Below are positions 1 through 51,340 of a stretch of DNA of 51,340 nt, piece after piece. This stretch comes from Candidatus Aenigmatarchaeota archaeon (GTDB taxonomy: Archaea > Aenigmatarchaeota > Aenigmatarchaeia > GW2011-AR5). Under the pieces are notes generated by a model, which was not told where the DNA came from, made no database searches, and worked only from the letters and a program-made list of their open reading frames with translations. Position numbers and translations under genes: made by a program. Every line of letters begins with the position of its first letter. Position 1 is the stretch's first letter. Where the stretch lies: contig JBAZQV010000002.1 in assembly GCA_041645025.1 (NCBI GenBank), positions 1 through 51,340 on the forward strand. The letters are read 5' to 3'.

Positions 1-1
1 G

Positions 2-70
2 CTGAAAACAGAAGGCAAAATAGACGGCTTCCGCGTGGGCCATATGGACCTCTGGGTGATTAAAAAATGA
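2..70 (+). CDS. C-terminal fragment of an ORF that runs off the left edge; function unknown
   Basis: Frame is open from the window edge (..LKTEGKIDGFRVGHMDLWVIKK) and ends at TGA 68-70. Too short to assign. Confidence 0.2.
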   Translation: MKTEGKIDGFRVGHMDLWVIKK

Positions 71-128
71 AAAATCAAATACAATTTGATTTCGTTTCGC
101 AAACGGAAATCTATGAGGTGTTTGCAAA

Positions 129-3100
129 ATGAAAGGCAAAACCACGTTTATAGTTGCAAGCAGCACGATTTTCTTGCTTTTAGCCGTGGTCATATTCGCT
201 CTAAATTTCGGCGATCCTTCTCCGGATGTAGGAACGCCTGATAACGGCACACTTGTAAATTCTACAGCTGGGTACAATTATGTTGACGGGAATTTCACAA
301 ACACGCAGGCCGATGATAATGTTTATTTCACAGACGGAAGGGATAATCCAGGCGGCGTTGGGAACGAACTGGAAGCTTTCATTAATCTCACGTACAACAT
401 AACACCAATCAATTTGCAGGCAGGCCAGATTTTGCAATTGATTTTCAACATAAGCTACTGCCAAACAAGAGATGTTACTTCGCCAAGCACATGCGGTGGC
501 AACAGCGCCCAGGGCACAGCTAATACAATGGATGCAGAGATTTACAACTGGTCCTCCGGAGCGTATATCGGTATTGGAAATATAGCTGATAACAACGATG
601 AAACAATAGCAACCTTTTTTGTCAACAGAAGCTTCTCTGATTTCGTGTCAAATGGTCTGATCAATATAAGATACGAGGCAAATTATACATTGGGCAATGG
701 CCAGGATGCGGTTCTTTCTATAGATTACGCCCCGCTTACCGTGAAGTTTGACAATATAACGCCTGTTGTGACATTGAATCTTCCGGCAAACGGCCTAAAT
801 ACAACAGCAAATAATATAACAGCCAACTTTACGTTTACGGATAATAATGCAACATCTGCATGTTCATTAATCATAAACAATGCAATTAATCAGACAAATA
901 CATTAACACAAAACAATACGATAACGAATTTTAATATTAGCAATCTCGGACATGGCTATTATAATTGGAGCGTGAACTGCACCGACATAGCTAATACAGG
1001 TACATCTTCTGTAAGGTCATTTTTTGTCAACAGGACACCGACGATTGGATCGATAAACAGTACTCCTAATCCGATAAAGGGCGGAAATATTATTATAATC
1101 ACCGCAAGTGCGCCAAACGATCCGAACAATGACACGCTTAACTTTTACTGCGATGCAACTTCAGCACCTACAGCGGCCAACACAGACTGCACCGGCGGAA
1201 CAACGATAGACACGACACCACCATACAGTTTGAGCTGTACTTTCGCGACAGCTGCAACAGATACATCAAATCTTGTATATTGCCGTGTTTATGACAGCGA
1301 AAGCTACAGCACGGCACGCAACACCACATATACAACAGATTCGACTAGCCCAACTACAACAGTGGCAAATGTTGCCAATGATTCCACACTGCCTTATGCG
1401 GACAAGCTCAATGACGGCTCTACCAATATAACTGTTAATGGTGAGACGAGCATGTCGTGCCGCTCCTCTGCTTCGGACATCGCATACTCTTCCATGACAA
1501 ATGACTGCACAATAAGCGGAAGCCAGGCGCTTTGCCAGATAACGACTGTAACACAGGGAAGTTATAACTATTATGTGAGTTGCCAGGACTCTCTCGGAAA
1601 CGAGCAGAACTCCACTACAAATCTCGATGTCGCCTTTACTTTGGACTACACAGCGCCCACAACAACTGACAATTTTTCTTCAGATATACAAACACTCGGC
1701 TATAATGTTACCATAACAGAAGCTGACAACATAGACGGCGATCCGACAACCCTATACTGCACATCGTCAGAAAACTGTTCTCCAAGCACGTCAATAGATA
1801 CTGGCGGCAAGGTGCAGTTCAATTCAAGAGGCACATACTATCTCAGGTACAACAGCACTGATTACGCAGGAAACCAGCAGACAACTGTCAGCAGAACAAT
1901 AATCATCAACCAGCTGCCTACGTTCACATCAGTGTCAGGCACCAGTGGAACAGTAAAGGGCGGCTCGACAATAAATGTAACAACGGTTTCTTCCAGTGCG
2001 GATTCCAATCAGAACATAACACTGTTCGTGTGCAAGACCAGCTCGGCTAATTACACTGGCTGCGTCACTACGTACTGCGCAGTAAATGCAACCGGAAACG
2101 CCACTTGTACTTTCGCAGCAGAGTCAGATGACACAACACATACCTGGTATGCTTTCATATTTGACCAGTCCAATGAAAGTGCTGTAGCCAATCCCAGGAG
2201 CGGCAGTTATACGACAGATTCAACAGGGCCTACAATATCAATCCTGTCACCTACAAACAGCACCTATACGCAAAACAACATAACAGCTACCGTAACCCTG
2301 AGCGAAGCTGCAAGCAACGTCAGCTACTCACTGGACGGCGCTGCCAACGTCTCTATGGCAAGCATATCACCAACAACATGGACCATTGATTTAACAGGCC
2401 TCTCCGACAGTTCTCATACACTGGTATTTTATGCAAACGACACGTCAGGAAATAATGCTGCCCAGAAGAATGTGAGTTTCACTGTAAATACAATACCTGC
2501 TGACACAACATCACCGTCTATTACTGTGATTTCGCCTGTCAACAACACGTATCTGACAAGCACATCTGTTCTCCTGAACATCTCGCTGAACGAAAACGGC
2601 ACCTGGGCTGGATACATAATCGACGGTGGAAACCTTACAATTCTTGCTAATACATCTAACAGAAACTGGAATGCAACGCTTACTGTTGCACAGGGAAGTC
2701 GTAACATCACCTTCTTTGCCAACGACACTTCCAACAACCGCGGCAACACTACAATATCGTTCTTCGTGGATGCTTCAGCTCCAGCATACAGTAACGTAAA
2801 CGTAGCGCCAAACCCTGCCAACCAGTCGCAGACTGTAACATGCTCAGCATTCTGGACTGACACGTTCAACATAACGTCGGCGAGTGTAGAGGAAAATGCG
2901 ACGGGCGTCTTTGAAAATCATACGGTTACAATAACAGGCAGCAGCGGCTGGACCAACTATACCATTGTCGGCACCAAACTTTCCAGTGTCGGGAGTTACA
3001 GATGTAATTTCTATGTCACGGACATTGCCGGCAATTCAAATTCAACCGGCGCGAGCTTTACGGTTCAGGACTTGATAACACCTACCATCACGATAACAAG

Positions 3101-6100
3101 CCCTACCAACACAAGCTACTCCCAGAATGACATGGCGCTGCAAATAGTTTCCAGCGAGCCGTTACTGACAGCCTACTATTGCCTTGATACTTGCGTTTCT
3201 AACACAACAATGACAAATACCTCAACAACTTTGTGGCAGGCATCTCCTACCATAGCGTCTGGTGCTCATACAATAAAATTCTATGGCAATGACACCAGCA
3301 ACAATATTGGCAACGCGACCATAAGCTTTACCATAGACACCACGCTGGGTGATACAACACCTCCCACCATAACAATTCACTCGCCTGTCAACAACACGTA
3401 TCTGACAAGCACGACTGCTCTTCTTAATATTTCACTTAATGAGAATGGTAGCTGGGCTGGATACATAATCGACGGCAACAGCCTGGCGAACCTTGGCAAC
3501 ATATCAAACAGAAACTGGAACATTACCCTGACAGGCTTGGCTAATGGTGTCCAGCATAATGTGACTTTCTTTGCAAACGATTCTTCTGCAAACAAAAACA
3601 CAGGAAACGCGTCTGTAATATTCTTTGTTGATGTTTCAGCACCCCGGTTCTCTTCTGTGGCTGCTGGCCCGAACCCGGCCAATGAAACGCAGACAGTTAC
3701 ATGCTCAGCTTTCTGGACTGATACATTTAACATAACCTCAGCGACTGTTGAAGAAAACGTAACCGGCAGCTTTGTTAATCATAGCGTAATCATAAACACA
3801 GCAACGGGCTGGACCAATTATACAACAGTTTCCCTGACCAAGGGCAGTTACAGGTGCAACTTCTACACCACGGACGCTGCCGGCAATTCAAATTCAACCG
3901 GCGCGAGCTTTACGGTGCGGGATCTTATAGTGCCAACAATCACAATAACGAACCCGCTTAATACGACCTACAACACACGGACACTTGACCTTAACATAGT
4001 AACCAGCGAAAACATTACAGCTGCTAACTATTCGCTGGACGGAACATGGGGCAACCTTACCGGAACAGGAATATTCTGGTCTGTTACATTATCGAACGTT
4101 GCTGACGGGTCGCACATGCTTATTGTTTTTGGCAATGACACATCAAATAATAACGGGAACTCCAGCGTGGTGTTCACAGTTAATACAGCTGTGCCGGATG
4201 TCACAGGTCCTACGCTTACCATAAGGTCGCCTATCAACGGGACTTACTACAATGCAAGCAGCGTGGTTCTCAACATAACATCAAATGAAGATCTTTTATG
4301 GTCTGGCTATTCCATTAATGGCACAACAGTTCAGAATCTTGGCAACACCACGCAGAAAATATGGAACATTACAAAAATACTCAGCGACGGCGTTTACAAT
4401 ATAACTTTCTATGCTAATGACACCTCAAACAACCCTGGAAATACAAGCGACAATGTTGTATATTTCTTCGTCGACACCACAGCGCCGCGGAACAGCAGCA
4501 TCGGATTCATGCCTTTGTCGCCGAATGACACGTCTACGATTACCTGCTTCTCCACATGGACAGATAACATAGGACTTTCTGTTGGCTTTGTGGAGCATAA
4601 CATATCAGGCACGTTTGTCAATTCAACCAATACCACACTTGGCGCCACGCGGGGTGATGTGAACTTTACATTTGTCGCTAATAGCAGCACACCAGGAAGA
4701 GTGGGATGCAGGTTTTATGTTTATGACAATGCTGGCTTTGTGAATGTCACCAGCTTTGTAACCATGAGCGTTACGGACACAACAGTACCGTTCTTAGAAA
4801 ATATAACTTATGCGCCCAACACAACTGCTATGCTCGATCCTGGTGTTGTAAATATTACTGTAAACGTGATCGATAACAGAGCTGTTGGAAGTGCAGTGCT
4901 TAATTACCGGCTGGCTAATGAGACAAACTACACTTCGGTTGCTATGACATCAGCCGGCGGGACGGGTTACAACGGGTCTGTTACGCTGACAGCAGGCAAC
5001 TGGACATTCTTCATCAACGCCACGGACACAAGCAGCAATGTTAACTCCACTGTCTTGACTAACTTGAGCGTTTTCCTGGATCAGACATGGACCAATTCCA
5101 CAACCATCTCTGCTGTAAAAACCATGACGATTAGTCAGAGAATCTCTAACATGACTTTGGGAAACATAACCATAAATAATACGGGAGACTTTGACCTAAA
5201 CTTTACAATAACTTCTACAGCAAGCGGAAACAGGGTAACGTTTAATGGAACGACTAATACGACACTTCTTCTGAACGTATCGTACACAAACAGCAGCACA
5301 TTTTCCGTGGAAGTGAATACAACTGATCTTGCCACAGGCGTTTACAGTTATTCTATAAATATAACTGCGCAGCGAAACGGCGCATTTGTCAGCTCGGAGA
5401 TCCTTAATTTCAGCATAGTCATACAAAACGTTGCAGGACCTTACCTTTCGACAACCATAGATACATTTAGCTCTTCTGTTTCCAAGGGCGCTGCTGGCAT
5501 CACCTATTTAGCCAGGGTTCAGAATCTTGGAACAGCGGATGCGACGGGAGTCTGGCTTGCCTGGACACTGCCATCGGAATTCACACTTACTTCAGGAACT
5601 TTGAACAGAACCATAGGAGCACTTCCGGTTGGTGCCAGCGCTACCAATACAATAACGATTTCAGTTAACACATCGATAAGCGATGTTAATACAACAATAA
5701 ACGCAACTGCAATGGGCATTGACTCTTCGTCGTCGCATTCAAAAGCAGTTACCATAGGAAATCCTGTCACAGTTACCCAGACAGTAACTACGGTGATACC
5801 AGGCGGTGGCGGCGGAGGAAGCGGTGGCAGTGCAGCATCTGTTGTGGAAAAGCTTTTGCTAGGCGAAGAAATTTTGAGCTCCAACGAGACCTTTGAACTG
5901 GTCCGAGGCTATAATGATTCGTTCCCGATACGTGTGAAAAACATATTTGAGAAGACGACAATCTATAATGTTTCCCTGTTGATTGACGGTTATTTGTCGC
6001 GATATATAACAATTTCTCCGAGCTTTGCCAGCGAAATTAAATATAATAAAACAAAGGACTTTGTCGCCACGATTGTCTCTCCTGAATACATGGATAAAGG

Positions 6101-7625
6101 GACTTATTCATTGAAAATTATCATCAAGGGCACAATAGTAGGCCCGGGCGTGATTAAAAATCTCACAGAAACCAAGAACGTCATGCTTGTTATCCACACA
6201 GTAAGCAGGGAAGAATCCACAGACAGTTTGGATATTGCCAGGTCTGACCTAGAGGAAATGAAAAACTCTGGATTTCCGACAGCAAAGCTCTCCAGATATA
6301 TTGAAGAAGCTAACGTGGCATTGCACGCGCACGACTATGAGAGAGCAAAGGAACTATCGGATTTAATAAAATCAACCAAGGCCGATGCTTTCCTGGCACG
6401 CAATCTCATAGATGGAATTAAATCTAAGATATCAAAGTCTTCCATCACAGGCGCTGTTGTTCACATTAAGAGCTCTACCAGAACTGAGGAACTTATAAAT
6501 CTGGCAATGGCGGCATTCGAACGCGAGGATTATCAGACAGCGATACAGCGCATAAAGGATGCCAATTTCACACTGGCTCTGGAAAGCACCACATTTGATC
6601 CTGTTTACTTCCTTATGACTTACTGGTGGGCAATGGCGCTCAGCGCCATGTTTGCGCTGCTCTTCATGATTTTTGCATACCGCCATCATGTCAAGGCCAC
6701 GATAACCCAGGACATATTGAATCTTGCAAAGGAAGAAAATAACATCCTGCACCTTATGAAGATAACCCAGAAGAAACACTTCACCAGAGGCGGTGTAAAA
6801 GCGTTCAGGAAAACCATGGAGCAATATGAGAAACGGCTGGCGGAAATAAGGCAGACAAGAATAAAATTAAGGCACAGAAGACTGCATCTGCTCAAGCCAG
6901 GAGCAATCATAGTGGATCTTCAGAAGGAAAGCGAGGAAGTCATGGAGCTGATGAAGAAAACCCAGCAAAAGTATTTTGTCAGCGTGAAAATGAGCAGGAA
7001 AACTTATCTTGAAAACATGAATCTTTTCAATGGAAGGCTAGCTGAAATCGAGGACGAAAAGATAACAGCAGAAACCCTTTTAGCTGTAAGGGGCGAAACA
7101 CCTTTCAAGCATGAATTCGGTAACATAATTCCTTTGCTGTCAAAACTCAGGCTGTCGCTGTTGCATAAACTCAAAACTGATTCATCAGTGAAAACTTCTG
7201 GTAAACACCCTAAAACTCAACCTCAGTTAAAGTCTTCACTTCACACTATGCTGAAAATACGTTTCAATATGCCGAAAGTAAATCTATCCAATATACATGT
7301 TAATATTCCAAAGGTACACATCAAAATCCCTAAAATGCATGTCAATATTCCAAAAATAAATCTACCTAAGATGAACGTCGTGAAGAGCGATATACGTAAA
7401 CTAGAAAATGAAGCCAAACATATTGAATATGCAAAAGGCGCCGCGCCTCTGGAGCCAAGACTAAATCCTGTGATGCTTAAGGCGACCAGCGTGCCGCGCC
7501 AGTATGATTACGTGCGAGCGGTTAGCTGGGTTCACCATAAAGACCCAGATGCCATAAAGATGTCAGAAAATATTTTGAATTTCAAAAACAGGGTTCGGAG
7601 GATGTTCAAATGGTTAAAAAAATAA
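129..7625 (+). CDS. Giant (2498 aa) surface protein: N-terminal signal/anchor helix, Asn-X-Ser/Thr-rich tandem Ig-like ectodomain, Gly-rich linker, helical stalk, C-terminal TM helix, basic coiled-coil cytoplasmic tail
   Basis: Uninterrupted 7.5 kb ORF with GAGGTG 11-16 nt upstream of the ATG. N-terminal hydrophobic segment FIVASSTIFLLLAVVIFAL. Dozens of NxS/T sequons. Internal ~283 aa repeats. PGGGGGGSGGS linker. TM helix VYFLMTYWWAMALSAMFALLFMIFAY, followed by a Lys/Arg-rich tail. Confidence 0.85.
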   Translation: MKGKTTFIVASSTIFLLLAVVIFALNFGDPSPDVGTPDNGTLVNSTAGYNYVDGNFTNTQADDNVYFTDGRDNPGGVGNELEAFINLTYNITPINLQAGQILQLIFNISYCQTRDVTSPSTCGGNSAQGTANTMDAEIYNWSSGAYIGIGNIADNNDETIATFFVNRSFSDFVSNGLINIRYEANYTLGNGQDAVLSIDYAPLTVKFDNITPVVTLNLPANGLNTTANNITANFTFTDNNATSACSLIINNAINQTNTLTQNNTITNFNISNLGHGYYNWSVNCTDIANTGTSSVRSFFVNRTPTIGSINSTPNPIKGGNIIIITASAPNDPNNDTLNFYCDATSAPTAANTDCTGGTTIDTTPPYSLSCTFATAATDTSNLVYCRVYDSESYSTARNTTYTTDSTSPTTTVANVANDSTLPYADKLNDGSTNITVNGETSMSCRSSASDIAYSSMTNDCTISGSQALCQITTVTQGSYNYYVSCQDSLGNEQNSTTNLDVAFTLDYTAPTTTDNFSSDIQTLGYNVTITEADNIDGDPTTLYCTSSENCSPSTSIDTGGKVQFNSRGTYYLRYNSTDYAGNQQTTVSRTIIINQLPTFTSVSGTSGTVKGGSTINVTTVSSSADSNQNITLFVCKTSSANYTGCVTTYCAVNATGNATCTFAAESDDTTHTWYAFIFDQSNESAVANPRSGSYTTDSTGPTISILSPTNSTYTQNNITATVTLSEAASNVSYSLDGAANVSMASISPTTWTIDLTGLSDSSHTLVFYANDTSGNNAAQKNVSFTVNTIPADTTSPSITVISPVNNTYLTSTSVLLNISLNENGTWAGYIIDGGNLTILANTSNRNWNATLTVAQGSRNITFFANDTSNNRGNTTISFFVDASAPAYSNVNVAPNPANQSQTVTCSAFWTDTFNITSASVEENATGVFENHTVTITGSSGWTNYTIVGTKLSSVGSYRCNFYVTDIAGNSNSTGASFTVQDLITPTITITSPTNTSYSQNDMALQIVSSEPLLTAYYCLDTCVSNTTMTNTSTTLWQASPTIASGAHTIKFYGNDTSNNIGNATISFTIDTTLGDTTPPTITIHSPVNNTYLTSTTALLNISLNENGSWAGYIIDGNSLANLGNISNRNWNITLTGLANGVQHNVTFFANDSSANKNTGNASVIFFVDVSAPRFSSVAAGPNPANETQTVTCSAFWTDTFNITSATVEENVTGSFVNHSVIINTATGWTNYTTVSLTKGSYRCNFYTTDAAGNSNSTGASFTVRDLIVPTITITNPLNTTYNTRTLDLNIVTSENITAANYSLDGTWGNLTGTGIFWSVTLSNVADGSHMLIVFGNDTSNNNGNSSVVFTVNTAVPDVTGPTLTIRSPINGTYYNASSVVLNITSNEDLLWSGYSINGTTVQNLGNTTQKIWNITKILSDGVYNITFYANDTSNNPGNTSDNVVYFFVDTTAPRNSSIGFMPLSPNDTSTITCFSTWTDNIGLSVGFVEHNISGTFVNSTNTTLGATRGDVNFTFVANSSTPGRVGCRFYVYDNAGFVNVTSFVTMSVTDTTVPFLENITYAPNTTAMLDPGVVNITVNVIDNRAVGSAVLNYRLANETNYTSVAMTSAGGTGYNGSVTLTAGNWTFFINATDTSSNVNSTVLTNLSVFLDQTWTNSTTISAVKTMTISQRISNMTLGNITINNTGDFDLNFTITSTASGNRVTFNGTTNTTLLLNVSYTNSSTFSVEVNTTDLATGVYSYSINITAQRNGAFVSSEILNFSIVIQNVAGPYLSTTIDTFSSSVSKGAAGITYLARVQNLGTADATGVWLAWTLPSEFTLTSGTLNRTIGALPVGASATNTITISVNTSISDVNTTINATAMGIDSSSSHSKAVTIGNPVTVTQTVTTVIPGGGGGGSGGSAASVVEKLLLGEEILSSNETFELVRGYNDSFPIRVKNIFEKTTIYNVSLLIDGYLSRYITISPSFASEIKYNKTKDFVATIVSPEYMDKGTYSLKIIIKGTIVGPGVIKNLTETKNVMLVIHTVSREESTDSLDIARSDLEEMKNSGFPTAKLSRYIEEANVALHAHDYERAKELSDLIKSTKADAFLARNLIDGIKSKISKSSITGAVVHIKSSTRTEELINLAMAAFEREDYQTAIQRIKDANFTLALESTTFDPVYFLMTYWWAMALSAMFALLFMIFAYRHHVKATITQDILNLAKEENNILHLMKITQKKHFTRGGVKAFRKTMEQYEKRLAEIRQTRIKLRHRRLHLLKPGAIIVDLQKESEEVMELMKKTQQKYFVSVKMSRKTYLENMNLFNGRLAEIEDEKITAETLLAVRGETPFKHEFGNIIPLLSKLRLSLLHKLKTDSSVKTSGKHPKTQPQLKSSLHTMLKIRFNMPKVNLSNIHVNIPKVHIKIPKMHVNIPKINLPKMNVVKSDIRKLENEAKHIEYAKGAAPLEPRLNPVMLKATSVPRQYDYVRAVSWVHHKDPDAIKMSENILNFKNRVRRMFKWLKK
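2502..5040 (+). repeat. Three tandem super-repeats of ~846-849 nt (282-283 aa, each about three Ig-like modules) inside the giant gene
   Basis: Units start at 2502, 3351 and 4197 (D-T-T-[ST]-P.. / SP[VI]N.TY.. / LN[IS]S.NE..W.GY.I[DN]G). Units 1 and 2 share long identical peptide stretches (SPVNNTYLTST..LLNISLNENG.WAGYIIDG; VTCSAFWTDTFNITSA.VEEN; GSYRCNFY..D.AGNSNSTGASFTV). Unit 3 is more diverged. Confidence 0.75.
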
Positions 7626-8488
7626 TTTTTATTCTGTTTTTGCTGACGATGCTGGTTTCACTGGGTCAGGCAGCTTCTAGAACTGATGCCCTCCTGGCGA
7701 TAAACCAGTCGCAGAACGATATGAATGACATGCTGGAGACAGGGTTTTCTGCAAGCTCTGTCAACGATACCATAGGCGCCATGCGCCAGGCTCTTGAACG
7801 GGCGGACTTTGCTGAAATGTTGCGGCAGAATACAACCGGCGCCCTGGCGCAGCAGGCGAGGAAGGCTCTGGAGGGGCTGAACTACGAGGGATTTACCTAT
7901 GACAGTGTCGTGGCATACGGCAATCAGACAGCAGCAAGAAAGCAAAAGGCGCTTGAGCTGTACGACTCCATACGGGCTTTGGAAATCAGGATTGGTGACA
8001 CTTTTGGATTGAATCTGTCAGATGTGGTGGCACTTGTTGGTCAGGCGAAAGAAGAGTTCCAGAAAGAGCGCTATGACCAGGCGGAGCAGTATTTGTCCAG
8101 TGCCAATACGGTTCTGGAAACCAAAAAAGCAGAGGCAACGACTCTTTCAGCAATGATGGAGGCTGGCAGAAGCTTCATTGAAAGATACTGGCAGGGATTG
8201 CTTGGACTTGTAATACTTATTGTAGCTTTTTCATGGTTTGGAGGAAAAAAATACCAGAAAAACAACTTAAAGAAAAAAATAAGGCGGATGAAGGCGGAAA
8301 AAATTACACTAAATCATTTAATGAAAGAAACCCAGCGGGAGCGCTTTGAAACAGGAAAACTTTCCGGGCCCATTTACGAGATACGCATGGACAAATACAA
8401 TAAGCGGATCAATGAGATTGACCAGAAACTGCCGGTGCTCGAAGCCATGCTGAAGGGAAAGAAGATTGAAGAGAAGGGACAAAAATAA
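7610..8488 (+). CDS. Membrane protein (292 aa) paralogous to the C-terminal stalk/TM/tail module of the upstream giant protein
   Basis: Overlaps the giant gene by 16 nt. Signal peptide IFILFLLTMLVSLGQAAS, helical ectodomain, TM helix GLLGLVILIVAFSWFGG. Cytoplasmic LNHLMKETQRERFETGKLSGPIYEIRMDKYNKRINEI matches the two tail repeats of the giant protein. Confidence 0.8.
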   Translation: MVKKIIFILFLLTMLVSLGQAASRTDALLAINQSQNDMNDMLETGFSASSVNDTIGAMRQALERADFAEMLRQNTTGALAQQARKALEGLNYEGFTYDSVVAYGNQTAARKQKALELYDSIRALEIRIGDTFGLNLSDVVALVGQAKEEFQKERYDQAEQYLSSANTVLETKKAEATTLSAMMEAGRSFIERYWQGLLGLVILIVAFSWFGGKKYQKNNLKKKIRRMKAEKITLNHLMKETQRERFETGKLSGPIYEIRMDKYNKRINEIDQKLPVLEAMLKGKKIEEKGQK

Positions 8489-8499
8489 AATTTATTTAG

Positions 8500-9180
8500 T
8501 ACGGGCGCCGCAAGAACCCCTTGCCCACTTTAGTGGGCGGATGAATTGCTCATAAACTTCAAAGCGCCCGTCAGACTGGTTCTTGAATTATAAAAAATAA
8601 ATAAAAACAGGAAGCGACTTCCTGTTAGCAGAAACTTCAATTACTCATAGGATTCGCTTCCTTAAAAAACATTTTTGGAGGCGATTCCATGATAGAATTA
8701 ATCAAAGCTAGCCACAGTGTTACGGAAACTAATTTGCACCTGCAATTCACGCCTGCTTTCAGGCAGGACGTATTCGAGGACGAGACGACACGAGTTCTCG
8801 TCCGAGACTACATGCTTGCGCAATCCAGACGCAAGAGTTTCGAGATATCTGCATTTGGTTTCGGCAACGACCACTTGCACGTATTTGTCTCGAAATGGAA
8901 AAACTTCGCGCCAGCGAAGCTTGCGCAGCTTCTCAAGGGCTACACATCACGTATGATGCGCAAGCATCATATGGATTTGTTCGAGGACAATCTTTGGGGA
9001 GACATGTTCTGGTCAGGCGGATATTTCGCAAGGACAGTCGGCGCAGTGAACGCAGAAACCGTGAGAAAGTATGTGACGGAATCGCAGAAATACAGCTATG
9101 CAGGAAGCGAACTGCCAAAGCAGAGAAAACTCATAGGATTTGCATCATAAGACGCCAGCCACTTTAGTGGCTGGTAGTTC
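8500..9180 (+). mobile_element. IS200/IS605-family element carrying tnpA only; ends are approximate
   Basis: A Y1 HUH transposase gene is flanked by subterminal hairpins with the same ACTTTAGT apex: GCCCAC-TTTA-GTGGGC at 8523-8538 and CCAGCCAC-TTTA-GTGGCTGG at 9155-9174. No tnpB-like ORF is present. Confidence 0.6.
8689..9150 (+). CDS. tnpA: IS200-type Y1 (HUH) transposase TnpA, 153 aa
   Basis: HUH motif in GNDHLHVFVS. C-terminal catalytic Tyr context ETVRKYVTESQKYSY. Size is typical of the family. GGAGG lies 7 nt upstream of the ATG. Confidence 0.85.
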   Translation: MIELIKASHSVTETNLHLQFTPAFRQDVFEDETTRVLVRDYMLAQSRRKSFEISAFGFGNDHLHVFVSKWKNFAPAKLAQLLKGYTSRMMRKHHMDLFEDNLWGDMFWSGGYFARTVGAVNAETVRKYVTESQKYSYAGSELPKQRKLIGFAS

Positions 9181-9240
9181 ACAATCAGTTCTTCGGACCT
9201 CATTTTTAGGATTTATAAAGACTATACTGATCAGTTTAAT

Positions 9241-10386
9241 ATGAGGCTGAATCTCAAAAATCCGTCAGAAGTGAAGGTGTCTCTCTTATCTCATGGCATC
9301 AATTGTGTTGCTGATATGTTCGCTAACTTTGATAGAGATTTCTATTGGAATCGTTATGTATACGGAAATACGAGCACGGCGGAAAAACATCACAGATTTC
9401 CACAAGTGCTTTTACTCGGTAACGGCGTAGTTTCGGCGTTTCTGCGAAGAGGGGGAACCCCGTGGGCATTGAAAAATGAAGGCAACAACGCTGTCGGTCT
9501 GTATCATGAAGGAACGTACGTACAGGATGTTGGTCTACCAGAAACACCTGCGTATTATGGAAAACGATTATCGGACGGCTCACTATCGGACAATGTGATC
9601 GCTGTGGCGGGGGAACAAACACCTGGATTTTTTCTCTATCCGGAATGCTATTATTTCAACGAGGGGTCATTTTGCAAATTTTGTTCATTAAAACCAACGC
9701 GAAGAACGGTTGCTGAAGAACTCGAAGCTGAATTCGAAAATGCTAGAATATCAGAGGCTACTAGGTTATTTCAGAATACTTCCTGGAGAGATATACCACT
9801 CGTTTCTATAACTGCCGGAACAGCCAGAACAGACTTAGGAACGCAGAGAGGAATCATTGATAGAATTAGGGCTGTTTACGATGCCTTAGATCCAAAAATC
9901 CCAATTCACACCCTTGTTCACCCGCCGCATGACTTTGACTTGATAGACGAATACAGGGACGCAGGAGTAACATCCATTGCATTTAATATCGAAGTTTATG
10001 ACAGAAGCGTTTTCGCTAGGGTTGCCCCAGGAAAAAATAAAGATTATGGTTATGACAAATGGATGGATGCAGTCCGACATGCGCGCGACGTATTTGGCGA
10101 TTATAATGCATTCTGCGGACTGGTATGGGGACTAGAGCCTGCAGAGAATGTAAAAAGAGCGCATCGTGAATATCTGGATCAGGGAATAGGCATTACATCT
10201 AATATCTTTCACAGTGATCCAAGGACGCCTATGAGACAGCATCCACACCCATCGGAAGAGTATATAATGGATATTGCCGAAGATCAGGCAAACCTATACG
10301 ATGCGTATCCTAATGCGCGTACTATTTTTTCCGTGAGTATGAGAAGTACAATCGACTGGGAAATCCATCGTGGTGATTATCGATGA
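9241..10386 (+). CDS. Radical SAM-like enzyme (381 aa) with an atypical C-x8-C-x2-C cluster motif and an N-terminal ~130 aa extension
   Basis: PECYYFNEGSFCKFCSL replaces the canonical CX3CX2C. TIM-barrel-like downstream motifs are present (SITAGTAR, SIAFNIEVYDRSVFARVAPGK, CGLVWGLEP). The stop overlaps the next gene (ATGA). Confidence 0.5.
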   Translation: MRLNLKNPSEVKVSLLSHGINCVADMFANFDRDFYWNRYVYGNTSTAEKHHRFPQVLLLGNGVVSAFLRRGGTPWALKNEGNNAVGLYHEGTYVQDVGLPETPAYYGKRLSDGSLSDNVIAVAGEQTPGFFLYPECYYFNEGSFCKFCSLKPTRRTVAEELEAEFENARISEATRLFQNTSWRDIPLVSITAGTARTDLGTQRGIIDRIRAVYDALDPKIPIHTLVHPPHDFDLIDEYRDAGVTSIAFNIEVYDRSVFARVAPGKNKDYGYDKWMDAVRHARDVFGDYNAFCGLVWGLEPAENVKRAHREYLDQGIGITSNIFHSDPRTPMRQHPHPSEEYIMDIAEDQANLYDAYPNARTIFSVSMRSTIDWEIHRGDYR

Positions 10387-11537
10387 AATTTTATGTTGAT
10401 TGCGTGGGCTGTGAACAAAGACAGCTCGATGCACAGCGAATAATTAACTATCTTAATGAAAACGGTCATGAACAGAGTAGTTCTCCAAGCGCAGCAGACT
10501 ACACTGTACTTGTTACTTGTGCCGTCAATAGATCGGCGGAAAGAGCCTCCTTGAAGAGGGTATCGGAACTGTCAGGAGAAGCTTCAAAACCGGAGAATCT
10601 TATTATCAGCGGATGTCTTCCAGACATTAGTCCCGATCAGTTAGGAGCTTACGGCACTTTTCCTGTGGTTTCTCCAAAACGACTAGAGAATTTTGATGTT
10701 TTACTGGAACCTTACGTTACAGTTCCTATGAGCGACATTGCATACCCAAATTCTTCCATTTTCGATACACGACAAGACCCAATTGGATTGCTCAACGAAC
10801 TCTCGCCTCGCGATGAATACGATTTGGCGAAAAATGGGTACAAGATTCGCGTCAACAATGGCTGTCTGATGGACTGCTCGTATTGTGTTATCAAGGATGC
10901 AATGGGGAGAGTTGTTTCCGTCCCTTTCGATGAACTTGTCCGTCAGTTTGAAGCTGCAGCCGTTAGAAAAGAACCTACCATTATGTTCATGGGTGGCGAT
11001 ACGGGGGCTTACGGCTATGATCTTGATTCGGTGGTGAGATTTTATACACTACTCGAAAGGACTCTTGGTGTTCAGGGTGATCACCGTGTATTTGTGCACG
11101 ACTTCAACGCAAACTGGTATTTGCGCAACGCAGATGATTACGACGCTATTTTCGCAAATAACGAGAATCGTGGCAGGTTAAGAGGCGTCATGATTCCAGT
11201 TCAATCCGGCAGCGACAAAATCCTCAAGCTCATGAAACGCCCATACAAAGCAAAAGACGTTTCCGAACGCCTTGGAAGAATAAAAAGAGAATACCCGTCA
11301 CTTCATTTAGGGACTCATATCATAACTGGGTTTCCTTCGGAAACGCAGGAAGATTTTGACCTGACATTAAACCTGCTTGATCGCGTAGGCTTTGATTTCA
11401 TGAGTGTCTTTGTATATTCTGAACACAAAAGAGCTAAATCATCTCCATTAGAAGAAAAAATAGACCCGGAGATTGCAAAAAACAGGGCGTTGCATATAGC
11501 TGACCGATTTGGTGAGTTGGCAAAGGTGTTTGAATAA
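10383..11537 (+). CDS. MiaB/RimO-family radical SAM methylthiotransferase lacking a C-terminal TRAM domain (384 aa)
   Basis: N-terminal MTTase domain has three conserved Cys (VDCVGCEQ, VLVTCAVNRSAE, IISGCLPD). Radical SAM motif NNGCLMDCSYCVI. Family signatures PVQSGSDKILKLMKRPY and IITGFPSETQEDFDLTL. The protein ends ~60 aa short of where a TRAM domain would lie. Confidence 0.8.
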   Translation: MKFYVDCVGCEQRQLDAQRIINYLNENGHEQSSSPSAADYTVLVTCAVNRSAERASLKRVSELSGEASKPENLIISGCLPDISPDQLGAYGTFPVVSPKRLENFDVLLEPYVTVPMSDIAYPNSSIFDTRQDPIGLLNELSPRDEYDLAKNGYKIRVNNGCLMDCSYCVIKDAMGRVVSVPFDELVRQFEAAAVRKEPTIMFMGGDTGAYGYDLDSVVRFYTLLERTLGVQGDHRVFVHDFNANWYLRNADDYDAIFANNENRGRLRGVMIPVQSGSDKILKLMKRPYKAKDVSERLGRIKREYPSLHLGTHIITGFPSETQEDFDLTLNLLDRVGFDFMSVFVYSEHKRAKSSPLEEKIDPEIAKNRALHIADRFGELAKVFE

Positions 11538-11539
11538 TT

Positions 11540-12418
11540 ATGGCACAACTATCCATTGACGATAATTTCAGCGCGTATCATGGAAGCTTTGATATCCGTA
11601 GAGATACGTACGCTGTTGCCGTGTGCGTCGAAGGAAGCATTGTTAACGGATTTGTACGCGGCTTAGACTCGACGTCATTGCGTTGCGCGCTTTCATCAGT
11701 TACATCCGCCCTAGAAGACAGATATCTGGACGATGTTGTTGGAAGGGCTACAAACGAACATATAGGACTTTACATATTACATCAACTTTTGTTGCATCCT
11801 TTATCTCTTGTAAGAATCGTCGGAGACGGACATGGTATTGAAGTATACCCAACAGATATTAGCGCTAATTATCCGACCCGATTGTTGTACGAGCGAGCTC
11901 GAAGCCTGCTATATAGAGACAAACCTGCTGAAGCAATTAAAATTGTATCACAATCCATAGATTCAGACAACACGTTTGCACCAGCTTATAATCTACGCGG
12001 GAGATGTCACAGGACGACAGGACAATGGCACGCTGCCCTACCTGATTTTGAAAAAGCTATAAGTCTCGATCCAAACTTCGGAGAAGCCTATCGAAATGCC
12101 GGAAATGCGCTATACTACCTTGGTAGAACCGACGAGATGATAGACGCCTTTACAAAAGCAGTCGAGTTAATGCCGACGTCTGCTTTGGCAATTAATAACA
12201 GGGGATTTGCCCACCAACGATTACAGGAGTGGGAGCTAGCCTTAGCCGACCATACTAGGGCACTCGAACTTGACTATAATTATGCTGAAGCGCATACCGA
12301 CATGGCAGCAGCATTGAAGGCATTGGGGAGAGCGGAAGAGGCGATAGAATACGAAAGCTTAGCGCAAGAATTACATGTAACGGGGAGAGATACGTATGCG
12401 ACGAAATTATTTTACTGA
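11540..12418 (+). CDS. Fusion protein: N-terminal QueD/PTPS-like (T-fold-like, probably degenerate) domain plus C-terminal TPR repeats (292 aa)
   Basis: At least four TPR units are clear (AYNLRGRCHRTTGQWHAALPDFEKAISLDPNF, GEAYRNAGNALYYLGRTDEMIDAFTKAVELMP, ..NNRGFAHQRLQEWELALADHTRALELDYNY, AEAHTDMAAALKALGRAEEAIEY). The N-terminal part (FSAYHG..YAVAVCVEGSIVNGFV..LDDVVGRATNEHIGLYILHQL..VRIVGDGHGIEVY) follows the PTPS/QueD pattern by eye, but the HGH metal motif is absent. Confidence 0.55.
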   Translation: MAQLSIDDNFSAYHGSFDIRRDTYAVAVCVEGSIVNGFVRGLDSTSLRCALSSVTSALEDRYLDDVVGRATNEHIGLYILHQLLLHPLSLVRIVGDGHGIEVYPTDISANYPTRLLYERARSLLYRDKPAEAIKIVSQSIDSDNTFAPAYNLRGRCHRTTGQWHAALPDFEKAISLDPNFGEAYRNAGNALYYLGRTDEMIDAFTKAVELMPTSALAINNRGFAHQRLQEWELALADHTRALELDYNYAEAHTDMAAALKALGRAEEAIEYESLAQELHVTGRDTYATKLFY

Positions 12419-12426
12419 GGTGTAAT

Positions 12427-13389
12427 ATGGCAAAGTTACACTATGGCATTGCAGCATATAACGAGGAAAGTCGGATTGGAGAGTGCCTTGAATCGCTGGC
12501 CGTCCAGGAAATTGATGGAACACAAGTTGAGACGATTGTATGTCTGAACGGATGCAATGATAATACAGGAGTTGTAGTTAGAGAGGCTCAGAAGCGATAT
12601 CCTAAGCTGAATATTAGAATCTCTCATAGCAAGAAAGGAAAAGTTTTCGCACATAATGAAATTGTTAGACAAACAGAAGATGACGGAGAGCCTGTCGCTT
12701 TTGTTGATGGCGATGTACGGCTTGATAGCAAAGCTATCAACATTCTCTACAGAGAATTGCAGGAAGTGGATAGTCTACAAGCCGTCGGCGGTCTGCCAGT
12801 TCCATACCGCCCTTCTGATTTATCGCTGTGGGAATCCTTTCTTTATGAAGTTCTTCATGCGCGTGCACTCTTTCCCCAGTCGGAAGTATCTACTCATGAT
12901 GTAAGTAGCTATAAACCATTTGCAGATACAAAACCACAATCTGGCATCGACCCTAATTTCGAAAAACGATCCAAGATTTATTTTCATGGAAGATTATTCA
13001 TGCTCCGTAATAAAGGAGTTTTTCAGATGCCAGAAGACGGAAATCTGGCCGACGACAGTTTCTTGCCTAACATGATACACACAAAATACGGTCCGGGGTC
13101 TTCACGAACATGCTATGGCGCAATTGCCTATTACGAACCCTACCTTTCACTTCGCGATCATTTCAATGCATACCGAAGAGTTCATGCGCAGCTTCGTTAT
13201 CTGGACCGTCATTTCGAAGAGTTTACACAATCGCGAGAAATGGAACAGACAAAATTAGATTGGGATTACATCCGATCAACGGGTTTGGCAAACGTCGCCC
13301 GTTTTGCTGTATACTCACTGATAAGAAGAACAGAGAATGCGTTGTACCGCCTCCTGCCAGAACTGCCGCCCACAGAACTGTGGAAATAG
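12427..13389 (+). CDS. Family 2 (GT-A) glycosyltransferase, 320 aa
   Basis: N-terminal YGIAAYNEESRIGECLESLAVQ..ETIVCLNGCNDNT and DxD-like VDGDV. Confidence 0.75.
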   Translation: MAKLHYGIAAYNEESRIGECLESLAVQEIDGTQVETIVCLNGCNDNTGVVVREAQKRYPKLNIRISHSKKGKVFAHNEIVRQTEDDGEPVAFVDGDVRLDSKAINILYRELQEVDSLQAVGGLPVPYRPSDLSLWESFLYEVLHARALFPQSEVSTHDVSSYKPFADTKPQSGIDPNFEKRSKIYFHGRLFMLRNKGVFQMPEDGNLADDSFLPNMIHTKYGPGSSRTCYGAIAYYEPYLSLRDHFNAYRRVHAQLRYLDRHFEEFTQSREMEQTKLDWDYIRSTGLANVARFAVYSLIRRTENALYRLLPELPPTELWK

Positions 13390-13422
13390 CAATTCTTAAA
13401 CATTTTATTCTATGAATATTAC

Positions 13423-13914
13423 ATGACTTACTACATTATTATCCGAGGTCCTGCAGCTAGCGGCAAGTCCACGATAGCAAGAAGATTAGCTAAGGAACTA
13501 AATGCTTATAGTATTCATCTAGATTCTGTTCTCGCCAAGCATAAGCTCGACAAGATTAAACGCGGTGGCATCAGCACGGAAAATTTCATTAAAGGAAACG
13601 CTCTGATTATAGACAAGATAAATAAAAGATTAGAAAGGGGTCAGATAGTTATTATAGATGCATGCTTTTATCGTAAGAGACATCTAGATGATTTGGTTAA
13701 GAATCTTCCACATAAGCATCTTATTTTTTCATTGAAGGCGTCAGTGGAAGAATGTATAAGAAGAAATAAATCACGCACTAGCGGAATGACCGAAAAAGAT
13801 ATACGTGATGTCTTTGCTCTTGTTTCTAGACTAAAGACAGAATTGTACATCGACACAGAAGGTAAAGTTATCAATGAAATTATTTCAGAAATGAAGAGAC
13901 ACCTTCCGCACTAA
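13423..13914 (+). CDS. Small P-loop kinase/ATPase (163 aa); paralog of 49933..50430
   Basis: Walker A IIIRGPAASGKSTIARRLA. Shares IDACFYRKRHLDDLVKNLPHKHLIFSLKASVEECIRRNKSR with the second copy (FDGCFYHKTQIIHLTKNLPYHHFIFTLKANVEECIRRDVKR). Confidence 0.7.
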   Translation: MTYYIIIRGPAASGKSTIARRLAKELNAYSIHLDSVLAKHKLDKIKRGGISTENFIKGNALIIDKINKRLERGQIVIIDACFYRKRHLDDLVKNLPHKHLIFSLKASVEECIRRNKSRTSGMTEKDIRDVFALVSRLKTELYIDTEGKVINEIISEMKRHLPH

Positions 13915-14102
13915 CCAGAGAGTACAACATGCGCAATAGATGCCCAATCAGGGCAATGAATAACATTCGTTTTTTACGACTGTCCACACTTTCCCGCAAG
14001 ATAAAGTCTTCCATGATAAGTTCCCATGTAATCAGAAAGTTTTTCATTATCGTCAACAAGACCTTCGACTGATAGATAAAGAAACTCTAAGAAATCACTT
14101 AT

Positions 14103-15749
14103 CTAGAACTCGTTCATGCGATTCTTTAATATAGCAGCCGCCTTCTCGCAGCCGATGGCACAGATGAATTGGGCGAGGCGCGGGCCGCGCAGGCTGTTCA
14201 GCAGAAGAACATAGGTTGCTTCGAAGAATTTTCCCATTTCCAAGCCGTCTTCTTTTGGTATGGCGTACAGGCGCGCATAAAGCTCTTCTTCTTCCCAGTC
14301 TTTGTTTTCAAGTTCGTAGATAAGTTTCTTTATGGATTTTTTCTGTTCATCACTGAGAGCATAGACTATCTTTTCTTCAGGCACGGTGTCGTTTATCCAA
14401 TTTGTGACATAGCTTATGCGGGCAGTCAGCTCTTCTTTATCCATTTCATTTAGCTGCTGGGGCACGTGACCTGTTCTTTTTAATATGGACTTGACAACAT
14501 CCTGATTTTTTGCTATGCGCATAAGATTGGCAAGCATGTTGTATTGCACAATTACTTTGCTCTCGCTCGGCGTTTCAAGGAAATTCACAAATTCAAACAG
14601 CCGCTTCTGGTGTTCAAGTTCTTTTTGGTTTGCTGTTTTCACTTTTCCAACTCGAGAAAGGCTTTGATCTTTCTGAGTCCCTGAAAAGCCTTGCTTTTCA
14701 CGAAAATAAATTTTTTCCAGCTCGTCAACCTCATCCATGTAAGCTGGTATGGCGTCAGGATCGACAACCCTGCTTGTACCTAGGCGCTTCAGGAACAGCA
14801 GCCGCAGGCTCAGTGGTGATGCGTATTTCATCCATCTTGCCGGCGTGAAGACGTTGCCGGCGCTTTTTGAGATTTTTTTGCCTGATCGCTCTGTGAATAA
14901 TTCGTAGAAAGAATGGATGGGTGGTTCCCAACTGAATATTTCCTTACTGATGCGGTCGTTGCATCTTACACTGTCAAGTATGTCTTTTCCAAAAGCCTCA
15001 TAATTAATATTGAGCGCAGCCCATCTTGCGGCGAACTCCACTTTCCATGCCAGCTTGCCGTCGCGCAGGCCGCAGACTCCATCATGGCCGCAGCCTTTCA
15101 CCTCAATGATTTTTCCGGTGTTGCTGTTCTTTCCCTCAAAAGTTTGATCACACTTGTAGTGGATTTCCCCGTCAGCGAACCGATAGGCGCGGGTTGTGTA
15201 GATTTTGCCGCATTTTTCGCACACAGCCATATAGGGCAGCTGTGCAATGTATTTATCCTGTCCTGTAACCTCGCGTATTATTTCGCCGCAGCGCTTCGCA
15301 TTTTTCAACGCGATAATTATCTGCTTGTCAAGAGTGCCTTTTGCATATTCTTCATGGGCGCGTAGCAACCGGAATTGAACGCCTAAGCGGTCGAAAGCGT
15401 CTGTGAGCAGCTGGCCAATGTGCAGTGCCATGTTTTTGTGGCAGCCGAATGGGTCGTCTATTGCAGATACAGGTTTGCCTATTTCACTCTCGGCGACGGG
15501 AAACCCTACAGGAACCTTTCTTAATCCGTCCCTGTCATCGCTAAAGGCAATAAACTCGCTTTTTACGCCTAATTCTTTCAAAGCCAGGTTAACTACAAAG
15601 GAGCGTATGCCATCACCAGTTGAACCTACATGGGGGATGCCGCTGGCACCAAGACCCATTTCTGTTCTGAACTTTGATACCCTGTTGAGCTTCTGTTCCC
15701 TGTCGACAATTTCCTTTGCAACTTGGTCTGCCCAAAAATTTGATGACAT
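14103..15749 (-). CDS. lysS: Class I lysyl-tRNA synthetase (archaeal type), 548 aa
   Basis: HIGH-type motif GIPHVGSTGD, KMSKS-type motif GKKISKSAGN, Zn-knuckle-like CEKCGK..CGHDGVC. Length is typical of LysRS-I. Confidence 0.9.
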   Translation of the reverse strand: MSSNFWADQVAKEIVDREQKLNRVSKFRTEMGLGASGIPHVGSTGDGIRSFVVNLALKELGVKSEFIAFSDDRDGLRKVPVGFPVAESEIGKPVSAIDDPFGCHKNMALHIGQLLTDAFDRLGVQFRLLRAHEEYAKGTLDKQIIIALKNAKRCGEIIREVTGQDKYIAQLPYMAVCEKCGKIYTTRAYRFADGEIHYKCDQTFEGKNSNTGKIIEVKGCGHDGVCGLRDGKLAWKVEFAARWAALNINYEAFGKDILDSVRCNDRISKEIFSWEPPIHSFYELFTERSGKKISKSAGNVFTPARWMKYASPLSLRLLFLKRLGTSRVVDPDAIPAYMDEVDELEKIYFREKQGFSGTQKDQSLSRVGKVKTANQKELEHQKRLFEFVNFLETPSESKVIVQYNMLANLMRIAKNQDVVKSILKRTGHVPQQLNEMDKEELTARISYVTNWINDTVPEEKIVYALSDEQKKSIKKLIYELENKDWEEEELYARLYAIPKEDGLEMGKFFEATYVLLLNSLRGPRLAQFICAIGCEKAAAILKNRMNEF

Positions 15750-15753
15750 GATA

Positions 15754-16143
15754 TCACTTCACAAACTCAACATTATTCATGCTTTTGAATTCTTTGTCCC
15801 CTGTCAGGAATTTAACATTATTTTCAATAGACATTATGTACCCGAGGTAATCTACATAGCTAAGATTCTTGCTCCTGTTTAAAAACCTGAATTTTGCAGC
15901 ATTTTTTATCGTCTCCTCATTGTACGATATTGCAAAATTGAGGAATATTTTGTAGTAAACCTCTGCCACACGTTCGTTGTAGTTAAGCAGCAGGGCATAA
16001 TAAAGCTCCAACAGGTTGAGCATGGAAGTTAGCTTGTTAGCGTTCTTGTATTTTTCATAATTGCTATTGCCTTTTATGAGTTCAATTAATGCGTAAGTAT
16101 CAAAGAAGAAAGTTTTAGTCATTCCAAAGCTCCTTGTCAACAA
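15754..16143 (-). CDS. vapC: PIN-domain toxin (VapC-like), 129 aa
   Basis: N-terminal acidic motif FFFDTYALIEL and C-terminal YVDYLGYIMSIENNVKFLTGDKEF. Overlaps the upstream AbrB-type gene. Confidence 0.75.
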   Translation of the reverse strand: MLTRSFGMTKTFFFDTYALIELIKGNSNYEKYKNANKLTSMLNLLELYYALLLNYNERVAEVYYKIFLNFAISYNEETIKNAAKFRFLNRSKNLSYVDYLGYIMSIENNVKFLTGDKEFKSMNNVEFVK

Positions 16144-16342
16144 CTTTCAATATTCTGCTTGTTGGTTTCTTCCAGTCTTTGAGAGAGCCGAATACCTTAT
16201 TCATGTTAATCTTTGAAGGCTTTCTCAGTATTATCTCAACTTTTTGCCCATCCTTTAGATTCTCTTTTCTTATTATTTCGTTTGGTATTATCACACCAAA
16301 GGAGTTGCCCCACTTCTTTATCCTTCCCTCAAGCTCAGACAT
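16115..16342 (-). CDS. vapB: AbrB/MazE-fold antitoxin (VapB-like), 75 aa, start trimmed to the internal ATG
   Basis: MSELEGRIKKWGNSFGVIIPNEIIRKENLKDGQKVEIIL is a SpoVT/AbrB swapped-hairpin motif. The 48 codons upstream in the ORF track are low-complexity (FFYYFFVYLNYF) and lie in the divergent promoter region. Confidence 0.7.
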   Translation of the reverse strand: MSELEGRIKKWGNSFGVIIPNEIIRKENLKDGQKVEIILRKPSKINMNKVFGSLKDWKKPTSRILKVVDKELWND

Positions 16343-16393
16343 ATTATCACCAGTTATACAATGTATAACTAAGTATATAAAGTTGTTTGACAA

Positions 16394-16777
16394 ATGATTA
16401 ATCTTATGGCCGAAATAAAATACTTGACAAAGGAGGAAATAGTTAAGATACACGAAGAAATAATAGAAAAATTTGGAGGTACGCAAGGTCTGTTAAATGA
16501 AGGCTTACTTGATTTGGTTTTAGATCAGATGAGAATTTCTAAAGATATTATCCAGAAGTCTATTATACTTCTTTTTGGTATTATTCAAGATCACCCGTTT
16601 TTGGATGGAAATAAGAGAACCGCACTGGAAAGCTTCTATACCTTCCTCAATTACAACTCTATTAACCTTGAAATAAAAGATATAAATGAAACAGAGTCTA
16701 TAATACTTAAGATAGCAAAGAATGAAATAAGCAGAAATATTGTCAGGAAATGGATAGAAAGTTTAATTTGTGATTAA
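16394..16777 (+). CDS. doc: Fic/Doc-family toxin (death-on-curing type), 127 aa
   Basis: Doc signature IIQDHPFLDGNKRTALESF. Size is typical. Transcribed divergently from vapBC. Confidence 0.8.
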   Translation: MINLMAEIKYLTKEEIVKIHEEIIEKFGGTQGLLNEGLLDLVLDQMRISKDIIQKSIILLFGIIQDHPFLDGNKRTALESFYTFLNYNSINLEIKDINETESIILKIAKNEISRNIVRKWIESLICD

Positions 16778-16778
16778 C

Positions 16779-16862
16779 ATGGTAAGAAAAAACGTAATGA
16801 AAATAGCAAGAACTGGTATGAAAAAACACAAGGACCTTCTCATTAGGCTTGCGAAGAAGTGA
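16779..16862 (+). CDS. Possible 27-aa basic peptide immediately downstream of doc
   Basis: The ATG lies 1 nt after the doc stop. Product MVRKNVMKIARTGMKKHKDLLIRLAKK. No other support. Confidence 0.15.
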   Translation: MVRKNVMKIARTGMKKHKDLLIRLAKK

Positions 16863-16910
16863 AGCCTCTCTAAACGAAGCTTTTATTAACCCTTCCTCCA
16901 AGTTATACAG

Positions 16911-18146
16911 ATGAAACGTTTTCCAATAGATTCTTTGGTGGCAGGAATAATTCTCACGGTGCTTCTGTCTTTCGTATTATCGGCGGATATTGCGCTGTTC
17001 GCAGGTTTCATAGCAGTCATAGCTTTGTTGATATACGGCGACCGCAGAAATGTGAAGCGCGAGGGCATTATCGTCATAAGAAGAACCCAGCGGGGCAGGA
17101 ATTTTATAGACCATGTAGCGAAATCACACAAATGGTTCTGGCGCAAGCTTTCTGTTGTCGGTATTGTTGTTGCAATCATACTGATGTTTGTCGGTTCGCT
17201 GGTGCTCATAACCCAGGCACATGCTGTGATAGAAGGTGCAAAAGACGGCGGCGTCAAGCTCCTTTTACCTGGCCCTGTCGCAGCACCGGTAAATGCGCCG
17301 GGTGTTTTTGTTGTGCCGTGGTGGATATGGGTTATCGGCATAGCTGTCGTGATAGTACCTCATGAGTTCATGCACGGCATCATGTGCCGCATTGACGGCG
17401 TAAGGATAAAATCCGTTGGCTGGCTTCTGCTTATTATAATACCAGGTGCTTTTGTCGAGCCAGACGAGGCCCAGCTGAAAAAGAAAAGCCGGATGACAAA
17501 GCTTAGAGTATACGCAGCCGGCTCCTTTGCAAATATGATTGTTGCTGCTATCGTTCTTGTTATCGCGCTGGTTGTGACGCTGGCGATTTTCTCATCAGGC
17601 GTAGCTGTTCCATATGGCGTGAACTTCGCAGGCACGCTGAACGGCACGCCTGCTTACGCTGCTAATATGACAGGCTCAATAATCCTACTTAATGGCATAG
17701 AAATCAGGAATCAAACAAGTCTCAGCAATGCACTGGAAAAATACAAGGCCGGCGACACTGTTGAGGTTGTAACAGCGGATACTTATTTCATTAGCGGCAT
17801 CCTGCCTTCCGGCATAGTTGATAAGATCAAGCTTCATCAATACAATCTTACACTAGCTAGCCATCCGGAAAAAACTGGCGCGTTTCTTGGCATAGCGGGC
17901 GTAAGCCAATCCATAGTTCTTAACATGAACATGAATGCCTATGCTACAGTCTCTGTGCTGCTTTTGTGGATTTTCCTGTTCTCGTTTGGAATCGGTCTTG
18001 TAAACCTACTTCCAATAAAGCCGCTGGACGGCGGGCTTATATTAGAGGAGCTGGTCGGCGGAAGAAAACGGGTTGTCAAAGTGATTTCAGTGGCGATGCT
18101 GCTTCTGCTTTTGTTCAATCTGATCGGGCCGCTGTTTCTAGTGTAA
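16911..18146 (+). CDS. Site-2 protease (M50 family) with an internal PDZ-like domain, 411 aa
   Basis: HEFMHG (HExxH) lies in a TM segment. NLLPIKPLDGG (NxxPxxxLDG). Multiple TM helices. Confidence 0.85.
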   Translation: MKRFPIDSLVAGIILTVLLSFVLSADIALFAGFIAVIALLIYGDRRNVKREGIIVIRRTQRGRNFIDHVAKSHKWFWRKLSVVGIVVAIILMFVGSLVLITQAHAVIEGAKDGGVKLLLPGPVAAPVNAPGVFVVPWWIWVIGIAVVIVPHEFMHGIMCRIDGVRIKSVGWLLLIIIPGAFVEPDEAQLKKKSRMTKLRVYAAGSFANMIVAAIVLVIALVVTLAIFSSGVAVPYGVNFAGTLNGTPAYAANMTGSIILLNGIEIRNQTSLSNALEKYKAGDTVEVVTADTYFISGILPSGIVDKIKLHQYNLTLASHPEKTGAFLGIAGVSQSIVLNMNMNAYATVSVLLLWIFLFSFGIGLVNLLPIKPLDGGLILEELVGGRKRVVKVISVAMLLLLLFNLIGPLFLV

Positions 18147-18200
18147 GGAAAATCTTTATATATCCTTACTTTCAATAAATAAGTAAGGAGATGGTTTATC

Positions 18201-18440
18201 ATGTCAGAGGAAGGAACTATAACGAGCAAGGGACAATTGACGATACCGAAGGAAATAAGAGACCACTTTGGCTGGAAAGACGGCGAGAAAATAATATTTT
18301 TGGAAAGAGAAGGCGAACTCGCAATAAAGCCGAAAATAAAAGACCCCGTAAAAAAGCTCCACGAATTAAGGAAACAAATACGATTCAGCGAAAAGGAGAT
18401 AGACAGCATGATTAAGGAAAGCAAGAAGGCATGGGATTAG
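18201..18440 (+). CDS. vapB: AbrB/SpoVT-type antitoxin, 79 aa
   Basis: KGQLTIPKEIRDHFGWKDGEKIIF motif. Ends 1 nt before the PIN gene. Confidence 0.75.
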   Translation: MSEEGTITSKGQLTIPKEIRDHFGWKDGEKIIFLEREGELAIKPKIKDPVKKLHELRKQIRFSEKEIDSMIKESKKAWD

Positions 18441-18441
18441 G

Positions 18442-18870
18442 ATGATAGTCCTTGACAGCTGGATTTTTATAGAATACTTCTCTGATATGGAGAACAAAAG
18501 CTCAGCCGATCTGGTGGAGAATCCTTCGGACACAAGAGCGATAAGCTCCGCTGTTCTGGCAGAAGTCAAGTACAGAATATCAAAAAAATTTGGCAACTCA
18601 AAAGCTTCGGACGCCATAGATGCGATAAACTCACTACCGAACTTGCGTATATTGCCGGTTACGAAAGAGATTGCGGAATTCGCGGCAGAGTTGAGACTAA
18701 AATATTATAGTAAAGAAAGACAGCTATCCTATATCGATGTGATTAATCTGGCAACTGCAATCAAGATTGGATGCGACAAATTCTATACTGGTGACCCAGA
18801 TTTTGAGGGGATAAGTGAGATTGAAATAAAGAATATACGACAGACGAAAACAAATTCCATATATAAATAA
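18442..18870 (+). CDS. vapC: PIN-domain toxin (VapC-like), 142 aa
   Basis: MIVLDSWIFIEYF and SYIDVINLATAIKIGCDKFYTGDPDFEGI. Confidence 0.75.
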   Translation: MIVLDSWIFIEYFSDMENKSSADLVENPSDTRAISSAVLAEVKYRISKKFGNSKASDAIDAINSLPNLRILPVTKEIAEFAAELRLKYYSKERQLSYIDVINLATAIKIGCDKFYTGDPDFEGISEIEIKNIRQTKTNSIYK

Positions 18871-18965
18871 GAGAAGAAAGAAAGCGGAGTTTTTTTGTCT
18901 AAAAATTTTGAATTGGACAAAATCAGAACCGATGAAAAAGAAAGACTGAAAAAGACTCGGAATTA

Positions 18966-19080
18966 TCTTAGATTCATTGAAAACGCACGGCTTCAGCCGT
19001 GCGATGAAACACAATGAATCTGGGATCCCATCTTCCAACAAACCCACGACTTTAGTCGTGGGATATAAGGAAGATGTGAT
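18966..19080 (+). repeat. Two-hairpin intergenic element R2, copy 1, containing an IS200-like CCCACGAC-TTTA-GTCGTGGG hairpin
   Basis: Stem AGATTCATTG (18970-18979) pairs with CAATGAATCT (19012-19021) and encloses a GCACGGC-TTCA-GCCGTGC hairpin. Then comes GGGATCC, then stem CATCTTCC (19029-19036) / GGAAGATG (19069-19076) enclosing 19043-19062. The framework is shared with 35391-35476. Confidence 0.6.
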
Positions 19081-19163
19081 AAAACACACGAAAAAGAAAA
19101 AAGGACATAATTTCGAGAGACCCAAAATAATAAACTGAGTTAGAAAATTATGAGGGTGAAATC

Positions 19164-19415
19164 ATGAAAACAAAATCAAGGAAAGCCAGAAAAAAGCCTG
19201 AGGAATATGAAATAAAGTTCTGGAAAGACTGGTTAGAGGCAGATACGCTTAAAAGGTTAGAGCTCGTCAAAAAACTTCCTCTGCTTGACATATGTCTAGA
19301 AATGAAGAACGAGAAAATATGGAGAGAATCGTTCTCAAGCTTAATTAATGGCTATTTTGAAGACCTGGAATCTGCAGTTTATACAAAAGTGCGGTTAGAA
19401 AAGACTAATAAGTAA
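19164..19415 (+). CDS. Hypothetical protein, 83 aa
   Basis: ORF with GAGGGTG upstream. Charged, helical-looking. No recognisable motif. Confidence 0.4.
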   Translation: MKTKSRKARKKPEEYEIKFWKDWLEADTLKRLELVKKLPLLDICLEMKNEKIWRESFSSLINGYFEDLESAVYTKVRLEKTNK

Positions 19416-19573
19416 ATAACATTGAATTTGAAGAAGTGCGACGAGCGTCACGTTTATCGTTCTGGTTATCGGCTATTTCTACAATTATTCACCACTATAA
19501 AGTAATATAAATACCATAGCTTTATATGTAGCCAAGCGTAAATATCTATAGGTAATATTAAAGACGTGGTTTC

Positions 19574-20656
19574 ATGTACGTACCTCAGGGACTTTTCGAT
19601 GCTGATAGAATAGCCAAGCCTAGCGACAGGGAGATAGCTCAATATAGAGGCGTGGACAGGCGCATTTTCCTGAAGTACGTGGGGCTCGCAGGCATGGGAC
19701 TGCTCGCAGCAAGTTGCGGCGGCGGAAGTCCTGTACAGCCAACAAATGACTGCCGGACGACCGGCTGCCCTGCTAATCAATCTTGCGTTCAGGAAACCGG
19801 GGCTTACTCGTGCAAAGACAAGCCGCCCGGTGCAGTTACTGTTACTGGCCAGGTATATAACACAGCTGGAACAGGAGAGCTTTCCCAGTATCGCATAACC
19901 CTTGGCGGCACTTCACAGGATGTCATTAATGGTGTTTATGGTTTTGGACTGACACCTGCTGTTTACAGAGCAAAAATAGAAAATACAGGCGGTATAGATT
20001 TTCTCTCACCTATGGAAGTGTCAGTGAATATGGCGTCAGCGGGCAATTATGATTTTGATGTTCTATTTTCCGACGCTACCTTCAGAACATTCTTGCAGGA
20101 AGTAGCTTTTGGTGGCGGCTCAACACACGTTGCACGCGGTCCTCTCAAAAGACCGATAAGCAACAAGCACTATGTGATAGATGCCAGTTTCCCTCAACGA
20201 TATATAGACGACGTAATAAAAGATGTTCTGCTCAAAGACGTGCCTGCACTATGCAAGGGTCGTCTGTTTTCCATGTCTGTTGACGACAGCATGATAGAAG
20301 TTCGCGCGAGCATGCCACCTAAACAGGATGTGAGCTTGATGCCTAAGGATAATTATTTCTTTTACAATACCTCTAGATTTGCGAATACAGGACCAGCTTC
20401 TAATAGCACATGTGATTCGGGTTATGCTGATTTTAATCAAAGTGGTGGACGTGCTGTTGCGTCACAGGAAATACTTCAGTTGTTCGGCTTCTGGGCAGAT
20501 ACAGGAGAAACAGGACCGGCTACTCTTCCTAGTATTTTCGATAATAATCCATGGACACCAGCATTGCCTGATAGGCCCTCAGTAGATGACATAAAAATGG
20601 GCAGATATGTTTTCTCAAGAGAGCCCGGAACAAGCTATCCTGACATAAGGCCTTAG
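19574..20656 (+). CDS. Tat-signal lipoprotein of unknown function, 360 aa
   Basis: Near-consensus twin-arginine motif DRRIFLKYVGLAGMGLLAASCGGGS with a lipobox-like AASC. Confidence 0.65.
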   Translation: MYVPQGLFDADRIAKPSDREIAQYRGVDRRIFLKYVGLAGMGLLAASCGGGSPVQPTNDCRTTGCPANQSCVQETGAYSCKDKPPGAVTVTGQVYNTAGTGELSQYRITLGGTSQDVINGVYGFGLTPAVYRAKIENTGGIDFLSPMEVSVNMASAGNYDFDVLFSDATFRTFLQEVAFGGGSTHVARGPLKRPISNKHYVIDASFPQRYIDDVIKDVLLKDVPALCKGRLFSMSVDDSMIEVRASMPPKQDVSLMPKDNYFFYNTSRFANTGPASNSTCDSGYADFNQSGGRAVASQEILQLFGFWADTGETGPATLPSIFDNNPWTPALPDRPSVDDIKMGRYVFSREPGTSYPDIRP

Positions 20657-20865
20657 TCTTCGTCTTTCTTTTTCATGGCGTCCTTTATCAGAACGAAAGC
20701 CGTCGCCAGCACGAAGATGAACATGAGCCAGGACAGCGACCGCGTGATTGATGGTATCAACTCCGGGTCAATATTGAAAGAAAAAAGCACGTTTCCCAGC
20801 ACTAGAAATAATCCTATCAGCAGAAGCGTTATTGCTGTCAGAACTTCTGGAATCCGTTCGTCCAT
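20653..20865 (-). CDS. Small two-TM membrane protein, 70 aa
   Basis: Two hydrophobic helices (VLTAITLLLIGLFLVLGNVLF; LSWLMFIFVLATAFVLI). Confidence 0.4.
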   Translation of the reverse strand: MDERIPEVLTAITLLLIGLFLVLGNVLFSFNIDPELIPSITRSLSWLMFIFVLATAFVLIKDAMKKKDED

Positions 20866-21056
20866 GTCTTATTATTATGGAAGACGGTTTATATTTGTGA
20901 CTAAATGTAAGGCAACGTAAAATTATTGTTTATGGGGTTATTTCTCGTTCTTGTGGCGTATAGTGACAAGAAGGAACAACAGGCAATAATAAACTCTATA
21001 AAACTCGTTATTGACTCTTATAGAAAGGATGTATATGAAAGATTCAGAAAAAGTCA

Positions 21057-21191
21057 CTAGTCGAACTTCTTTATTCTGCCTGCTTTTATATCTTCCATAC
21101 TTTTCACGAGTTTAATTAAAAGAGAGTGGTCTACTTCTTCTAGTTTCTTTAGTCTTGTATATTCAGACTTTGGTATTGTTACGTTTGTCAT
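21057..21191 (-). CDS. Small (44 aa) antitoxin-like protein, not in the ORF track
   Basis: Hand translation gives MTNVTIPKSEYTRLKKLEEVDHSLLIKLVKSMEDIKAGRIKKFD, a pattern common in small archaeal antitoxin-like proteins. No partner toxin is visible. Confidence 0.3.
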   Translation of the reverse strand: MTNVTIPKSEYTRLKKLEEVDHSLLIKLVKSMEDIKAGRIKKFD

Positions 21192-21317
21192 CTTTATCAC
21201 AATATACTTTATGTTAGTATATATTTAAGTATTTTCAATCTATCAGACCCATCATTACACCCGCATCACGCCGCTTTTTAAATTTATATACAACTCGCGC
21301 CCATAAGTTAGCTTAGT

Positions 21318-24300
21318 ATGGTGCGGAAAAAAGGTTACATTGGGATATCTGTATCTTTGGTCTTATTCGCAGCGCTGTTTTTCATATACAATTCGCAGCC
21401 CGCTGCTGCGTTGATATGCGACGAGGCTGATTGCTTTTATTGCTATGACATCTATCCGATGTGCAAAGATCTTATATCAGTGGGTGCTGGAGGATACAAT
21501 AAATATCAAGTTGGCAGTTGCCCAGGCGGCTGTTACGGGCCATGTGAAAAAGTTGATTGGTGCTGTTCTACTGTCAACCGAGCTAAATTTCTGTATGGGT
21601 GTATGGCATGTGATAGTGGACAGGTTTATACAAATGGCCAATGTGTGACACAGTGTCCCGGCGGCCAGGTTTGGGATGGTAGCAACTGCGTGTGTGGAGC
21701 AGATCAATATTGGGACGGTTCAAACTGTCAGAGTTCTAGATGTGGTGACGGGTATTGCGATCCGACTGAATCAGGCTGGTCGTGCCCGAAATATCCTGAC
21801 GGCTCTGGGGGCGGGGACTGTGCCTGCATTGCAACATCAAGGACGTGCAATTACGCCGGCGTCTTTGAGCACTACTCCAACTGCGGAGGCAAGCAGGTAA
21901 TTGATACTTGCCAATTCGGCTGCTTGGACGGCAAATGCAATCCTGATCCTTGCGCCGGCGTTACATGCAACAGCCCGCCTGCGTCTTACTGCAGCGGCAC
22001 CAGTGTTGTATATTACAATTCTCCGGGAACTTGTTCCGGCGGCAGCTGCGGTTATTTGACAGGCAGTTACGGTTGCCCGACTTCAGGGTGCAGCGGCAGT
22101 TATCGTCAGGCAGGCGGCTGCAGCGGCGGCTCGTGTTATCTGAACAGTGTTGAAAATTGCGGCAGCGATTACTGGGGCTGCTCGGACAGTGAAACACGCG
22201 CGTACCGGTCCCAGGGGTGCAGCGGCGGCAACTGCTATGGCAGCTGGTCGCAGCCGCAGAATTGCAACAACAACAATTATTGCTCAAATTCAGGAGTCAC
22301 CTACCCGACATGCACAAACAGCGACACTGCTGTAACAAGACAGAACAGGGTTTATAATGACTATGGCTGCTCCGGCGGCAACTGTTATCTGGCGTCGCAA
22401 TACGCGTCAGGCAGCTGCCCGCCTGTCGACACAAGTCCGGTGACATGCAGCAACAGCAATGGGTGGGTTAATGTCGGCGCACCTTATTCCGCGTGCAATT
22501 TGGGCAGCGCATGCACTGCGCAAAACCAGGAATACAGGAGCTATGGATGCTCTTCTGGTTCGTGCACTTATTCTGTTACAAATACCCAGACTATTTACTC
22601 TGGTTGCTCTTCGTGCCCGTCGAGCGGCTGCAGCGGAGACACGCGATATTATAGCGGCACATGTTCCGGCGGCTCATGCACATATGGCGGCAGCCAGGAC
22701 TGCAACGTCAATAACTACTGCGGCAATTCCGGAAGCCCTTACTCAGTGTGTAGCAGCAGCAATATCGTAGTGACAAGACAGGACAGGGTTTACAATGATT
22801 ACACATGCTCTGGAGGAAACTGTGCTGTTGCTTCATCCTATGCTTCAGGCAACTGTCCGCCTGTTGACAGCAACCCGCAAACATGCAGCCCTTCGGCACC
22901 GACATGCTCAGGCACTTCAAGATGCACTTATAGTGCTGGCTGCTCCGGCGGCAGTTGCTACAACAGCCCTTCATGTTCACAATGCCCTACGCCAGCTACA
23001 GCTTGTTCAGGCACTTCAGTTCGCACTTACTCTCCAACCTGCTCCGGCGGTTCCTGCAGTTCAACATATTCAGATTCACAATGCCCTACGCCAACACCAG
23101 TTTGCGTGAGCAGTGGCACATTTCGCACTTACTCTCCAACCTGCTCCGGCGGTTCCTGCAGTTCAACATATTCAGACTCTGCATGCCCGGGTGGAACGAC
23201 ATGCAGCGGCGGCAGTTGCATTTCCTGCATCTGTTCTACACCAAGTCCTACTTGCGCTGACTCAGTAACAAAGCGCACCTATTCTCCAACATGCCCAGGA
23301 GGCAGTTGCAGCTCGACATATTCAGATTCAGCGTGTCCTACAGCAGCCACAGACTGCGCAAACTCCGTAACAAGGCGCACCTATACTGCCTACTGCTCCG
23401 GCGGCACCTGCGGCAACACACCTACGAGCACAACCTGCCCTACAGTATCCACAGACTGCGCTGACCCCGTAACAAGGCGCACTTATACTGCTTACTGCTC
23501 TGGAGGAAGTTGCGGCAACACACCAACAAACACAGCATGTCCTAGCCAGGCACCTACATGCGCTGACACAACCACCCGCCGCACCTATTCCCCAACCTGC
23601 TTGGCTGGCAACTGCGGAGTCAGTCCGGTTGATGCAGCATGTTCTGTAACATCGCCAACATGTGCTGACTCCGTAACAAGACGCACTTATACTGCTTACT
23701 GCTCTGGAGGAAGTTGCGGCAACACGCCTACGGACACAGCCTGCCCGACATCAGCTGCGACTTGTGCAAACCCAACCACCCGTCGCACATATGCTCCAAC
23801 CTGCTTGGCCGGCACCTGCGGCAACTCACCAACAGACTCAGCTTGCCCTACACCAGCAACAACCTGCGCAGACGCAAACACAAGACGTGTCTACTCAGCA
23901 ACCTGCTTGGCCGGAAGCTGCGGCTCGACTTATACAGACTCTGCCTGTCAGTATGGCTGCTCCAATGGCGTCTGCGGAACTAACCCGTGCTCGCCAAATC
24001 CTTGCACAAACGTGCCTCAAAACACATGCAGCGGCAGTACGTTGAATGTTTACTCTTCATTATGCACGCCTTCAGGCGGCTCAGCATCATGCTCATATCC
24101 TGCCACGCCTCAATCCTGCCAGTATGGCTGCCTTTCTTTGCCTGGGCCTGACCAGTGTGCTGCTAACAGCCCGCCGACATTTAGCAGCGTTTCTGTGTCA
24201 GGCGCTTTCCAGAGCTATGTGAGGAACGGGCACACGATTGCAGTGAGCTCTGCTGGCACTGATCCGAATGGCGAGCAGGTCAAGCTCAAGTGCGGAAGTG

Positions 24301-27227
24301 CTACGGGCAATTATAATTTATGCACTGGCAACCCTGTTGCATCAAACCCAACATGCTCTTTCACTAATAGCTGGTCTGATTCCAATGACCACACAATTTA
24401 CTGTGCCTTGGAGGACAGCGCAAGCGCGAACTCTGTTGAGCGCACAGCAACGGTCTCAGCTGACAACACAGGTCCTACGCTTACATTATCCAGGAGCCCT
24501 TCAACCGCACAGATAGCTCCGGGCATTTCAGTTAGCCTGACAGCTGACGCGTCTGATGCCAGGAGCGGAATTTCGATAATCAATATTGTTGTTGACGGCT
24601 ACAATGCCAAACTATGCAGCAGCGGCACCTGTTCGTATACCTTTACGCCTTCCTACGGTTCTCATACTTACTATGCCAATGCCTATGACCGGGTCGGAAA
24701 TGTTGTGTGGGCACGTGACAGTTCCGGTGCACTGCCAGGGTCTGGCCCGAACGGGAACGGCACAGCACCGCCGCCTGGAACGAATCCAGGCGAAGGCACG
24801 ACACCGTTACCGCTACCAACACCAGTGCCAGGGGAAGTTGGCAGTCCGTGCTCTAATAATAATGATTGCCGCTCAAACGTGTGCAGCAACAGCCAGTGCA
24901 CAGCCGCACCTGGACCATTACCACCGCCGTCACCTATGCCTGTGAACAACGCGCCTACGGTGCAGCCCATGGACTTTACGCCAAGGGGCAGCTGCAAGCA
25001 GGGCAGCACGATAACGCTGCAATGCACTGCCTCTGACGCAAATCAGGCAGCGAACACACTTTCAACAAAGGCATGGTCAGGCACGTGCACTGTCGGAAAC
25101 TGCTTTGCAACACGCTCATGGACATATCTTAACAATGCGGGCATGACAGCGCCTTCCAGTGGCGGCACATTCACGAGAGACATTACAATAACCGCGCCTG
25201 AAGGAACAGGCATAGCAGCCACATGCCAGGCAACCGACTCCCTGAGCGCGACATCGAACTGGGGTGATGCTTATCCGCTTTGCGTTGTCAACAACTGCCC
25301 GAACCCGCCTACGATAACAATTACCTCCATAACACCAAACCCGTCGCCTGCCGGCACTCTGTCTGTAACGTTTACAGCGAGCCGCTCACTGCAGGGCGAT
25401 CCTGTTGTAAAGATCAAGCCTGGCTCGCAACAGGGCGGCACAAGCCAGAAGGCAGGAAGCATGCGCCAGAAACAGGGGAACAGCTACACATTTGATATTC
25501 CTGTCAGCGCCGGCGACGCAAACGGCATATCAGATGTCTGGGTTGACGCTGGATTCACAGCGCCAAACGGCAACTGCCAGTTCAGCAGCCCGATACAGCA
25601 GATTACTATAGACACCCAGCCACCGACGACAACAGCGCGATGCAACGGGCTGCCTTGTTCTAATATGATTTACACTGCTCCATTGCAGCTGACATTTGGA
25701 TGCAGCGATGCGACGACCAGCTGCGACTCCACATTGTTTAGTGTTGATTCGCGTGCCAGTGATAAATACAGCGGCACCCGCCAGCTTTCTGCTGACGGTC
25801 CTCATACTATTTATTATCTCTCCAACGACAGTCTTGGAAACCGGGAAATTGAAAAAAGCCAGCCGATAAGCGTCTTCAAGCCGCCATGCATAAACCCTGC
25901 AGAAGAGCCTTCCTGCAATCCAAGCGGATTCGTGGGCGTGGAATTATATGCCAAGCTTGACTTCAGCAAGACCAGCGTAATTACAGGCGATGACGCCCAG
26001 GCAAACCTGTACTGCTTCCTGCGCACCAAGGATCTTACAAAACGGTTTATACGGCCTTGCAACCCTGACCCGACCAAGCTGTCAATTATTGTTGACAAGG
26101 GAACAGCGAATCAAAAAGATTACTTTAATCCAGCTAATGGTTACATACCGCCAAGCAGGGCTGACTTTGTAAAGCCAACTTATCAGAAAGACGGTAATTA
26201 CAACCTGCCTACAATAGACGGAACTTACGCAATAACAAGAAGATGGGATTTCAAACTCAACACAAATATCTTCCGCTCGAGCGTGTGCATTAATGTCACT
26301 GATCTTGGCTCGGGCCTTAGTGTTGAAGCCTGCGGCGACTACACTGTCACGGAAACAGAATTTCTCTTCGGCGCATATTTCCCTGACTTGGGCGTGACAG
26401 TGCCGCTTACCATTGACCCGGGGCATGACCAGGTTGCCAACTTTACCAAAACCATGCTCATAAACTTCACAGCAGTGCCGAGCACAAGGACGTTTTCAGG
26501 TGTGTCTGTATGCGAGCCGCCAAACTGCCGGGTTGATTTCAGCTTTGACGCGCCTACATATGACAAGACAACAAAATGGGACGCTTTCCGGAAAGTATTT
26601 GTCGCGTCCAATGTAATTGATATTGCCAGCAATAATTTTGCCTGCGACCAGTACAAAACCATCTATCTTCAGGCGCAACAGGCAGGCGGACCGCCAGCCA
26701 CGACTTCAAAGGAATTCTTCGTCAACTGCCAGACAAAGATAACTGTCACGCCTGTGGAAAAAAGATTCGCCCTGGGCGACCAGCCTGCTGACAATGTGTT
26801 TAGCGTAACAGTGTACAACCCGAAGGAAGGAGCGGCTAATAAAATATTCGACGTTACGTCGTCCACCACAAGCCCTATTTTCAGTTTCCAGTGGATAGAG
26901 TTCAAATGTACTGAAGGCGGATGCATTGTCGACCCTGATAATAACGACAAGGTTCAGCTGGACATGCCTCCGGAGTCCCAGAAATCATTTTCCGTCTCTG
27001 TTTCCACTGTGGCGAGGACAGGCTCGTTCCCGATAACCTTTGTCGCAACTGACCCAGACGGCAACACATATTCGACGCTGGCCACAATCCTTGTGTTTGC
27101 TGAGGGCCTTGACGAGTTCGCTGCGTGGCAGCTCATAATATTAGTGATTATAGCCATTGCGTTTATCGCATACTATAAGATTGATCTTGGGCATAGGAAA
27201 AAAAGAAAAACTAGCAAAAGAAAATAA
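21318..27227 (+). CDS. Giant (1969 aa) cysteine-rich surface protein: N-terminal anchor/signal, CSGGSC-type Cys repeats, Ig-like domains, Pro-rich linkers, C-terminal TM helix plus basic tail
   Basis: Uninterrupted 5.9 kb ORF. N-terminal helix ISVSLVLFAALFFIY. More than 20 C[SP]GG[SNT]C motifs. C-terminal WQLIILVIIAIAFIAYY followed by KIDLGHRKKRKTSKRK. Confidence 0.85.
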   Translation: MVRKKGYIGISVSLVLFAALFFIYNSQPAAALICDEADCFYCYDIYPMCKDLISVGAGGYNKYQVGSCPGGCYGPCEKVDWCCSTVNRAKFLYGCMACDSGQVYTNGQCVTQCPGGQVWDGSNCVCGADQYWDGSNCQSSRCGDGYCDPTESGWSCPKYPDGSGGGDCACIATSRTCNYAGVFEHYSNCGGKQVIDTCQFGCLDGKCNPDPCAGVTCNSPPASYCSGTSVVYYNSPGTCSGGSCGYLTGSYGCPTSGCSGSYRQAGGCSGGSCYLNSVENCGSDYWGCSDSETRAYRSQGCSGGNCYGSWSQPQNCNNNNYCSNSGVTYPTCTNSDTAVTRQNRVYNDYGCSGGNCYLASQYASGSCPPVDTSPVTCSNSNGWVNVGAPYSACNLGSACTAQNQEYRSYGCSSGSCTYSVTNTQTIYSGCSSCPSSGCSGDTRYYSGTCSGGSCTYGGSQDCNVNNYCGNSGSPYSVCSSSNIVVTRQDRVYNDYTCSGGNCAVASSYASGNCPPVDSNPQTCSPSAPTCSGTSRCTYSAGCSGGSCYNSPSCSQCPTPATACSGTSVRTYSPTCSGGSCSSTYSDSQCPTPTPVCVSSGTFRTYSPTCSGGSCSSTYSDSACPGGTTCSGGSCISCICSTPSPTCADSVTKRTYSPTCPGGSCSSTYSDSACPTAATDCANSVTRRTYTAYCSGGTCGNTPTSTTCPTVSTDCADPVTRRTYTAYCSGGSCGNTPTNTACPSQAPTCADTTTRRTYSPTCLAGNCGVSPVDAACSVTSPTCADSVTRRTYTAYCSGGSCGNTPTDTACPTSAATCANPTTRRTYAPTCLAGTCGNSPTDSACPTPATTCADANTRRVYSATCLAGSCGSTYTDSACQYGCSNGVCGTNPCSPNPCTNVPQNTCSGSTLNVYSSLCTPSGGSASCSYPATPQSCQYGCLSLPGPDQCAANSPPTFSSVSVSGAFQSYVRNGHTIAVSSAGTDPNGEQVKLKCGSATGNYNLCTGNPVASNPTCSFTNSWSDSNDHTIYCALEDSASANSVERTATVSADNTGPTLTLSRSPSTAQIAPGISVSLTADASDARSGISIINIVVDGYNAKLCSSGTCSYTFTPSYGSHTYYANAYDRVGNVVWARDSSGALPGSGPNGNGTAPPPGTNPGEGTTPLPLPTPVPGEVGSPCSNNNDCRSNVCSNSQCTAAPGPLPPPSPMPVNNAPTVQPMDFTPRGSCKQGSTITLQCTASDANQAANTLSTKAWSGTCTVGNCFATRSWTYLNNAGMTAPSSGGTFTRDITITAPEGTGIAATCQATDSLSATSNWGDAYPLCVVNNCPNPPTITITSITPNPSPAGTLSVTFTASRSLQGDPVVKIKPGSQQGGTSQKAGSMRQKQGNSYTFDIPVSAGDANGISDVWVDAGFTAPNGNCQFSSPIQQITIDTQPPTTTARCNGLPCSNMIYTAPLQLTFGCSDATTSCDSTLFSVDSRASDKYSGTRQLSADGPHTIYYLSNDSLGNREIEKSQPISVFKPPCINPAEEPSCNPSGFVGVELYAKLDFSKTSVITGDDAQANLYCFLRTKDLTKRFIRPCNPDPTKLSIIVDKGTANQKDYFNPANGYIPPSRADFVKPTYQKDGNYNLPTIDGTYAITRRWDFKLNTNIFRSSVCINVTDLGSGLSVEACGDYTVTETEFLFGAYFPDLGVTVPLTIDPGHDQVANFTKTMLINFTAVPSTRTFSGVSVCEPPNCRVDFSFDAPTYDKTTKWDAFRKVFVASNVIDIASNNFACDQYKTIYLQAQQAGGPPATTSKEFFVNCQTKITVTPVEKRFALGDQPADNVFSVTVYNPKEGAANKIFDVTSSTTSPIFSFQWIEFKCTEGGCIVDPDNNDKVQLDMPPESQKSFSVSVSTVARTGSFPITFVATDPDGNTYSTLATILVFAEGLDEFAAWQLIILVIIAIAFIAYYKIDLGHRKKRKTSKRK
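22984..23970 (+). repeat. Tandem 99-102 nt (33-34 aa) cysteine-repeat array inside giant gene 2
   Basis: Unit is CP[TS]xxxTC[AS][DN]xxT[RK]RTY[ST][AP][YT]C[SLP][GA]G[STN]CGxxPT[DNS]xA. Seven units have an exact 102-nt period (Arg/Lys codons at 23271, 23373, 23475, 23577, 23679, 23781, 23883). They are preceded by three related units, two of which share a ~50-nt identical block. Confidence 0.8.
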
Positions 27228-27329
27228 GATGTTTTTCTGAAGTTGCTAATTGCACTTTCTGAGCACTGCTTTTGATTTATAAGCATTTTCATTGATAATT
27301 ATATTTAATGGAAAAGGGGTATAAGTTAC

Positions 27330-27890
27330 ATGAAGGAATCAACTTGCTTAGTATTAGATTTTTTGCCAAACGGCTATGCCGACCGGAGGCATACAGAACC
27401 TGTAGCCCAGGCTATAGGCACCTCTTTCTTCTCCCTGCTTGAGCTGGTCACGCGGGAAAATGTTTCATTGGCACAGGAAGAAGAGGTTTACATAGGCGAG
27501 GGCAAGAGGGACAAGATTAGGTTCATAAGGGGCCAGCTGGAATACCGGGATTTGACAAGCATGGCAAAGAACATGCTGCCGGAAATGGTTGAAAAGCTTG
27601 TCCGAAAGAACGAGCAGAGATTTGTGGAATTCTTCAACAAGGGAACAATCGTTACGCCAAGAATGCACCAGTTTCAGCTGCTTCCGGGCGTAGGCAAAAA
27701 ACACATGATTGACATATTGGCAGAAAGGAAGAAGCCGTTCGCAAGCTTTACCGATATTTCCGAAAGGGTGAAGCTGTTTCCAGATCCGGTAAAGACTATA
27801 GTGCGACGCGTGCTTCAGGAACTCGAAGGCGACGAGAAATATTATCTTTTCGCCATAAGGCAGCGAAGGATGGAGACAGGAAGATTCTAG
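27330..27890 (+). CDS. DUF655-family archaeal protein (OB-like N-terminal part plus helix-hairpin-helix), 186 aa
   Basis: VLDFLPNGY...GEGKRDKI... and HhH-like FQLLPGVGKKHMIDILAERKK. Sits in the archaeal L21e/RpoF neighbourhood. Confidence 0.7.
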   Translation: MKESTCLVLDFLPNGYADRRHTEPVAQAIGTSFFSLLELVTRENVSLAQEEEVYIGEGKRDKIRFIRGQLEYRDLTSMAKNMLPEMVEKLVRKNEQRFVEFFNKGTIVTPRMHQFQLLPGVGKKHMIDILAERKKPFASFTDISERVKLFPDPVKTIVRRVLQELEGDEKYYLFAIRQRRMETGRF

Positions 27891-27966
27891 CGGCCAGACT
27901 AGATATTTTGATTTAAAAAGGTTTGGAGCCAAGATGGGTTAGAATTTCGATAAAGAGTGATTGAGT

Positions 27967-28260
27967 ATGGTACAAAAATCATATGGAAAAATGCGGGGAA
28001 GCAGGAAAAAGATGAGGAACCCGGCCAAGCCGACGCTTACAGATATGCTTAGAAAATTCAAGGTCGGTGAACAGGTTCATATCGTTATAAGATCCAGCGG
28101 CAGCTTTCAGAACCCGAAGTTTCACGGCAAAACAGGAACTATTCTTGCCAAATCAGGAAGATCTTATCTTATCAGCGTGAAAGATGGTTCAGCCATGAAG
28201 AAGATTTATCTGGAACCTGAGCACCTAAAGCCTTATGTTTTGCAGAAGAGTTCGGAGTAA
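27967..28260 (+). CDS. rpl21e: 50S ribosomal protein L21e
   Basis: MVQKSYGKMRGSRKKMRN..FKVGEQVHIVIRSSGSFQNPKFHGKTGTI..VKDGSAMKKIYLEPEHLKP matches the L21e pattern. Start set to the ATG 6 nt inside the TTG-started track ORF. Confidence 0.85.
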   Translation: MVQKSYGKMRGSRKKMRNPAKPTLTDMLRKFKVGEQVHIVIRSSGSFQNPKFHGKTGTILAKSGRSYLISVKDGSAMKKIYLEPEHLKPYVLQKSSE

Positions 28261-28261
28261 T

Positions 28262-28473
28262 AGGAGATCTCTCAAATAAATGAACTTTAATATTACGAGA
28301 TCTCCTTTATAGCAAACTCAACAAAAGTTCAAATATCATTGAGATTTGCTATAAGCTTTTCAAAAAAATTAACCGAAACAGAAAATTTGTATATTGAGAA
28401 CTTTGATTAACCCCATAATTTGTCAAAGTTCACAACAAGGACTTTGAATGAAATATATATTATTCAAAGTCCT
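28262..28473. repeat. Array of four consecutive, mutually unrelated strong hairpins between rpl21e and rpoF
   Basis: A: 28262-28271/28297-28306 (10 bp). B: 28309-28319/28341-28352 (11 bp, one bulge). C: 28398-28406/28423-28431 (9 bp). D: 28438-28449/28462-28473 (12 bp). Loops are 12-25 nt and AT-rich. C plus D recur at 35576-35670. Confidence 0.7.
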
Positions 28474-28490
28474 CTATTGGAGATGGTATA

Positions 28491-28820
28491 ATGGAGATAA
28501 CTTCCGAGGAAGATTTGAGTATACACGATGCAAAGAGAATAATAGACGAACGCAAGAAGGAAAGAGACCTTGTCTATGACCAGAAGATATGTTTGGAATA
28601 TCTGGAAAAGGTAGCGACGCTCACCCAGACGCAGGTAAAGAACCTTATGGAAGAGCTTACCAAGATAAGCATACTTAAGCCGCGCTATGTGGCACTAATA
28701 CTCGGCATGATGCCTGACACGGAAGAGGAAGTGGAAACACTTTTCTCCAAGGAAAGAACAAATCTCAAAAAAGAAGAGATTAAAAAGATTGTCGAGATTG
28801 TCAAGAAATACAAGAAGTAA
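28491..28820 (+). CDS. rpoF: DNA-directed RNA polymerase subunit Rpo4 (F)
   Basis: 109 aa. Supported by the pattern ..RKKERDLVYDQKICLEYLEKVA..QVKNLMEEL..ILKPRYVALILGMMPDTEEEVETLF and the conserved position next to rpl21e and DUF655. Confidence 0.75.
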   Translation: MEITSEEDLSIHDAKRIIDERKKERDLVYDQKICLEYLEKVATLTQTQVKNLMEELTKISILKPRYVALILGMMPDTEEEVETLFSKERTNLKKEEIKKIVEIVKKYKK

Positions 28821-28879
28821 GCCTCTTTCTTTTCAAAAAGAAAGACCCTTGGGAGAAAGAAAACTTATTATTTATTTGG
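28818..28879 (+). terminator. Repeated post-stop-codon hairpin element T, copy 1
   Basis: TAAGCCTCTTTCTTT-loop-AAGAAAGACCCTTGGGAGAAAGAAA..TTATTATTTATTTGG. Nearly the same ~60 nt follows the aspS remnant at 36738-36798. Lies between convergent genes. Confidence 0.5.
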
Positions 28880-28895
28880 CTCGCTGTCAAAAAAC

Positions 28896-29216
28896 TTATA
28901 TTTTAATTTTCGGCCTCAGTTCAACTTCCTCAAAAGAGCCTTTCAGGAGGATTTCTTCGAGTTTTATCAGTGACTTTGCTCTTCCGTTATCTGTGTTCAG
29001 CGAATACAACTGGACCCGTCCTATTTTCCTTGTAGGCTTGATTATCTTATTTTTTATTAATTCGGGAAATATCTTGTACAAAGTCGGTCTTGATATTTTG
29101 CAGTTGTCAGCAATGTCTTTTTTTGTGTAGTCTATGCCCACTCCTTCGATAAGGAAATCCAGTATTCTGTTCTCTATAGAGTCTCCGATTACTTCCAGCA
29201 GCATCGATTTTTCCAT
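28896..29216 (-). CDS. Winged-helix transcriptional regulator, 106 aa, start trimmed
   Basis: ENRILDFLIEGVGIDYTKKDIADNCKISRPTLYKIFPELIKNKIIKPTRKIGRVQLYSLN. AAGGTGGA lies just upstream of the ATG at 29216. Confidence 0.7.
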   Translation of the reverse strand: MEKSMLLEVIGDSIENRILDFLIEGVGIDYTKKDIADNCKISRPTLYKIFPELIKNKIIKPTRKIGRVQLYSLNTDNGRAKSLIKLEEILLKGSFEEVELRPKIKI

Positions 29217-29288
29217 ATGTCCACCTTTTCCAGCTATATACATACGTACAATTATTAAGTATTTAAAACTTTACATGCATGTAAACTT

Positions 29289-29570
29289 ATGGATAATGAC
29301 TTGATACGCGCAAAGTTACTGTTTTCATTGGCGCGCCATAGAAAGTGGGGCGAATGTCACACTGCTTATGAAAATATGATGAGGCAATTTCGTTCCCAAA
29401 ATTTAGGAAAAGAGGGAATGAAAATTGCAACAAAAATTGGAGAAGAACTTATGCGCGAAGGGTTTATAATTAAGAAGCCGACAAATTATGGCCTGCAAGT
29501 TTCTCTTAATCCAAGAAAACCCCAGGAAATAAAGGAACTGATAAAAAAGAATATAGGGTTTGATATTTGA
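29289..29570 (+). CDS. Hypothetical small protein (93 aa), possibly wHTH-like
   Basis: ORF shares a 4-nt ATGA overlap with the following PP2C-like gene. No clear motif. Confidence 0.4.
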   Translation: MDNDLIRAKLLFSLARHRKWGECHTAYENMMRQFRSQNLGKEGMKIATKIGEELMREGFIIKKPTNYGLQVSLNPRKPQEIKELIKKNIGFDI

Positions 29571-30370
29571 TGAAAGTCGATTTTGTTTTCGACGAAGGCT
29601 CTAGCAAGGAAGACACTTACCTGATAGGCCAAAATATATTCGGCGTTTTTGACGGTGCCAACAGCATAAACAAGTTCTTCGATGAAAACGGCAAGTCAGG
29701 CGGATTAATGGCAGCTTCAATTGTAAGAGACGAATTCGCAGCGAATAAAGGAACGCTGAAAGAAATGGCTATCAAAGCTAATAATATCCTTAGAAAGAAA
29801 ATGATCTCCAATAACATTGATGTATCAGACAAAGCCAGTCTTTGGTGCACTACGGCTGCTGCTGTGAGAATAAAAAACAAAACGTTTGAATGGCTCCATG
29901 TGGCGGATTCCCTGATTCTTGTCATATACATGGATGATTCGTTCAAGCTTTTGGCTCATGATTACGATCATGACAGGGGTGCTATGATTGTCTGGAAAAA
30001 ACTTGCCCAAGAAAAAAGGAAAAATATTCATGACATTATATGGAAGAAAACTCCTCATACCAGATTCAAATCGAACGAGGCATATGGCATGATTAACGGA
30101 GAAGAGAAATTTTCAAAATTTATCCTGACAGGCGAAGAGAATCTTGAGAACGTAAAGCACATACTAATTTTCACTGATGGCTTAATACTTCCAAAAGAAG
30201 ATCCGGAAAAGGAAGATAATTTCAATGCTTTTGTCAGGTTATTCCTCAAGGGCGGACTAAAGAACGTAATGCAATATGTAAGAGACTTGGAAAAAGACGA
30301 TCCTGAGTGCTGGAAATATCCGCGATATAAACAATATGACGATATAACAGCGATTTCTATTTCTTTTTAA
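29567..30370 (+). CDS. PP2C/SpoIIE-like protein phosphatase, 267 aa
   Basis: GVFDGANS (DGxxG-like metal motif) and ILIFTDGLILP (TDG motif). Confidence 0.55.
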   Translation: MMKVDFVFDEGSSKEDTYLIGQNIFGVFDGANSINKFFDENGKSGGLMAASIVRDEFAANKGTLKEMAIKANNILRKKMISNNIDVSDKASLWCTTAAAVRIKNKTFEWLHVADSLILVIYMDDSFKLLAHDYDHDRGAMIVWKKLAQEKRKNIHDIIWKKTPHTRFKSNEAYGMINGEEKFSKFILTGEENLENVKHILIFTDGLILPKEDPEKEDNFNAFVRLFLKGGLKNVMQYVRDLEKDDPECWKYPRYKQYDDITAISISF

Positions 30371-31586
30371 CCTTCACTTTTACATTATGTATTGCAAGGA
30401 CATCAAGTTCTTTGCAAATACATGCCTGACCCAGAATGCTGCTCACAGAAGGCGTTGTCCGTCCGTTGTCGCCGCTTATTAGTTCCTTTACATACAGCCC
30501 TGCTTCGCATTTTACCACTATAGAAAATTTCTTTTTGTTTATGAACGCTGCCTTGAGCGTCTTTATTTTTCTATGACGAAATTTGTCGGCGCGGCGGTGA
30601 AGAACACGCTCAGGCGTTTTCTGTTTTATGCTGCCGACAAGCTGATTGAGTTTTTTCAAATCATTTCTTGATATATTTTCACATATAACTGTTGCCTTGT
30701 AAGTTTTGTCCGCACGCTCCTCCTTTATACGCCGGACCTCGGCTATGTTTGACACACGCAGGTTTCTTATTTTGATTCCTTTGGCTACTTTTTTTGTCAG
30801 TGCCTTAAGATTCATTTTTCTTTTTTGCGACTCCAGTATCTCCAATACAAAAGGCCGCCAGCCGAGGCAGCGCGCATCAATGTCTTCACGGCCTAATCCG
30901 TGAAGCTTGCTAGACTTGCCTTTTGTAGCAATCAGGAATGGTTTTGCCATTATTTCTTCTATGGAGGTCTTGTATTTTTTTGAAGGCCAGCGCGTCTGAG
31001 GAATTCCACGAATAAGTTTCTGGTATTCACCGTAAAAGAAAAGCGGATTCAGCTGGATGTCGGGTTTTCCTTCTGGCATGTCAATTATAAAATTCACATC
31101 AGGATTCTGATTAAATTTTGCACCGGTCTTTTTTTCAACAAGCTTGCCAATTTCCCTGTTCAATTCTGCCTTTATTGGCTCGCAATAATCGATTCCCACA
31201 TTTTCCCATAAGTTTTCCTCACGTGAAATCATGTCAAAGGACAGTTTGGTTCCGATTAAAAATGTTGAGAATTCATATTTCTTTGCAGCTTTCGCGACTT
31301 TGACGGATATTTTTTCCAGGCTATCAAAAATTCCTTCACACACAGAGCATTTTTTCTTTTCAATATTTTTTGCGTCGAGTTTGTGGAAATTGAAACCGTG
31401 AAAATTCGAGAGGTCGAGGTCGCCGAAATAATCCTCCTGGTCGATGCTCATGGCTACTAGCGTGCGCAGCAGACGGCCACGCTGTACGTTTGTGTATCCG
31501 CTTAGAAGCTGGGCGAACTGGCGGCCCAGACATGAGTCACAAACAGGCTGTCTCAGTATTCGGTGCGCTTTTTCCTGTATTTGCAT
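30357..31586 (-). CDS. pus10: tRNA pseudouridine(54/55) synthase Pus10
   Basis: N-terminal Zn motif VCDSCLGRQFA..CSVCEG, THUMP-like middle, and catalytic block HGLGREDIDARCLGWRPFVLEI. Confidence 0.85.
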   Translation of the reverse strand: MQIQEKAHRILRQPVCDSCLGRQFAQLLSGYTNVQRGRLLRTLVAMSIDQEDYFGDLDLSNFHGFNFHKLDAKNIEKKKCSVCEGIFDSLEKISVKVAKAAKKYEFSTFLIGTKLSFDMISREENLWENVGIDYCEPIKAELNREIGKLVEKKTGAKFNQNPDVNFIIDMPEGKPDIQLNPLFFYGEYQKLIRGIPQTRWPSKKYKTSIEEIMAKPFLIATKGKSSKLHGLGREDIDARCLGWRPFVLEILESQKRKMNLKALTKKVAKGIKIRNLRVSNIAEVRRIKEERADKTYKATVICENISRNDLKKLNQLVGSIKQKTPERVLHRRADKFRHRKIKTLKAAFINKKKFSIVVKCEAGLYVKELISGDNGRTTPSVSSILGQACICKELDVLAIHNVKVKVKKK

Positions 31587-31623
31587 AAGAATATTTGTTT
31601 GCGGAACTTAAAAAGAAAAATGA

Positions 31624-31810
31624 TAGCGAGGGTAGGACATTCCCAAACTTTCCCTTTTGATTAAACTTTTCGGAAAAGTTTGTTTTGAACCTACGACCTA
31701 TACCCAACAAAGCTGAACTTTGTTTCCGGGTGTCCTAGATCAACCTATGGGCCATTCGCACTTACATTGAATGTAAGATCGACGAGCACTCCAGGCTGCT
31801 CTACCTCGCT
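31624..31810 (-). tRNA. Intron-rich tRNA gene (~187 nt, at least two and probably three introns). Anticodon unresolved; CAU (initiator-like Met) is favoured and UAC is possible.
   Basis: Hand fold: acceptor AGCGAGG/CCUCGCU with discriminator A and an A1:U72 pair. D arm GAGC-AGCCUGGAGU-GCUC. T stem GUAGG/CCUAC with loop UUCAAA[~46 nt insert]U. There are 66 extra nt between the anticodon stem 5' strand (UCGAU) and variable loop AGGUC, including a BHB-like fold (ACCC/GGGU helix, GGA and AUA bulges, 7-bp AACAAAG/CUUUGUU hairpin). Confidence 0.7.
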
Positions 31811-31834
31811 ATACTTCTAATAAAATCCTTTAGG

Positions 31835-31843
31835 TTTTAAATA
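31835..31843 (-). promoter_or_regulatory. TATA-box-like element upstream of the tRNA
   Basis: Minus-strand TATTTAAAA is centred ~29 nt upstream of tRNA position 1. Confidence 0.35.
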
Positions 31844-31925
31844 GACATATTGAAATGCATCACAGAAAAATTACAAAAAACATTCTTGCACAAATAAATA
31901 TGGGCGGAATTCAATAGTATTGTAT

Positions 31926-32639
31926 ATGGGGGAACGTGGTACAGCTTACCGAAGTGACCGAATACGACGCACGCACGCTAAGATACCTTTTCCTATTTAT
32001 CCTGGTACAACTTTCATCGGTTATGATGAATCTGGATTCTTTCCGCCAAAGACTGATGAATATGCAGCACGGTTCAAGCGAATGGTGCTTTGTGCAACAC
32101 TGTCAAATAACCCTGTTGATGGCGCAGTATTTACACATGCCACAGAACTTGCATCCTATATTCATCAGTCAGGTAGTAAACAACCACAACGATTATGGAC
32201 AGAATTAAATGGTGCTCACTCGAGAAGTCCTGTACTCAGCAAAAATAGTATTGCAGCAAGAATGGTTTGTGTAGCCAGACTTATTATGGAACTTGGCTAT
32301 ACGGGTTCTGTTGCCGCGCCTGCATATATAGACAGGTTCTGGCCAAGACAGTTTGACGGATTATTCTATTCGATTTTAGGATATTACGGCGTTAAAGATT
32401 TCGGGAACTCATTGTATATTGAACATCACGCAGATACCCATGTTCGCATTGTTAAAGATGCAGAAAGAGAGGCAAAGCATCTCTGGCACTCTCCTTCAAG
32501 GCATAGTGATCATGCAGATTCTTTTCTTGATGTTTCACCTGATGAAATTGCTCGATGTATGGCTTACATGGCAAAAAACGAAGGTGCGGAATTAAAAGGG
32601 CTGCGTGATTTTGAGTTCCGTGATACATCTTCTCTTTGA
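31926..32639 (+). CDS. Hypothetical protein, 237 aa
   Basis: Long ORF. The only suggestive motif is FIGYDESGFF (DESG as in DUF3800/RNase H-like N termini). Assignment not supported further. Confidence 0.45.
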   Translation: MGERGTAYRSDRIRRTHAKIPFPIYPGTTFIGYDESGFFPPKTDEYAARFKRMVLCATLSNNPVDGAVFTHATELASYIHQSGSKQPQRLWTELNGAHSRSPVLSKNSIAARMVCVARLIMELGYTGSVAAPAYIDRFWPRQFDGLFYSILGYYGVKDFGNSLYIEHHADTHVRIVKDAEREAKHLWHSPSRHSDHADSFLDVSPDEIARCMAYMAKNEGAELKGLRDFEFRDTSSL

Positions 32640-32745
32640 TGCCTAACAAAAATTATTTTTTCATAATGCCTATAAAGCCTTTTTCTTCAAACACTATAAT
32701 TATTGCAATGAATGTAGTTCAATATAAGCATGAGGTGGTAATACT

Positions 32746-33429
32746 TTGACAAAAATATTGGGCATAGACGAGTCCGGTAGAACTCTATGAGTACCGTTAG
32801 GCCCTGTCTGTGGTCCCATGACAATTTGTGGCTATATAATAGAACAGGATAAGCTAGCGGAGCTGAAGGGAATGGGTGTCAAGGACTCGAAGCTTCTTAC
32901 GGGGGCAAAACGCGGCGAACTTTACCCGCTTCTAAAGAAACTCGCTCATGATTTTGTTGTCCTGAAGATTTCTGCGGAGGAAATCGATAAGTTGCGCAGC
33001 GAAAGCAATCTAAATGCAATGGAAATAGAACGAATGCAGCATATTATAAACATGTTCAATCCGGACAAAGTAATAATAGACTCGCCAGAAGTGGATACTA
33101 AGAATTTTTCCAAAAAAGTAATGGCTAAGGTGAAAAACAAAAAGATGGAGATTGTAGCTGAGAATTTTGCCGATAAAAAATATCCGGTCGTGGGCGCTGC
33201 TTCCATACTGGCAAAGGTGGAACGGGACCGTGAAATAGCAAAACTGCACAAAAAATATGGCTTCTTTGGCAGCGGATATCCGAGCGACGAAATCACTATT
33301 AGGTTTTTAAAGGATTGGATTAAAAAGAATAAAGAGTTTCCCCCTTTTGTGCGCAAAAGCTGGTTCACTGCCCACTGGATAAAGGAGGAAAAAGAGCAGA
33401 AAAGTATCGGGAAATTTTTGGGCAAGTAA
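32746..33429 (+). CDS. rnhB: Ribonuclease HII, interrupted after codon 12 by an 18-nt BHB-flanked insert with an in-frame TGA; proposed as join(32746..32780,32799..33429)
   Basis: TTG start is preceded by GAGGTGG. Translation reads LTKILGIDESGR|TL*VPL|GPVCGPMTICGY... The downstream body has typical RNase HII blocks (KDSKLL, IIDSPEVD, GAASILAKVERD, GSGYPSD). The ORF-track start (32818) would remove the catalytic DE motif. Confidence 0.75.
32781..32798 (+). other. Candidate 18-nt bulge-helix-bulge intron in the rnhB mRNA
   Basis: See the first finding. Central helix 32775-32778/32793-32796, 3-nt bulges 32779-32781 and 32797-32799, inner helix 32782-32785/32789-32792. Confidence 0.5.
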
Positions 33430-33511
33430 AGCAGGAGTAAATAGAAACGTTTGAATAATGATGTGAAAGGCGGACGAAAGCACGGTCGTCTGCTATAGTA
33501 ATGGTGTTTGA

Positions 33512-33757
33512 ATGGGATACGATAAATTGAATTTTCATGCTTACGAGTCAATGGAAGCTGATTTGCTTCAAAGACATGAAGGCGAATATGTTGCGTTTCT
33601 TCATGGAGCGTTTGTTGGGCATGATCCAGACAGGCAAACCCTAATAGACCGTGTATATAATGAATTTAATGATGGTAACATGTTCGTAACCAAGGTTGGG
33701 GAAGAGATACCGAGAGTCAGACTTAGACGACCATTTCCAAGGATAGTTGGTGTATAA
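33512..33757 (+). CDS. Small hypothetical protein, 81 aa
   Basis: ORF. The HEGEYVAFLHGAFVGHDPDRQTL pattern resembles small archaeal antitoxin-like families. Low support. Confidence 0.4.
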   Translation: MGYDKLNFHAYESMEADLLQRHEGEYVAFLHGAFVGHDPDRQTLIDRVYNEFNDGNMFVTKVGEEIPRVRLRRPFPRIVGV

Positions 33758-34031
33758 AATGGGATTGAAATCTTACTTTGATGTTGAACTGAGAACAACA
33801 GTTATCTATGTGATTGTTGCTGTAGTCATGGGCTATGTTTCTATAATAATTAACCATACCGCCTTCGCGGCGCTTGCTTCTATAATAGTTATGGTGCTGC
33901 TGACATTTGTTTTGCGTGCTGTCTTTAAGATAAAGCAGGATGCAAAGTGGTGGCTGGGCAACGGAGTTATTGTCTATCTGTTCTTATGGATTATAGTGTG
34001 GACGATTTTCTACAATGCTTACATAATGTAG
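33747..34031 (+). CDS. Small integral membrane protein (three predicted TM helices), 94 aa
   Basis: Hydrophobic segments VIYVIVAVVMGYVSIII, FAALASIIVMVLLTFVL and VIVYLFLWIIVWTIF. The stop abuts the aspS start. Confidence 0.5.
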   Translation: MVYKMGLKSYFDVELRTTVIYVIVAVVMGYVSIIINHTAFAALASIIVMVLLTFVLRAVFKIKQDAKWWLGNGVIVYLFLWIIVWTIFYNAYIM

Positions 34032-35342
34032 GTGAGACTCATCAAGGCAAAAGAAACTGAAGAAAGATTTTACACAACAGACGCTGTGAAGATGGCTGGA
34101 AAGCGTGTAACTGTTTTTGGCTGGGTCCGCAAAACAAGGGACCTGGGAAGCCTGATGTTTATTGTTCTCTACGACCGGAAGGGCGAGCTCCAGGTAACAT
34201 TGAAAAAAGGCGACAAGAATTTTGAGATGGCTGGGAAAATATCCAGAGAGAGCGTCCTTAGGGTTACGGGCACTGTCACAAAAAATGAAAAGGCGCCAGG
34301 CGGAATCGAGCTTAATCCGGATGAAATAGAAGTCATTGCCAGAGCAGAGTCGCCTCTTCCTTTGGAGACAGATCCGAAAATAAAATCCGAACTGGATACT
34401 CGGATAGACAACAGATTCATTGATCTTCGCAAGAAGGAGAATGCTGCTATCTTTGTGATAAAAGACGTAATTTACAGGAGCTTCATTGAATATCTTGAGA
34501 AAGAAGGTTTCACGCTGATGCACACACCGTGCATCATTGCTGCAGCGACTGAGGGCGGTACCAATCTTTTCCCGCTTTCTTACTTTGACAAGGAAGCTTT
34601 CCTGGTGCAGAGCCCGCAGCTCTACAAGCAGATGTTGATGGCTTCTACCTTTGACAAAGTAATGATAATCACTCCGGCATTCCGCGCTGAAGAACACAAT
34701 ACAATCCGCCACCTTAATGAGTGCATTCAGATGGACATAGAGACGGCTTTCGTGAAGGACGAGGAGGGCGCGCTGAAATATGCCGAGGGTGTTATAAATT
34801 ATATTTACAGACAGGTTACTGAAAAATGCAAAGAGGAGCTGAAAGCGCTTAACAGAGAGCTGGAAGTGCCCAAACTTCCTTTCAAACGAATGACTTATGA
34901 TGATGCACTCAAGTTTCTGAAGAAGGAAGGAATTAACATAGAATGGGGCAATGACTTCACGCCAGAAGCAGAGAAGATGATAGGCAAGCATTTCAATCCT
35001 GTTATAGTAACAAAATGGCCGACAGACATACGCGCTTTCTACTCAATGCCGGAGCCGGGCAACGAAAAAATCTGCCGCGGTTATGACATGCTCATAGACG
35101 GCACGGAAGCCATGTCAGGCGCGCAGCGGGTTCATGATTACAAGCAGCTGGTTGACATATTGAAAAAGCGCGGCATGAACCCAGACAATTTCAAGTTCTA
35201 CACAGACGCGTTTAGATACGGCATACCACCCCACGCGGGCTGGAGCTTCGGTCTTGAGCGGCTGACCATGTTCATCTGCGGACTCAAGAACATCCGCGAA
35301 GCAACTTTGTGGCCTAGAGACAGAACAAGGCTGACACCATAG
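34032..35342 (+). CDS. aspS: Aspartyl-tRNA synthetase, archaeal/eukaryotic type (GTG start)
   Basis: OB anticodon-binding N terminus. Class II motifs FRAEEHNTIRHLNE and GIPPHAGWSFGLERL. 436 aa. Confidence 0.9.
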   Translation: MRLIKAKETEERFYTTDAVKMAGKRVTVFGWVRKTRDLGSLMFIVLYDRKGELQVTLKKGDKNFEMAGKISRESVLRVTGTVTKNEKAPGGIELNPDEIEVIARAESPLPLETDPKIKSELDTRIDNRFIDLRKKENAAIFVIKDVIYRSFIEYLEKEGFTLMHTPCIIAAATEGGTNLFPLSYFDKEAFLVQSPQLYKQMLMASTFDKVMIITPAFRAEEHNTIRHLNECIQMDIETAFVKDEEGALKYAEGVINYIYRQVTEKCKEELKALNRELEVPKLPFKRMTYDDALKFLKKEGINIEWGNDFTPEAEKMIGKHFNPVIVTKWPTDIRAFYSMPEPGNEKICRGYDMLIDGTEAMSGAQRVHDYKQLVDILKKRGMNPDNFKFYTDAFRYGIPPHAGWSFGLERLTMFICGLKNIREATLWPRDRTRLTP

Positions 35343-35353
35343 GCATCTTTTTT

Positions 35354-35375
35354 AGAAAGTAGCTTGTAGTCAAAG
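35354..35375 (+). repeat. Short repeat R3, copy 1 (AGAAAGTAGCTTGTAGTCAAAG), at the left edge of cassette A
   Basis: The same 22-23 nt, with one substitution, recurs at 36881-36903 at the left edge of cassette B. Confidence 0.55.
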
Positions 35376-35390
35376 AAATGTATTATTTAT

Positions 35391-35476
35391 CTAAAGATTC
35401 ATTGTTCTATAAACAATGAATCTTGGATCCCATCCTTCTTTGCGGAAAAGTCGGTGGTATACAAAGAAGATGTGAT
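35391..35476 (+). repeat. Two-hairpin element R2, copy 2
   Basis: AGATTCATTG (35395-35404) pairs with CAATGAATCT (35414-35423). Then TGGATCC, then CATCCTTCTTTG...CAAAGAAGATGTGAT. The framework matches 18966-19080 but the hairpin interiors differ. Confidence 0.6.
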
Positions 35477-35575
35477 TTTGGTTCACTTGCGCTCACAAAG
35501 TGGCTTGTTTATGATTGTTACAAAATTACATAAAATATGTTCAAATGTACATAACTTTAAGTACTTATGTTACAA

Positions 35576-35670
35576 AATTACATATTGAGAACTTTGATTA
35601 ACCCTATAATTTGTCAAAGTTCACAATAAGGACTTTGAATGAAATGTATACTTATTCAAAGTCCTCTATT
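35576..35670 (+). repeat. Repeat R1, copy 2 (hairpins C and D of the rpoF-upstream array)
   Basis: About 95 nt, roughly nine-tenths identical by eye to 28384-28478. In both places it ends ~12-18 nt before a gene start. Confidence 0.7.
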
Positions 35671-35688
35671 GACTGTTCAGGTATATGT

Positions 35689-36081
35689 ATGAGGATAGAG
35701 GAACACAGGAAGGCTTTGGAAGAGCATGAAAGGAATATCAGGAGATGTATAGATGATGGAATGGAGAAAAATCAAAGAAATATTGGATATAATATATCTC
35801 AGGCAAGCATAGAGATGCTATCAATATACTTGTTGAAACTTAAACTTGTGCAGGTTTCTATAAATTTTGACCACAGGATTTTCAAGCATTCAAAGTCCAT
35901 ACGAGAAAAACTGGTTTTTGATTTTCCCAGAAAGACAGAAATAATGGATCTTATGAGAAAAATTGAGGAAAAAAGAAATATTCTATGCTATGGCAAAAGG
36001 AAGTCCGAAAAAGAAATTGTCGAAATGCTGGCGTTTTATAATAACCTTAAGGAAATTGTTGGTGAGTTACATGAAGAATGA
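35689..36081 (+). CDS. Helical protein (130 aa), possible HEPN-like partner of the downstream nucleotidyltransferase
   Basis: Start trimmed to the ATG beyond repeat R1. All-helical composition. Overlaps the NTase gene by 11 nt. Only a weak Rx3H (DHRIFKH), so the HEPN call is tentative. Confidence 0.4.
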   Translation: MRIEEHRKALEEHERNIRRCIDDGMEKNQRNIGYNISQASIEMLSIYLLKLKLVQVSINFDHRIFKHSKSIREKLVFDFPRKTEIMDLMRKIEEKRNILCYGKRKSEKEIVEMLAFYNNLKEIVGELHEE

Positions 36082-36667
36082 TAGAATAGCTTATGCTGCT
36101 GCATTCTGCTCTTTTTTGATTGAAAGAGCTGAAAATATAAGATCTGTTATATTGTTTGGCTCCGTAAGTCGCAAAGATGCAGACAGGGAGAGTGACATAG
36201 ACATTTTCATAGACACAATGTCAGAGAGCACCAGAATAAACAAGATACTGAATGAGTTCTACAAATCTAAAATAAATGAGCTCTGGAAACTCAAAGGAAT
36301 AAAAAATCCTATATCATTGATTGTTGGCAACATAGAAAATAAAGAATGGACTGATCTAAAAAGAAGCATAATAACTGATGGAATAATTTTATTTGGCAAA
36401 TATAAATCAGAACCCGAAAAATTAAGGCATTATACGCTCTTTTCTTACAGAAACATAAAAGATGCAAAAAAGAGGGTGAACCTCCATAGAAAGCTGTTCG
36501 GTTATAATATCAGTGATAAACATTATACTGGTATTGTATCAAAATCAAACGGCATAAGACATGGCAGTGGCAGTTTTTCAGTCCCTATAGAGAATTACAA
36601 AGAAGTTCGTGAGATATTCAGGAAGATGAAAATAACACCAGAAATAATAGAGATATGGATAGGATAA
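36071..36667 (+). CDS. Minimal nucleotidyltransferase (MNT/Pol-beta superfamily) protein, 198 aa
   Basis: ILFGSVSRKDADRESDIDIFID (GS..D.D motif). Start set to MKNDRIAY. Confidence 0.7.
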   Translation: MKNDRIAYAAAFCSFLIERAENIRSVILFGSVSRKDADRESDIDIFIDTMSESTRINKILNEFYKSKINELWKLKGIKNPISLIVGNIENKEWTDLKRSIITDGIILFGKYKSEPEKLRHYTLFSYRNIKDAKKRVNLHRKLFGYNISDKHYTGIVSKSNGIRHGSGSFSVPIENYKEVREIFRKMKITPEIIEIWIG

Positions 36668-36683
36668 TCCCATTTATTTCCTA

Positions 36684-36740
36684 AAGAACATCCGCGAAGC
36701 GACGCTGTGGCCTAGAGACAGAACAAGACTTACACCATAA
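36684..36740 (+). pseudogene. Detached duplicate of the last 18 codons plus stop of aspS
   Basis: Matches 35286-35342 at 51 of 57 nt. Encodes the identical peptide KNIREATLWPRDRTRLTP*. The five sense-codon differences are all synonymous, and the stop is TAA versus TAG. Confidence 0.85.
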
Positions 36741-36798
36741 GCCTCTTTCTTTGGTAAAGAAAGACCCTTGGGAGAAAGAAACATATTATTTATTTTGG
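36738..36798 (+). terminator. Repeated post-stop hairpin element T, copy 2
   Basis: TAAGCCTCTTTCTTT-GGT-AAAGAAAGACCCTTGGGAGAAAGAAA..ATTATTTATTTTGG. Compare 28818-28879. Confidence 0.5.
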
Positions 36799-36818
36799 TT
36801 TACTGCCGTTCACTATAT

Positions 36819-36863
36819 TCACTTGCTGAACTCGCCGATCTCTGGTTTTATGATTTCTGCCAT
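36819..36863 (-). pseudogene. Detached duplicate of the last 14 codons plus stop of the ybaK-like gene
   Basis: Matches 38186-38230 at 39 of 45 nt. Encodes MAEIIKPEIGEFSK* versus MAEIIKPEIDEFSK*: four synonymous changes, one D/G change, and stop TGA versus TAA. Confidence 0.8.
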
Positions 36864-36880
36864 AAGCTCCTTTCTTCGCA

Positions 36881-36903
36881 AGAAAGTAGCTTGCAGTCAA
36901 AAG
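36881..36903 (+). repeat. Short repeat R3, copy 2
   Basis: AGAAAGTAGCTTGCAGTCAAAAG, preceded by the CCTTTCTT-CGC-AAGAAAG hairpin. Confidence 0.55.
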
Positions 36904-36985
36904 AACAAAAGTAACTTGTTTACGAAAAACAAAGCCATCTTCAGACAACAGCCCTTTTTATATCAAAATAACACATAGATTACTT

Positions 36986-38167
36986 ATGCCTAAAAGCAAC
37001 ATACCTTCTACAAAGTCATTTTTATTTATTATAGGAATGTTTTTTGTTATCGGAGGGCTTTTCAACTTCATGCAGAGTCCTGTTTTAATTACAGGGATGG
37101 CGTCAGATGACTGCATCCCGACCTTTACAACATGCAACGACGACAATGTTTACCAGCATTATGAAAACTGCGATGGCGAAAACATAGAGTACTGCCAGAA
37201 TGGTTGCAGCGGCGGCGCGTGTGCCTCTTGGTATAACACGACACCCACACCGTTGCCAAATCAAACCGTTCCGTTACCTAACCAGACAAAACCACTACCA
37301 AATCAAACTAATCCGGAATGCATTCCTACTGCTACAACATGCAACGGCAATTATGTTTACCAGCACTATGAAAACTGCGGTGGACAAAATATACAATATT
37401 GTCCATATGGATGCAGCGGTGGTGCATGTGTCTCTTTTTATAACACGACACCTAAAAATACGACTAACGGTACCACACCAGAGACGTTTATACCAACTTC
37501 AGCATGTATTGATAGTGATGGCGGAAAAAATTACTTCCAGAAAGGCACTTTGGTCGCCTATACGAGTGATGCACCCTTTCCTATTATGAAAGTAGACTAC
37601 TGCATAAATTCTAATAAATTAAGGGAAATGTATTGTGATAATTCTGTTAAAAATTTTGGTTCGCTTCCTAAGGAAGAAAGTTACGTGTGCCCGAATGAAT
37701 GCCAAAACGGGGCTTGTGTTGTCAATAGTACAAACTCAACACCTTCATGCATTCCGACATATACGTCGTGCAACGGCAATTATGTTTACCAGCACTATGA
37801 AAACTGCGGCGGTCAAAATAAAAAGTATTGCCCATATGGATGTGATGATGGATTGTGCGTCTCTTCTAATGGAACAGCCCCGCCCTCTAATCAAACTGCT
37901 CCTCCAACCCCAAACTCATGCCAGAATAGCTGCGGTGCAAAATCAGGCAATTGTTGGTGCGATTCAATATGTGTAATGTACGGTGATTGCTGCTCTGACT
38001 ATGACCAAGAGTGTGGCGGAACAGGTCTTGCGTCTTCACCGAGCTCTTCAAGTACCAATTCAGGCTCGTGTCAGAATATGTGCGGCGTAAATTCAGGCAG
38101 CTGCTGGTGCGATGTATTGTGTAAAAAATATGGCGACTGCTGTCCTGATTATGCTGAAAAATGCTAG
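36986..38167 (+). CDS. Secreted or anchored cysteine-rich protein (393 aa): three YQHYENCGG-type Cys modules, a PLPNQT microrepeat and two C-terminal somatomedin-B-like domains
   Basis: N-terminal helix FLFIIGMFFVIGGLF. Three copies of CIPTxT[TS]CN..[NY]VYQHYENC[DG]G[EQ]N..YC..GC..G.C. Two copies of C-x3-C-x6-C-x-C-x3-C-x5-CC-x6-C. Confidence 0.8.
   Translation: MPKSNIPSTKSFLFIIGMFFVIGGLFNFMQSPVLITGMASDDCIPTFTTCNDDNVYQHYENCDGENIEYCQNGCSGGACASWYNTTPTPLPNQTVPLPNQTKPLPNQTNPECIPTATTCNGNYVYQHYENCGGQNIQYCPYGCSGGACVSFYNTTPKNTTNGTTPETFIPTSACIDSDGGKNYFQKGTLVAYTSDAPFPIMKVDYCINSNKLREMYCDNSVKNFGSLPKEESYVCPNECQNGACVVNSTNSTPSCIPTYTSCNGNYVYQHYENCGGQNKKYCPYGCDDGLCVSSNGTAPPSNQTAPPTPNSCQNSCGAKSGNCWCDSICVMYGDCCSDYDQECGGTGLASSPSSSSTNSGSCQNMCGVNSGSCWCDVLCKKYGDCCPDYAEKC
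37919..38164 (+). other. Two somatomedin-B-like 8-Cys domains (37919-38014 and 38069-38164)
   Basis: CQNSCGAKSGNCWCDSICVMYGDCCSDYDQEC and CQNMCGVNSGSCWCDVLCKKYGDCCPDYAEKC. The Cys spacing and the GDCC.DY core match the SMB pattern, except for a shorter second loop. Confidence 0.6.
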
Positions 38168-38185
38168 ATACAAACAGAATATTTT

Positions 38186-38644
38186 TTATTTGCTAAATTC
38201 GTCGATTTCTGGTTTTATGATTTCTGCCATGTCCCGCGAGCTCATGTTTATCGAAATCTCATGAAGCCCGGCGTTGAAGTTCACTGTCTGGTTATCGAGA
38301 ATATGACGGTCCATGAAAACCTGCAGGCCGAACAAATTGCCGAAGGGATGGACACTTCCCACCTCGCAGCCGGTCATGCGAAAAACGTCTTCGGCGCTGG
38401 CAAGTTTTGCTTTTCCTATTTTTTGTCGAAGACGGTCAAAATCTATTTTTTTGTCACCGGGCACCAAAATCAGAAAGAAGCCTTTTTCGGATTTCACGAC
38501 CATTGCCTTTACGCCGCTGCTCAAAGGCACGCCGCGTATGCGCGCAGCTTGCTCTGAAGTATAGACGCGCTCGTGAGTGAGAACTTTATATTCTATATCG
38601 TGTTTGTCAAGCAGATTTTTCAATGATTCGACTTCTGATTCCAT
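38186..38644 (-). CDS. YbaK/ProX-type aminoacyl-tRNA trans-editing (deacylase) domain protein, 152 aa
   Basis: ..TSEQAARIRGVPLSSGVKAMVVKSEKGFFLILVPGDKKIDFDRLRQKIG..LASAEDVFRMTGCEVGSVHPFG fits the YbaK/ProRS-editing pattern. Confidence 0.75.
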   Translation of the reverse strand: MESEVESLKNLLDKHDIEYKVLTHERVYTSEQAARIRGVPLSSGVKAMVVKSEKGFFLILVPGDKKIDFDRLRQKIGKAKLASAEDVFRMTGCEVGSVHPFGNLFGLQVFMDRHILDNQTVNFNAGLHEISINMSSRDMAEIIKPEIDEFSK

Positions 38645-38773
38645 AAATAATTATAGTAAAAAAGAGATTAAAATACAAACTAAGCCCAAATAAATACTTG
38701 CTTTCCAATTATGGTCGTTTTTTGTCCCTAATTATCTTTTTATTCGGGAAAATCCAATAAAATCCTAGTGCAT

Positions 38774-41700
38774 ATGAAAGCGCAAACAGCTTTAGGTATA
38801 TTTATCGCATTTGGCGTAGTATTATTAATAGGATTGTCTTTTTTTACAACCAAGGCTTATGCAGAGCCATGCAATTGCTTTGATAACACTGACTGCGCTG
38901 TTGGTGAAACGTGCGATCCTGATAACACCATGTGCACGGTAACTGATGGCAATGTAGGCATGTGTGTTGCTGGCGGTGGATTTACTTGTACCCCTGCCTG
39001 CACTTCTCCACAAGTATGCCAGAGCGGTACATGCGTTACTCCTCCTACTACACCACCCGGCACTGATACAGGCGTAGCAATAGGAGTTGGCGACGTGACA
39101 TCGTGTTCAGGCACAACAGGCTGCGCTGGCGCAACGTGTCGCTGGAGCAAATGCGCGACAACTGCTAACCCCACAAAGATAGAGTTCACATTTACCATAC
39201 CTAACACGTGCAATGGAAATTCAATATGGTCAGGTGGAAGATGGGTTCCTGCTAATCCGTGCAGCACAAATGCTGTTTCATTTCCTGCCAGCGTGAAAGC
39301 TGCTTATGCCAACAACTGCCTGCACAGCATTCTTCTCACAGAAGTTCAGTCCGATGATTATGGAAAAGTGTGCGCTGGTCCAGGGTGCAGCGCCAGCAGC
39401 GCTCCAGCCGCCGGCATTATTCCAGGTCCGGGTGGCGGCGGCGGTGGTGGCGGAGGCAATAGTTTTGTTTCTGGCACACCCATACTGCTTGTTGATGGCA
39501 GTTCCAAGCCAATTGAAGAAATAAAGATTGGAGACAAAGTCCGTTCATTTGACCCGGAGACCGGCACTTTCTCTATTGGTAATGTCACGTCTATTCTTAC
39601 ACGAGATGTTCAGGAAAGTTATATTCTTGACTTTGATGACGGTTCAAGTGTAGGAGTTACTGGGACACACCCGTTTTATGTCAAGACAGCCGCTTCCGGA
39701 GTTCCTACTATACACAAATATTTTGTGCAGGTCAAGGACCTGATGGCTGGCGACCGGGTCTACAAGGCATATGACAACCGGGCTGTTTCTGTCAAGATTA
39801 CTGTTATTCGGCAGATATCAAAGCCAGTTACTGTTTATAATTTCAACGTTGAGCCGTTTCATACATATATTGCCAACAACATGGTGGTCCATAATATCAA
39901 ATCAGAGAGAGGTCCCTTCGCAAATGTCGTGGCAAAGCCGACGTTTAGCGTGACAGGATTTGCGACAGCCAGCGGCGGTGTTATCTATACAGCAGCAAGC
40001 AATGCAGTCTGGGCACCAAACGTTGACGCGACTAACGCGTTTGACAAAACAGACCCAAAAGTAAGCCTTTATGTTGTTGATACGATAGCCGCAAACTACG
40101 GCGGAAATTCAAGAACCATAGGCGCGACGTTTAAGGTAATAATTCTCAATCCATCTCCAACACAGAAATGCGTTATGGATACGGCAACGGGAAAACCAAA
40201 AATAGTACCTTTGTGTGCTGGCACGACAGCAGAATGTACTCAGACACCTACGGAAATACCAACACTTACTGCCCCGCGGTGCATTGATTTGACAAGTCAG
40301 AACGGATGGCAGGCTACAGGTCCTGCTGTCTCAAAATGTGTTGACAGCAATCAGTACAAGGCTATGGTTACACCACAGGCGTACAAGGTCTCTACGTGCA
40401 CAAAATATGTACCAGACCTGACATTTTCAAAATATGGTAATTATACAACTAATGCAACCGCTCCTGGTACTCCGCCCCGCGGTGGTTCTGCTACGAGAGA
40501 TAACTGGACAACAAGAACGTCCTGTGGCACCCTTGGCTGCAATCCTGCTACTGGATTGTGCAAGACAGGCGGTGGAGGTGGATGCCCTGATGGGCAGACA
40601 AAGTGCAGCGACGGTGTTTGCAGGACTGACTGTGGCGGCACTTGCATAAAGCCCCCTTTGCTTAATTCAATAAATGCAACTCCGCGGCGAGTGGCGCCTA
40701 CAGGTATTGTAACAATGTCAAGTATTGGTTCCAGTTCTGAATCCATAACAGATGCAGGCAGCACTACTCCAAGGCGAATGAAAGTGAAGCTGGAGTGCGG
40801 CACAGCTGAAGGTAATATTCAAACTACTAGCCCTCCACCAGGCGGCGACGATACCGCGTGCAGGACCAGAACTAACCCGGCATCAATACTTGCTTCTGTA
40901 CGGGCTGCGCGTGCTGCGTACGGCGCAATGGTTAGTGCTGAAGAAGCAGCGGTTCTCTTAAACAAGGCAGCATGGGACAACAAAGACGCTGGTTGGGGAT
41001 TGCTAAGCAAGACAGGTGGAAATAGTTGTCCGCATTCGTCTGGTTCTATTTCATGTGATATTCTTTTCCATAAACCTTCTGGCTTGATATATGATGTTCT
41101 TGGCAGCGGGCCTGGGCCAGAAGGTCCTGGTCCAAGCAATCCGCAATGGGGATGTACTGGCAGAGCTGAAACAAGTAAGTGGGTTGCACCTACCACGCCT
41201 ACAGGCGGAGGCACTGCTGTTTGTGCTGGCAAAACTCCAGGCTGGTATGATCCTACAATGTGGGGTGGCTGCCCACTTTCAGAATGCCGACAGAATAGTG
41301 CAACATGCTCTAGCTGTGGAGAAGCTCTTGCATATTGCGATGGCACCAACTGGAAGACAGATTGGGACCCTTTTGTTACTGAAAGTCAAAAGGCCACAGC
41401 AACATCAGGTCATACGTGCCCTTGCGCTACCGGTCTTACAGGCGGAGTTACATCGAAGCCTACGTTCAGCGTGACAGGCTTTGCAACCGGCGGTGCGTGC
41501 GAAACTTGCGCTGAAAAAGGGCAGACAGATAAATACCAAAGTGATGTAAAAAATGCCGCAAACAAATATCTTGCTTCTCATCCGGAAATTGGAGATTTGC
41601 CAAGTTATGGTGCTGCTGATGGGGGGAGTGATGAAGGTGAAGCTGCAGTAGCCCAACTTAGAGACGGAGTAATTGCTATTTTAATTGGTCAAGGCTTTCA

Positions 41701-44700
41701 TGCCGAAACAATAGGAAGCTATCCTCAAATAGTAGCTGTTTGGAAAGATGGTGATCCCGATAAAACAGGGTATAGAGTAACTGCAGGTGGAGGAAAAATA
41801 CATGACGCAATTCAAGCAGGTTATTGTGGCGGACATGAGACTTTTGGTGGCACTGATATTATCCCTAGTGGTTGTACATCTGCTCCTACTGCTGCAAGAG
41901 ATGGTACGAGTGGCTCATGCCAGACGGGCAGCTTCACAGCAAACCTTTGCAGCGGACAACTCGCTGACAACAACCCAACTTGTACATTGACGCTCCCGCC
42001 AGAATGGAAAAGGGGCGGCTTCTTCCAGAATCTTTACTGCCGCCTTAAGGATGAGTCCGGCATGTATTCAAACTCAAGCAGGACAAGCATAATAGTTGAC
42101 AACAACCCGCCGACGTCAAGAATAACCGAGCCGGTGGCGAACAGCGTCCAGACAGCCAACTTCCAGATTAAGGTCACGGACGCAGATGATTCTGGCCTGG
42201 ACAAATGTTATTATACAACATCTGGTAACACAGCTACGCCCATTGCTTTGCCGCGGGGAAACATTGCGCTTTCAAATCCTTACAGGGTATGGAGACCGCT
42301 TGACGTGGCTTATAGCACTAAGAGTGATGTGGCGCTGGCTGTGTGGAGCACTGAACATCAAGGTAAGGTCATCGGCCAGTTTATAACGGATGCCGGGGCG
42401 CTGCGAGGCGGTAATGTTATTCTTGGAAGTAGTAGTGATTTCGTTGGCTCAATAAAAATCACCTATGACGAGGATGATGATTTGTTCTTAGTTGCATGGG
42501 GTGCTGCTGCCGGCAACAATATGGGACCAACATATGGCAGCTTGGTAAAAGCAGATGGAACTTTTGTCAAGCAGAATTTTGTTATTATGAACAACTGTGA
42601 TTTAGGCATTCATGCTTCCTCCAGCGGAAATATAGCCTATAGCTCAGGCGCGAAAAAATTCTTTGTATCATGTACGCGTGGCGTCATAACCAGGGGCAGC
42701 ATTATAGGTAATTCAGTTACGCCAACCGGCACTGTTGGGAATGAAGTGGTGGTGACAGGTGATGGAATGTTTGGCTCTTCAGCTGCGGCAGGCGGGAGCA
42801 GTGTTCTTGCTACATGGTTTGATCAGAACGGCATTGCCTACGGCAGACTATACAATCCTAATGGCGCAGCTTTGACAGGTCCAATTAGAATTTCAACCGG
42901 AACGCTGGGAGGTTATGTTTCGCTTGTCGCGTTCTATGATACTACACGCAATGAGTATACCGCTTTCTACTGGGGGAGTGTTGGAAGAAAACTTTACAAA
43001 CGCACCATTGGACCAAGCGGTACTCTGGGAACCGAGTCTACTGTGTTCACCAACAACAATGTCGGGGTCAGTGACATTGCCTATAATCCTTTGACCGGCA
43101 GCTATTTTGTTGCTGACCAGCACCAGGATGATAACGGAAATGGTTATATTAAGATAAGCAGCGGTGGAGCTGCGTCAGGGTCAGTTAGAGTTTCTGAAGA
43201 CATGACGCTGCCACATTACACACCAGCTATAATAGCTACAGGGAATGACGTGCCGCTTACAATAATGAATCAGGCTGGTGATGCTTATGCGCAGTTCGGT
43301 GGGTTGGGAGGCGCAATTAGTGGCGGCAGACTCAGAATATGCAACAGCCAGACAACAATAACCGTTGGGCCTGGTAACGATTGTCCTGACCAGGGCTCTT
43401 GTACTGTAAGCGCTTTTGCGACCGACACTGTTGGCAACATTGGTGCACCGGATTCACGCAGCTTTACGATAAATTTGATTCTTACAAATATTACTTCCCC
43501 ACTAGACGGCAGCAACCAGACCGGTAACTTTTCCGTGAATGTTCAGGACAGGGACTTTGCTTCTACGACAAACAGCACAATTACATGCACCTATGATATC
43601 TACAGTGTTGGTTCAACATCTACAAAGATAGTTGACAATGCAGCGCGCAGGTGCAACAGCAACTTCACTGTGAGCATTGGACCTGATGGCGACTGCAATC
43701 TCATGGGACAGGGTTCATGCAAAGTTGTTGCAAAGGTCAACAAAACTATGAACGGCACCAGAATCGAAGATACCAGTACAAGATTCTATAACATTGACTG
43801 GGTTACACCTTTCTCAGAAATCGTCAGTGCACCTAGCAACTGGGTAACTTCGGACTTCACTATTTCTGTAAGTGATAACGCTCAGGGCGTTGCCAGCAGA
43901 ATATCAAAATGCCAGTACAAGGTGGTCAGCAATGCAACCCAAACCGTGTCATGGACTGACAGGGCATGTGGCATTGGCGCACCTGCCAGCGTAATGATAA
44001 CGGTCGGGCCAGGAAAGAACTGCAGGCACGAGGGCGGCGACGCGTGCACAATATTTGTCAGGCCTATAGGCATGTCAGGATTACCGGGCGTAGAAGATAA
44101 TGTTTCTGTTCCAATAATTTTTAATGTCACAGATACAAACGGCTTTTCGGTCACAACAACCACACAAACTGAAAGGGGCCTGAACTTCAGCGGCACTACA
44201 CGACAGGAGTTGAGATTATATACATTTTATGTCTGCAACAAAAACTCAAATGTTAACAGTTGCATAGCAGCATACAACAGCAACAACAGGGGCGCGAACA
44301 AGCCGAACTTCTGCGGCTCGCTTCTTGGTAAATGCGAGCTGAGGTGCAGCGACCAGACAGTTTTGTACTACTTTGCCGCGAGAGGCACACCGGTTGGCCA
44401 ATCCGCGACAGTTACTGTTGTCAGCACTATCACGAGCGCCGCATGCCCGACATTCAATATTGGCCAGATAAACGAATGGTATCAGATATTTACTGACCTC
44501 GATGTGCAAATTGGGACTGAGATAGGAATTGTTGATTCTTCCATAAGCCAGAACGGCGAGACGGCTATTGCCAACAACGAGACTCTTGTGATTCTAAGGG
44601 AAGCGCTGCTCATTACAAAAGACCATTTGAAAAATATGACGATGGAAATGCAGGACCTTACGGTTACAAAAGCGCGACAGCTGATTCAACGCTCGCTTGA

Positions 44701-47700
44701 AAAAAGAGACGACATTGACAGACTTCTAAGAGGAATAAGGCCTCCGACACGCGTATTGATGACTGTTGATATGCCGACTGTTGTGAGATTTAACCGCAGC
44801 ATGACCCTGACTGCTACAATAAACAAGGACGGCCCCACGGACGCGTACGGAACTGTCTACTGTACAATAACAAAGCCGGGTAATTTAGTCCAGCAGAACA
44901 GATCGTCATGCCTTGTGCTGGGTGGACCTGGTCATCACTCCACTGCTTATAGCGTTCCATTTATGCCTGACAGGCTTGGCACCTGGACTTACAGCTGCAA
45001 ACTGGGACGTTCGGTAAGACCTGACTGCTCCTTTGAGGTGAACCAGACGCCTGTTAGCGGCACGTTTGCTGTGTTGCCTGCTGCAAGCACTTTCATAGCT
45101 TCCTTATCAACTCCAGATAATGCGGTAAGAGGTAGTGTGGTGACTACAAACACTGTTGTGACAAATCCTGACAGCTCAGACAGGTTTGTTAATGTAACAT
45201 GTAATTTCAGATATATTTCCAACGGGCAGCTGATTACAAGAAGGAATTCATCAAGCTGCATTAGTGCTGCTACTGGTGATACAACAGTTCCCATTAAGAT
45301 GTACGCAAGCACTCTTGGCGAATGGAATGTAACCGGTTGCTCTGTGCGCTCATCTTCAACATCAAATTGTGCCAGCTCTGCTCTTGACAATACTTCTCTT
45401 GCTACTGCGAGTTACATGGTAATGCTGCCTGATTCGGTTTTCATAGAGTCTGTTGGCGTGCCTCAGGCACCTGTCCTGAATAACTCATTGCTAAGCATAC
45501 CGGTTATTATTAACAACCCCACACAAGACGTGGCTTATGTCACTTTGAACTGTGGAATAATAAAACCGGTTGGCTCAGTGACCGTCACGGACCAAAATGG
45601 CGTTGATTCTGGCAGGACCAGTTCGTTCACGCTTGATACCACGACTGACCGTGTTGGCAGGTGGAACATAAGTTCCTGCAATGTTTCTGTCTCTCCTGAC
45701 CCAAGTTTCTCAGGCAGCTCTGTTGTTTATACACGCAATAATGTGGGAACATTCAATGTTATCGCGCGCAGCAATCTTACAATAACAGCAGTGAATTCAC
45801 CAACTACGGTTCAAAATAATACGCTTACAAGCTTAAGCGTTTCTATTACAAACCCTTCCAATGCACGCTATGGCCGCGTTTCCTGTACTGTAAGAGATCC
45901 GGTTAATAGGGTTCATGTCAACAGTTCTGCATGTTTGATTGTGAACAGCAATGCGCAAAGAGTTTTTGCCATCAACTTCTTTATGAACAGGACTGGCGAA
46001 TGGCACATCACTCAATGCTCTGTTTACGGTTCAGCCAGCGCCGACTGTTCCTCGTATTCGCTACATGACAGAAAAGATTTTATTGATAACTCGTTTAATT
46101 CAACGGTTTCCTGCACTGCTGGCTTGTACCACGCTACGAACCCGGCAACAAGCGTGTGCCAGGAGTTTGGCAACAACTGTAACATACCTACCGGCTGGAT
46201 AAATATAACAGCAGGTTCGTGCCCGGGCGGCATGGGTGTTGTGTATGTATCATCAGTTTCAGTGCCGACCAGTGATGTGATAAATAATTCCAACGTGAAC
46301 ATAGACACACTGGTTACAAACCCTATAAATGATGACAGATTCGGCCAGGTCAGTTGCTTTGTCAAAAGCCCGAGCGGCGCAACGCAGCTGCTAACTTCAT
46401 CGTGCGAAGGCATAGCCGCCGCAAACGCACGAACATACAGGACGATTTTAACTGTTAATAAAGTAGGAGTATGGAACGTAACGACCTGCAGCGTAAACGC
46501 AAGCACGAGCTGCGCTTCGGCAACGTTACAACACATCCTTAACGCGAGCAAAACATTCAATGTAATACGTGGTGCAAACCTTTCCTTTGTGTCGTTCTCG
46601 CTGCCGCCGGACACGCTGGTAAATAATACTGCGACCACTGCTATAAACATAAGGAACCCTTCAGATGCAGCGAGATACGCACGCGTCTTCTGTAGCTTCA
46701 GGAACTCCCAGAACCAGATGACATCAAACACAACATCGTGCCTGCAGGTAGCAGGAACATCCACACCGACATTTGGAGTAAACATATTTGCGAACGTTGC
46801 CGGAACATGGAACGTTGATTCTTGCACATTGCGCGGTTCTCTTGACTCAAGCTGCTCGGAACTTCACGATTCTGAATCAGGTATAGGTGCGTTCAACATA
46901 ACTACGGTATCACCGCCGCCGGCTCTTGCAGAACTTTTCATAAGCAACCTAAGTGCCAGTTCGGCAGCTTTCAATGACAGCCGCATAAGCGTGCTGGTAT
47001 ACGGAAGAAACAATAACCTGGCCAACAGCAGTTATGCTATTGTTGGTTGTGAGTTCCTCAACCCGCTTGGTGGCTTGACCAGACAAGCGTCTTCATGCAC
47101 GCAGGTAACTGCAAACAGCACTGTGCGATTTGGAGTTTCGCAACTGCTTAACATACCTGGAACATGGACTGTTGCCAACTGCTTCATAAACGCGTCAAAC
47201 ACTAACAACTGTGCGCCTTCAATACTTAACAATGTTTCCGCAGAAACAAGAACGATAACAGTTTCGCTTCCTCCTAATCTTTACATCACAGGCGTCACCG
47301 CGCCGAGCGCTGATGTTGTAAATAACACGAACGTAAATATAGATGTCTTTGTCAACAACCCTCTCAATGACGACAAGTACGGACTCGTCAACTGCATAAT
47401 ACAAGATCCCAATGGAAATAATTATACCAGGGCCGCAGCCTGCTCCTCGGTGCCAAGACAGACCAGCAACAAGAAATACAATGTTTCTGTGGTTGCCAAC
47501 ATTGTCGGTTCATGGAACGTGAGAAATTGTTCTGTTAGTTCCTCCACCAGCTCGAGCTGCGCAAGTTCCTCTCCTGCCGGGGAACTTATAAACGGTGATA
47601 CATTCAATGTGATACGTGGCTACAACCTCACCTTATCATCCTTATCAGTACCACAGTCTGTTTATGTAAACCAGCCTTTGCGCGTGGCATACACGCTGAG

Positions 47701-49084
47701 AAATCCTTCAACCTCTGACAGATTCGGACGTGTCACATGTACCATGACAAAGGGCGGTCAGAGCGTTGTCAACACTTCATCGTGCATGACCATAGCTCCT
47801 GAATCGTTCATAGACGGCAGCGTTTTGTTTACTCCTGCTTCGACAGGAACCTGGACCGTTACCTGCGTGGCGCAGCGTTCTTTCGATGCAAGCTGCACTT
47901 CTGTGGAGGCACATGACACAGACTCACAAAGCTTTAACGTGACTTACCCGCCTGACCTGTTCATACAATCGATAGATGTGCCGTCTCTTGCGCTAAAGGA
48001 CCAGGAAGTCTTTTCCACACTCAAGATAAGAAATACGGCGCTCACGAACATGTACGGCTTTGCTCAGTGCACATTTAAAAACAGGCTTAACGAAACGACT
48101 TACAATTCATCTGAATGCCTTAACATGACGGCCGACACAACAATAGTTAGTCTCGGCGTTACCCCGGCGCTTCGGGGCAACTTGACTGTTTACAACTGCT
48201 ATATCAATGCCACGTCACTGAGCAACTGCAGCTCATCAAGGGTACATAACATTTCAACCACGGAAAAATCATTTAATGTATTCGCGCCGGTTCTCTCGTT
48301 TGTCGGCAACGTAAATCTCGCGTATTCGAATCTCATGGTAGGTGATATCGCTGATATAGTTGTGAATGTGAAGAACACAGGAGAACGCGCCTACCTTGCA
48401 TTTGTGAACTGCACCCTCATCAATCCTCTCGGAGTCTCTTACATGCTGACGACAACACCGCAGACGCTGCAAATGGATGAAACAATGGATTTCCATCCGC
48501 AGCGCACAGTTGATATATCAGGTACATGGAAGGTCGGTACTTGCAGCATTTACAGCATAAGCAGCCCACCGAAGCTCGAGGCCCAGAAAACTGTTAATCA
48601 GATTTTTGACGTGCTATATGCGGCTTCGACAGATGAGTGCAATAGTAATGTGCCATGCCAAACGGGCTTCACCTGCGAGAACGGCGCGTGTGTAGCTATT
48701 CCTCAGCCGCTATGCAGTGCAAGCAATTGTCCTGGCACTAAGGACGGGTGCTACTGCTCCAGTGATAGATGTGTTTCATGCGGACAGGGTTATACATGCT
48801 CGCAGAGCAGATGCGTGCCAGAGACGCCGGTTATCAATACCTGCAGGTCAACCAATGACTGCGTATCCGGCAATGTTTGTGTGAATGGCGTGTGCCAGCA
48901 GAAACCTGCCGAATGCTTCACTAATAGTGATTGCGGTAGTAACTATGAATGCAAATCAGGCAGTTGTGTTGTGTCTGTTCAGAAGCCGTTGTTGGATGAG
49001 AAAATAATATATTTCCTGATAATACTTCTTGCGGTGATAATGGTCCCTATAATTTTATTCATTTATATTAAACGTTCTATATAA
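38774..49084 (+). CDS. Giant (~3436 aa) surface protein: signal/anchor, Cys-rich head, Hint domain, mixed beta-rich regions, ~11 tandem 4-Cys Ig-like modules, EGF-like Cys stalk, C-terminal TM anchor
   Basis: Uninterrupted 10.3 kb ORF (ATG at 38774; the track starts at GTG 38768). N-terminal GIFIAFGVVLLIGLSFF. C-terminal IIYFLIILLAVIMVPIILFIYI-KRSI. Confidence 0.85.
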   Translation: MKAQTALGIFIAFGVVLLIGLSFFTTKAYAEPCNCFDNTDCAVGETCDPDNTMCTVTDGNVGMCVAGGGFTCTPACTSPQVCQSGTCVTPPTTPPGTDTGVAIGVGDVTSCSGTTGCAGATCRWSKCATTANPTKIEFTFTIPNTCNGNSIWSGGRWVPANPCSTNAVSFPASVKAAYANNCLHSILLTEVQSDDYGKVCAGPGCSASSAPAAGIIPGPGGGGGGGGGNSFVSGTPILLVDGSSKPIEEIKIGDKVRSFDPETGTFSIGNVTSILTRDVQESYILDFDDGSSVGVTGTHPFYVKTAASGVPTIHKYFVQVKDLMAGDRVYKAYDNRAVSVKITVIRQISKPVTVYNFNVEPFHTYIANNMVVHNIKSERGPFANVVAKPTFSVTGFATASGGVIYTAASNAVWAPNVDATNAFDKTDPKVSLYVVDTIAANYGGNSRTIGATFKVIILNPSPTQKCVMDTATGKPKIVPLCAGTTAECTQTPTEIPTLTAPRCIDLTSQNGWQATGPAVSKCVDSNQYKAMVTPQAYKVSTCTKYVPDLTFSKYGNYTTNATAPGTPPRGGSATRDNWTTRTSCGTLGCNPATGLCKTGGGGGCPDGQTKCSDGVCRTDCGGTCIKPPLLNSINATPRRVAPTGIVTMSSIGSSSESITDAGSTTPRRMKVKLECGTAEGNIQTTSPPPGGDDTACRTRTNPASILASVRAARAAYGAMVSAEEAAVLLNKAAWDNKDAGWGLLSKTGGNSCPHSSGSISCDILFHKPSGLIYDVLGSGPGPEGPGPSNPQWGCTGRAETSKWVAPTTPTGGGTAVCAGKTPGWYDPTMWGGCPLSECRQNSATCSSCGEALAYCDGTNWKTDWDPFVTESQKATATSGHTCPCATGLTGGVTSKPTFSVTGFATGGACETCAEKGQTDKYQSDVKNAANKYLASHPEIGDLPSYGAADGGSDEGEAAVAQLRDGVIAILIGQGFHAETIGSYPQIVAVWKDGDPDKTGYRVTAGGGKIHDAIQAGYCGGHETFGGTDIIPSGCTSAPTAARDGTSGSCQTGSFTANLCSGQLADNNPTCTLTLPPEWKRGGFFQNLYCRLKDESGMYSNSSRTSIIVDNNPPTSRITEPVANSVQTANFQIKVTDADDSGLDKCYYTTSGNTATPIALPRGNIALSNPYRVWRPLDVAYSTKSDVALAVWSTEHQGKVIGQFITDAGALRGGNVILGSSSDFVGSIKITYDEDDDLFLVAWGAAAGNNMGPTYGSLVKADGTFVKQNFVIMNNCDLGIHASSSGNIAYSSGAKKFFVSCTRGVITRGSIIGNSVTPTGTVGNEVVVTGDGMFGSSAAAGGSSVLATWFDQNGIAYGRLYNPNGAALTGPIRISTGTLGGYVSLVAFYDTTRNEYTAFYWGSVGRKLYKRTIGPSGTLGTESTVFTNNNVGVSDIAYNPLTGSYFVADQHQDDNGNGYIKISSGGAASGSVRVSEDMTLPHYTPAIIATGNDVPLTIMNQAGDAYAQFGGLGGAISGGRLRICNSQTTITVGPGNDCPDQGSCTVSAFATDTVGNIGAPDSRSFTINLILTNITSPLDGSNQTGNFSVNVQDRDFASTTNSTITCTYDIYSVGSTSTKIVDNAARRCNSNFTVSIGPDGDCNLMGQGSCKVVAKVNKTMNGTRIEDTSTRFYNIDWVTPFSEIVSAPSNWVTSDFTISVSDNAQGVASRISKCQYKVVSNATQTVSWTDRACGIGAPASVMITVGPGKNCRHEGGDACTIFVRPIGMSGLPGVEDNVSVPIIFNVTDTNGFSVTTTTQTERGLNFSGTTRQELRLYTFYVCNKNSNVNSCIAAYNSNNRGANKPNFCGSLLGKCELRCSDQTVLYYFAARGTPVGQSATVTVVSTITSAACPTFNIGQINEWYQIFTDLDVQIGTEIGIVDSSISQNGETAIANNETLVILREALLITKDHLKNMTMEMQDLTVTKARQLIQRSLEKRDDIDRLLRGIRPPTRVLMTVDMPTVVRFNRSMTLTATINKDGPTDAYGTVYCTITKPGNLVQQNRSSCLVLGGPGHHSTAYSVPFMPDRLGTWTYSCKLGRSVRPDCSFEVNQTPVSGTFAVLPAASTFIASLSTPDNAVRGSVVTTNTVVTNPDSSDRFVNVTCNFRYISNGQLITRRNSSSCISAATGDTTVPIKMYASTLGEWNVTGCSVRSSSTSNCASSALDNTSLATASYMVMLPDSVFIESVGVPQAPVLNNSLLSIPVIINNPTQDVAYVTLNCGIIKPVGSVTVTDQNGVDSGRTSSFTLDTTTDRVGRWNISSCNVSVSPDPSFSGSSVVYTRNNVGTFNVIARSNLTITAVNSPTTVQNNTLTSLSVSITNPSNARYGRVSCTVRDPVNRVHVNSSACLIVNSNAQRVFAINFFMNRTGEWHITQCSVYGSASADCSSYSLHDRKDFIDNSFNSTVSCTAGLYHATNPATSVCQEFGNNCNIPTGWINITAGSCPGGMGVVYVSSVSVPTSDVINNSNVNIDTLVTNPINDDRFGQVSCFVKSPSGATQLLTSSCEGIAAANARTYRTILTVNKVGVWNVTTCSVNASTSCASATLQHILNASKTFNVIRGANLSFVSFSLPPDTLVNNTATTAINIRNPSDAARYARVFCSFRNSQNQMTSNTTSCLQVAGTSTPTFGVNIFANVAGTWNVDSCTLRGSLDSSCSELHDSESGIGAFNITTVSPPPALAELFISNLSASSAAFNDSRISVLVYGRNNNLANSSYAIVGCEFLNPLGGLTRQASSCTQVTANSTVRFGVSQLLNIPGTWTVANCFINASNTNNCAPSILNNVSAETRTITVSLPPNLYITGVTAPSADVVNNTNVNIDVFVNNPLNDDKYGLVNCIIQDPNGNNYTRAAACSSVPRQTSNKKYNVSVVANIVGSWNVRNCSVSSSTSSSCASSSPAGELINGDTFNVIRGYNLTLSSLSVPQSVYVNQPLRVAYTLRNPSTSDRFGRVTCTMTKGGQSVVNTSSCMTIAPESFIDGSVLFTPASTGTWTVTCVAQRSFDASCTSVEAHDTDSQSFNVTYPPDLFIQSIDVPSLALKDQEVFSTLKIRNTALTNMYGFAQCTFKNRLNETTYNSSECLNMTADTTIVSLGVTPALRGNLTVYNCYINATSLSNCSSSRVHNISTTEKSFNVFAPVLSFVGNVNLAYSNLMVGDIADIVVNVKNTGERAYLAFVNCTLINPLGVSYMLTTTPQTLQMDETMDFHPQRTVDISGTWKVGTCSIYSISSPPKLEAQKTVNQIFDVLYAASTDECNSNVPCQTGFTCENGACVAIPQPLCSASNCPGTKDGCYCSSDRCVSCGQGYTCSQSRCVPETPVINTCRSTNDCVSGNVCVNGVCQQKPAECFTNSDCGSNYECKSGSCVVSVQKPLLDEKIIYFLIILLAVIMVPIILFIYIKRSI
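39461..39895 (+). other. Hint (mini-intein / BIL-like) domain, 145 aa, with no homing endonuclease
   Basis: Block A: SFVSGTPILLVDGSSKPIEEIKIGDKV. Block B: GVTGTHPFYV (TxxH). Blocks F/G: VYNFNVEPFHTYIANNMVVHN. Ser1 follows a Gly9-Asn run. The terminal HN is followed by Ile, not Cys/Ser/Thr. Confidence 0.8.
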
Positions 49085-49108
49085 ATTAAGTAATGGATTG
49101 GTAATGCT

Positions 49109-49489
49109 ATGAAAGGAATTTCCCTGCCGATGAACATGATAATCGTTGTGACAATAGCAGCCCTTGTGCTCGTTGCTTTCGGGGCGTTTTTTATCACGAC
49201 AACCGGCGGCGGAGTTTCAGATGCCGAAGCCCAGAGAATTTTTGCGGGCGGGTGCGTACAGTATTGCAAGCCTGGCCTCTATGAAACTTTCACAGCTGCC
49301 TATACAGCTTCGCAGAATGATCCAAATTTCATCAAGGCATGCACGAAGCTTGGCTACGGCGACGGGCAGAACGCAAACAGGTGCCTTGAAAAGTGTCCTG
49401 GCTGCAATGTTATTGTTGACCAGAACGACAGGGACGCAAACATCGGGATGGATCGTATTTTTGACACGCTGTCTCGAACACCATCATGA
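49109..49489 (+). CDS. Small secreted or pilin-like protein with a class III-like signal peptide (126 aa)
   Basis: MKGISLPMNMIIVVTIAALVLVAFGAFFI (short charged N terminus, Gly, long hydrophobic helix). Four or five Cys in the mature part. Lies directly downstream of the giant gene. Confidence 0.4.
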   Translation: MKGISLPMNMIIVVTIAALVLVAFGAFFITTTGGGVSDAEAQRIFAGGCVQYCKPGLYETFTAAYTASQNDPNFIKACTKLGYGDGQNANRCLEKCPGCNVIVDQNDRDANIGMDRIFDTLSRTPS

Positions 49490-49490
49490 T

Positions 49491-49631
49491 TATAGCTCTA
49501 CAAGGAAACAAACAAGATATTATTTTCTTGTGAGCTATACATGGTTAAGCGAAGCTTAACCTGTACAGGAAAACCAAAAGTTTTCCATGTATGTGAACCC
49601 AGTAAATCATATCCGGAATCTTTGCTGGGTT
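49491..49631. repeat. Cluster of four consecutive hairpins downstream of the pilin-like gene
   Basis: TATAGCTC/GAGCTATA (49491-49498/49532-49539, with nested ACAAGGAAA/TTTTCTTGT). GGTTAAGC-GAA-GCTTAACC (49543-49561). TACAGGAAAAC/GTTTTCCATGTA (49564-49591). AACCCAG/CTGGGTT (49596-49602/49625-49631). Confidence 0.55.
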
Positions 49632-49652
49632 AACTATAGTAGGTGATATATA

Positions 49653-49910
49653 ATGGCAAAAAAATCAAGAAATGCGAGAAGAACACCAAGAAAAGCACGC
49701 GAGAAGTCCATGCTTACACGCGAGGAATTCTTCCTGAACAAGCATGACGAAGAGAAAGTCCTGCTCTTTGTTACGGGCCTTGTTTTTGGCATGGGCCTTG
49801 TGGCAACTATAATGGACAAATTCCTTTTCGGCGGACTTGCGATGCTTGTAGTCGGCCTTGTGTTGCTTCTCTTGGAACTTAATGTAGAAGAAAAAGTGTA
49901 TAAAATTTAA
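49653..49910 (+). CDS. Small membrane protein with a basic N terminus, 85 aa
   Basis: MAKKSRNARRTPRKAREK followed by two hydrophobic helices. Confidence 0.45.
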   Translation: MAKKSRNARRTPRKAREKSMLTREEFFLNKHDEEKVLLFVTGLVFGMGLVATIMDKFLFGGLAMLVVGLVLLLLELNVEEKVYKI

Positions 49911-49932
49911 TTGTTTCTTTTCTTTTTTACAA

Positions 49933-50430
49933 TTAATCAGAGCTAGATGTTGGTAGGCAGAAAATTATCTTCTGCAATGTCCGTTCGGGTGTTTTTTTAT
50001 CGGTATTTATTACAGTCCCATAATCAAATGACATCAGTTTGTGGACAGCTTTAATGCTTTTTTCACCAATGCTTTTTCTTTTTACATCCCTGCGAATGCA
50101 CTCTTCGACATTTGCTTTTAGCGTAAATATGAAATGATGATAGGGAAGATTCTTAGTCAGATGGATTATTTGAGTTTTATGATAAAAACACCCGTCAAAT
50201 ATGACAATTCTACCTTTTTCCAGTTTCTTTATGGCCAGCGGGATCGTCAATTTATTTGCCTTTAGAAAATTTTCTTTTAGTATACATCGCCCTTTAACTG
50301 TGTCTAGCTTATTTTTGTGCAGTATAACGTCCATGGAAATATGATAACCTTTAATGCGCTTTGCCAATCTTTTTGATATTTCTGTCTTGCCTACGCCTGC
50401 TGGTCCCCTTATTATAATGTAGTAACTCAT
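49933..50430 (-). CDS. Small P-loop kinase/ATPase (165 aa); paralog of 13423..13914
   Basis: Walker A IIIRGPAGVGKTEISKRLA. Colinear similarity to the first copy along the whole length. Confidence 0.7.
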   Translation of the reverse strand: MSYYIIIRGPAGVGKTEISKRLAKRIKGYHISMDVILHKNKLDTVKGRCILKENFLKANKLTIPLAIKKLEKGRIVIFDGCFYHKTQIIHLTKNLPYHHFIFTLKANVEECIRRDVKRKSIGEKSIKAVHKLMSFDYGTVINTDKKTPERTLQKIIFCLPTSSSD

Positions 50431-50559
50431 ACTTTACTGTAGTCTAATTTAGCTTAAATTTGAATTCCATCCTGTCTTCAGACAGTGCTTAGTTTGAGCT
50501 ATTTTGTAATTGCTAAATGCTTAAATTCTTCGCATCCTAAATTAGATTGGTGTGTTGAC

Positions 50560-50724
50560 ATGGAAAGGAAATATGAATACATTATCAAAGTAGATAACAA
50601 AGAAGTCTGGCGTGGAAAGACCCCGAAAGATAAATTAATAGAACTTAAAAAGAAAAATCCAAATAAAAAAGTTTCTATTGCTTGGGAGTCCGATGATGAT
50701 ATTCTTGTTGTTGTAATTAGTTGA
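50560..50724 (+). CDS. Small protein (54 aa) upstream of the retropepsin-like protease, start trimmed
   Basis: MERKYEYIIKVDNKEVWRGKTPKDKLIELKKKNPNKKVSIAWESDDDILVVVIS. Ends 4 nt before the next gene. Confidence 0.4.
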   Translation: MERKYEYIIKVDNKEVWRGKTPKDKLIELKKKNPNKKVSIAWESDDDILVVVIS

Positions 50725-50728
50725 TACA

Positions 50729-51124
50729 ATGAAATTTTCTTACATCAAAAAAGAAAGTAGAATTTTAGGTCATGTTCTAAAACCGCTTATAAGCATAGAA
50801 ATCCTTTCCAAAGATGATTTATGGTATGGTTTGGACGAGGTCTTAGTTGACACGGGAGCGGATATAACTTTAATTCCTAAAAGTGTAGGTGAAGTTTTAG
50901 TTGGCGATATTACATTAGGTAAAAAGGCCGCAATCAAGGGCATAACACCCTTTGAGTTGATCATCTATATTCATAATTTGAAAATGAAGGTTATGAATAA
51001 AGAATTTGAAACAAGTATTGCTATAGCAGACTCAGACGATGTTCCGGCTGTTCTAGGTAGATTCAAGGCTCTAGATTTGTTCAATGCAGAATTCCTTAAA
51101 GGCAAAGAATTAATTCTTGATTGA
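50729..51124 (+). CDS. Retropepsin-like (clan AA) aspartic protease, 131 aa
   Basis: Active-site motif VLVDTGADITLIP and C-terminal VPAVLGRF. Confidence 0.7.
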   Translation: MKFSYIKKESRILGHVLKPLISIEILSKDDLWYGLDEVLVDTGADITLIPKSVGEVLVGDITLGKKAAIKGITPFELIIYIHNLKMKVMNKEFETSIAIADSDDVPAVLGRFKALDLFNAEFLKGKELILD

Positions 51125-51153
51125 TTTAAAAACCATCCGATTGAAATAAAACT

Positions 51154-51340
51154 ATGACGCAAATAGAAGTTACGTTTCTTGGAACAACGGCAGGTATACC
51201 CACGGCCCACAGGAATCACGCTTCGCTCTACGTAAGATACCAGAGCGAAAACGAATTCTGTTATCTGTTTGACTGCGGCGAGGGCACGCAGCGGCAGATA
51301 TTTGCGAGCGGCCTGAACTTCATGCGCATCAATGAAATTT
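51154..51340 (+). CDS. rnz: Ribonuclease Z (tRNA 3' endonuclease), N-terminal fragment running off the right edge
   Basis: MTQIEVTFLGTTAGIPTAHRNHASLYVRY....YLFDCGEGTQRQI matches the RNase Z N-terminal pattern. Confidence 0.8.
   Translation, partial: MTQIEVTFLGTTAGIPTAHRNHASLYVRYQSENEFCYLFDCGEGTQRQIFASGLNFMRINEI

Follow-up and report, generated by a model that had tools for sequence, protein, structure and literature searches.

Which product do five tightly packed genes make when they combine two radical-SAM proteins, a T-fold-TPR fusion, a glycosyltransferase and a kinase next to a transposable element in the genome of a tiny, symbiotic aenigmatarchaeon? In the window (the whole analyzed stretch of 51,340 nucleotides), g1 to g5 all lie on the plus strand, and the spacings of -4 (an ATGA overlap), 2, 8 and 33 nt given in the original prediction, which was made from the DNA letters alone, are reproduced. 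Upstream lies an IS200-type element (8500..9185, plus strand), whose TnpA gene (8689-9150; PF01797, 1.1e-24, and NF033573, 4e-27, in profile searches) is framed by a left hairpin at about 8520-8541 and a right hairpin at 9154-9175, with cores CCCACTTTAGTGGG at 8524 and GCCACTTTAGTGGC at 9158. The operon indeed begins beside the right hairpin, which lies 65 nt (previously 60 nt) before the g1 ATG. A candidate archaeal TATA box read from the sequence, TTTATAAA (9212..9219, plus strand), may serve g1; it lies 22 nt 5' of the ATG. At the other end, the operon faces, as described before, a lysyl-tRNA synthetase gene, the convergent class I lysK (14103-15749).

The operon is not an orphan, as it had been called. 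Collinear g1-g2-g3 genes plus a GT2 gene, often with one gene's stop codon overlapping the start of the next, recur in about 20 loci of several phyla: Aenigm-, Woese-, Micr- and Nanoarchaeota and Heimdallarchaeia (DPANN and Asgard), as well as contigs from bacterial MAGs binned as Alphaproteobacteria, Bacillota and Bacteroidales. The proposed gene-neighborhood comparison thus finds the genes tightly linked in many other genomes. The conserved unit consists of four genes, g1, g2, g3 and the GT2 gene; of the five-gene unit proposed earlier, these four stand, while the kinase is a satellite whose homologue adjoins the cassette in 11 of the ~20 loci, in variable orientation. A kinase and a HAD phosphatase are frequent companions, and the kinase is not obligatory.

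The cassette is accessory and mobile. A 5.6-kb block (8500..14103) comprising the IS200 element, the cassette and a HAD remnant is missing from this site in the closest relative, G002, as blastn reveals, so the suggested island test is positive: window positions 7600-8499 align to 13801-14700, and positions 14104-15737 to 14698-16271, of the G002 locus L032. These flanks are contiguous in L032, and therefore a 292-aa gene directly abuts lysK in G002. The family profile of g1, NF045502, is found in 9 of 301 genomes of the phylum (~3%) and g1 itself in two or three of the 11 genomes of the genus; a deletion remnant of the cassette persists in G006, and transposase or integrase genes stand beside it in three to four further loci (L039, L040, L042 and the P0107 locus). 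In a sequence search, the cassette sequence was found only in the source groundwater metagenome.

The first gene, g1 (9241..10386, plus strand), encodes a variant radical-SAM enzyme. It already belongs to a curated, though uncharacterized, NCBIfam family, NF045502 ('variant_rSAM'; 307.7 bits against a cut-off of 125). The same profile set reports a distant relative, TIGR04043 (72.9 bits), the MSMEG_0568 radical-SAM protein of the Nit1C nitrilase cluster; no member of either family has a known reaction, and the Nit1C context (nitrilase, GNAT and AIR-synthase-like genes) is missing around g1. The Cx8CxxC motif noted in place of CX3CX2C is present as C136-x8-C145-x2-C148 and invariant in 19 homologues, as is a fourth cysteine, C292. 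Such CX8CX2C variants have been catalogued (PMC9477430), and RadicalSAM.org megaclusters 4-6-x share the motif with g1. The N-terminal extension, put at 130 aa, measures ~125-130 residues before the radical-SAM core and forms a beta-rich domain, one helix followed by five strands, in the AlphaFold2 model (pLDDT 89.7). A PDB sequence search finds no relative of g1, and Foldseek places LipA (5exi, E=2e-8) on top, followed by PylB, BioB and HydG/E, so that the proposed radical-SAM barrel is borne out by the model. These enzymes superpose on the barrel with TM-scores of ~0.45-0.6 at only 10-20% identity; g1 differs from them in the extra N-terminal domain of ~125 aa and in the cysteine spacing, and it has no auxiliary-cluster Cys triad, only the one further invariant Cys. 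One source names some homologues bacteriochlorophyllide c C-7(1)-hydroxylase (BciD), a name that no NCBIfam family match of g1 supports.

The second radical-SAM protein, g2 (10383..11537, plus strand), is a MiaB/RimO-type methylthiotransferase homologue with two domains, UPF0004 (PF00919) and radical SAM (PF04055). The family signatures reported for it hold: the cysteines of both Fe-S triads, C10/C46/C78 and C161/C165/C168, never vary among 15 homologues. The reported lack of TRAM holds as well. Against TIGR00089, g2 scores 225 bits, under the cut-off of 251, and coverage ends at model position 356 (from 1) of 429; therefore, the TRAM part is missing. The g2 clade is discrete, made of 375-385 aa proteins, and TRAM (PF01938) occurs in none of its ~70 members. 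With MiaB, MtaB and RimO, g2 shares the UPF0004 domain, three invariant Cys for the auxiliary [4Fe-4S] cluster, the CxxxCxxC radical-SAM domain and the QSGS...LK.M.R motif, features that predict the same two-step -SCH3 transfer. The only known substrates of that family are tRNA (A37) and Asp88 of S12 (PMC10702137). By contrast to these enzymes, which carry a C-terminal TRAM, the entire g2 clade lacks it, and g2 is encoded within a glycosyltransferase operon that is accessory and mobile. Among PDB entries, RimO matches g2 best (4jc0, 2.7e-35), and this genome has no further methylthiotransferase gene.

The third gene, g3 (11540-12418, plus strand), was described as a T-fold without HGH fused to TPR repeats, and profile, Pfam, model and alignment agree. 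In a profile search with its N-terminal domain (11540..11881), the PTPS/QueD homologue PH0634 (2dj6) scores E=3.6e-10 and structures of QueD/PTPS ~1e-5; PF01242 matches 9 of 13 family members; and the AlphaFold2 model (pLDDT 95) has a beta-beta-alpha-alpha-beta-beta topology, identical to that of QueD/PTPS, followed by TPR helices. In an alignment with canonical QueD, g3 still has the first His and, within TxEN, the Glu (E73); HGH, which holds two of the three zinc histidines, is gone, along with the Cys loop and catalytic His. The domain is a true PTPS/QueD T-fold devoid of the zinc site and catalytic Cys, losses that exclude QueD/PTPS chemistry. The C-terminal domain (11882..12418) consists of about five TPR repeats (TPR_1, 3.4e-24), modeled as paired helices at residues 111 to 281; its best Foldseek matches are a consensus TPR, the OGT TPR domain and MamA. 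As in the QueD-QueE pair, the T-fold is partnered with radical-SAM enzymes, and one cassette variant (L039) even includes a QueE-like gene, the product of which lacks the cluster cysteines. Unlike in that pathway, g1 is not a QueE; FolE, QueC and TGT genes are not linked to the cassette; and the T-fold is joined to TPR and, in some genomes, to glycosyltransferases. It is fused to GT2 in L014 (627 aa) and to GT1/UDPGT in P0262 (742 aa), so two unrelated glycosyltransferase folds have been joined to the T-fold-TPR module. Two Micrarchaeota loci have no T-fold, which is therefore not essential to the core chemistry.

The two remaining genes match their earlier descriptions. g4 (12427..13389, plus strand) is a GT2 (GT-A) glycosyltransferase (PF00535, 1.6e-13) with an invariant DxD motif, D94/D96; solved GT2 structures are only weakly similar (5tze, 4e-4), as are SunS-family S-glycosyltransferases (8e-4). 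Cassettes without g4 have a second type of GT2 instead, and the g1 tree divides in line with the two types. g5 (13423..13914, plus strand) is a small P-loop kinase (AAA_33, PF13671, 1.1e-14; KTI12/PSTK/NMP-kinase-like), with weak matches to the tRNA-associated kinases PSTK and KTI12; members of its family are found in cassette-free genomes too, and a 53% identical paralogue is present at 49933-50430 (minus strand). Beyond g5, tblastn uncovers the last 56 codons of a HAD-type phosphatase gene (13923..14090, minus strand), 55% identical to residues 170-225 of an L007 HAD-like protein (E=3e-13). Intact members of this family have DxD(D/E)T and DDN motifs, and a HAD phosphatase accompanies the cassette in at least nine loci; here, the phosphatase has been lost and only the remnant is left.

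The cassette context consists of sugar and nucleotide metabolism genes. Cassettes lie near genes for an iolG-like GFO/IDH/MocA oxidoreductase, a class III aminotransferase and IMPase-family phosphatases, and some near a PIG-L deacetylase together with GT4 and GT1; a g2-like protein fused to a TylF-type methyltransferase lies beside a UDP-glucose-dehydrogenase-GT2 fusion. Sister clusters in bacteria (Burkholderia, Nostoc, Kibdelosporangium, Kitasatospora and Pyxidicoccus) place g1 beside a GT2 and an HGPRT-like phosphoribosyltransferase, an enzyme type also present in the toyocamycin pathway; a Bacillota variant cluster has HAD, Fe-ADH, PfkB kinase, GT2, ABC exporter and NUDIX genes. Kinases of three unrelated families (P-loop, APH and PfkB) recur beside g1 and GT2, which points to a required phosphorylation step. 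A resemblance to radical-SAM sugar and nucleoside antibiotic clusters of the aminoglycoside, blasticidin and pactamycin types is apparent in the glycosyltransferase, radical-SAM, kinase/phosphatase, oxidoreductase, aminotransferase and deacetylase genes that likewise recur around g1. However, none of their enzymes BtrN, AprD4 and BlsE is close to g1 (AprD4 and BlsE are distant structural matches only), and here the cassette resides in ~1 Mb genomes of DPANN archaea. To our knowledge, a methylthiotransferase and a dead QueD-TPR protein have not been described together in one cluster.

Together, these features suggest, with about even confidence, a horizontally mobile biosynthetic cassette for a low-molecular-weight S-methylated glycoside rather than for modification of tRNA or a ribosomal protein. 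The original prediction proposed thiomethylation plus glycosylation or phosphorylation of a small molecule, modified base or peptide, and the gene context favors a small molecule or base over tRNA and peptide targets: the product is most likely a small metabolite that is methylthiolated, glycosylated and transiently phosphorylated, a tRNA or S12 target being less likely. Judging from family membership, g1 would convert the sugar or aglycone by way of a 5'-deoxyadenosyl radical, g2 would place -SCH3 onto an unactivated carbon via its auxiliary cluster, and the GT2 would glycosylate the acceptor with an NDP-sugar as donor. g3, in which the Glu that anchors the ligand in pterin- and purine-binding T-folds persists but the catalytic metal site does not, may be the acceptor-binding or scaffolding subunit of the glycosyltransferase. 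A phosphate put on by the P-loop kinase and taken off by the HAD phosphatase (lost here) would serve activation, self-protection or 'cryptic' phosphorylation. As acceptor, a purine- or pterin-like (nucleoside-type) compound, or else a sugar or cyclitol, is most likely; the context genes are divided on this, those of sugar type indicating one acceptor and those of nucleotide type another. Counting against such a glycoside are the two loci without a T-fold and the small biosynthetic capacity of DPANN archaea.

The TPR repeats raise another possibility, since the usual partners of TPR domains are proteins or peptides. The g3 repeats could recruit such a target for OGT- or SunS-like glycosylation by GT2, RimO-like beta-methylthiolation of a side chain by g2 and a further radical modification by g1. 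This is possible but unlikely. The TPR-glycosyltransferase architecture, adjacent here and fused in L014 and P0262, recalls the TPR superhelix coupled to a glycosyltransferase in OGT/SPINDLY, the OGT TPR domain is among the best structural matches of g3, and both the closeness of g2 to the protein-acting RimO and the weak SunS match of g4 fit. Yet the OGT/SPINDLY catalytic domain is GT41, not GT2, a T-fold precedes the repeats only in g3, and this purine-/pterin-type fold has no obvious part in protein recognition. No plausible target gene accompanies the cassette, whose context is one of sugar and nucleotide enzymes, and the N-terminal domain of g1 is not RRE-like. In agreement with the original reading, no precursor-peptide gene is evident: no small ORF is conserved within 3 kb of 15 cassette loci, and the recurring ones are antisense shadows of larger genes.

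A cell-surface glycoconjugate or lipid-linked glycan (an S-layer glycan, membrane glycolipid or teichoic-acid-like polymer) is quite unlikely to be what is modified instead of a soluble metabolite. GT2 is universal in cassette loci, and the additional GT4, GT1 and PIG-L genes and the ABC-2-type transporter/membrane protein genes near some clusters would fit a surface glycopolymer too; however, no flippase or oligosaccharyltransferase gene is linked, no membrane domain is predicted in the family matches of g4 or the other core proteins, and partners such as the kinase, HAD phosphatase, phosphoribosyltransferase, NUDIX protein and PfkB typically belong to soluble sugar and nucleotide chemistry. 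The cassette comes shortly after giant surface protein genes here, but owes this position to insertion.

The same insertion, not present in the closest relative, accounts for the adjacency to lysK, which might otherwise hint at a nucleoside of tRNA or another RNA that carries a methylthio group plus a sugar or phosphate, e.g., a 7-deazapurine or an ms2A-type hypermodification. The known substrates of the g2 family, its sole representation in the genome by g2 and the kinase's weak resemblance to PSTK and KTI12 agree with such a target, which is nonetheless very unlikely: neither TRAM nor another RNA-binding domain is found in any g2 clade member or in g1, g3 and g4, and the cassette is rare, mobile and decaying in relatives, unlike core translation functions. 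While the QueD-like fold and the one QueE-like neighbor recall archaeosine/queuosine chemistry, both proteins have lost catalytic metal ligands, and a tRNA-guanine transglycosylase-type gene is not linked. That the five genes are unrelated, juxtaposed by chance or partly not real is refuted by the identical order of overlapping or near-abutting frames in ~20 independent loci of distant phyla and by the g1 tree, with invariant catalytic residues and confident structure models leaving this a negligible chance.

The small S-methylated glycoside would thus come from a cassette that is widely shared yet unstudied and, if this reading is true, a small-molecule substrate would be of a new kind for methylthiotransferases.

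The cassette comprises five plus-strand ORFs (g1, 9241-10386; g2, 10383-11537; g3, 11540-12418; g4, 12427-13389; g5, 13423-13914), laid out as in the original prediction with spacings of -4, 2, 8 and 33 nt, and its end faces a convergent lysyl-tRNA synthetase gene, of the class I type, immediately downstream (lysK, 14103-15749). Its core consists of four genes, g1 to g4, with catalytic residues intact and a dead QueD-like fold in g3. A TTTATAAA box, read from the sequence 22 nt 5' of the g1 ATG, may be a candidate archaeal promoter; no Rfam model for a riboswitch or other structured RNA matches at E<=0.1 across 7500-16500 of the window.

The designation of these genes as an "orphan operon" does not survive a neighbourhood search, and the chance juxtaposition that had been considered is not seen, since the linkage recurs in other genomes. 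Scanning a single genome per species for the gene pattern, and then running tblastn, recovers collinear g1-g2-g3-g4 in many loci, on contigs labelled Aenigmatarchaeota, Woesearchaeota, Micrarchaeota and Nanoarchaeota and on contigs binned as Alphaproteobacteria, Bacillota and Bacteroidales; further homologue look-ups added, among others, a Heimdallarchaeial locus and a contig with sigma-54 activator genes. Loci that lack g4 carry another GT2 gene (369 aa), upstream of g1 or downstream of g3, and are set apart in the g1 tree (support 100/99). Occasional neighbours are an iolG-like GFO/IDH/MocA oxidoreductase, a class III aminotransferase, IMPase-family phosphatases, a PIG-L deacetylase together with GT4 and GT1 genes, and a QueE-like protein devoid of cluster cysteines. 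A literature search for this gene combination found no paper. As had been noted for the window, no precursor-peptide ORF accompanies the cassette: none is conserved within 3 kb of 15 cassette loci, and a RiPP cluster was rejected, the recurring 18-90-aa ORFs in these flanks being only antisense shadows of larger genes. A known anti-phage defence system was likewise dismissed, PADLOC giving no match for g1 to g4 and only weak P-loop matches for g5.

g1 scores 307.7 bits on the NCBIfam model NF045502, 'variant_rSAM' (cut-off 125), and passes Pfam PF04055 marginally (30.2 bits, threshold 29.5). A sequence search of the PDB detected no solved structure for it; its AlphaFold2 model (pLDDT 89.7) superposes in Foldseek on lipoyl synthase, PylB, biotin synthase, HydG/HydE and ThiH, and the best 40 matches are all radical-SAM enzymes. 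g1 therefore models as a radical-SAM barrel, and the family models agree on the barrel core; a beta-rich domain of ~125 residues precedes it. The canonical CX3CX2C cluster motif is replaced by C136-x8-C145-x2-C148, these three cysteines and C292 being invariant in an alignment of 19 homologues. The CX8CX2C spacing is catalogued for uncharacterised radical-SAM megaclusters (PMC9477430), which makes it plausible that the variant motif is functionally equivalent to the canonical one.

Two possible links of g1 to named systems were set aside. The radical-SAM family of the Nit1C cluster (TIGR04043; 72.9 bits against a cut-off of 303.7) is a distant family relative only, and the Nit1C literature does not bear on the cassette; BciD, proposed as a characterised relative, owes that name to a single source, has no such match in NCBIfam and yielded no motif data in the literature search. 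A second, distant subfamily above the NF045502 cut-off (145-167 bits) occurs in the same phylum (G023:C26, G026:C4, G051:C20 and G190:C4) and is ~25% identical to g1 where compared (G023 and G026).

g2 combines a UPF0004 domain (PF00919, 1.1e-15), with the auxiliary-cluster cysteines C10, C46 and C78, and a radical-SAM domain (PF04055, 2.8e-17) with a canonical CX3CX2C motif, C161-x3-C165-x2-C168; both triads are invariant across 15 homologues. Methylthiotransferases have a three-domain architecture with a C-terminal TRAM domain (PMC10702137). The original prediction, that g2 bears the MiaB/RimO signatures and stops short of TRAM, holds: the protein ends at position 356 of 429 of TIGR00089, scoring 225 bits against the curated cut-off of 251, and PF01938 (TRAM) was not found in any of ~70 members of the g2 clade. 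This clade is discrete in a database search, with ~70 clusters all of 375-385 aa, after which the score falls to canonical enzymes of ~425 aa. One g2 relative is fused to a TylF-type methyltransferase and adjoins a UDP-glucose-dehydrogenase-GT2 fusion.

The predicted T-fold at the N-terminus of g3, devoid of the HGH metal site and followed by TPR repeats, is borne out by profile searches, topology and alignment. Searching the PDB with a profile of its first 115 residues gives the Pyrococcus PTPS/QueD homologue 2dj6 at 3.6e-10, with QueD/PTPS structures following at 1e-5 to 1e-3 (QueD 4ntk, 7e-5); PF01242 matches 9 of 13 family members, the window copy not being one of the nine. The model (pLDDT 95) has the beta-beta-alpha-alpha-beta-beta order of a T-fold (strands 2-14 and 20-32, helices 44-58 and 72-82, strands 90-95 and 98-102), then TPR helices. 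The T-fold call rests on the profile searches and this topology; a fold search with the whole model was discarded as T-fold evidence, TPR matches dominating it.

Alignment with 12 canonical QueD/PTPS sequences reveals what the g3 family has kept and lost. The first His (H14) and the Glu of TxEN (invariant in all 21 rows) are retained; R/K-x-D stands in place of HGH and L-x-x in place of LDH, with loss of the catalytic His, and the loop bearing the Cys is deleted. With neither the complete zinc-binding His triad nor the catalytic Cys and Asp-His of PTPS/QueD, g3 is therefore a homologue incapable of QueD/PTPS chemistry, and its T-fold most probably serves in binding. Members of the subfamily are few (51 representatives at E<=1e-10 in a set of 1.84 billion proteins), and their fusions provide the strongest functional clue: the T-fold-TPR module is joined to a GT2 domain in one Micrarchaeota chromosome (627 aa) and to a GT1/UDPGT domain in another protein (742 aa). 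That two unrelated glycosyltransferase folds are attached to one and the same module suggests that g3 acts in concert with glycosyl transfer. In two Micrarchaeota loci, the TPR part is present and the T-fold absent.

Relatives of the g3 T-fold also exist as stand-alone proteins of ~112 aa (P0278, P0285 and P0288), which retain an HxH pair and lack the Cys loop and thus look intermediate between canonical QueD and the dead domain of g3. A cassette variant, L039, encodes at 14107-14688 a QueE-like protein (TIGR04508, E=5.8e-45) that keeps QGEG and lacks the Cx14CxxC cysteines; judged by these residues, it would be a second 'dead' 7-deazapurine-pathway enzyme beside the dead QueD fold.

Matches to family models uphold the assignments of g4 as a GT2 glycosyltransferase and of g5 as a small P-loop kinase. 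g4 matches PF00535 at 51.3 bits (against 23.3), and the D94 and D96 of its DxD motif, as expected of a GT2/GT-A enzyme, are invariant in 12 homologues. g5 (163 aa) is an AAA_33-family P-loop kinase with weak, partial matches to PSTK/KTI12: on TIGR03574 it scores 47.5 bits against a cut-off of 290.5, with a match confined to the P-loop half (positions 2-131 of 249), and it lacks the C-terminal tRNA-binding domain that would place it with these proteins. The kinase is a satellite of the cassette, present in 11 of ~20 loci in varying orientation; its family also occurs in genomes that have no cassette, and the closest relative, G002, has a cassette without a kinase. The window holds a paralogue on the minus strand (49933-50430), 53% identical to g5 and adjoined by no cassette gene; the cassette-linked kinase of locus L007 is 47% identical to this copy and 41% to g5. 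A HAD-type phosphatase of 225-234 aa with DxD(D/E)T and DDN motifs is a second satellite, found at no fewer than nine loci (>=9). In the window only its last 56 codons remain (13923-14090, minus strand), abutting the lysK stop codon, and no other HAD copy exists in the genome; this cassette has thus lost its phosphatase.

The cassette is a rare, mobile accessory element. It lies in a 0.98-Mb, 88%-complete DPANN assembly, and the proposed comparison with relatives finds it absent at this site in G002, the closest relative in the collection, which is labelled Candidatus Aenigmatarchaeota. The window matches G002 up to 8499 and again from 14104, and in G002 a 292-aa gene directly abuts lysK; the 5,604 bases between the aligned flanks, which hold the IS200-type element, the cassette and the HAD remnant, are therefore an indel relative to G002. 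G002 has its own cassette on a different contig, whose g1-g4 are 80/65/57/68% similar to those of the window (flanking genes, 81-90%); the L007 cassette is closer, at 85/75/68/76%. In G006, which belongs to the same genus, all that is left of the cassette is an in-line join between residues 1-123 of g1 and residues 232-320 of g4 (locus L034, G006:C67, 6163-6789), adjoined by an intact HAD gene; it is a deletion remnant and shows that cassette loss is ongoing. NF045502 matches 9 of 301 genomes of the phylum, archaeal and bacterial members intermix in the g1 tree, and the cassettes of three loci besides the window have transposase or integrase genes as neighbours (DDE_Tnp_1 and integrase in L042, rve_3 in L039, integrase and RVT in L040); a fourth (P0107) has a resolvase gene ~5 kb upstream. 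No compositional anomaly was found (GC 43.2% vs 44.3%), and the cassette sequence itself was found in the source groundwater metagenome only.

The IS200-type element directly upstream (TnpA gene, 8689-9150; hairpins, ~8520-8541 and 9154-9175) was considered as the vehicle and rejected: the hairpin occurs only at 8524 and 9158 and is not repeated where the 5.6-kb block ends on the right, so transposition of the usual IS200 kind does not account for that block. At L007, the last 48 codons of lysK (12536-12679, 75% identical) lie beyond the HAD gene, followed by unrelated genes; this fragment may have been co-transferred with the cassette, or the locus may be rearranged. L009, on a contig binned as Bacteroidales (PLLX01000100.1; 35% GC), has a cassette 64-78% identical to that of the window and flanking ORFs with no match in the window's genome; either the contig is misbinned or the cassette has truly been transferred to a remote host. 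Just past lysK, the window carries toxin-antitoxin-like genes (PIN/VapC-like and AbrB-type ORFs, 15754-18870), and L040 has integrase, MNT-HEPN and reverse-transcriptase genes after its cassette; both surroundings resemble defence or mobile islands.

Related clusters place the core in a wider frame. A sister g1 clade, well separated in the tree, comprises Burkholderia, Paraburkholderia, Nostoc, Kibdelosporangium, Kitasatospora, Pyxidicoccus and a Deltaproteobacteria MAG; there g1 invariably precedes genes for an HGPRT/XPRT-like phosphoribosyltransferase and a GT2 of 400 aa, with a B12-binding radical-SAM protein, an APH-family kinase, a sugar epimerase/dehydratase and a carbamoyltransferase as extras in some clusters. 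In a Bacillota variant, g1 and a GT2 of the g4 type are accompanied by HAD, Fe-ADH, PfkB-kinase, ABC-exporter and NUDIX genes. What stays constant is thus the pairing of g1 with a GT2; kinases and second radical-SAM enzymes also recur across the clusters but are drawn from differing families.

That the cassette builds a small glycoside is the reading preferred here, with a probability close to even. g1 would carry out a radical transformation, g2 would add -SCH3, g3 would present the acceptor to the GT2, and kinase and phosphatase would cycle phosphate. Nucleotide-type genes (T-fold, QueE-like, HGPRT-like phosphoribosyltransferase, PfkB, NUDIX and a weakly NT5C-like HAD) point to a purine- or pterin-like acceptor, and sugar-type genes (iolG-like dehydrogenase, aminotransferase, IMPase, PIG-L and extra glycosyltransferases) to a sugar or cyclitol. 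A bolder version, tentative and on the doubtful side, takes the TRAM-less g2 clade as the first methylthiotransferases to act on a small molecule; together with g1, the dead-QueD ligand scaffold and the glycosyltransferase, they would make a new methylthio-glycoside of nucleoside or pterin type, a pathway that genome-reduced DPANN and Asgard archaea would gain horizontally and whose product, be it an antibiotic, a signal or an antiviral nucleoside analogue, they would direct at viruses, competitors or their hosts.

The known substrates of methylthiotransferases are tRNA (A37) and ribosomal protein S12 only, and an ANME-1 enzyme once thought to make methylthio-F430 turned out to be a tRNA enzyme (PMC10702137); a literature search for a small-molecule methylthiotransferase found none. 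Modification of a protein or peptide by the cassette is judged unlikely, and that of a surface glycoconjugate improbable. RNA modification, against which the absence of a TRAM domain from the g2 clade speaks, is the least credible.

The gene families of the cassette are of known kinds, and that of g1 is already curated as NF045502; neither this family nor the TRAM-less g2 clade has a member with a known reaction, and the g1 family has no solved structure. A TRAM-less clade bound into a glycosyltransferase operon offers a concrete, testable path to a third class of methylthiotransferase substrate, its partner g1 comes from a radical-SAM family whose Cx8CxxC site is non-canonical, and the four-gene core is compact enough for direct heterologous expression. 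The metal-less QueD-like T-fold, independently fused to two unrelated glycosyltransferase folds, may exemplify how an enzyme becomes a module that presents substrate. The DPANN archaea that host the cassette have genomes of ~1 Mb and encode few biosynthetic pathways, and a mobile specialised-metabolite cassette in such organisms would inform the interplay of these symbionts with their hosts and viruses.

Follow-up and report, generated by a model that had tools for sequence, protein, structure and literature searches.

Archaeal introns of the bulge-helix-bulge (BHB) type, both canonical and non-canonical, are said to have been treated by Marck and Grosjean in 2003, and the intron in the cbf5 pre-mRNA of Desulfurococcales and Sulfolobales was reportedly described by Watanabe in 2002 and Yoshinari in 2006. 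The BHB consists of two 3-nt bulges with a 4-bp helix between them, is located at the intron-exon boundaries and is the substrate of EndA (PMC5829648, PMC2738675). Canonical and non-canonical BHB introns are found in archaeal pre-tRNA and pre-rRNA (PMC5829648), and the motif also occurs in the pre-mRNA of cbf5 (PMC5829648, PMC2738675), which encodes the archaeal pseudouridine synthase and whose intron was studied by Yokobori in 2009 (PMC2738675). BHB introns in coding genes other than cbf5 had been predicted and were unconfirmed as of 2009 (PMC2738675), and subsequent papers refer to these cbf5 studies alone, so that in the literature searched cbf5 of some Crenarchaeota is the only case of EndA-dependent splicing of a protein-coding gene reported as confirmed. 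This agrees with an initial annotation of the DNA studied here, which had stated that such introns are known in very few protein-coding genes and had named cbf5 of some Crenarchaeota. No earlier report of BHB introns in mRNAs of rnhB, of Aenigmarchaeota or of DPANN was found in the literature searched.

Here we analyse a putative BHB intron in rnhB, located in a 51,340-nt stretch of DNA (hereafter the window) from a Candidatus Aenigmatarchaeota archaeon (contig JBAZQV010000002.1). The encoded protein is RNase HII, the product of an essential-looking DNA-repair gene of this tiny DPANN archaeon. Like the intron of cbf5, that of rnhB is a short BHB-type intron that interrupts a protein-coding gene, and its removal is predicted to be EndA-dependent; both occur in some close relatives but not in others, a patchiness that implies gain and loss, and both interruptions confuse gene predictions. 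The two differ in host gene and lineage (rnhB of DPANN/Aenigmarchaeota versus cbf5 of Crenarchaeota) and do not belong to the same intron family. The rnhB intron also differs in its position at codon 12, within the catalytic GIDExGRGP motif, and in its length, the form in the window measuring only 18 nt. Splicing of cbf5 has been shown experimentally, whereas the evidence for the rnhB intron is comparative.

With the BHB introns of pre-tRNA and pre-rRNA, the rnhB intron shares the hBHBh′ geometry (3-nt bulge, 4-bp helix, 3-nt bulge) and the cut rule, and its size falls within the small tRNA intron range. Unlike tRNA introns, it has no mature tRNA body to aid recognition, and because its host is an mRNA, the exon strands of the outer helix h and the central helix H are codon-constrained (GAG UCC GGU AG / A GGC CCU). 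Several of its relatives have a weak outer helix (HBh′-like), a form which in tRNAs needs EndA types of broad specificity. A parallel outside the Archaea is provided by HAC1 and XBP1 of eukaryotes, whose transcripts are cut at paired stem-loops and joined by tRNA ligase, or by RtcB in metazoa. As in the model for rnhB, a non-spliceosomal mRNA intron is removed by a structure-specific endonuclease and a ligase, and splicing alters the protein; unlike in that model, the endonuclease is Ire1 and not EndA, the recognition motif is different and splicing is stress-regulated.

Results

The ORF list gives an RNase HII of 203 aa that starts at ATG 32818, an internal codon of exon 2 which both ORF and gene callers use as the start. 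This product begins ...MTICGY, downstream of the GIDE motif, the Asp-Glu of which (taken here to be catalytic in archaeal RNase HII) is encoded by exon 1 (Table 1). Read from TTG 32746, the frame encodes LTKILGIDESGR, then runs through 18 nt with an in-frame TGA and then encodes GPVCGPM; the complete unspliced frame reads LTKILGIDESGR-TL*VPL-GPVCGPMTICGY, with the TGA at 32788-32790. The initial annotation had reported the start call at ATG 32818, the ribosome-binding site GAGGTGG at 32732-32738 and the interrupted frame from TTG 32746, and the ORF list and the sequence bear it out in each respect.

Deletion of 32781-32798 (AACTCTATGAGTACCGTT) in silico resulted in an in-frame RNase HII of 221 aa. 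Residues 5-202 of this spliced protein matched profile positions 1-198 of 199 in Pfam RNase_HII (PF01351) with an E value of 1.4e-45, and its alignment with the RNase HII of P. horikoshii (1uax, E 2e-50) was gap-free across GIDEsGRGPV, as was that with 2dfh. The deletion restores GRGP, the in-frame product that the initial annotation had predicted from cutting out these nucleotides, together with colinearity with solved archaeal RNase HII structures, and a full-length RNase HII domain with the N-terminal Asp-Glu is present only after splicing. The arrangement of GAGGTG(G/A) and TTG 5′ of exon 1 is also found in six relatives (L042, L043, L045, L046, L047 and L049), and this conservation indicates that exon 1 is meant for translation. 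The exon-1 peptide L[TL][KR][IV]LGIDE[SA]GR is conserved across the tabulated intron-bearing loci.

Table 1. Features of the rnhB locus and of the predicted BHB fold (positions in the window).
Feature	Coordinates	Strand	Remarks
Shine-Dalgarno-like GAGGTGG	32732..32738	+	7 nt upstream of the exon 1 TTG start; read directly
rnhB exon 1	32746..32780	+	TTG start, LTKILGIDESG, then AG, the first two bases of the Arg codon
Putative intron, 18 nt, BHB type, AACUCUAUGAGUACCGUU	32781..32798	+	in-frame UGA at 32788-32790
rnhB exon 2	32799..33429	+	third base of the Arg codon to the stop codon
Extended exon-exon helix, 5′ strand CAUAGACG	32763..32770	+	pairs with 32805-32812 across a small internal loop; RNAfold
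Outer helix h, 5′ strand GUC	32772..32774	+	pairs with 32800-32802; RNAfold
Central 4-bp helix H, exon strand CGGU	32775..32778	+	pairs with 32793-32796; RNAfold
5′ 3-nt bulge AGA	32779..32781	+	predicted cut after 32780; RNAfold
Inner hairpin h′, ACUC / UAU loop / GAGU	32782..32792	+	pairs 32782-85/32789-92; RNAfold
Central helix H, intron strand ACCG	32793..32796	+	RNAfold
3′ 3-nt bulge UUA	32797..32799	+	predicted cut after 32798; RNAfold
Outer helix h, 3′ strand GGC	32800..32802	+	RNAfold
Extended exon-exon helix, 3′ strand UGUCUGUG	32805..32812	+	RNAfold

The unconstrained minimum-energy structure obtained with RNAfold for 32762-32812 is an hBHBh′ and matches exactly the fold that had been drawn by hand in the initial annotation (h, H, the bulges and h′). 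It goes beyond that fold by an 8-bp exon-exon helix (32763-70/32805-12). The insert of the window is thus flanked by an h of 3 bp with an 8-bp extension and an h′ of 4 bp, both flanking helices having at least 2 bp. When the cut is shifted one nucleotide 3′ in both bulges, the spliced product is identical. The BHB motif by itself is weak evidence, since chance alone often produces relaxed BHB-like motifs: a generic scanner found 208 of them on the + strand of the window and 250 on the - strand. The fold energy is unremarkable (z = -1.88, with 9 of 200 shuffles folding equally well), and about 0.13% of the random 18-mers tried at the site formed H plus an in-register h′ with 3 bp or more. An "ORF-rescue" filter on the BHB candidates was dropped as far too permissive, as it gave 148 matches, mostly within long ORFs. 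It is conservation and covariation in relatives that raise the feature above chance.

An insert at the same AG/A junction (once AG/G) was found at 13 further loci from independent Aenigmarchaeota assemblies. The intron-bearing set thus comprises 14 loci with 12 distinct introns, taken from genome and metagenome assemblies that are independent of one another. The nearest named relatives are Aenigmarchaeota MAGs, and lineages with as little as about 60% protein identity still share the insert at this junction. The inserts measure 18, 27, 29, 30 or 32 nt, and most of those in the relatives are stop-containing or frame-shifting. The 18-nt form recurs with one or two substitutions in the GTDB MAG UBA10154 (L001), in a second MAG (L002) and in JGI and ENA metagenome contigs (L017, L018 and L019). 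L017, like L021, stems from Hainich groundwater, and L018 and L019 stem from JGI samples.

All inserts retain the central helix H in its 4-bp register, the two 3-nt bulges and an inner hairpin of 4-11 bp. H is paired at 4/4 positions in 12 of the 14 loci, with one mismatch each in L002 and L026, and the 5′ bulge AGA is invariant in all 14. The 3′ bulge appears as UUA, UCA, GUA or AAG in the relatives, each of which gives AGA or AGG (Arg) once joined, and the BHB cut rule yields Arg-Gly-Pro and a continuous frame at 14/14 loci. As for the outer helix h in the relatives, the pair adjoining H is C-G in 13/13, and the other two pairs are formed in 10/13 and 7/13; h has 1-3 bp in several of them, and with 77% of cells paired it represents a relaxed, HBh′-like form. 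The weak h in several relatives and the H mismatches in L002 and L026 would require an EndA of relaxed specificity.

The paired positions covary. In H, pair 1 occurs as C-G, A-U or U-A and pair 4 as U-A, U-G, C-G or G-C, with 96% of cells paired, and h′ is formed in the relatives by unrelated 4-11-bp hairpins whose four bulge-adjoining pairs are 100% paired, all of them with double changes. In A1, an alignment anchored at the junction, pairing holds in 92.3% of cells, and double changes occur at 6 of the 11 pairs; the covariation score of A1 is 0.536, versus 0.20 in shuffles (0/500 reaching 0.536, an optimistic p-value because the sequences are phylogenetically related) and at most 0.14 in slid controls. 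H, the 3-nt bulge and h′ were recovered, with 8 covarying pairs, by an independent combination of MAFFT and RNAalifold. The initial annotation had proposed an alignment with orthologs; there the insert is either precisely absent or 27-32 nt long with compensatory, BHB-keeping changes, and the junction is identical.

Intron-less orthologs encode a contiguous protein and are interleaved with the intron-bearing ones in the tree. The closest relatives of seven intron-bearing genes are precisely intron-less orthologs (77-88% protein identity), and the junction codon is AGA in five of the intron-less orthologs found (L003, L006, L008, L009 and L020). The rnhB intron looks old within the lineage and appears to have been precisely lost many times, repeated gain being the less likely alternative. 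Not every truncated gene call points to an intron, L044 and L051 being intron-less genes with miscalled starts.

When the spliced CDS was compared with those of relatives, both exons gave a dN/dS of 0.04-0.10 at a dS of 0.7-1.2 and higher, and 11 spliced CDSs translated end to end contained 0 further frameshifts or stops. Members of the 18-nt clade show differences at 0-2 of the 18 intron positions and in 0-1 of the 12 codons 6-17, versus 29-38% synonymous differences at identical-residue codons elsewhere in the gene. The flank duplex has a mean energy of -9.9 kcal/mol in intron-bearing versus -5.4 in intron-less sequences (Mann-Whitney p = 1.5e-4, a value that is optimistic for related sequences). 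RNA-level constraint acts on the intron and its flanking codons.

The neighbouring multi-intron tRNA to which the initial annotation had pointed was not found in the window by ARAGORN, Rfam or a T-loop pattern search. ARAGORN gave nothing credible in the window in default mode, with introns allowed or with a lowered threshold, Rfam gave no tRNA at the gathering score or at E<=1, and the T-loop pattern search likewise gave nothing credible. ARAGORN applied to 25,634 sequences from which one or two BHB candidates had been removed returned one weak match only, inside a giant ORF. The upstream ORF 31920-32639 was considered as a second rnhB and rejected, as it shares only a G-x-DESG (DESG-like) motif and is not significantly similar to RNase HII (E = 0.13). 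Likewise, the overlapping ORFs 35611-36081 and 35963-36667 were considered as a second interrupted gene and look like two separate small genes; one encodes an unknown protein, and the other a Polbeta-type nucleotidyltransferase, which probably begins downstream of the listed TTG.

For the intron-bearing alleles, all gene calls that were examined, NCBI HIG97268.1 included, are N-truncated and without the catalytic motif. Neither a spliced transcript nor a full-length protein of an intron-bearing allele was present in the databases searched; cluster members are 186-203 aa long or begin inside the intron, and no full-length product is among them.

Discussion

With differently sized and compensatorily mutated counterparts at the same spot in relatives, the BHB-shaped insert of rnhB is very probably a real mRNA intron. 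Judging from the compared sequences, we consider it highly likely that the rnhB coding region holds a genuine BHB intron, which EndA and RtcB remove from the pre-mRNA. The comparative tests also support the core of the initial annotation, namely that rnhB contains a BHB intron and needs endonuclease and ligase splicing to give an active RNase HII.

According to this model, rnhB would be transcribed as a precursor, with codons 6-17 forming a canonical hBHBh′ together with the 18-nt insert. In either 3-nt bulge EndA would cut behind nucleotide two, which places the cuts after 32780 and 32798, and an RtcB-type ligase would then join ...GGU AG/A GGC CCU.... Only the ligated mRNA would encode the full 221-aa RNase HII with the catalytic Asp-Glu; the unspliced mRNA would give rise to a 14-residue peptide or, from ATG 32818, to an enzyme without the DE motif. 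EndA and RtcB as the enzymes, the exact cut positions and splicing in vivo are what we infer here. To our knowledge, EndA and RtcB are universal in Archaea; neither is found among the ORFs of the 51-kb window in a Pfam scan.

The insert could be removed by a route other than EndA and RtcB, or it could be a small mobile hairpin insertion with an incidental BHB-like shape. The intron sequence types are discordant with the host protein tree, which hints at mobility and would suit such an element, but the conserved traits are those that define an EndA substrate (opposite-strand 3-nt bulges, a 4-bp helix and flanking helices), and the BHB cut rule leads to an Arg codon in every case. We know of no other archaeal system for the precise excision of such elements and regard this explanation as quite unlikely.

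Translational recoding would deal with the insert without RNA splicing, by readthrough or by a bypass like that of phage T4 gene 60, and is very unlikely. The 18-nt length is divisible by three, the insert has one UGA only, and a hairpin right behind a take-off site resembles bypassing elements; in gene 60, too, the flanks of a short stop-containing hairpin gap encode a continuous protein. However, the inserts of 29 and 32 nt in relatives shift the frame, and those of 27 and 30 nt hold one or two stops. The gene 60 bypass is ribosomal and needs matched take-off and landing codons, which are absent from rnhB, where the flanks are AGA ... UUA/GGC, GUA/GGU or AAG/GGU. What rnhB conserves instead is the precise 3-4-3 BHB geometry including the exon-intron pairing, which recoding does not require.

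It is also highly improbable that translation from ATG 32818 gives the true product, the N-truncated protein of 203 aa, and that the upstream part is a short ORF or conserved leader bearing a regulatory hairpin. All database gene calls have the N-truncated form, and many relatives have an in-frame Met (...PMTICGY / ...MCGY) a few codons past the junction, yet this Met is merely the family's conserved GP[ML] residue, and the protein would lack the Asp-Glu of the GIDE motif, which exon 1 encodes. Moreover, the supposed leader is exactly the missing conserved N-terminus, the frame is continuous after excision by the BHB rule at 14/14 loci, and intron-less orthologs encode the contiguous protein.

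The alternative that rnhB is a decaying pseudogene, already raised in the initial annotation, supposes that a stop-containing 18-nt insertion inactivated the gene and that the BHB-like fold is coincidental. The in-frame TGA, the N-truncated ORF that is all the gene callers give and the abundance of BHB-like motifs by chance speak in its favour. It is largely refuted by the selection analysis, because a dN/dS of 0.04-0.10 in both exons at a dS of at least 0.7 means strong purifying selection, under which rnhB is not a decaying pseudogene. Exon 1, its Shine-Dalgarno sequence and its TTG start are all conserved, the same-junction insert persists with compensatory changes down to about 60% protein identity, and there is no second rnhB within the window, which makes this alternative extremely unlikely. 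An assembly or sequencing artefact, a concern of the initial annotation for which the metagenome origin of the contig speaks, has a practically negligible probability, since the 18-nt form with one or two substitutions recurs in independent assemblies (L001, L002, L017, L018 and L019). In addition, P0003, an L001-type sequence with 89% identity to the query, lies at the centre of a 90% cluster of 9 members, all N-truncated, and the cluster member P0121 occurs on 27 contigs.

If rnhB contains the BHB intron that we favour, archaeal mRNA splicing would extend to a second gene family in another superphylum and could no longer count as a one-off. With its dozen natural compensatory variants and its many precise losses, the rnhB intron family would be a tractable case for intron gain, loss and possible mobility, and its series of 18-32 nt, from strict to relaxed BHB, would be a natural test of the EndA substrate rules on a non-tRNA substrate. 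Because the calls for intron-bearing alleles are N-truncated, BHB-aware gene finding is needed for DPANN genomes.

A more speculative and rather doubtful proposal is that the rnhB intron may be one case of wider, unannotated BHB introns in DPANN coding genes, and that it may be ancient, possibly laterally moving, targeting the sequence that codes for the invariant GIDExGRGP and gating RNase HII synthesis. The intron sequence types are scattered across host subclades. With the BHB stem starting only 17 nt downstream of the start codon, the EndA substrate in its folded form and a ribosome at initiation would exclude each other. If true, this would amount to an archaeal splice-before-translate checkpoint on a genome-maintenance enzyme.

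The interrupted rnhB reading frame

The ORF listing of the window places RNase HII (rnhB) at 32818-33429 as a 203-aa ORF with an ATG start. Read from TTG 32746, which is preceded by GAGGTGG at 32732-32738, the same frame gives LTKILGIDESGR TL*VPL GPVCGPMTICGY with an in-frame TGA at 32788-32790; start, frame, ribosome-binding site and stop were all found as the initial annotation had read them. In silico removal of 32781-32798 (AACTCTATGAGTACCGTT), the proposed 18-nt bulge-helix-bulge (BHB) mRNA intron, yielded a 221-aa protein matching profile positions 1-198 of 199 of Pfam RNase_HII (E 1.4e-45) and aligning without gaps through GIDEsGRGPV to the solved enzymes of P. horikoshii (E 2e-50) and T. 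kodakarensis (E 8e-46), which bears out the claim that excision restores RNase HII. The catalytic Asp-Glu of the GIDE motif is encoded by exon 1 (32746-32780); a truncated product begun at Met 32818 would be without this catalytic motif and would leave the conservation of exon 1 unexplained.

The unconstrained RNAfold minimum-energy structure of RNA 32762-32812 was exactly the previously hand-drawn hBHBh' fold, extended by an 8-bp exon-exon helix. The 5'-strand bulge lies on the loop side of H and the 3'-strand bulge on its outer side, the same topology that Marck and Grosjean reportedly described in 2003 for the canonical 37/38 tRNA intron, with a cut after the second bulge nucleotide as the canonical rule. 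A BHB has been defined as 3-4-3, that is, 3-nt bulge, 4-bp helix and 3-nt bulge (PMC5829648). The window motif alone gave a fold z-score of -1.88, with 9 of 200 shuffles equally stable; a relaxed BHB scanner returned 208 plus-strand and 250 minus-strand matches in the whole window, and ~0.13% of random 18-mers placed at the site formed H together with an h' of 3 bp or more in the right register. Taken alone, the motif exceeds chance only modestly, and the weight of evidence for the putative intron comes from relatives.

Elements of the predicted RNA fold around the rnhB insert
Element	Position	Strand	Basis
h (outer helix)	32772-74/32800-02	+	RNAfold minimum-energy structure
H (central helix)	32775-78/32793-96	+	RNAfold minimum-energy structure
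5' 3-nt bulge AGA	32779-81	+	RNAfold minimum-energy structure
3' 3-nt bulge UUA	32797-99	+	RNAfold minimum-energy structure
h' (inner helix), loop UAU	32782-85/32789-92	+	RNAfold minimum-energy structure
Extra 8-bp exon-exon helix	32763-70/32805-12	+	RNAfold minimum-energy structure

Inserts at the same junction in relatives

Many Aenigmarchaeota RNase HII sequences were among the matches of a protein search, the nearest named relatives being Candidatus Aenigmarchaeota MAGs. A conspicuous subset had only 200-207 residues, beginning ...M(T)(I/M)CGY or within an insert (LPLGPV..., LPVGPV...). All public gene calls examined for intron-bearing alleles (the window and the cluster of database protein P0003) were N-truncated (186-207 aa) or started within the intron (P0030, P0075, P0129 and P0131); among them is NCBI HIG97268.1, annotated as a 203-aa ribonuclease HII. 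DNA was fetched for the short proteins and for genome and metagenome loci, and 14 loci (window counted; 12 distinct inserts) shared one insert position, between bases 2 and 3 of the Arg codon of GIDExGR|GP. The inserts measured 18 nt (window, L001 (=L018=L019), L017 and L002), 27 nt (L046), 29 nt (L025, L026, L045, L047 and L048), 30 nt (L042, L043 and L050) or 32 nt (L049). The presence of the insert in independent assemblies refutes an assembly artefact, the error against which the initial annotation had cautioned.

Inserts of 29 and 32 nt break the reading frame, and each in-frame insert carries one or two stops, which excludes readthrough or an inserted peptide; bypassing is likewise refuted by the frame-breaking lengths and by the absence of matched codons. 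Excision by the BHB rule left an Arg codon, AGA or AGG, ahead of GGN CCN in every insert-bearing locus, and the SD and TTG start 5' of exon 1 are kept in relatives. Judged from these sequences, the conserved protein would be obtainable only via RNA-level excision or an equivalent process.

Covariation and selection

The covariation alignment was anchored at the splice junctions, which left no alignment choices. Over the whole structure 92.3% of cells were paired, with double changes in 6 pairs (21 cells), and the covariation score of 0.536 was reached by none of 500 shuffles (0.20 ± 0.03); sliding the partners by 1-3 columns as a control gave at most 0.14. In H, 96% of cells were paired (pair 1 C-G/A-U/U-A, pair 4 U-A/U-G/C-G/G-C), with a single mismatch in two loci, L002 (G·A) and L026 (A·G). 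The four bulge-adjacent pairs of h' were 100% paired with double changes in all four, and beyond them the h' sequences (4-11 bp) were unrelated among loci; the 3-bp outer helix h was weaker (77% paired). Independent MAFFT and RNAalifold analysis of the real unequal-length sequences found 8 covarying pairs and again gave H, h' and the 3-nt 5' bulge. Aligning the orthologs, a check proposed initially, thus revealed same-junction inserts of 18-32 nt with compensatory pairing, the other orthologs being precisely intron-less.

The spliced CDS had dN/dS of 0.04-0.10 at dS of at least 0.7, which refutes a decaying pseudogene, a reading the initial annotation had raised. In the 18-nt clade, synonymous differences affected 29-38% of the identical-residue codons elsewhere in the gene; across the structure only 0-1 of 12 codons differed, and the intron varied at 0-2 of 18 positions, one change being A-U to G·U. 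Exon-flank pairing outside H averaged -9.9 kcal/mol in intron-bearing (n=13) versus -5.4 in intron-less sequences (n=16; Mann-Whitney p = 1.5e-4, the sequences being related to one another). These comparisons argue that rnhB is alive and that its RNA structure is under selection.

Distribution and intron types

In a neighbour-joining (NJ) protein tree, precisely intron-less orthologs were interleaved with intron-bearing ones; for seven intron-bearing genes the nearest relative was intron-less (77-88% protein identity), and intron-bearing genes shared identities down to ~60% among themselves. The junction codon was AGA in five intron-less genes (L003, L006, L008, L009 and L020), consistent with precise loss, and the intron was absent from the more distant RNase HII genes examined (Hadarchaeota, other Aenigmarchaeota). 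Two intron sequence types, AAATTG...CAATT/GTTT and AAAG[TC]AAAA...TTTT[AG]CTT, each occurred in three separate RNase HII subclades at 60-75% host protein identity (L025, L043 and L045 versus L026, L042 and L048). This scatter does not match the NJ protein tree; lateral movement of introns, old polymorphism and tree error are possible causes.

Genomic surroundings

The genes around rnhB are archaeal housekeeping genes, with Pus10, class II AspRS, class I LysRS, a DUF655 protein, an EMC6-like membrane protein and several giant Ig-domain proteins. The "neighbouring multi-intron tRNA" of the initial annotation was not found in the window by any method tried. Directly upstream of rnhB, 31920-32639 (+) encodes a conserved product of ~240 aa (also at L006 ~2255 and L017 ~787) with no Pfam match, whose N-terminal IG(I/Y/V)DESG recalls the RNase HII GIDESG at non-significant overall similarity (E = 0.13). 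ORF 35611-36081 (+; unknown protein of 156 aa) shares 119 nt, in another frame, with ORF 35963-36667 (+), which codes for a Polbeta-type nucleotidyltransferase; considered as a second interrupted gene, the pair probably reflects an over-extended TTG start instead.

Giant ORFs with Ig-like domains, typical of DPANN surface proteins, span 129-7625 (2498 aa) and 21318-27227 (1969 aa). Within the latter, G+C at 22001-26000 rises to ~0.54 versus 0.38-0.47 elsewhere, for which compositionally distinct repeats or foreign origin are candidate causes; within the former, a sub-threshold Rfam match to C/D-box snoRNA SNORD56 at 598-664 (+; 29.3 bits versus gathering 36, E = 0.044) is probably chance. A 3438-aa ORF at 38768-49084 (+) carries an N-proximal Hint/pretoxin-HINT domain (PF07591, E 5.6e-13, residues ~237-376), and an IS200-like Y1 transposase gene (8689-9150 (+), PF01797, E 1e-24) is flanked by a giant Ig-domain protein gene on one side and by two radical-SAM genes on the other. 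Also present are two PIN-domain genes (15754-16143 (-), 18442-18870 (+)) and two paralogous KTI12/AAA_33-like kinase genes (13423-13914 (+), 49933-50430 (-)).

Proposed splicing route and significance

The rnhB insert is most likely removed by the standard archaeal route, in which the splicing endonuclease EndA would recognise the BHB and cut in both bulges, and the ligase RtcB would join exon 1 to exon 2 (32799-33429), releasing the 18-nt intron. A different nuclease/ligase route is improbable, nothing pointing to one; the 51-kb window holds no EndA or RtcB gene. Under published substrate rules, a strict hBHBh' such as the window motif should be a substrate for every EndA type. The variants in which h is weak or H mismatched suggest an enzyme of broad specificity, a property inferred for several DPANN lineages with alpha4 EndAs bearing an L3 loop (PMC5829648). 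The structured region starts 17 nt past the start codon, and therefore translation initiation and BHB folding should compete; the unspliced frame codes for only a 14-residue peptide.

In the literature searched, EndA-dependent pre-mRNA splicing was, as of 2009, confirmed only for crenarchaeal cbf5, other cases being just predicted (PMC2738675), in agreement with what had been claimed for protein-coding BHB introns; EndA papers published since then refer to the same cbf5 studies only (PMC5829648, PMC12397907). The searched literature on bulge-helix-bulge combined with DPANN, Aenigmarchaeota or ribonuclease HII held no report of an rnhB intron. The putative rnhB intron would thus belong to the same mechanism class as the cbf5 pre-mRNA intron but, unlike it, would occupy a new host gene in a new superphylum; its set of natural variants is unusually rich.

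Follow-up and report, generated by a model that had tools for sequence, protein, structure and literature searches.

A 2.9-kb stretch flanked by two housekeeping genes of a DPANN archaeon (Aenigmatarchaeota), aspS and a ybaK-like aminoacyl-tRNA editing gene, is best explained, with a probability of roughly 0.6, by additive, homology-anchored illegitimate recombination of diverged alleles ("3'-end displacement") at a toxin-antitoxin hot spot. Sister-lineage DNA from the same locus was most likely added to the resident sequence and not swapped for it, by ordinary one-sided recombination and not by a new mobile-cassette system. The region, which lies in a window of 51,340 nt (the whole stretch of DNA analysed), seems to be made up of the aspS/ybaK intergenic locus in three allelic forms, which stem from different sister lineages and are arranged head to tail (Table 1). 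Segment alpha contains the aspS end A1, the spacer copy spI(a), the element hp2 and the HEPN-like/NTase module. Segment beta is a cargo-free junction of A2 (57 nt), spII (78 nt) and Y2 (45 nt), and segment gamma contains spI(b), the Cys-rich gene, and Y1 with ybaK.

Table 1. Features of the aspS/ybaK locus and of a related spacer, in window positions
Feature	Position	Strand	Description
Spacer, rpb4/convergent orf115	28821-28895	+	Same family as spII
aspS	34032-35342	+	Intact, archaeal-type AspRS, 436 aa; Pfam tRNA-synt_2 and anticodon OB fold
A1	35286-35342	+	Working aspS 3' end; repeat with A2 reaches over 35283-35353
spI(a)	35343-35390	+	Copy of native aspS/ybaK spacer; degenerate CTTTYTT/ARAAAG hairpin, R3, TATTATTTAT tail
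hp2	35388-35476	+	Inserted two-hairpin element; fold z-scores -3.3 and -4.9 (two strands)
Cargo A core	35509-36667	+	Leader, HEPN-like gene, NTase gene; Pfam Polbeta and NTP_transf_2
MITE-like insertion	35589-35666	+	78 nt, in cargo A leader; 14-nt imperfect terminal inverted repeats, TATTG on both sides
HEPN-like gene	35689-36081	+	
NTase gene	36071-36667	+	11-nt overlap with HEPN-like gene
Alpha/beta join	36668-36683	+	16 nt of unassigned sequence from NTase stop codon to A2; aspS homology starts at ~36681-36684
A2	36684-36740	+	Displaced aspS 3' end; same 18 aa and stop as A1, 6 synonymous differences
spII	36741-36818	+	78-nt spacer of segment beta; paralogue of spacer downstream of rpb4
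Y2	36819-36863	-	Displaced ybaK 3' end; 14 codons and stop
spI(b)	36864-36905	+	Second native-spacer copy, hairpin and R3; matches L175 empty-site spacer at 32/39 aligned positions
Cargo B	36906-38185	+	Leader and Cys-rich protein gene (gene 36986-38167)
Y1	38186-38230	-	3' end of intact ybaK
ybaK-like gene	38186-38644	-	Intact, aminoacyl-tRNA editing; Pfam tRNA_edit, E = 6.6e-27

Displaced gene ends resemble alleles of sister lineages

Both flanking genes are close to those of sister lineages (AspRS 91-94% identical to sister Aenigmatarchaeota, ybaK 88-89%), and the 3'-terminal 57 nt of aspS and 45 nt of ybaK are each present in one further copy. A1 and A2 differ at 6 of 57 nt and both encode KNIREATLWPRDRTRLTP and a stop, just as the preliminary description had it, but the repeat is really 71 nt long (35283-35353 / 36681-36751) and continues beyond the stop into the adjoining spacer. 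Y1 and Y2 differ at 6 of 45 nt, almost all synonymous, and encode MAEIIKPEIDEFSK and MAEIIKPEIGEFSK; the difference in stop codons noticed earlier is confirmed (TAA and TGA, respectively). Internally repetitive genes aside, the only long repeats in the 51-kb window are the A pair, the Y pair and two elements that also occur at the rpb4 locus.

The synonymous bias is significant against random substitutions (P = 2.5e-4 for A and 1.8e-3 for Y), and all five remnant/intact pairs retain the reading frame and a stop codon. Remnant and working copy diverge by 10.5% and 13%, and four sister lineages among themselves by about 13-15%. The A1 allele is nearest to the UBA10154 (L003) allele, with 4 of 57 differences; the A2 allele has GCGACGCTG and AAGACT in common with the H43 lineage (L083), and the Y2 peptide ends in PEIGEFSK like the functional ybaK of the L173 lineage. 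Because the differences are of inter-lineage level and nearly all synonymous, and because A1 and A2 match different extant alleles, remnant and working copies appear to have diverged within functional genes of different lineages. The remnants are probably scars without a function of their own.

Inserts contain the native spacer of the locus

The convergent aspS/ybaK pair is conserved in relatives, at a distance of 42 nt in L173-L177 and of 410 nt in L008, which supports the earlier view that the two facing remnants mark an ancestral convergent junction of these genes. The empty site, for which a search in relatives had been proposed, was found in the five assemblies L173-L177 (ybaK 88% identical), in the order aspS, 42-nt spacer containing R3, ybaK. 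Against this spacer in L175, spI(a) matches at 30 of 38 aligned positions. R3 occurs exactly twice in the window (shuffles expect 0.00 matches). It had been taken for the left boundary of two cassettes, but its presence in empty-site relatives indicates that it is part of the native aspS/ybaK spacer and no cassette end. Since R3 belongs to the intergenic spacer of the locus itself, each insert would be a piece of another lineage's homologous locus and not a free element. An origin of the inserted DNA from homologous loci is also suggested because both inserts bear the locus-specific spacer and the gamma copy follows an aspS-end-like sequence: the spI(b)/Y2 join reads ...GCCAT|AAGC, resembling an aspS end (CCATAAGC), and a similar join exists in L003.

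The spacer of segment beta, spII, matches window positions 28821-28895 at 62 of 73 positions and the rpb4/Pus10 spacer of L173 at 65 of 77. In the UBA10154 lineage, blocks that adjoin ybaK show 100% identity to spII.

Displaced ends recur with other cargo and other end points

Three further lineages have displaced ends at the aspS/ybaK locus, accompanied by different cargo and ending at different points. At least nine assemblies (L003, L163-L170, L172) have the order hicBA, 45-nt ybaK remnant, 156-nt spacer, ybaK. One event in the UBA10154 lineage added just a gene-free spacer of 156 nt. L186 carries aspS, orf60 with PIN, and an aspS remnant of 39 nt in which 8 synonymous changes are seen (P = 5e-5), and in L182 a 30-nt aspS remnant lies in direct tandem with the intact end. 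As aspS remnant lengths differ among lineages (57 nt in the window, 39 and 30 nt in these two), a fixed att or recombination core at aspS seems to be lacking. The two joins of the window (~36668-36684 and 36863/36864) have possible microhomology of a few bases at most, and comparison of the alpha/beta join with the joins in L186 and L182 gave no conserved motif in common. The window and the UBA10154 lineage have exactly the same inner boundary of the ybaK remnant (...TGCCAT|AAGC...), with alleles that differ at 14 of 45 nt; random illegitimate joins would need a favoured CCAT microhomology, or common ancestry of the join, to give this shared boundary.

Proposed course of events

A resident chromosome of beta type may have acquired homologous-locus DNA of related Aenigmatarchaeota twice, in either order. 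Each incoming piece would be anchored by homologous recombination in a conserved flank (aspS for alpha, ybaK for gamma), while its other end would be joined illegitimately, with microhomology of at most a few bases, slightly inside the 3' end of the resident gene. The incoming copy would then complete the gene, and the resident 3' end would be shoved inward as a dead remnant. Such additive outcomes could persist because both essential genes are left intact and the resident toxin-antitoxin-like module is not deleted. Of the two gene-end-targeted cassette insertions assumed earlier, the number two stands, since two separate joins are required, but discrete cassettes do not.

Against this course, homologous recombination in well-studied bacteria works inefficiently between sequences that are about 13% diverged. 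Donor or recipient haplotypes with alpha, beta or gamma alone were not found, only the spI-type empty site and related arrangements, and sliding-window identity of aspS and ybaK beside the inserts gave no clear donor tract.

Alternative explanations

Circularised fragments of a relative's locus could instead have entered by a single Campbell-type homologous crossover in the short gene-end homology, for example after closure of CCAT at the aspS stop to CCAT at ybaK codon Met139. Each insert is flanked by direct repeats and gamma has a permuted, circle-like order (Y(45 nt)-AA-spacer-cargo), as expected from a circle, but the crossover would be confined to 39-57 nt with 6-8 mismatches, a very small target for homologous recombination. 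As identical runs do not exceed 22 nt in the window and stay below 10 nt in L186, and as a UBA10154-lineage circle would measure only ~200 nt and carry no gene, we consider this route unlikely; otherwise it is hard to separate from the additive recombination preferred here.

Integrative elements that target gene 3' ends rebuild their target at att sites in tRNA, tmRNA or protein genes (the Campbell model), and the locus resembles them in its insert flanked by a gene-end direct repeat, the intact gene and the empty site in relatives. Gene-end duplication with gene restoration is the classic signature of such elements and would suit an in-trans site-specific system, already considered in the preliminary description, in which cassettes carry the gene end as attP, the displaced end is attR/attL, and the recombinase is encoded elsewhere or is a host Xer-like enzyme. 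The ybaK remnants of two lineages stop at the same nucleotide, joined to a stop codon and the hairpin spacer TAAGCYYCTTTCTT; the spacer family starts right after the stop codon at aspS, rpb4 and a T2SSF-like gene, and the cargo has atypical GC. However, the scan of window ORFs revealed neither an integrase nor a serine recombinase, and neither insert has a recombinase, as stated earlier. The repeats here are allelic copies with 10-23% divergence and no identical run above 22 nt, and the aspS boundaries vary (57, 39, 30 nt) without a common core or inverted repeats. The inserts hold the locus's own intergenic spacer, which is pointless for a free element, and one "insert" is the gene-free 156-nt spacer. 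Even the HEPN-like/NTase core downstream of MetRS in another genome, which would agree with mobility of this kind, has no gene-end duplicate. Such a system is thus unsupported and quite improbable. An IS200-like transposase is the only transposase/recombinase-type gene in the window; no tRNA gene is present, and the repeat cores had no match in viral contigs.

It is very improbable that the junction was duplicated in tandem within a single genome, then drifted and later gained genes by insertion. Such a duplication would account for the L182 remnant directly tandem to an intact end, but random changes are expected in dead copies and nearly all those found are synonymous with frame and stop kept (5/5 pairs); moreover, the alleles matched by A1 and by A2 are those of different extant lineages, and the copy-linked spacers are of different types (spI vs spII).

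The structure is the same in independent assemblies. Logan contig L179 (run SRR8449827) equals window 35621-37369 with 0 mismatches, covering the NTase gene, A2, the spacer, Y2, R3 and the start of the Cys-rich gene; L002 equals 37780-46494 with 1 mismatch, and an ENA contig contains the entire structure with 5 SNPs over 13 kb. An assembly chimera of co-occurring strains, a concern raised at the outset, is hardly credible: strain variation is real (a 4-SNP cluster in aspS separates two assemblies), but three assemblies from different software do not differ by a single base over the joins, the sequence shared at the joins, just about 4-6 nt, is far shorter than any assembly k-mer, and the analogous UBA10154-type join is present in at least nine assemblies from several projects.

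Comparison with known systems

Kirchberger et al. 2017 (PMC5361080) give the same logic as a proposal for T6SS arrays, where immunity genes are retained and the 3' end of an effector is displaced, and for Rhs loci with their rows of orphaned 3' regions; the works cited there on Rhs/CDI 3'-end ("C-terminal") displacement include Jackson 2009 and Poole 2011. In these systems, as here, a conserved upstream anchor receives DNA that supplies a new 3' end and linked genes, the old 3' end with its linked genes is moved downstream as orphans, no integrase takes part, homology-facilitated illegitimate recombination is the proposed route, and retention is favoured because loss of a resident protective gene is harmful. 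The present case differs in its housekeeping ends (aspS, ybaK), which are functionally equivalent synonymous alleles and not polymorphic toxin tips, in displacement at both genes of a convergent pair, in its DPANN host, and in a cargo of TA-like modules and a surface protein.

Homology-facilitated illegitimate recombination (de Vries & Wackernagel 2002; Prudhomme et al. 2002; Meier & Wackernagel 2003; defined in PMC3240628) likewise combines one homologous anchor with one join of little or no homology, and integrates foreign DNA additively with end points that differ per event. Experimental demonstrations are known from few bacteria only, mostly in transformation, with additive insertions and insertion-deletions as reported outcomes, whereas here the process is read from scars and the illegitimate join would lie inside the recipient gene, leaving a short duplication.

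Integron gene cassettes are also small promoter-poor or single-operon units in a stacked array, often with TA modules. However, IntI and attI/attC recombination sites are missing here, and the hairpin spacers are native post-stop sequences of several genes, not conserved cassette ends.

Cargo genes and leader of the HEPN-like/NTase module

The predicted working cargo of the locus is a HEPN-like/MNT-like two-gene module together with a Cys-rich surface protein. The latter, membrane-anchored or secreted, has two somatomedin-B-like domains (Pfam Somatomedin_B, E = 2.7e-9, two stretches); tblastn of related loci gave no full-length homologue, only weak matches on the L178/L182 contig (32%, 124 aa). 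Cargo B has 42.8% GC and 39.6% GC3.

The core of cargo A (33% GC; flanking genes 46-47%) is also found in L181, L182, L183 and L186 at 74-80% amino-acid identity, and the module has the same compact limits across five lineages, so the decay of larger elements, suggested before, is unsupported. Pfam search with the HEPN-like protein gave no match, but its AF2 model (pLDDT 91) has HEPN proteins as best PDB matches (TM 0.64-0.67); judged by this model, the earlier assignment holds at the fold level only. The NTase had no phage match and one weak partial plasmid match (35.6% identity, 51% of query). As in HEPN/MNT (type VII, HepT/MntA-like) TA systems, a Pol-beta-type NTase gene is paired and overlaps with a small four-helix HEPN-fold gene, and the module is AT-rich and patchily distributed. 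It differs in having the HEPN-like gene first, an NTase of 198 aa, R-N-x3-Y-G in place of the R-x4-6-H motif, and no sequence-level HEPN family match; TA activity is putative. The core was also seen downstream of MetRS in another genome, there without a gene-end duplicate.

The leader of cargo A had been described as a mosaic. Its direct repeat TGTTACAAAATTACATA (35516-35532 and 35568-35584) does not fit this, since two copies of GTTACAAAATTACATA form the conserved leader of the module in five lineages. The other pieces are a MITE-like insertion and the two-hairpin element hp2. The MITE-like element is missing from the matching leader in L181, L182, L183 and L186, and 35582-35671 (90 nt) shares 95.6% identity with 28391-28479, which lies upstream of rpb4 and is likewise flanked by TATTG. 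Removal of hp2 from the alignment restores the spacer tail TATTATTTAT|ATTTTGGTT, matching segment beta. Relatives of hp2 are located at 18968-19086 (z -9.7) and upstream of the HEPN-like/NTase module in L183.

Three joined segments between aspS and ybaK

The most fitting reading of the region between aspS and ybaK is that three versions of a single locus lie joined head to tail. Segment alpha comprises aspS with its working 3' end (A1), a first copy of the aspS/ybaK spacer (spI(a)), a two-hairpin element (hp2) and the HEPN-like/NTase core. Segment beta is a cargo-free junction truncated on both sides, which consists of a displaced aspS end (A2), the spacer spII and a displaced ybaK end (Y2), and segment gamma contains a second spacer copy (spI(b)), the Cys-rich gene, the working ybaK end (Y1) and ybaK itself. 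Only two non-homologous joins are required, and aspS and ybaK are both intact.

Coordinates of the features discussed in the text (nt; contigs other than the window are named)
Feature	Sequence	Position
A1; A2	window	35286-35342; 36684-36740
Full aspS repeat	window	35283-35353; 36681-36751
Y1; Y2	window	38186-38230; 36819-36863
Spacer copies after A1 and after Y2	window	35343-35390; 36864-36905
R3 (22-nt repeat within both spacer copies)	window	35354; 36881
HEPN-like/NTase core	window	35509-36667
HEPN-like gene	window	35689-36081
Join alpha/beta	window	36668-36684
Join beta/gamma	window	36863/36864
Direct repeat of ybaK stop region (rejected)	window	35385-35398; 36674-36686
MITE-like element, HEPN-like gene leader	window	35589-35666
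MITE-like element, just upstream of rpb4	window	28397-28474
Two-hairpin element	window	18968-19086; 35388-35476 (hp2)
Two-hairpin element	L183	about 3220-3620
Post-stop spacer family	window	28821-28895
Post-stop spacer family	L173	7245-7326
Post-stop spacer family	L171	1745-1832
Post-stop spacer family	L003	5425-5578
Pus10 surroundings	window	28896-31586
Pus10 surroundings	L173	4906-7326
Pus10 surroundings	L163	9497-12459
RNase HII, EMC6, YbaK and AspRS-type genes	L183	1011-2300
ybaK and T2SSF/FlaJ-like gene	L171	1660-2751
Logan contigs	window	35621-37369; 37780-46494
SNP cluster in aspS; fifth SNP	window	34622-34649; 40839
IS200-like element; Y1 transposase gene	window	8489-9240; 8689-9150
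MazE-like/PIN pair	window	15754-16486
Second PIN gene	window	18442-18870
Giant surface-type proteins (3438, 2498, 1969 aa)	window	38768-49084; 129-7625; 21318-27227

The gene-end repeats of the preliminary description were confirmed. Between A1 and A2 there are 6 differences in 57 nt, and both specify the identical 18 residues plus stop; Y1 and Y2 have 6 differences in 45 nt, with one D/G change and the stops TAA and TGA. The aspS repeat is really 71 nt long, running beyond the stop codon. In the 51-kb window, the long repeats outside internally repetitive genes are the A pair, the Y pair and two elements common to the rpb4 locus, with no others; R3 occurs at two positions only (0.00 matches predicted by shuffles).

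The leader of cargo A (HEPN-like/NTase) had been described as a mosaic; it can be broken down into the MITE-like element, hp2 and the module's own conserved leader with the TGTTACAAAATTACATA repeat, which is kept in all five lineages having the HEPN-like/NTase module. The idea that the ybaK stop region recurs as a 13-14-nt direct repeat on either side of cargo A was rejected, the left copy being better read as the spacer tail split by hp2.

A variable interval in related lineages

Four sister lineages were compared: that of the window, UBA10154 (L003), Hainich H43 (L083) and DATDUC (L173-L177). Their mutual identity in aspS and ybaK is about 84-90% (mostly 85-87%), all being roughly equally distant, and the conserved arrangement is convergent aspS and ybaK. 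The neighbouring genes in the window encode Pus10, Rpb4, L21e and archaeal AspRS; together with the nearest public loci, they assign the window to the Aenigmatarchaeota, which are a DPANN group. The empty site, for which a search in relatives had been proposed, was found in the five DATDUC assemblies, where the aspS stop is followed by 42 nt (GCCCCTTTCTTAAAAAGAAAGTGTCTTGCGGTCAAAGAAATA) and the ybaK stop, without a module on either side of ybaK. In UBA10154, hicB/hicA sit between the two genes; in H43 there is an unrelated NTase/HEPN pair in opposite orientation, and another pair beyond ybaK. More distant lineages contain the window-type HEPN-like/NTase module (74-80% at the amino acid level) downstream of aspS with various extra genes (L182, L183-L185, L186), or downstream of MetRS (L181). 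These differing contents show the aspS/ybaK interval to be an old and variable hot spot with many modules of the toxin-antitoxin type.

In the empty site, the 42-nt spacer has a short hairpin (CTTTCTT/AAGAAAG) and, behind it, R3. Of the positions following A1, 30 of 38 are identical to this spacer, and of those following Y2, 32 of 39; the copy after Y2 is preceded by ...GCCAT/AAGC, resembling the aspS end (CCATAAGC). R3 had been described as the left-hand start of both cassettes; it is part of the native aspS/ybaK spacer, present in the empty site, and each "cassette" therefore starts with the locus's own intergenic DNA. The proposal of two independent insertions without a recombinase was right in outline, but a cassette system with R3 ends lacks support. 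The 78-nt spII between A2 and Y2 is of a related but distinct spacer type, paralogous over its full length to the spacer that follows rpb4 (62/73 positions identical to the window copy, and 65/77 identical to the L173 spacer between rpb4 and Pus10).

Post-stop spacers of one family (TAAGCYYCTTTCTT-loop-AAGAAAG-..CTTG.GG..AAAGAAA..TATTATTT) begin right at the stop codons of aspS, of rpb4 and of a T2SSF-like gene, and the UBA10154 copies have additional small hairpin inserts, which are also present elsewhere on contig L171. The surroundings of Pus10 differ among sister lineages in gene content and order: in the window alone, rpb4 and Pus10 are separated by an HTH gene, orf93 and a PP2C-like gene, and UBA10154 has a HAD hydrolase and small ORFs. 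The rpb4-Pus10 stretch is a second variable interval, adjoining a spacer of the same family as spII.

Other rearrangements were seen around these genes. On L183, RNase HII, EMC6 and YbaK are 68-80% identical to those of the window, and the AspRS-type gene at the same position is just 39% identical, which suggests that aspS was replaced in place by a distant homologue. L171 encodes the exact UBA10154-type YbaK protein, with a frameshifted-looking T2SSF/FlaJ-like gene as its downstream neighbour and not aspS-hicBA; the breakpoint falls within the spacer hairpin, and the arrangement is a structural variant or else the product of rearrangement between copies of the spacer. An apparent truncation of ybaK in L005 is a run of N.

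Allelic origin and recurrence of the displaced ends

The divergence between A1 and A2 (10.5%) and between Y1 and Y2 (13%) equals that between sister lineages. A1 is nearest to the UBA10154 allele (4 differences), A2 has GCGACGCTG and AAGACT in common with the H43 allele, and the C-terminal peptide of Y2 (PEIGEFSK) is that of the functional ybaK of the L173 lineage. The working ends and the displaced ends represent alleles of different lineages. By sliding-window identity against the four roughly equidistant sister lineages, no donor-derived tract was detected in aspS or ybaK beside the inserts.

Displaced ends recur in other lineages. At least nine UBA10154 assemblies have the order aspS, hicBA, a 45-nt ybaK remnant, a 156-nt spII-type spacer and ybaK, with no gene between the remnant and the intact ybaK end; the remnant encodes MAKIIKPDINEYSK and the intact gene ends with MAEIIKPEIGDYSK. 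In L186, aspS is followed by orf60, a PIN gene and a 39-nt aspS remnant, which keeps LWPRDRTRLAP* despite 8 synonymous differences (P = 5e-5), and in L182 a 30-nt aspS remnant of a foreign allele is directly tandem to the intact end. Together with the 57-nt copy of the window, the aspS remnants start at three different codons with no common motif at the joins, which is therefore evidence against a fixed att core. There is one regularity among the end points: the ybaK-side boundary ...TGCCAT/AAGC... is identical in the window and UBA10154 lineages. It can be explained by CCAT microhomology with the aspS end CCATAA, or by an old shared join with the remnant overwritten later. The rest of the window and about 100 kb of related loci gave no further displaced gene ends.

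Probable additive recombination and alternative explanations

Most simply, the structure can be accounted for by additive recombination among diverged alleles of one locus. We infer an anchoring crossover and an order of events as follows: one end of the incoming DNA would be anchored by homology in aspS or ybaK, and the other end would be attached illegitimately, a small distance within the resident gene end, so that the incoming gene end would complete the gene and the resident end would be pushed inward. Such additive outcomes may have been kept by selection because the essential genes stay whole and the addictive module is not deleted.

Homology-facilitated illegitimate recombination (HFIR) has the same logic of one homologous anchor and one illegitimate end (PMC3240628), and displaced or orphaned 3' ends have been described for T6SS effector-immunity arrays and Rhs loci (PMC5361080). 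As in these systems, the displaced 3' end lies beyond the added DNA, here with ends from different lineages, and the added DNA comes from the homologous locus of a relative, both inserts starting with the empty-site aspS/ybaK spacer. HFIR joins have few-base microhomology at variable positions; the aspS-side joins here vary, whereas the ybaK-side join (CCAT) is identical in two lineages. The event is of a known kind, in a variant that is new for its unusual host and its position at housekeeping-gene ends, and it reveals no new type of mobile element.

A close variant of additive recombination, in which circularised fragments would enter by a Campbell-type single crossover, has a lower probability, given how short and how mismatched the shared segments are. 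It is also conceivable, but in our view unlikely, that the post-stop hairpin spacer (TAAGCYYCTTTCTT-loop-AAGAAAG...) and the borrowed gene ends form a recombination site for a host or trans-acting enzyme, in which case the identical GCCAT ybaK join in two lineages would be the footprint of a site-specific mechanism. If so, DPANN TA-type modules would "home" to conserved gene ends (aspS, ybaK, possibly metS and rpb4) as a recombinase-less cassette system.

Integrase-type elements of gene 3' ends also rebuild their target gene and leave empty sites in relatives, both of which are true here, but they need a recombinase gene in or beside the element. Neither the two inserts nor the plausible ORFs selected from the 51-kb window yielded a tyrosine or serine recombinase in Pfam scans, in agreement with the earlier statement for the inserts; the scans of the window ORFs returned an IS200-like Y1 transposase, the sole mobility enzyme found in the window, and PIN/MazE-type modules. 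Moreover, the core of such elements is constant, near-identical and at a fixed position in the target, whereas the aspS remnants here vary in length and the remnant and working copies diverge by 10-23%. Exact-match scans of viral contigs with the aspS-end, ybaK-end and spII cores gave no matches; for the NTase, nothing matched among phages and a single match, weak and partial, was obtained among plasmids. Rfam returned nothing over the whole window (gathering thresholds) or over 35200-38800 (E <= 5), there are no tRNA genes in the window, and a bacterial-type promoter/terminator scan is uninformative for this archaeon. An integron cassette array, with IntI and cassettes bounded by attC, lacks support: no integrase was found in the scanned ORFs, and the hairpin spacers are native sequences following stop codons, present also at rpb4 and the T2SSF-like gene.

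In-place duplication followed by drift was rejected because drifting dead fragments would lose the synonymous pattern, and the copies remain synonymous (peptide preservation under random substitution, P = 2.5e-4 for A and 1.8e-3 for Y; synonymous bias across five working/displaced pairs, P from 2.5e-4 to 0.03). Assembly chimerism, named in the preliminary description as a possible source of the repeats, is very unlikely because the joins have just a few bases in common, and other assemblies reproduce the structure: a Logan contig of run SRR8449827 runs from the NTase gene through A2, the spacer, Y2 and R3 into the beginning of the Cys-rich gene with 0 mismatches, a second Logan contig has one mismatch, and an ENA contig contains the entire structure with 5 SNPs over 13 kb. 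Four of the SNPs between the window and the ENA assembly of the same population fall within 28 nt of aspS, a cluster with the look of a short tract of gene conversion.

Small accessory modules, toxin-antitoxin ones among them, are highly mobile, usually without mobility genes, and their movement is rarely visible. The aspS/ybaK locus preserves a legible record of their spread between related lineages. The displaced ends diverged only at silent sites, which shows that the modules came within a relative's copy of the locus and were added, not exchanged; with sister lineages about 13-15% diverged, recombination between species-level lineages of uncultivated DPANN archaea is indicated. An intact gene end with a nearby detached copy that differs at silent sites only is a marker that can be counted in metagenomes.

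Cargo genes

The NTase is of the Pol-beta type (Pfam Polbeta, E = 1.7e-10; NTP_transf_2, E = 9.8e-9). The 130-aa HEPN-like protein has no Pfam match, no PDB sequence match and no PADLOC classification, and its predicted model (pLDDT 91) best matches the folds of the HEPN proteins 1wol (TM 0.64/0.67), 2q00, 1o3u and 1ufb. Like HEPN/MNT toxin-antitoxin systems, the module has a Pol-beta-type nucleotidyltransferase partner. Where HEPN proteins have the R-x4-6-H motif, the HEPN-like family has an invariant R96-x4-Y101-G102 (R-N-x3-Y-G). MntA-type NTases AMPylate a tyrosine of the HEPN partner, and by analogy the conserved tyrosine motif may have a bearing on function. In the family, D61-H62-R63 shows almost no variation either. 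The GC content of the HEPN-like and NTase genes is 33%, compared with 46-47% in aspS and ybaK. The cargo B protein (393 aa) is Cys-rich: it has a hydrophobic segment at the N terminus, three repeated Cys modules and two domains resembling somatomedin B.

Further TA-type genes in the window are a MazE-like/PIN pair that immediately precedes lysS and shares its strand, and another PIN gene with the two-hairpin element behind it. Of the three giant surface-type proteins, the largest contains a Hint/intein-like segment and Cys-rich modules. Relatives have NTase/HEPN pairs between ybaK and the giant gene, where the window has 123 nt only.

Small inserted elements

The MITE-like element (78 nt) ends in imperfect inverted repeats of 14 nt (AGRACTTTGAWTAA) and has two hairpins inside, and TATTG flanks it on both sides at both sites. 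The 90-nt stretches around its two copies are 95.6% identical, and it is absent from the same HEPN-like/NTase leader in four other lineages.

The two-hairpin element adjoins TA-type genes at all three places. It consists of a stem (AGATTCATTG/CAATGAATCT), then GGGATCC and a second stem whose sequence varies with pairing kept; the L183 copy forms about 300 nt of nested hairpins. Fold z-scores are as low as -9.7, with no Rfam match. The IS200-like Y1 (HUH) transposase gene is solitary, with hairpins GCCCACTTTAGTGGGC on the left and CCAGCCACTTTAGTGGCTGG on the right, and the inner hairpin CCCACGACTTTAGTCGTGGG of the two-hairpin element resembles these end hairpins.

Follow-up and report, generated by a model that had tools for sequence, protein, structure and literature searches.

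Most descriptions of BIL-type Hint domains concern secreted proteins and toxins of bacteria. The type A members, i.e. those that end in His-Asn and lack a nucleophile at position +1, form a (thio)ester at their N-terminal end and cleave through cyclisation of Asn (PMC4031507; PMC7664689); they can also splice via amine attack on the (thio)ester, with cleavage products dominating (PMC4031507). The class includes the Clostridium thermocellum BIL (2LWY), and the work of Amitai (2003) and Dassa (2004) on these domains is summarised in PMC4031507 and PMC7765530. In polymorphic toxins, a PT-HINT domain directly precedes the C-terminal toxin domain (Zhang et al. 2012, PMC3482391), and Tetrahymena BIL2 ligates its N-extein to the ε-amine of a lysine (PMC8616854). 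Here we describe a domain of this kind in a giant surface protein of a Candidatus Aenigmatarchaeota archaeon, encoded within a 51,340-nt stretch of contig JBAZQV010000002.1 (hereafter, the window).

A mini Hint domain in the linker of a giant surface protein

The host ORF comprises 3438 codons counted from a GTG, and this count is used for residue numbers below. The ATG at 38774 is the likely true start, since the orthologues likewise begin at MKAQTAL; from there the product has the 3436 aa given in the original prediction. The features of the locus are as follows.

38768..49084, plus strand: giant surface-protein ORF, 3438 aa counted from GTG
38774..38863, plus strand: N-terminal hydrophobic signal MKAQTALGIFIAFGVVLLIGLSFFTTKAYA, read from sequence
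38864..39430, plus strand: Cys-rich head of ~190 aa, conserved in orthologues (dN/dS about 0.3)
39431..39460, plus strand: Gly9-Asn linker, with Asn231 at position -1, where the ester would form at the carbonyl
39461..39895, plus strand: Hint domain of the A-type BIL / PT-HINT class, 145 aa, Ser232 to Asn376
39461..39499, plus strand: block A SFVSGTPILLVDG, with Ser232 as the nucleophile at residue 1
39659..39676, plus strand: block B TGTHPF, with Thr298 and His301 of the TxxH motif
39833..39895, plus strand: blocks F and G VYNFNVEPFHTYIANNMVVHN, ending in His375-Asn376
39896..39901, plus strand: C-flank, Ile377 (+1, not a nucleophile) and Lys378 (+2)
39935..39967, plus strand: KPTFSVTGFAT motif, copy 1, 13 residues past the Hint domain
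41456..41488, plus strand: KPTFSVTGFAT motif, copy 2
49004..49069, plus strand: C-terminal transmembrane helix IIYFLIILLAVIMVPIILFIYI, followed by KRSI, read from sequence
49109..49489, plus strand: small pilin-like neighbour gene with the class III signal MKG↓ISLPMNMIIVV (context)

Translation of 39461-39895 on the plus strand gives SFVSGTPILLVDG...TGTHPF...VYNFNVEPFHTYIANNMVVHN, while the opposite strand is interrupted by stops. The original prediction had seen here a 145-aa segment with all splicing blocks, and this was borne out both by the translation and by a search with Hint and intein profiles, in which three Pfam families scored above their cut-offs: PT-HINT (PF07591) as the best-scoring family (E = 2.7e-15; 57.3 bits, cut-off 27.7), Intein_splicing (38.9 bits, cut-off 35.8), and Hint (35.0 bits, cut-off 29.7). 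An endonuclease insert, predicted to be missing, is indeed absent, as 145 aa leave no room for one. The translation also confirmed the proposed flanks of nine Gly plus Asn and then Ile, i.e. P-G9-N before and I-K-S-E-R-G after the domain. In a phmmer search of the PDB, the best match was 2LWY, a 'bacterial intein-like domain' (E = 8.4e-14, 55 bits, about 36% identity), with an alignment that spans the domain from end to end and in which HN falls on HN; in 2LWY and in 6Y75 alike, the position matched by Ser232 is C1A. The remaining chains of BIL type or with a Hint domain reached 32-36 bits, and canonical inteins at most 19 bits. When an AlphaFold model of the domain (pLDDT 78.8, pTM 0.74) was submitted to Foldseek, BIL2 (6Y75/6TMM) and 2LWY came first (E about 1e-10 to 1e-11, TM 0.7-0.86), and the best 50 of the 70 PDB matches at E<=1e-3 were without exception inteins, BILs or Hedgehog domains. 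Chance does not come near to explaining such a match, and the segment is a genuine Hint domain of the A-type BIL / PT-HINT class and of mini size; Pfam, PDB sequence and Foldseek ranking agree that it is BIL-type rather than a canonical intein, as had been proposed. It extends a known class, of which it is a fairly ordinary member, and reveals no new one.

Apart from the Hint domain, a Pfam scan of the whole protein returned nothing above cut-off, and no toxin domain was detected in it. The head had neither a Pfam nor a PDB sequence match, and AlphaFold modelling of residues 1-430 with five orthologues was too poor for use (pLDDT 42.5). The N-terminal hydrophobic stretch could be a Sec signal cleaved at AYA↓E, or else a signal of the pilin type (class III), processed at MKA↓QTAL... 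and kept as an anchor, and the description of an 'anchor-bearing head' in the original prediction is therefore uncertain. The signal matches a FlaFind-like motif, MKAQTAL is invariant among orthologues, and an A24 prepilin peptidase is encoded in the same genome. We infer both the export route and the N-terminal processing of the surface protein. Its C-terminus consists of a Cys-knot region plus the transmembrane anchor, whose helix is conserved in full-length orthologues, and copy 1 of the KPTFSVTGFAT motif is kept in all orthologues, Hint-less ones included. No paralogues of the head or body were found in the genome, which carries archaeal class I LysRS and Pus10.

Conservation and loss of the Hint domain

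Ser1, the T..H of block B and the C-terminal His-Asn are kept in four orthologues whose flanks are merely 39-54% identical. Block B reads TGTHPF in three orthologues and TDRHPF in one. At positions +1/+2 the orthologues have IK, IK, LK and LK, so the predicted lack of a +1 nucleophile holds for Ile377 and throughout the set (I/I/L/L), and the orthologue C-flanks (IKPQPA, LKEPGN, LKPGAA) have no Ser, Thr or Cys nearby. Between the distant orthologues, the Hint domain is 66-70% identical and thereby exceeds head and body in conservation; no other part of the N-terminal 560 aa is as well conserved between clades. Given the retained catalytic residues and a Hint dN/dS of 0.15-0.20 among orthologues, the domain is probably active.

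Four further orthologues (P0007, L006, L008 and L012) carry a Gly/Pro linker at the exact Hint position; among them is L008, the closest relative of the head (84.5% identity). Judging from these alignments, the protein can do without the module, which at least one close relative has cleanly lost. Direct repeats flanking the Hint domain, as a cause of the clean deletion in L008, were not found. The GC content of the domain is the lowest of the gene and its GC3 is ordinary, the latter giving no compositional sign of recent import. Between the window protein and L007, pS was 0.56 in the Hint domain versus 0.71-0.82 in the flanks, i.e. the domain is relatively closer between the clades, and in the Hint tree P0006 grouped with the window clade (SH-aLRT 89). 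These patterns are only suggestive of lateral exchange among orthologues and, as the unrooted four-taxon Hint topology agrees with the host tree, we do not claim a transfer.

To place the domain in its surrounding subfamily, we used 311 full domains from the 150 nearest database proteins. Residue 1 is Cys in 301 of these 311 relatives, compared with Ser in the archaeal window domain; a C-terminal HN is present in 293, and 115 have Gly at position -1, where poly-Gly runs are common. Cys, Ser or Thr occupies +1 in 35 domains and Lys in 188. Taking both positions together, Lys is found at +1 or +2 in 223 of 303 domains (74%), against a background frequency of 5%. Simple hydrolysis leaves this strongly conserved lysine unexplained.

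Predicted processing and alternative readings

Combining the conserved residues with published BIL chemistry, we propose, as a reasonably probable course of events, that an active, endonuclease-free A-type BIL/PT-HINT domain excises itself after export, with the ester mostly hydrolysed and a minor part re-joined through an amine. The domain, placed in the flexible poly-Gly linker between the ~190-aa Cys-rich head and the ~3060-aa membrane-anchored body, would fold once the protein is exported. Aided by Thr298 and His301 of block B, Ser232 would convert the peptide bond that links it to Asn231 into an ester through an N-to-O acyl shift, and Asn376, aided by His375, would cyclise to a succinimide, breaking the Asn376-Ile377 bond. 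Because Ile377 would be unable to form a branched intermediate, the two steps would be uncoupled and the 16-kDa Hint domain would excise itself. Most of the ester at Asn231 would then be hydrolysed, separating the head from the body, while in a minor fraction the α-amine of Ile377 or the ε-amine of the conserved Lys378 would resolve it and re-join the two. An oxyester is less reactive than a thioester, and rates and outcomes of Cys1 BILs may for this reason not transfer to a Ser1 domain.

According to the original prediction, canonical splicing needs Cys, Ser or Thr at +1, and a domain without it performs autocleavage or ester transfer rather than splicing. Cleavage does dominate in type A BILs; the ban on splicing is too strict, since members of the class without a +1 nucleophile can splice via amine attack (PMC4031507). 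The head may be cleaved off about 230 residues from the N terminus, as the original prediction held to be probable, albeit this idea is weakened by the four Hint-less orthologues—the nearest included—that join head and body by the same Gly-rich linker. L008 shows that head and body are functional when covalently continuous, which argues against an obligatory release of the head.

The same orthologues bear on whether splicing without a nucleophile might be the main outcome. Here, an amine of the C-flank would attack the ester—either the α-NH2 of Ile377, or the ε-NH2 of Lys378 to give an isopeptide branch—so that the head is joined to the body and the inserted Hint domain leaves no mark on the phenotype. 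Once mature, the protein would look like the Hint-less forms with their Gly linker, which would explain the clean loss in L008, and the lysine at +1/+2 in 74% of the subfamily and in all four orthologues fits as well, as do the ability of type A BILs to splice without a +1 nucleophile (PMC4031507) and the Lys isopeptide bond made by BIL2, the top fold match (PMC8616854). Yet published BIL-A assays yield mainly cleavage, the Ser1 oxyester is a poor substrate for aminolysis and the β-branched Ile at +1 is a hindered nucleophile, and we consider this outcome fairly unlikely. By analogy to the ciliate BIL2, the conserved lysine that adjoins the C-terminal junction, at +1 in most relatives and at +2 in this domain, might be a built-in acceptor of the Hint-activated head for extracellular, ATP-independent isopeptide ligation, a decidedly unlikely reading in our estimate. 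In its cis form, head and body could be re-joined via a branch; in its trans form, ligation could be onto a lysine of the archaeon's envelope or of the host surface, which, if true, would make the giant adhesin a covalent 'harpoon'. In a further alternative, raised already in the original prediction, an outside nucleophile (a lysine or hydroxyl on a component of the host cell or of the archaeon's own envelope, or a lipid) would resolve the Asn231 ester, and the head would become covalently linked to that partner, as in Hedgehog or BUBL proteins. Such an attachment has a precedent in BIL2, which conjugates its N-extein to other proteins (PMC8616854), and would suit the host-attached life of DPANN archaea and the distal head of the giant surface protein. 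It is nevertheless wholly speculative and highly improbable, given that the domain has no adduct region of the sterol-recognition type and ends in HN like self-excising BILs, and that Hint-less orthologues exist.

A domain that kept the Hint fold and lost its processing, i.e. an inactive relic or mere spacer, would be compatible with Ser in place of Cys at residue 1 and with the dispensability of the module. However, all catalytic residues were kept while the orthologue flanks diverged to 39-54% identity, and both the dN/dS of 0.15-0.20 and the standing of the domain as the best conserved of the N-terminal 560 aa between clades speak against decay, making this explanation very unlikely. That the domain might instead be a canonical class 1 intein with misread boundaries and a true Cys, Ser or Thr at +1 could be argued from the Intein_splicing score just above cut-off and from Ser379 at +3 in the surface protein, but the end-to-end alignment to 2LWY places HN at the very end, the insertion lies in a linker rather than at a conserved site, and the real inteins of this genome look different. 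The orthologue flanks, with no Ser, Thr or Cys nearby, effectively refute this reading, whose probability we take to be close to nil.

The domain is a case of a BIL-type module under purifying selection in an archaeon that is ultra-small and probably host-attached, within one of its giant surface proteins. The natural 'with' and 'without' Hint alleles among close relatives provide a clean comparison for the effect of the module on surface proteins, the options being release of a tip domain, a silent self-removing insert, or ligation. In addition, the combination of Ser1 and Lys(+2) would lend itself well to testing whether ligation without a nucleophile, or directed by lysine, can take place outside the cell.

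Comparison with known systems

The same genome harbours three canonical mini-inteins (Cys1; Cys or Ser at +1), located in a radical-SAM Cys motif and in two P-loops. They share fold and motifs with the archaeal BIL-type Hint domain, at 23-25% identity, and differ from it in having Cys1 and a +1 Cys or Ser and in residing in catalytic motifs of conserved enzymes rather than in a linker. A canonical class 1 intein was rejected for the domain on account of Ile/Leu at +1 and of its insertion in a linker instead of a conserved site. A Hedgehog/Hog-type Hint was likewise rejected, since the domain ends in HN at 145 aa with the linker directly after and has no adduct (sterol) recognition region.

With the PT-HINT domains of polymorphic toxins, the archaeal domain shares its best Pfam family (PF07591), a secreted or surface protein as host, and a presumed releasing, autoproteolytic role. 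In the toxins, the domain directly precedes the C-terminal toxin; here, a small N-terminal head comes before it (residues 232-376 of 3438), and the protein ends in a transmembrane anchor. The polymorphic-toxin architecture was rejected on these grounds.

The closest non-orthologous sequences (36-46% identity) are Hint domains located close to the C-terminal end of tape-measure proteins of phage tails (P0038, P0043, P0044 and others), which likewise have poly-Gly ahead of residue 1 and a C-flank of the form HN-[VLIR]-K, and differ by Cys1 and by their viral structural-protein context. They grouped with the Aenigmatarchaeota Hint domains in a quick tree, albeit weakly (SH-aLRT 84). These relatives come from metagenomes of uncultured sources alone, records of cultured phages giving weak matches of at most 33% identity, and a literature search found no description of the function of tape-measure Hint domains.

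In the structural search with the model, BIL2 of the Tetrahymena thermophila BUBL protein (6Y75/6TMM) ranked first (E about 4e-11, TM 0.7-0.8). Like the archaeal domain, it is a Hint domain without a +1 nucleophile; its acceptor is a lysine, and the subfamily of the archaeal domain has a conserved Lys at +1/+2. In contrast, BIL2 is eukaryotic and cytosolic and is flanked by ubiquitin-like domains, whereas the archaeal protein has no ubiquitin-like exteins, and the two are 25-28% identical.

With the A-type BILs, the domain shares a mini Hint fold with blocks A/B/F/G, an N-terminal nucleophile, a His-Asn end, and the lack of both an endonuclease and a +1 nucleophile. The setting is shared as well, namely a variable stretch of a secreted protein that is not itself conserved (here, the poly-Gly linker of a protein with signal and transmembrane anchor). 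The differences are Ser instead of Cys as residue 1, a membrane-anchored protein of 3.4 kaa in which the domain lies ~230 residues after the N-terminus, and a host that is an archaeon (DPANN) and not a bacterium, although a bacterial host is a matter of name only and not a biochemical criterion. By its sequence, the archaeal Hint domain is an A-type BIL, for which autocatalysis is predicted.

Identity and setting of the Hint domain

Translation of 39461-39895 on the forward strand reproduced the 145-aa segment quoted in the original prediction. Its identification as a Hint domain was right, since three Pfam families scored above cut-off in the giant protein: the pre-toxin family PT-HINT (57.3 bits, E = 2.7e-15, cut-off 27.7), Intein_splicing (38.9 bits, cut-off 35.8) and Hint (35.0 bits, cut-off 29.7). 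Across the whole protein, only the Hint domain exceeded a Pfam cut-off, and translation of the opposite strand of the segment gave stops and no open frame. The top PDB sequence match was 2LWY, a bacterial intein-like (BIL) domain from Clostridium thermocellum (E = 8.4e-14), which aligned end to end, pairing Ser232 with the mutated Cys1, THPFYVK with DHPFYVK and HN with HN; other BIL-type or Hint-bearing chains scored 32-36 bits and canonical inteins at most 19 bits. When the domain was modelled with AlphaFold (pLDDT 78.8, pTM 0.74), the fold matches were led by Tetrahymena BIL2 (6Y75/6TMM) and 2LWY, followed by inteins and Hedgehog.

Features of the locus:
38768-49084, + strand: giant surface-protein ORF, a single ORF of 3438 aa counted from GTG
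39461-39895, + strand: Hint domain, 145 aa, Ser232 to Asn376 (3438-aa numbering)
39935-39967, + strand: motif KPTFSVTGFAT, copy 1, aa 390-400 of the giant protein
41456-41488, + strand: motif KPTFSVTGFAT, copy 2, aa 897-907 of the giant protein
49109-49489, + strand: next gene, small pilin-like protein (MKG↓ISLPMNMIIVV)

The orthologues start at the ATG two codons after the GTG (MKAQTAL), which yields the originally stated length of 3436 aa. From its N-terminus, the protein comprises a hydrophobic signal, a ~190-aa Cys-rich head and a long body built from repeat modules that contain Cys, EGF-like Cys knots and, last, a C-terminal transmembrane helix. The Hint domain is flanked by Pro-Gly9-Asn231 on its N-side and by Ile377-Lys378 on its C-side. 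The 11-aa motif KPTFSVTGFAT occurs twice; orthologues with the Hint have [KS]PTF.[VI]TG at both sites, and two Hint-less ones (P0007 and L008) share the first copy. Because the stretches downstream of the two copies lack mutual similarity, the motif resembles a conserved boundary or processing signal. Two further giant ORFs in the window, 129-7625 (2498 aa) and 21318-27227 (1969 aa), carry N-terminal hydrophobic signals; neither contains a Hint according to a PT-HINT scan of the whole genome, and neither showed paralogy to the head or to the region after the Hint.

The N-terminus is compatible with a Sec signal (AYA↓E) and also with a class III pilin-type signal, MKA↓QTAL followed by 20 hydrophobic residues (38774-38863). 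MKAQTAL is invariant in the orthologues, and the genome encodes an A24 prepilin peptidase (contig C32:59282-59620). The signal may thus be of either kind, and the 'anchor-bearing head' proposed originally hinges on which: with a class III signal, Hint cleavage would part a pilin-like head from the C-terminally anchored body, and with a Sec signal it would set the head free.

The wider Hint subfamily

A HMMER scan of 1.84 billion representatives returned 12,613 matches (1,576 at E ≤ 1e-10); the following counts refer to the 311 complete domains from its best 150 proteins. At residue 1, 301/311 have Cys and 8/311 have Ser, and 293 of the 311 end in HN. The first residue after the domain (+1) is Lys in 188/311 and Cys, Ser or Thr in only 35/311, which argues that the whole subfamily lacks a +1 nucleophile and fits A-type BILs. 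Lys occupies +1 or +2 in 223/303, versus a background of 5%.

Outside the orthologues, the closest sequences (36-46% identity) come from phage tail tape-measure proteins, which carry one Hint towards their C-terminus; it is preceded by a poly-Gly run and flanked by HN-[VLIR]-K, like HN-I-K in the window. A quick tree places these phage Hints with the archaeal ones, though weakly supported (84). In metagenomic examples (P0038, P0043, P0044, P0049, P0062, P0083), the BIL-type Hint lies ~70-100 residues from the C-terminus, where its self-processing could form part of tape-measure maturation. Numerous further relatives (metagenomic proteins P0011-P0036) have 2-7 PT-HINT domains in tandem, joined through HN-K-G(1-4)-C and often followed by Tim44-like domains (PF04280).

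Orthologues with and without the Hint domain

The Hint occupies one and the same position in four loci: the window, L004/P0004, L005/P0005 (archaeon GW2011_AR5) and L007/P0006. They all share Ser1, the block B T..H (TGTHPF, in one TDRHPF), a block F/G string with terminal HN and Lys at +2; their +1 residues, I, I, L and L, are non-nucleophilic. Another four orthologues (P0007, L006, L012, L008) lack the Hint at exactly this linker. One of these, L008, has the head nearest to the window's (84.5% identity); its linker reads ...IIPGPPT-G16-REPVAAVVAKPTFSVTGFAT, that of the window ...IIPGP-G9-N[Hint]IKSERGPFANVVAKPTFSVTGFAT. Since L008 is nested within the Hint-bearing clade of window and L004 in a tree of Hint-stripped proteins (support 100/100), and the four orthologue Hints are monophyletic (SH-aLRT 99), the simplest history would be that the Hint was gained once and then cleanly lost, in L008 at least. 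No direct repeats flanking the Hint that could explain deletion were found, and GC3 gave no sign of recent import. L006 is a 3-kb contig (CAZWTE010000090.1) labelled 'uncultured Gammaproteobacteria bacterium' and is probably mis-binned, given the unmistakable orthologue of the Aenigmatarchaeota surface protein that it encodes.

Putative self-excision and its products

No branched intermediate can arise in BILs; those of type A make an N-terminal (thio)ester, cut the C-terminal junction by Asn cyclisation and give mostly cleavage products, although ester attack by the liberated amine can join the flanks (PMC4031507; PMC7664689). The original premise that splicing does not occur without a +1 nucleophile is thus too strict (PMC4031507). 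In Tetrahymena BIL2, a lysine ε-amine resolves the thioester into an isopeptide bond, to other proteins too (PMC8616854). In the window Hint, every residue that the N-terminal acyl shift requires (Ser1, block B Thr/His) is present and conserved, as is the His-Asn pair that Asn cyclisation requires; the +1 nucleophile is absent.

We propose that the Hint excises itself once exported, and that the Asn231 ester would then be hydrolysed, releasing the head, or alternatively aminolysed, re-joining it via the Ile377 α-NH2 or the Lys378 ε-NH2. Self-excision would probably leave mainly cleaved products, because assays on type A BILs show such products and an oxyester of Ser transfers its acyl group poorly to amines. 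We consider ligation of head to body unlikely, although the conserved Lys and the nearest relative, which lacks the Hint, genuinely support it; attachment of the head in trans, as BIL2 achieves, seems very improbable. That the Hint is inactive is also quite improbable: with a dN/dS of 0.15-0.20 among Hint-bearing orthologues and a between-clade identity of 66-70%, above that of the head (39%) and of the 186 residues after the Hint (52-54%), a decaying relic would not be expected to look like this.

Comparison with known systems

Membership among canonical inteins or Hedgehog proteins fails on defining features. In polymorphic toxins, the Hint is placed just upstream of a C-terminal toxin (PMC3482391), an architecture that the window Hint does not share. 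The same assembly (~1 Mb, 88% complete, encoding archaeal class I LysRS and Pus10) holds three canonical mini-inteins:
contig C25:13754-14170, - strand: Cys1, +1 Cys or Ser
contig C69:3129-3560, - strand: Cys1, +1 Cys or Ser
contig C60:4883-5308, - strand: Cys1, +1 Cys or Ser
One interrupts a radical-SAM CxxxCxxC motif (Cys1 ... Ser-Asn, +1 Cys), and two closely related ones interrupt the P-loops of two ATPases (Cys1 ... His-Asn, +1 Ser). The window Hint is only 23-25% identical to them and unlike them in every diagnostic respect (Ser1, +1 Ile, linker site). It stands out by its Ser1/Lys(+2) chemistry and by the natural pair of Hint-plus and Hint-minus alleles. Every sequence-testable defining feature of A-type BILs is present, the sole mismatch being the word 'bacterial' in the name of the class.
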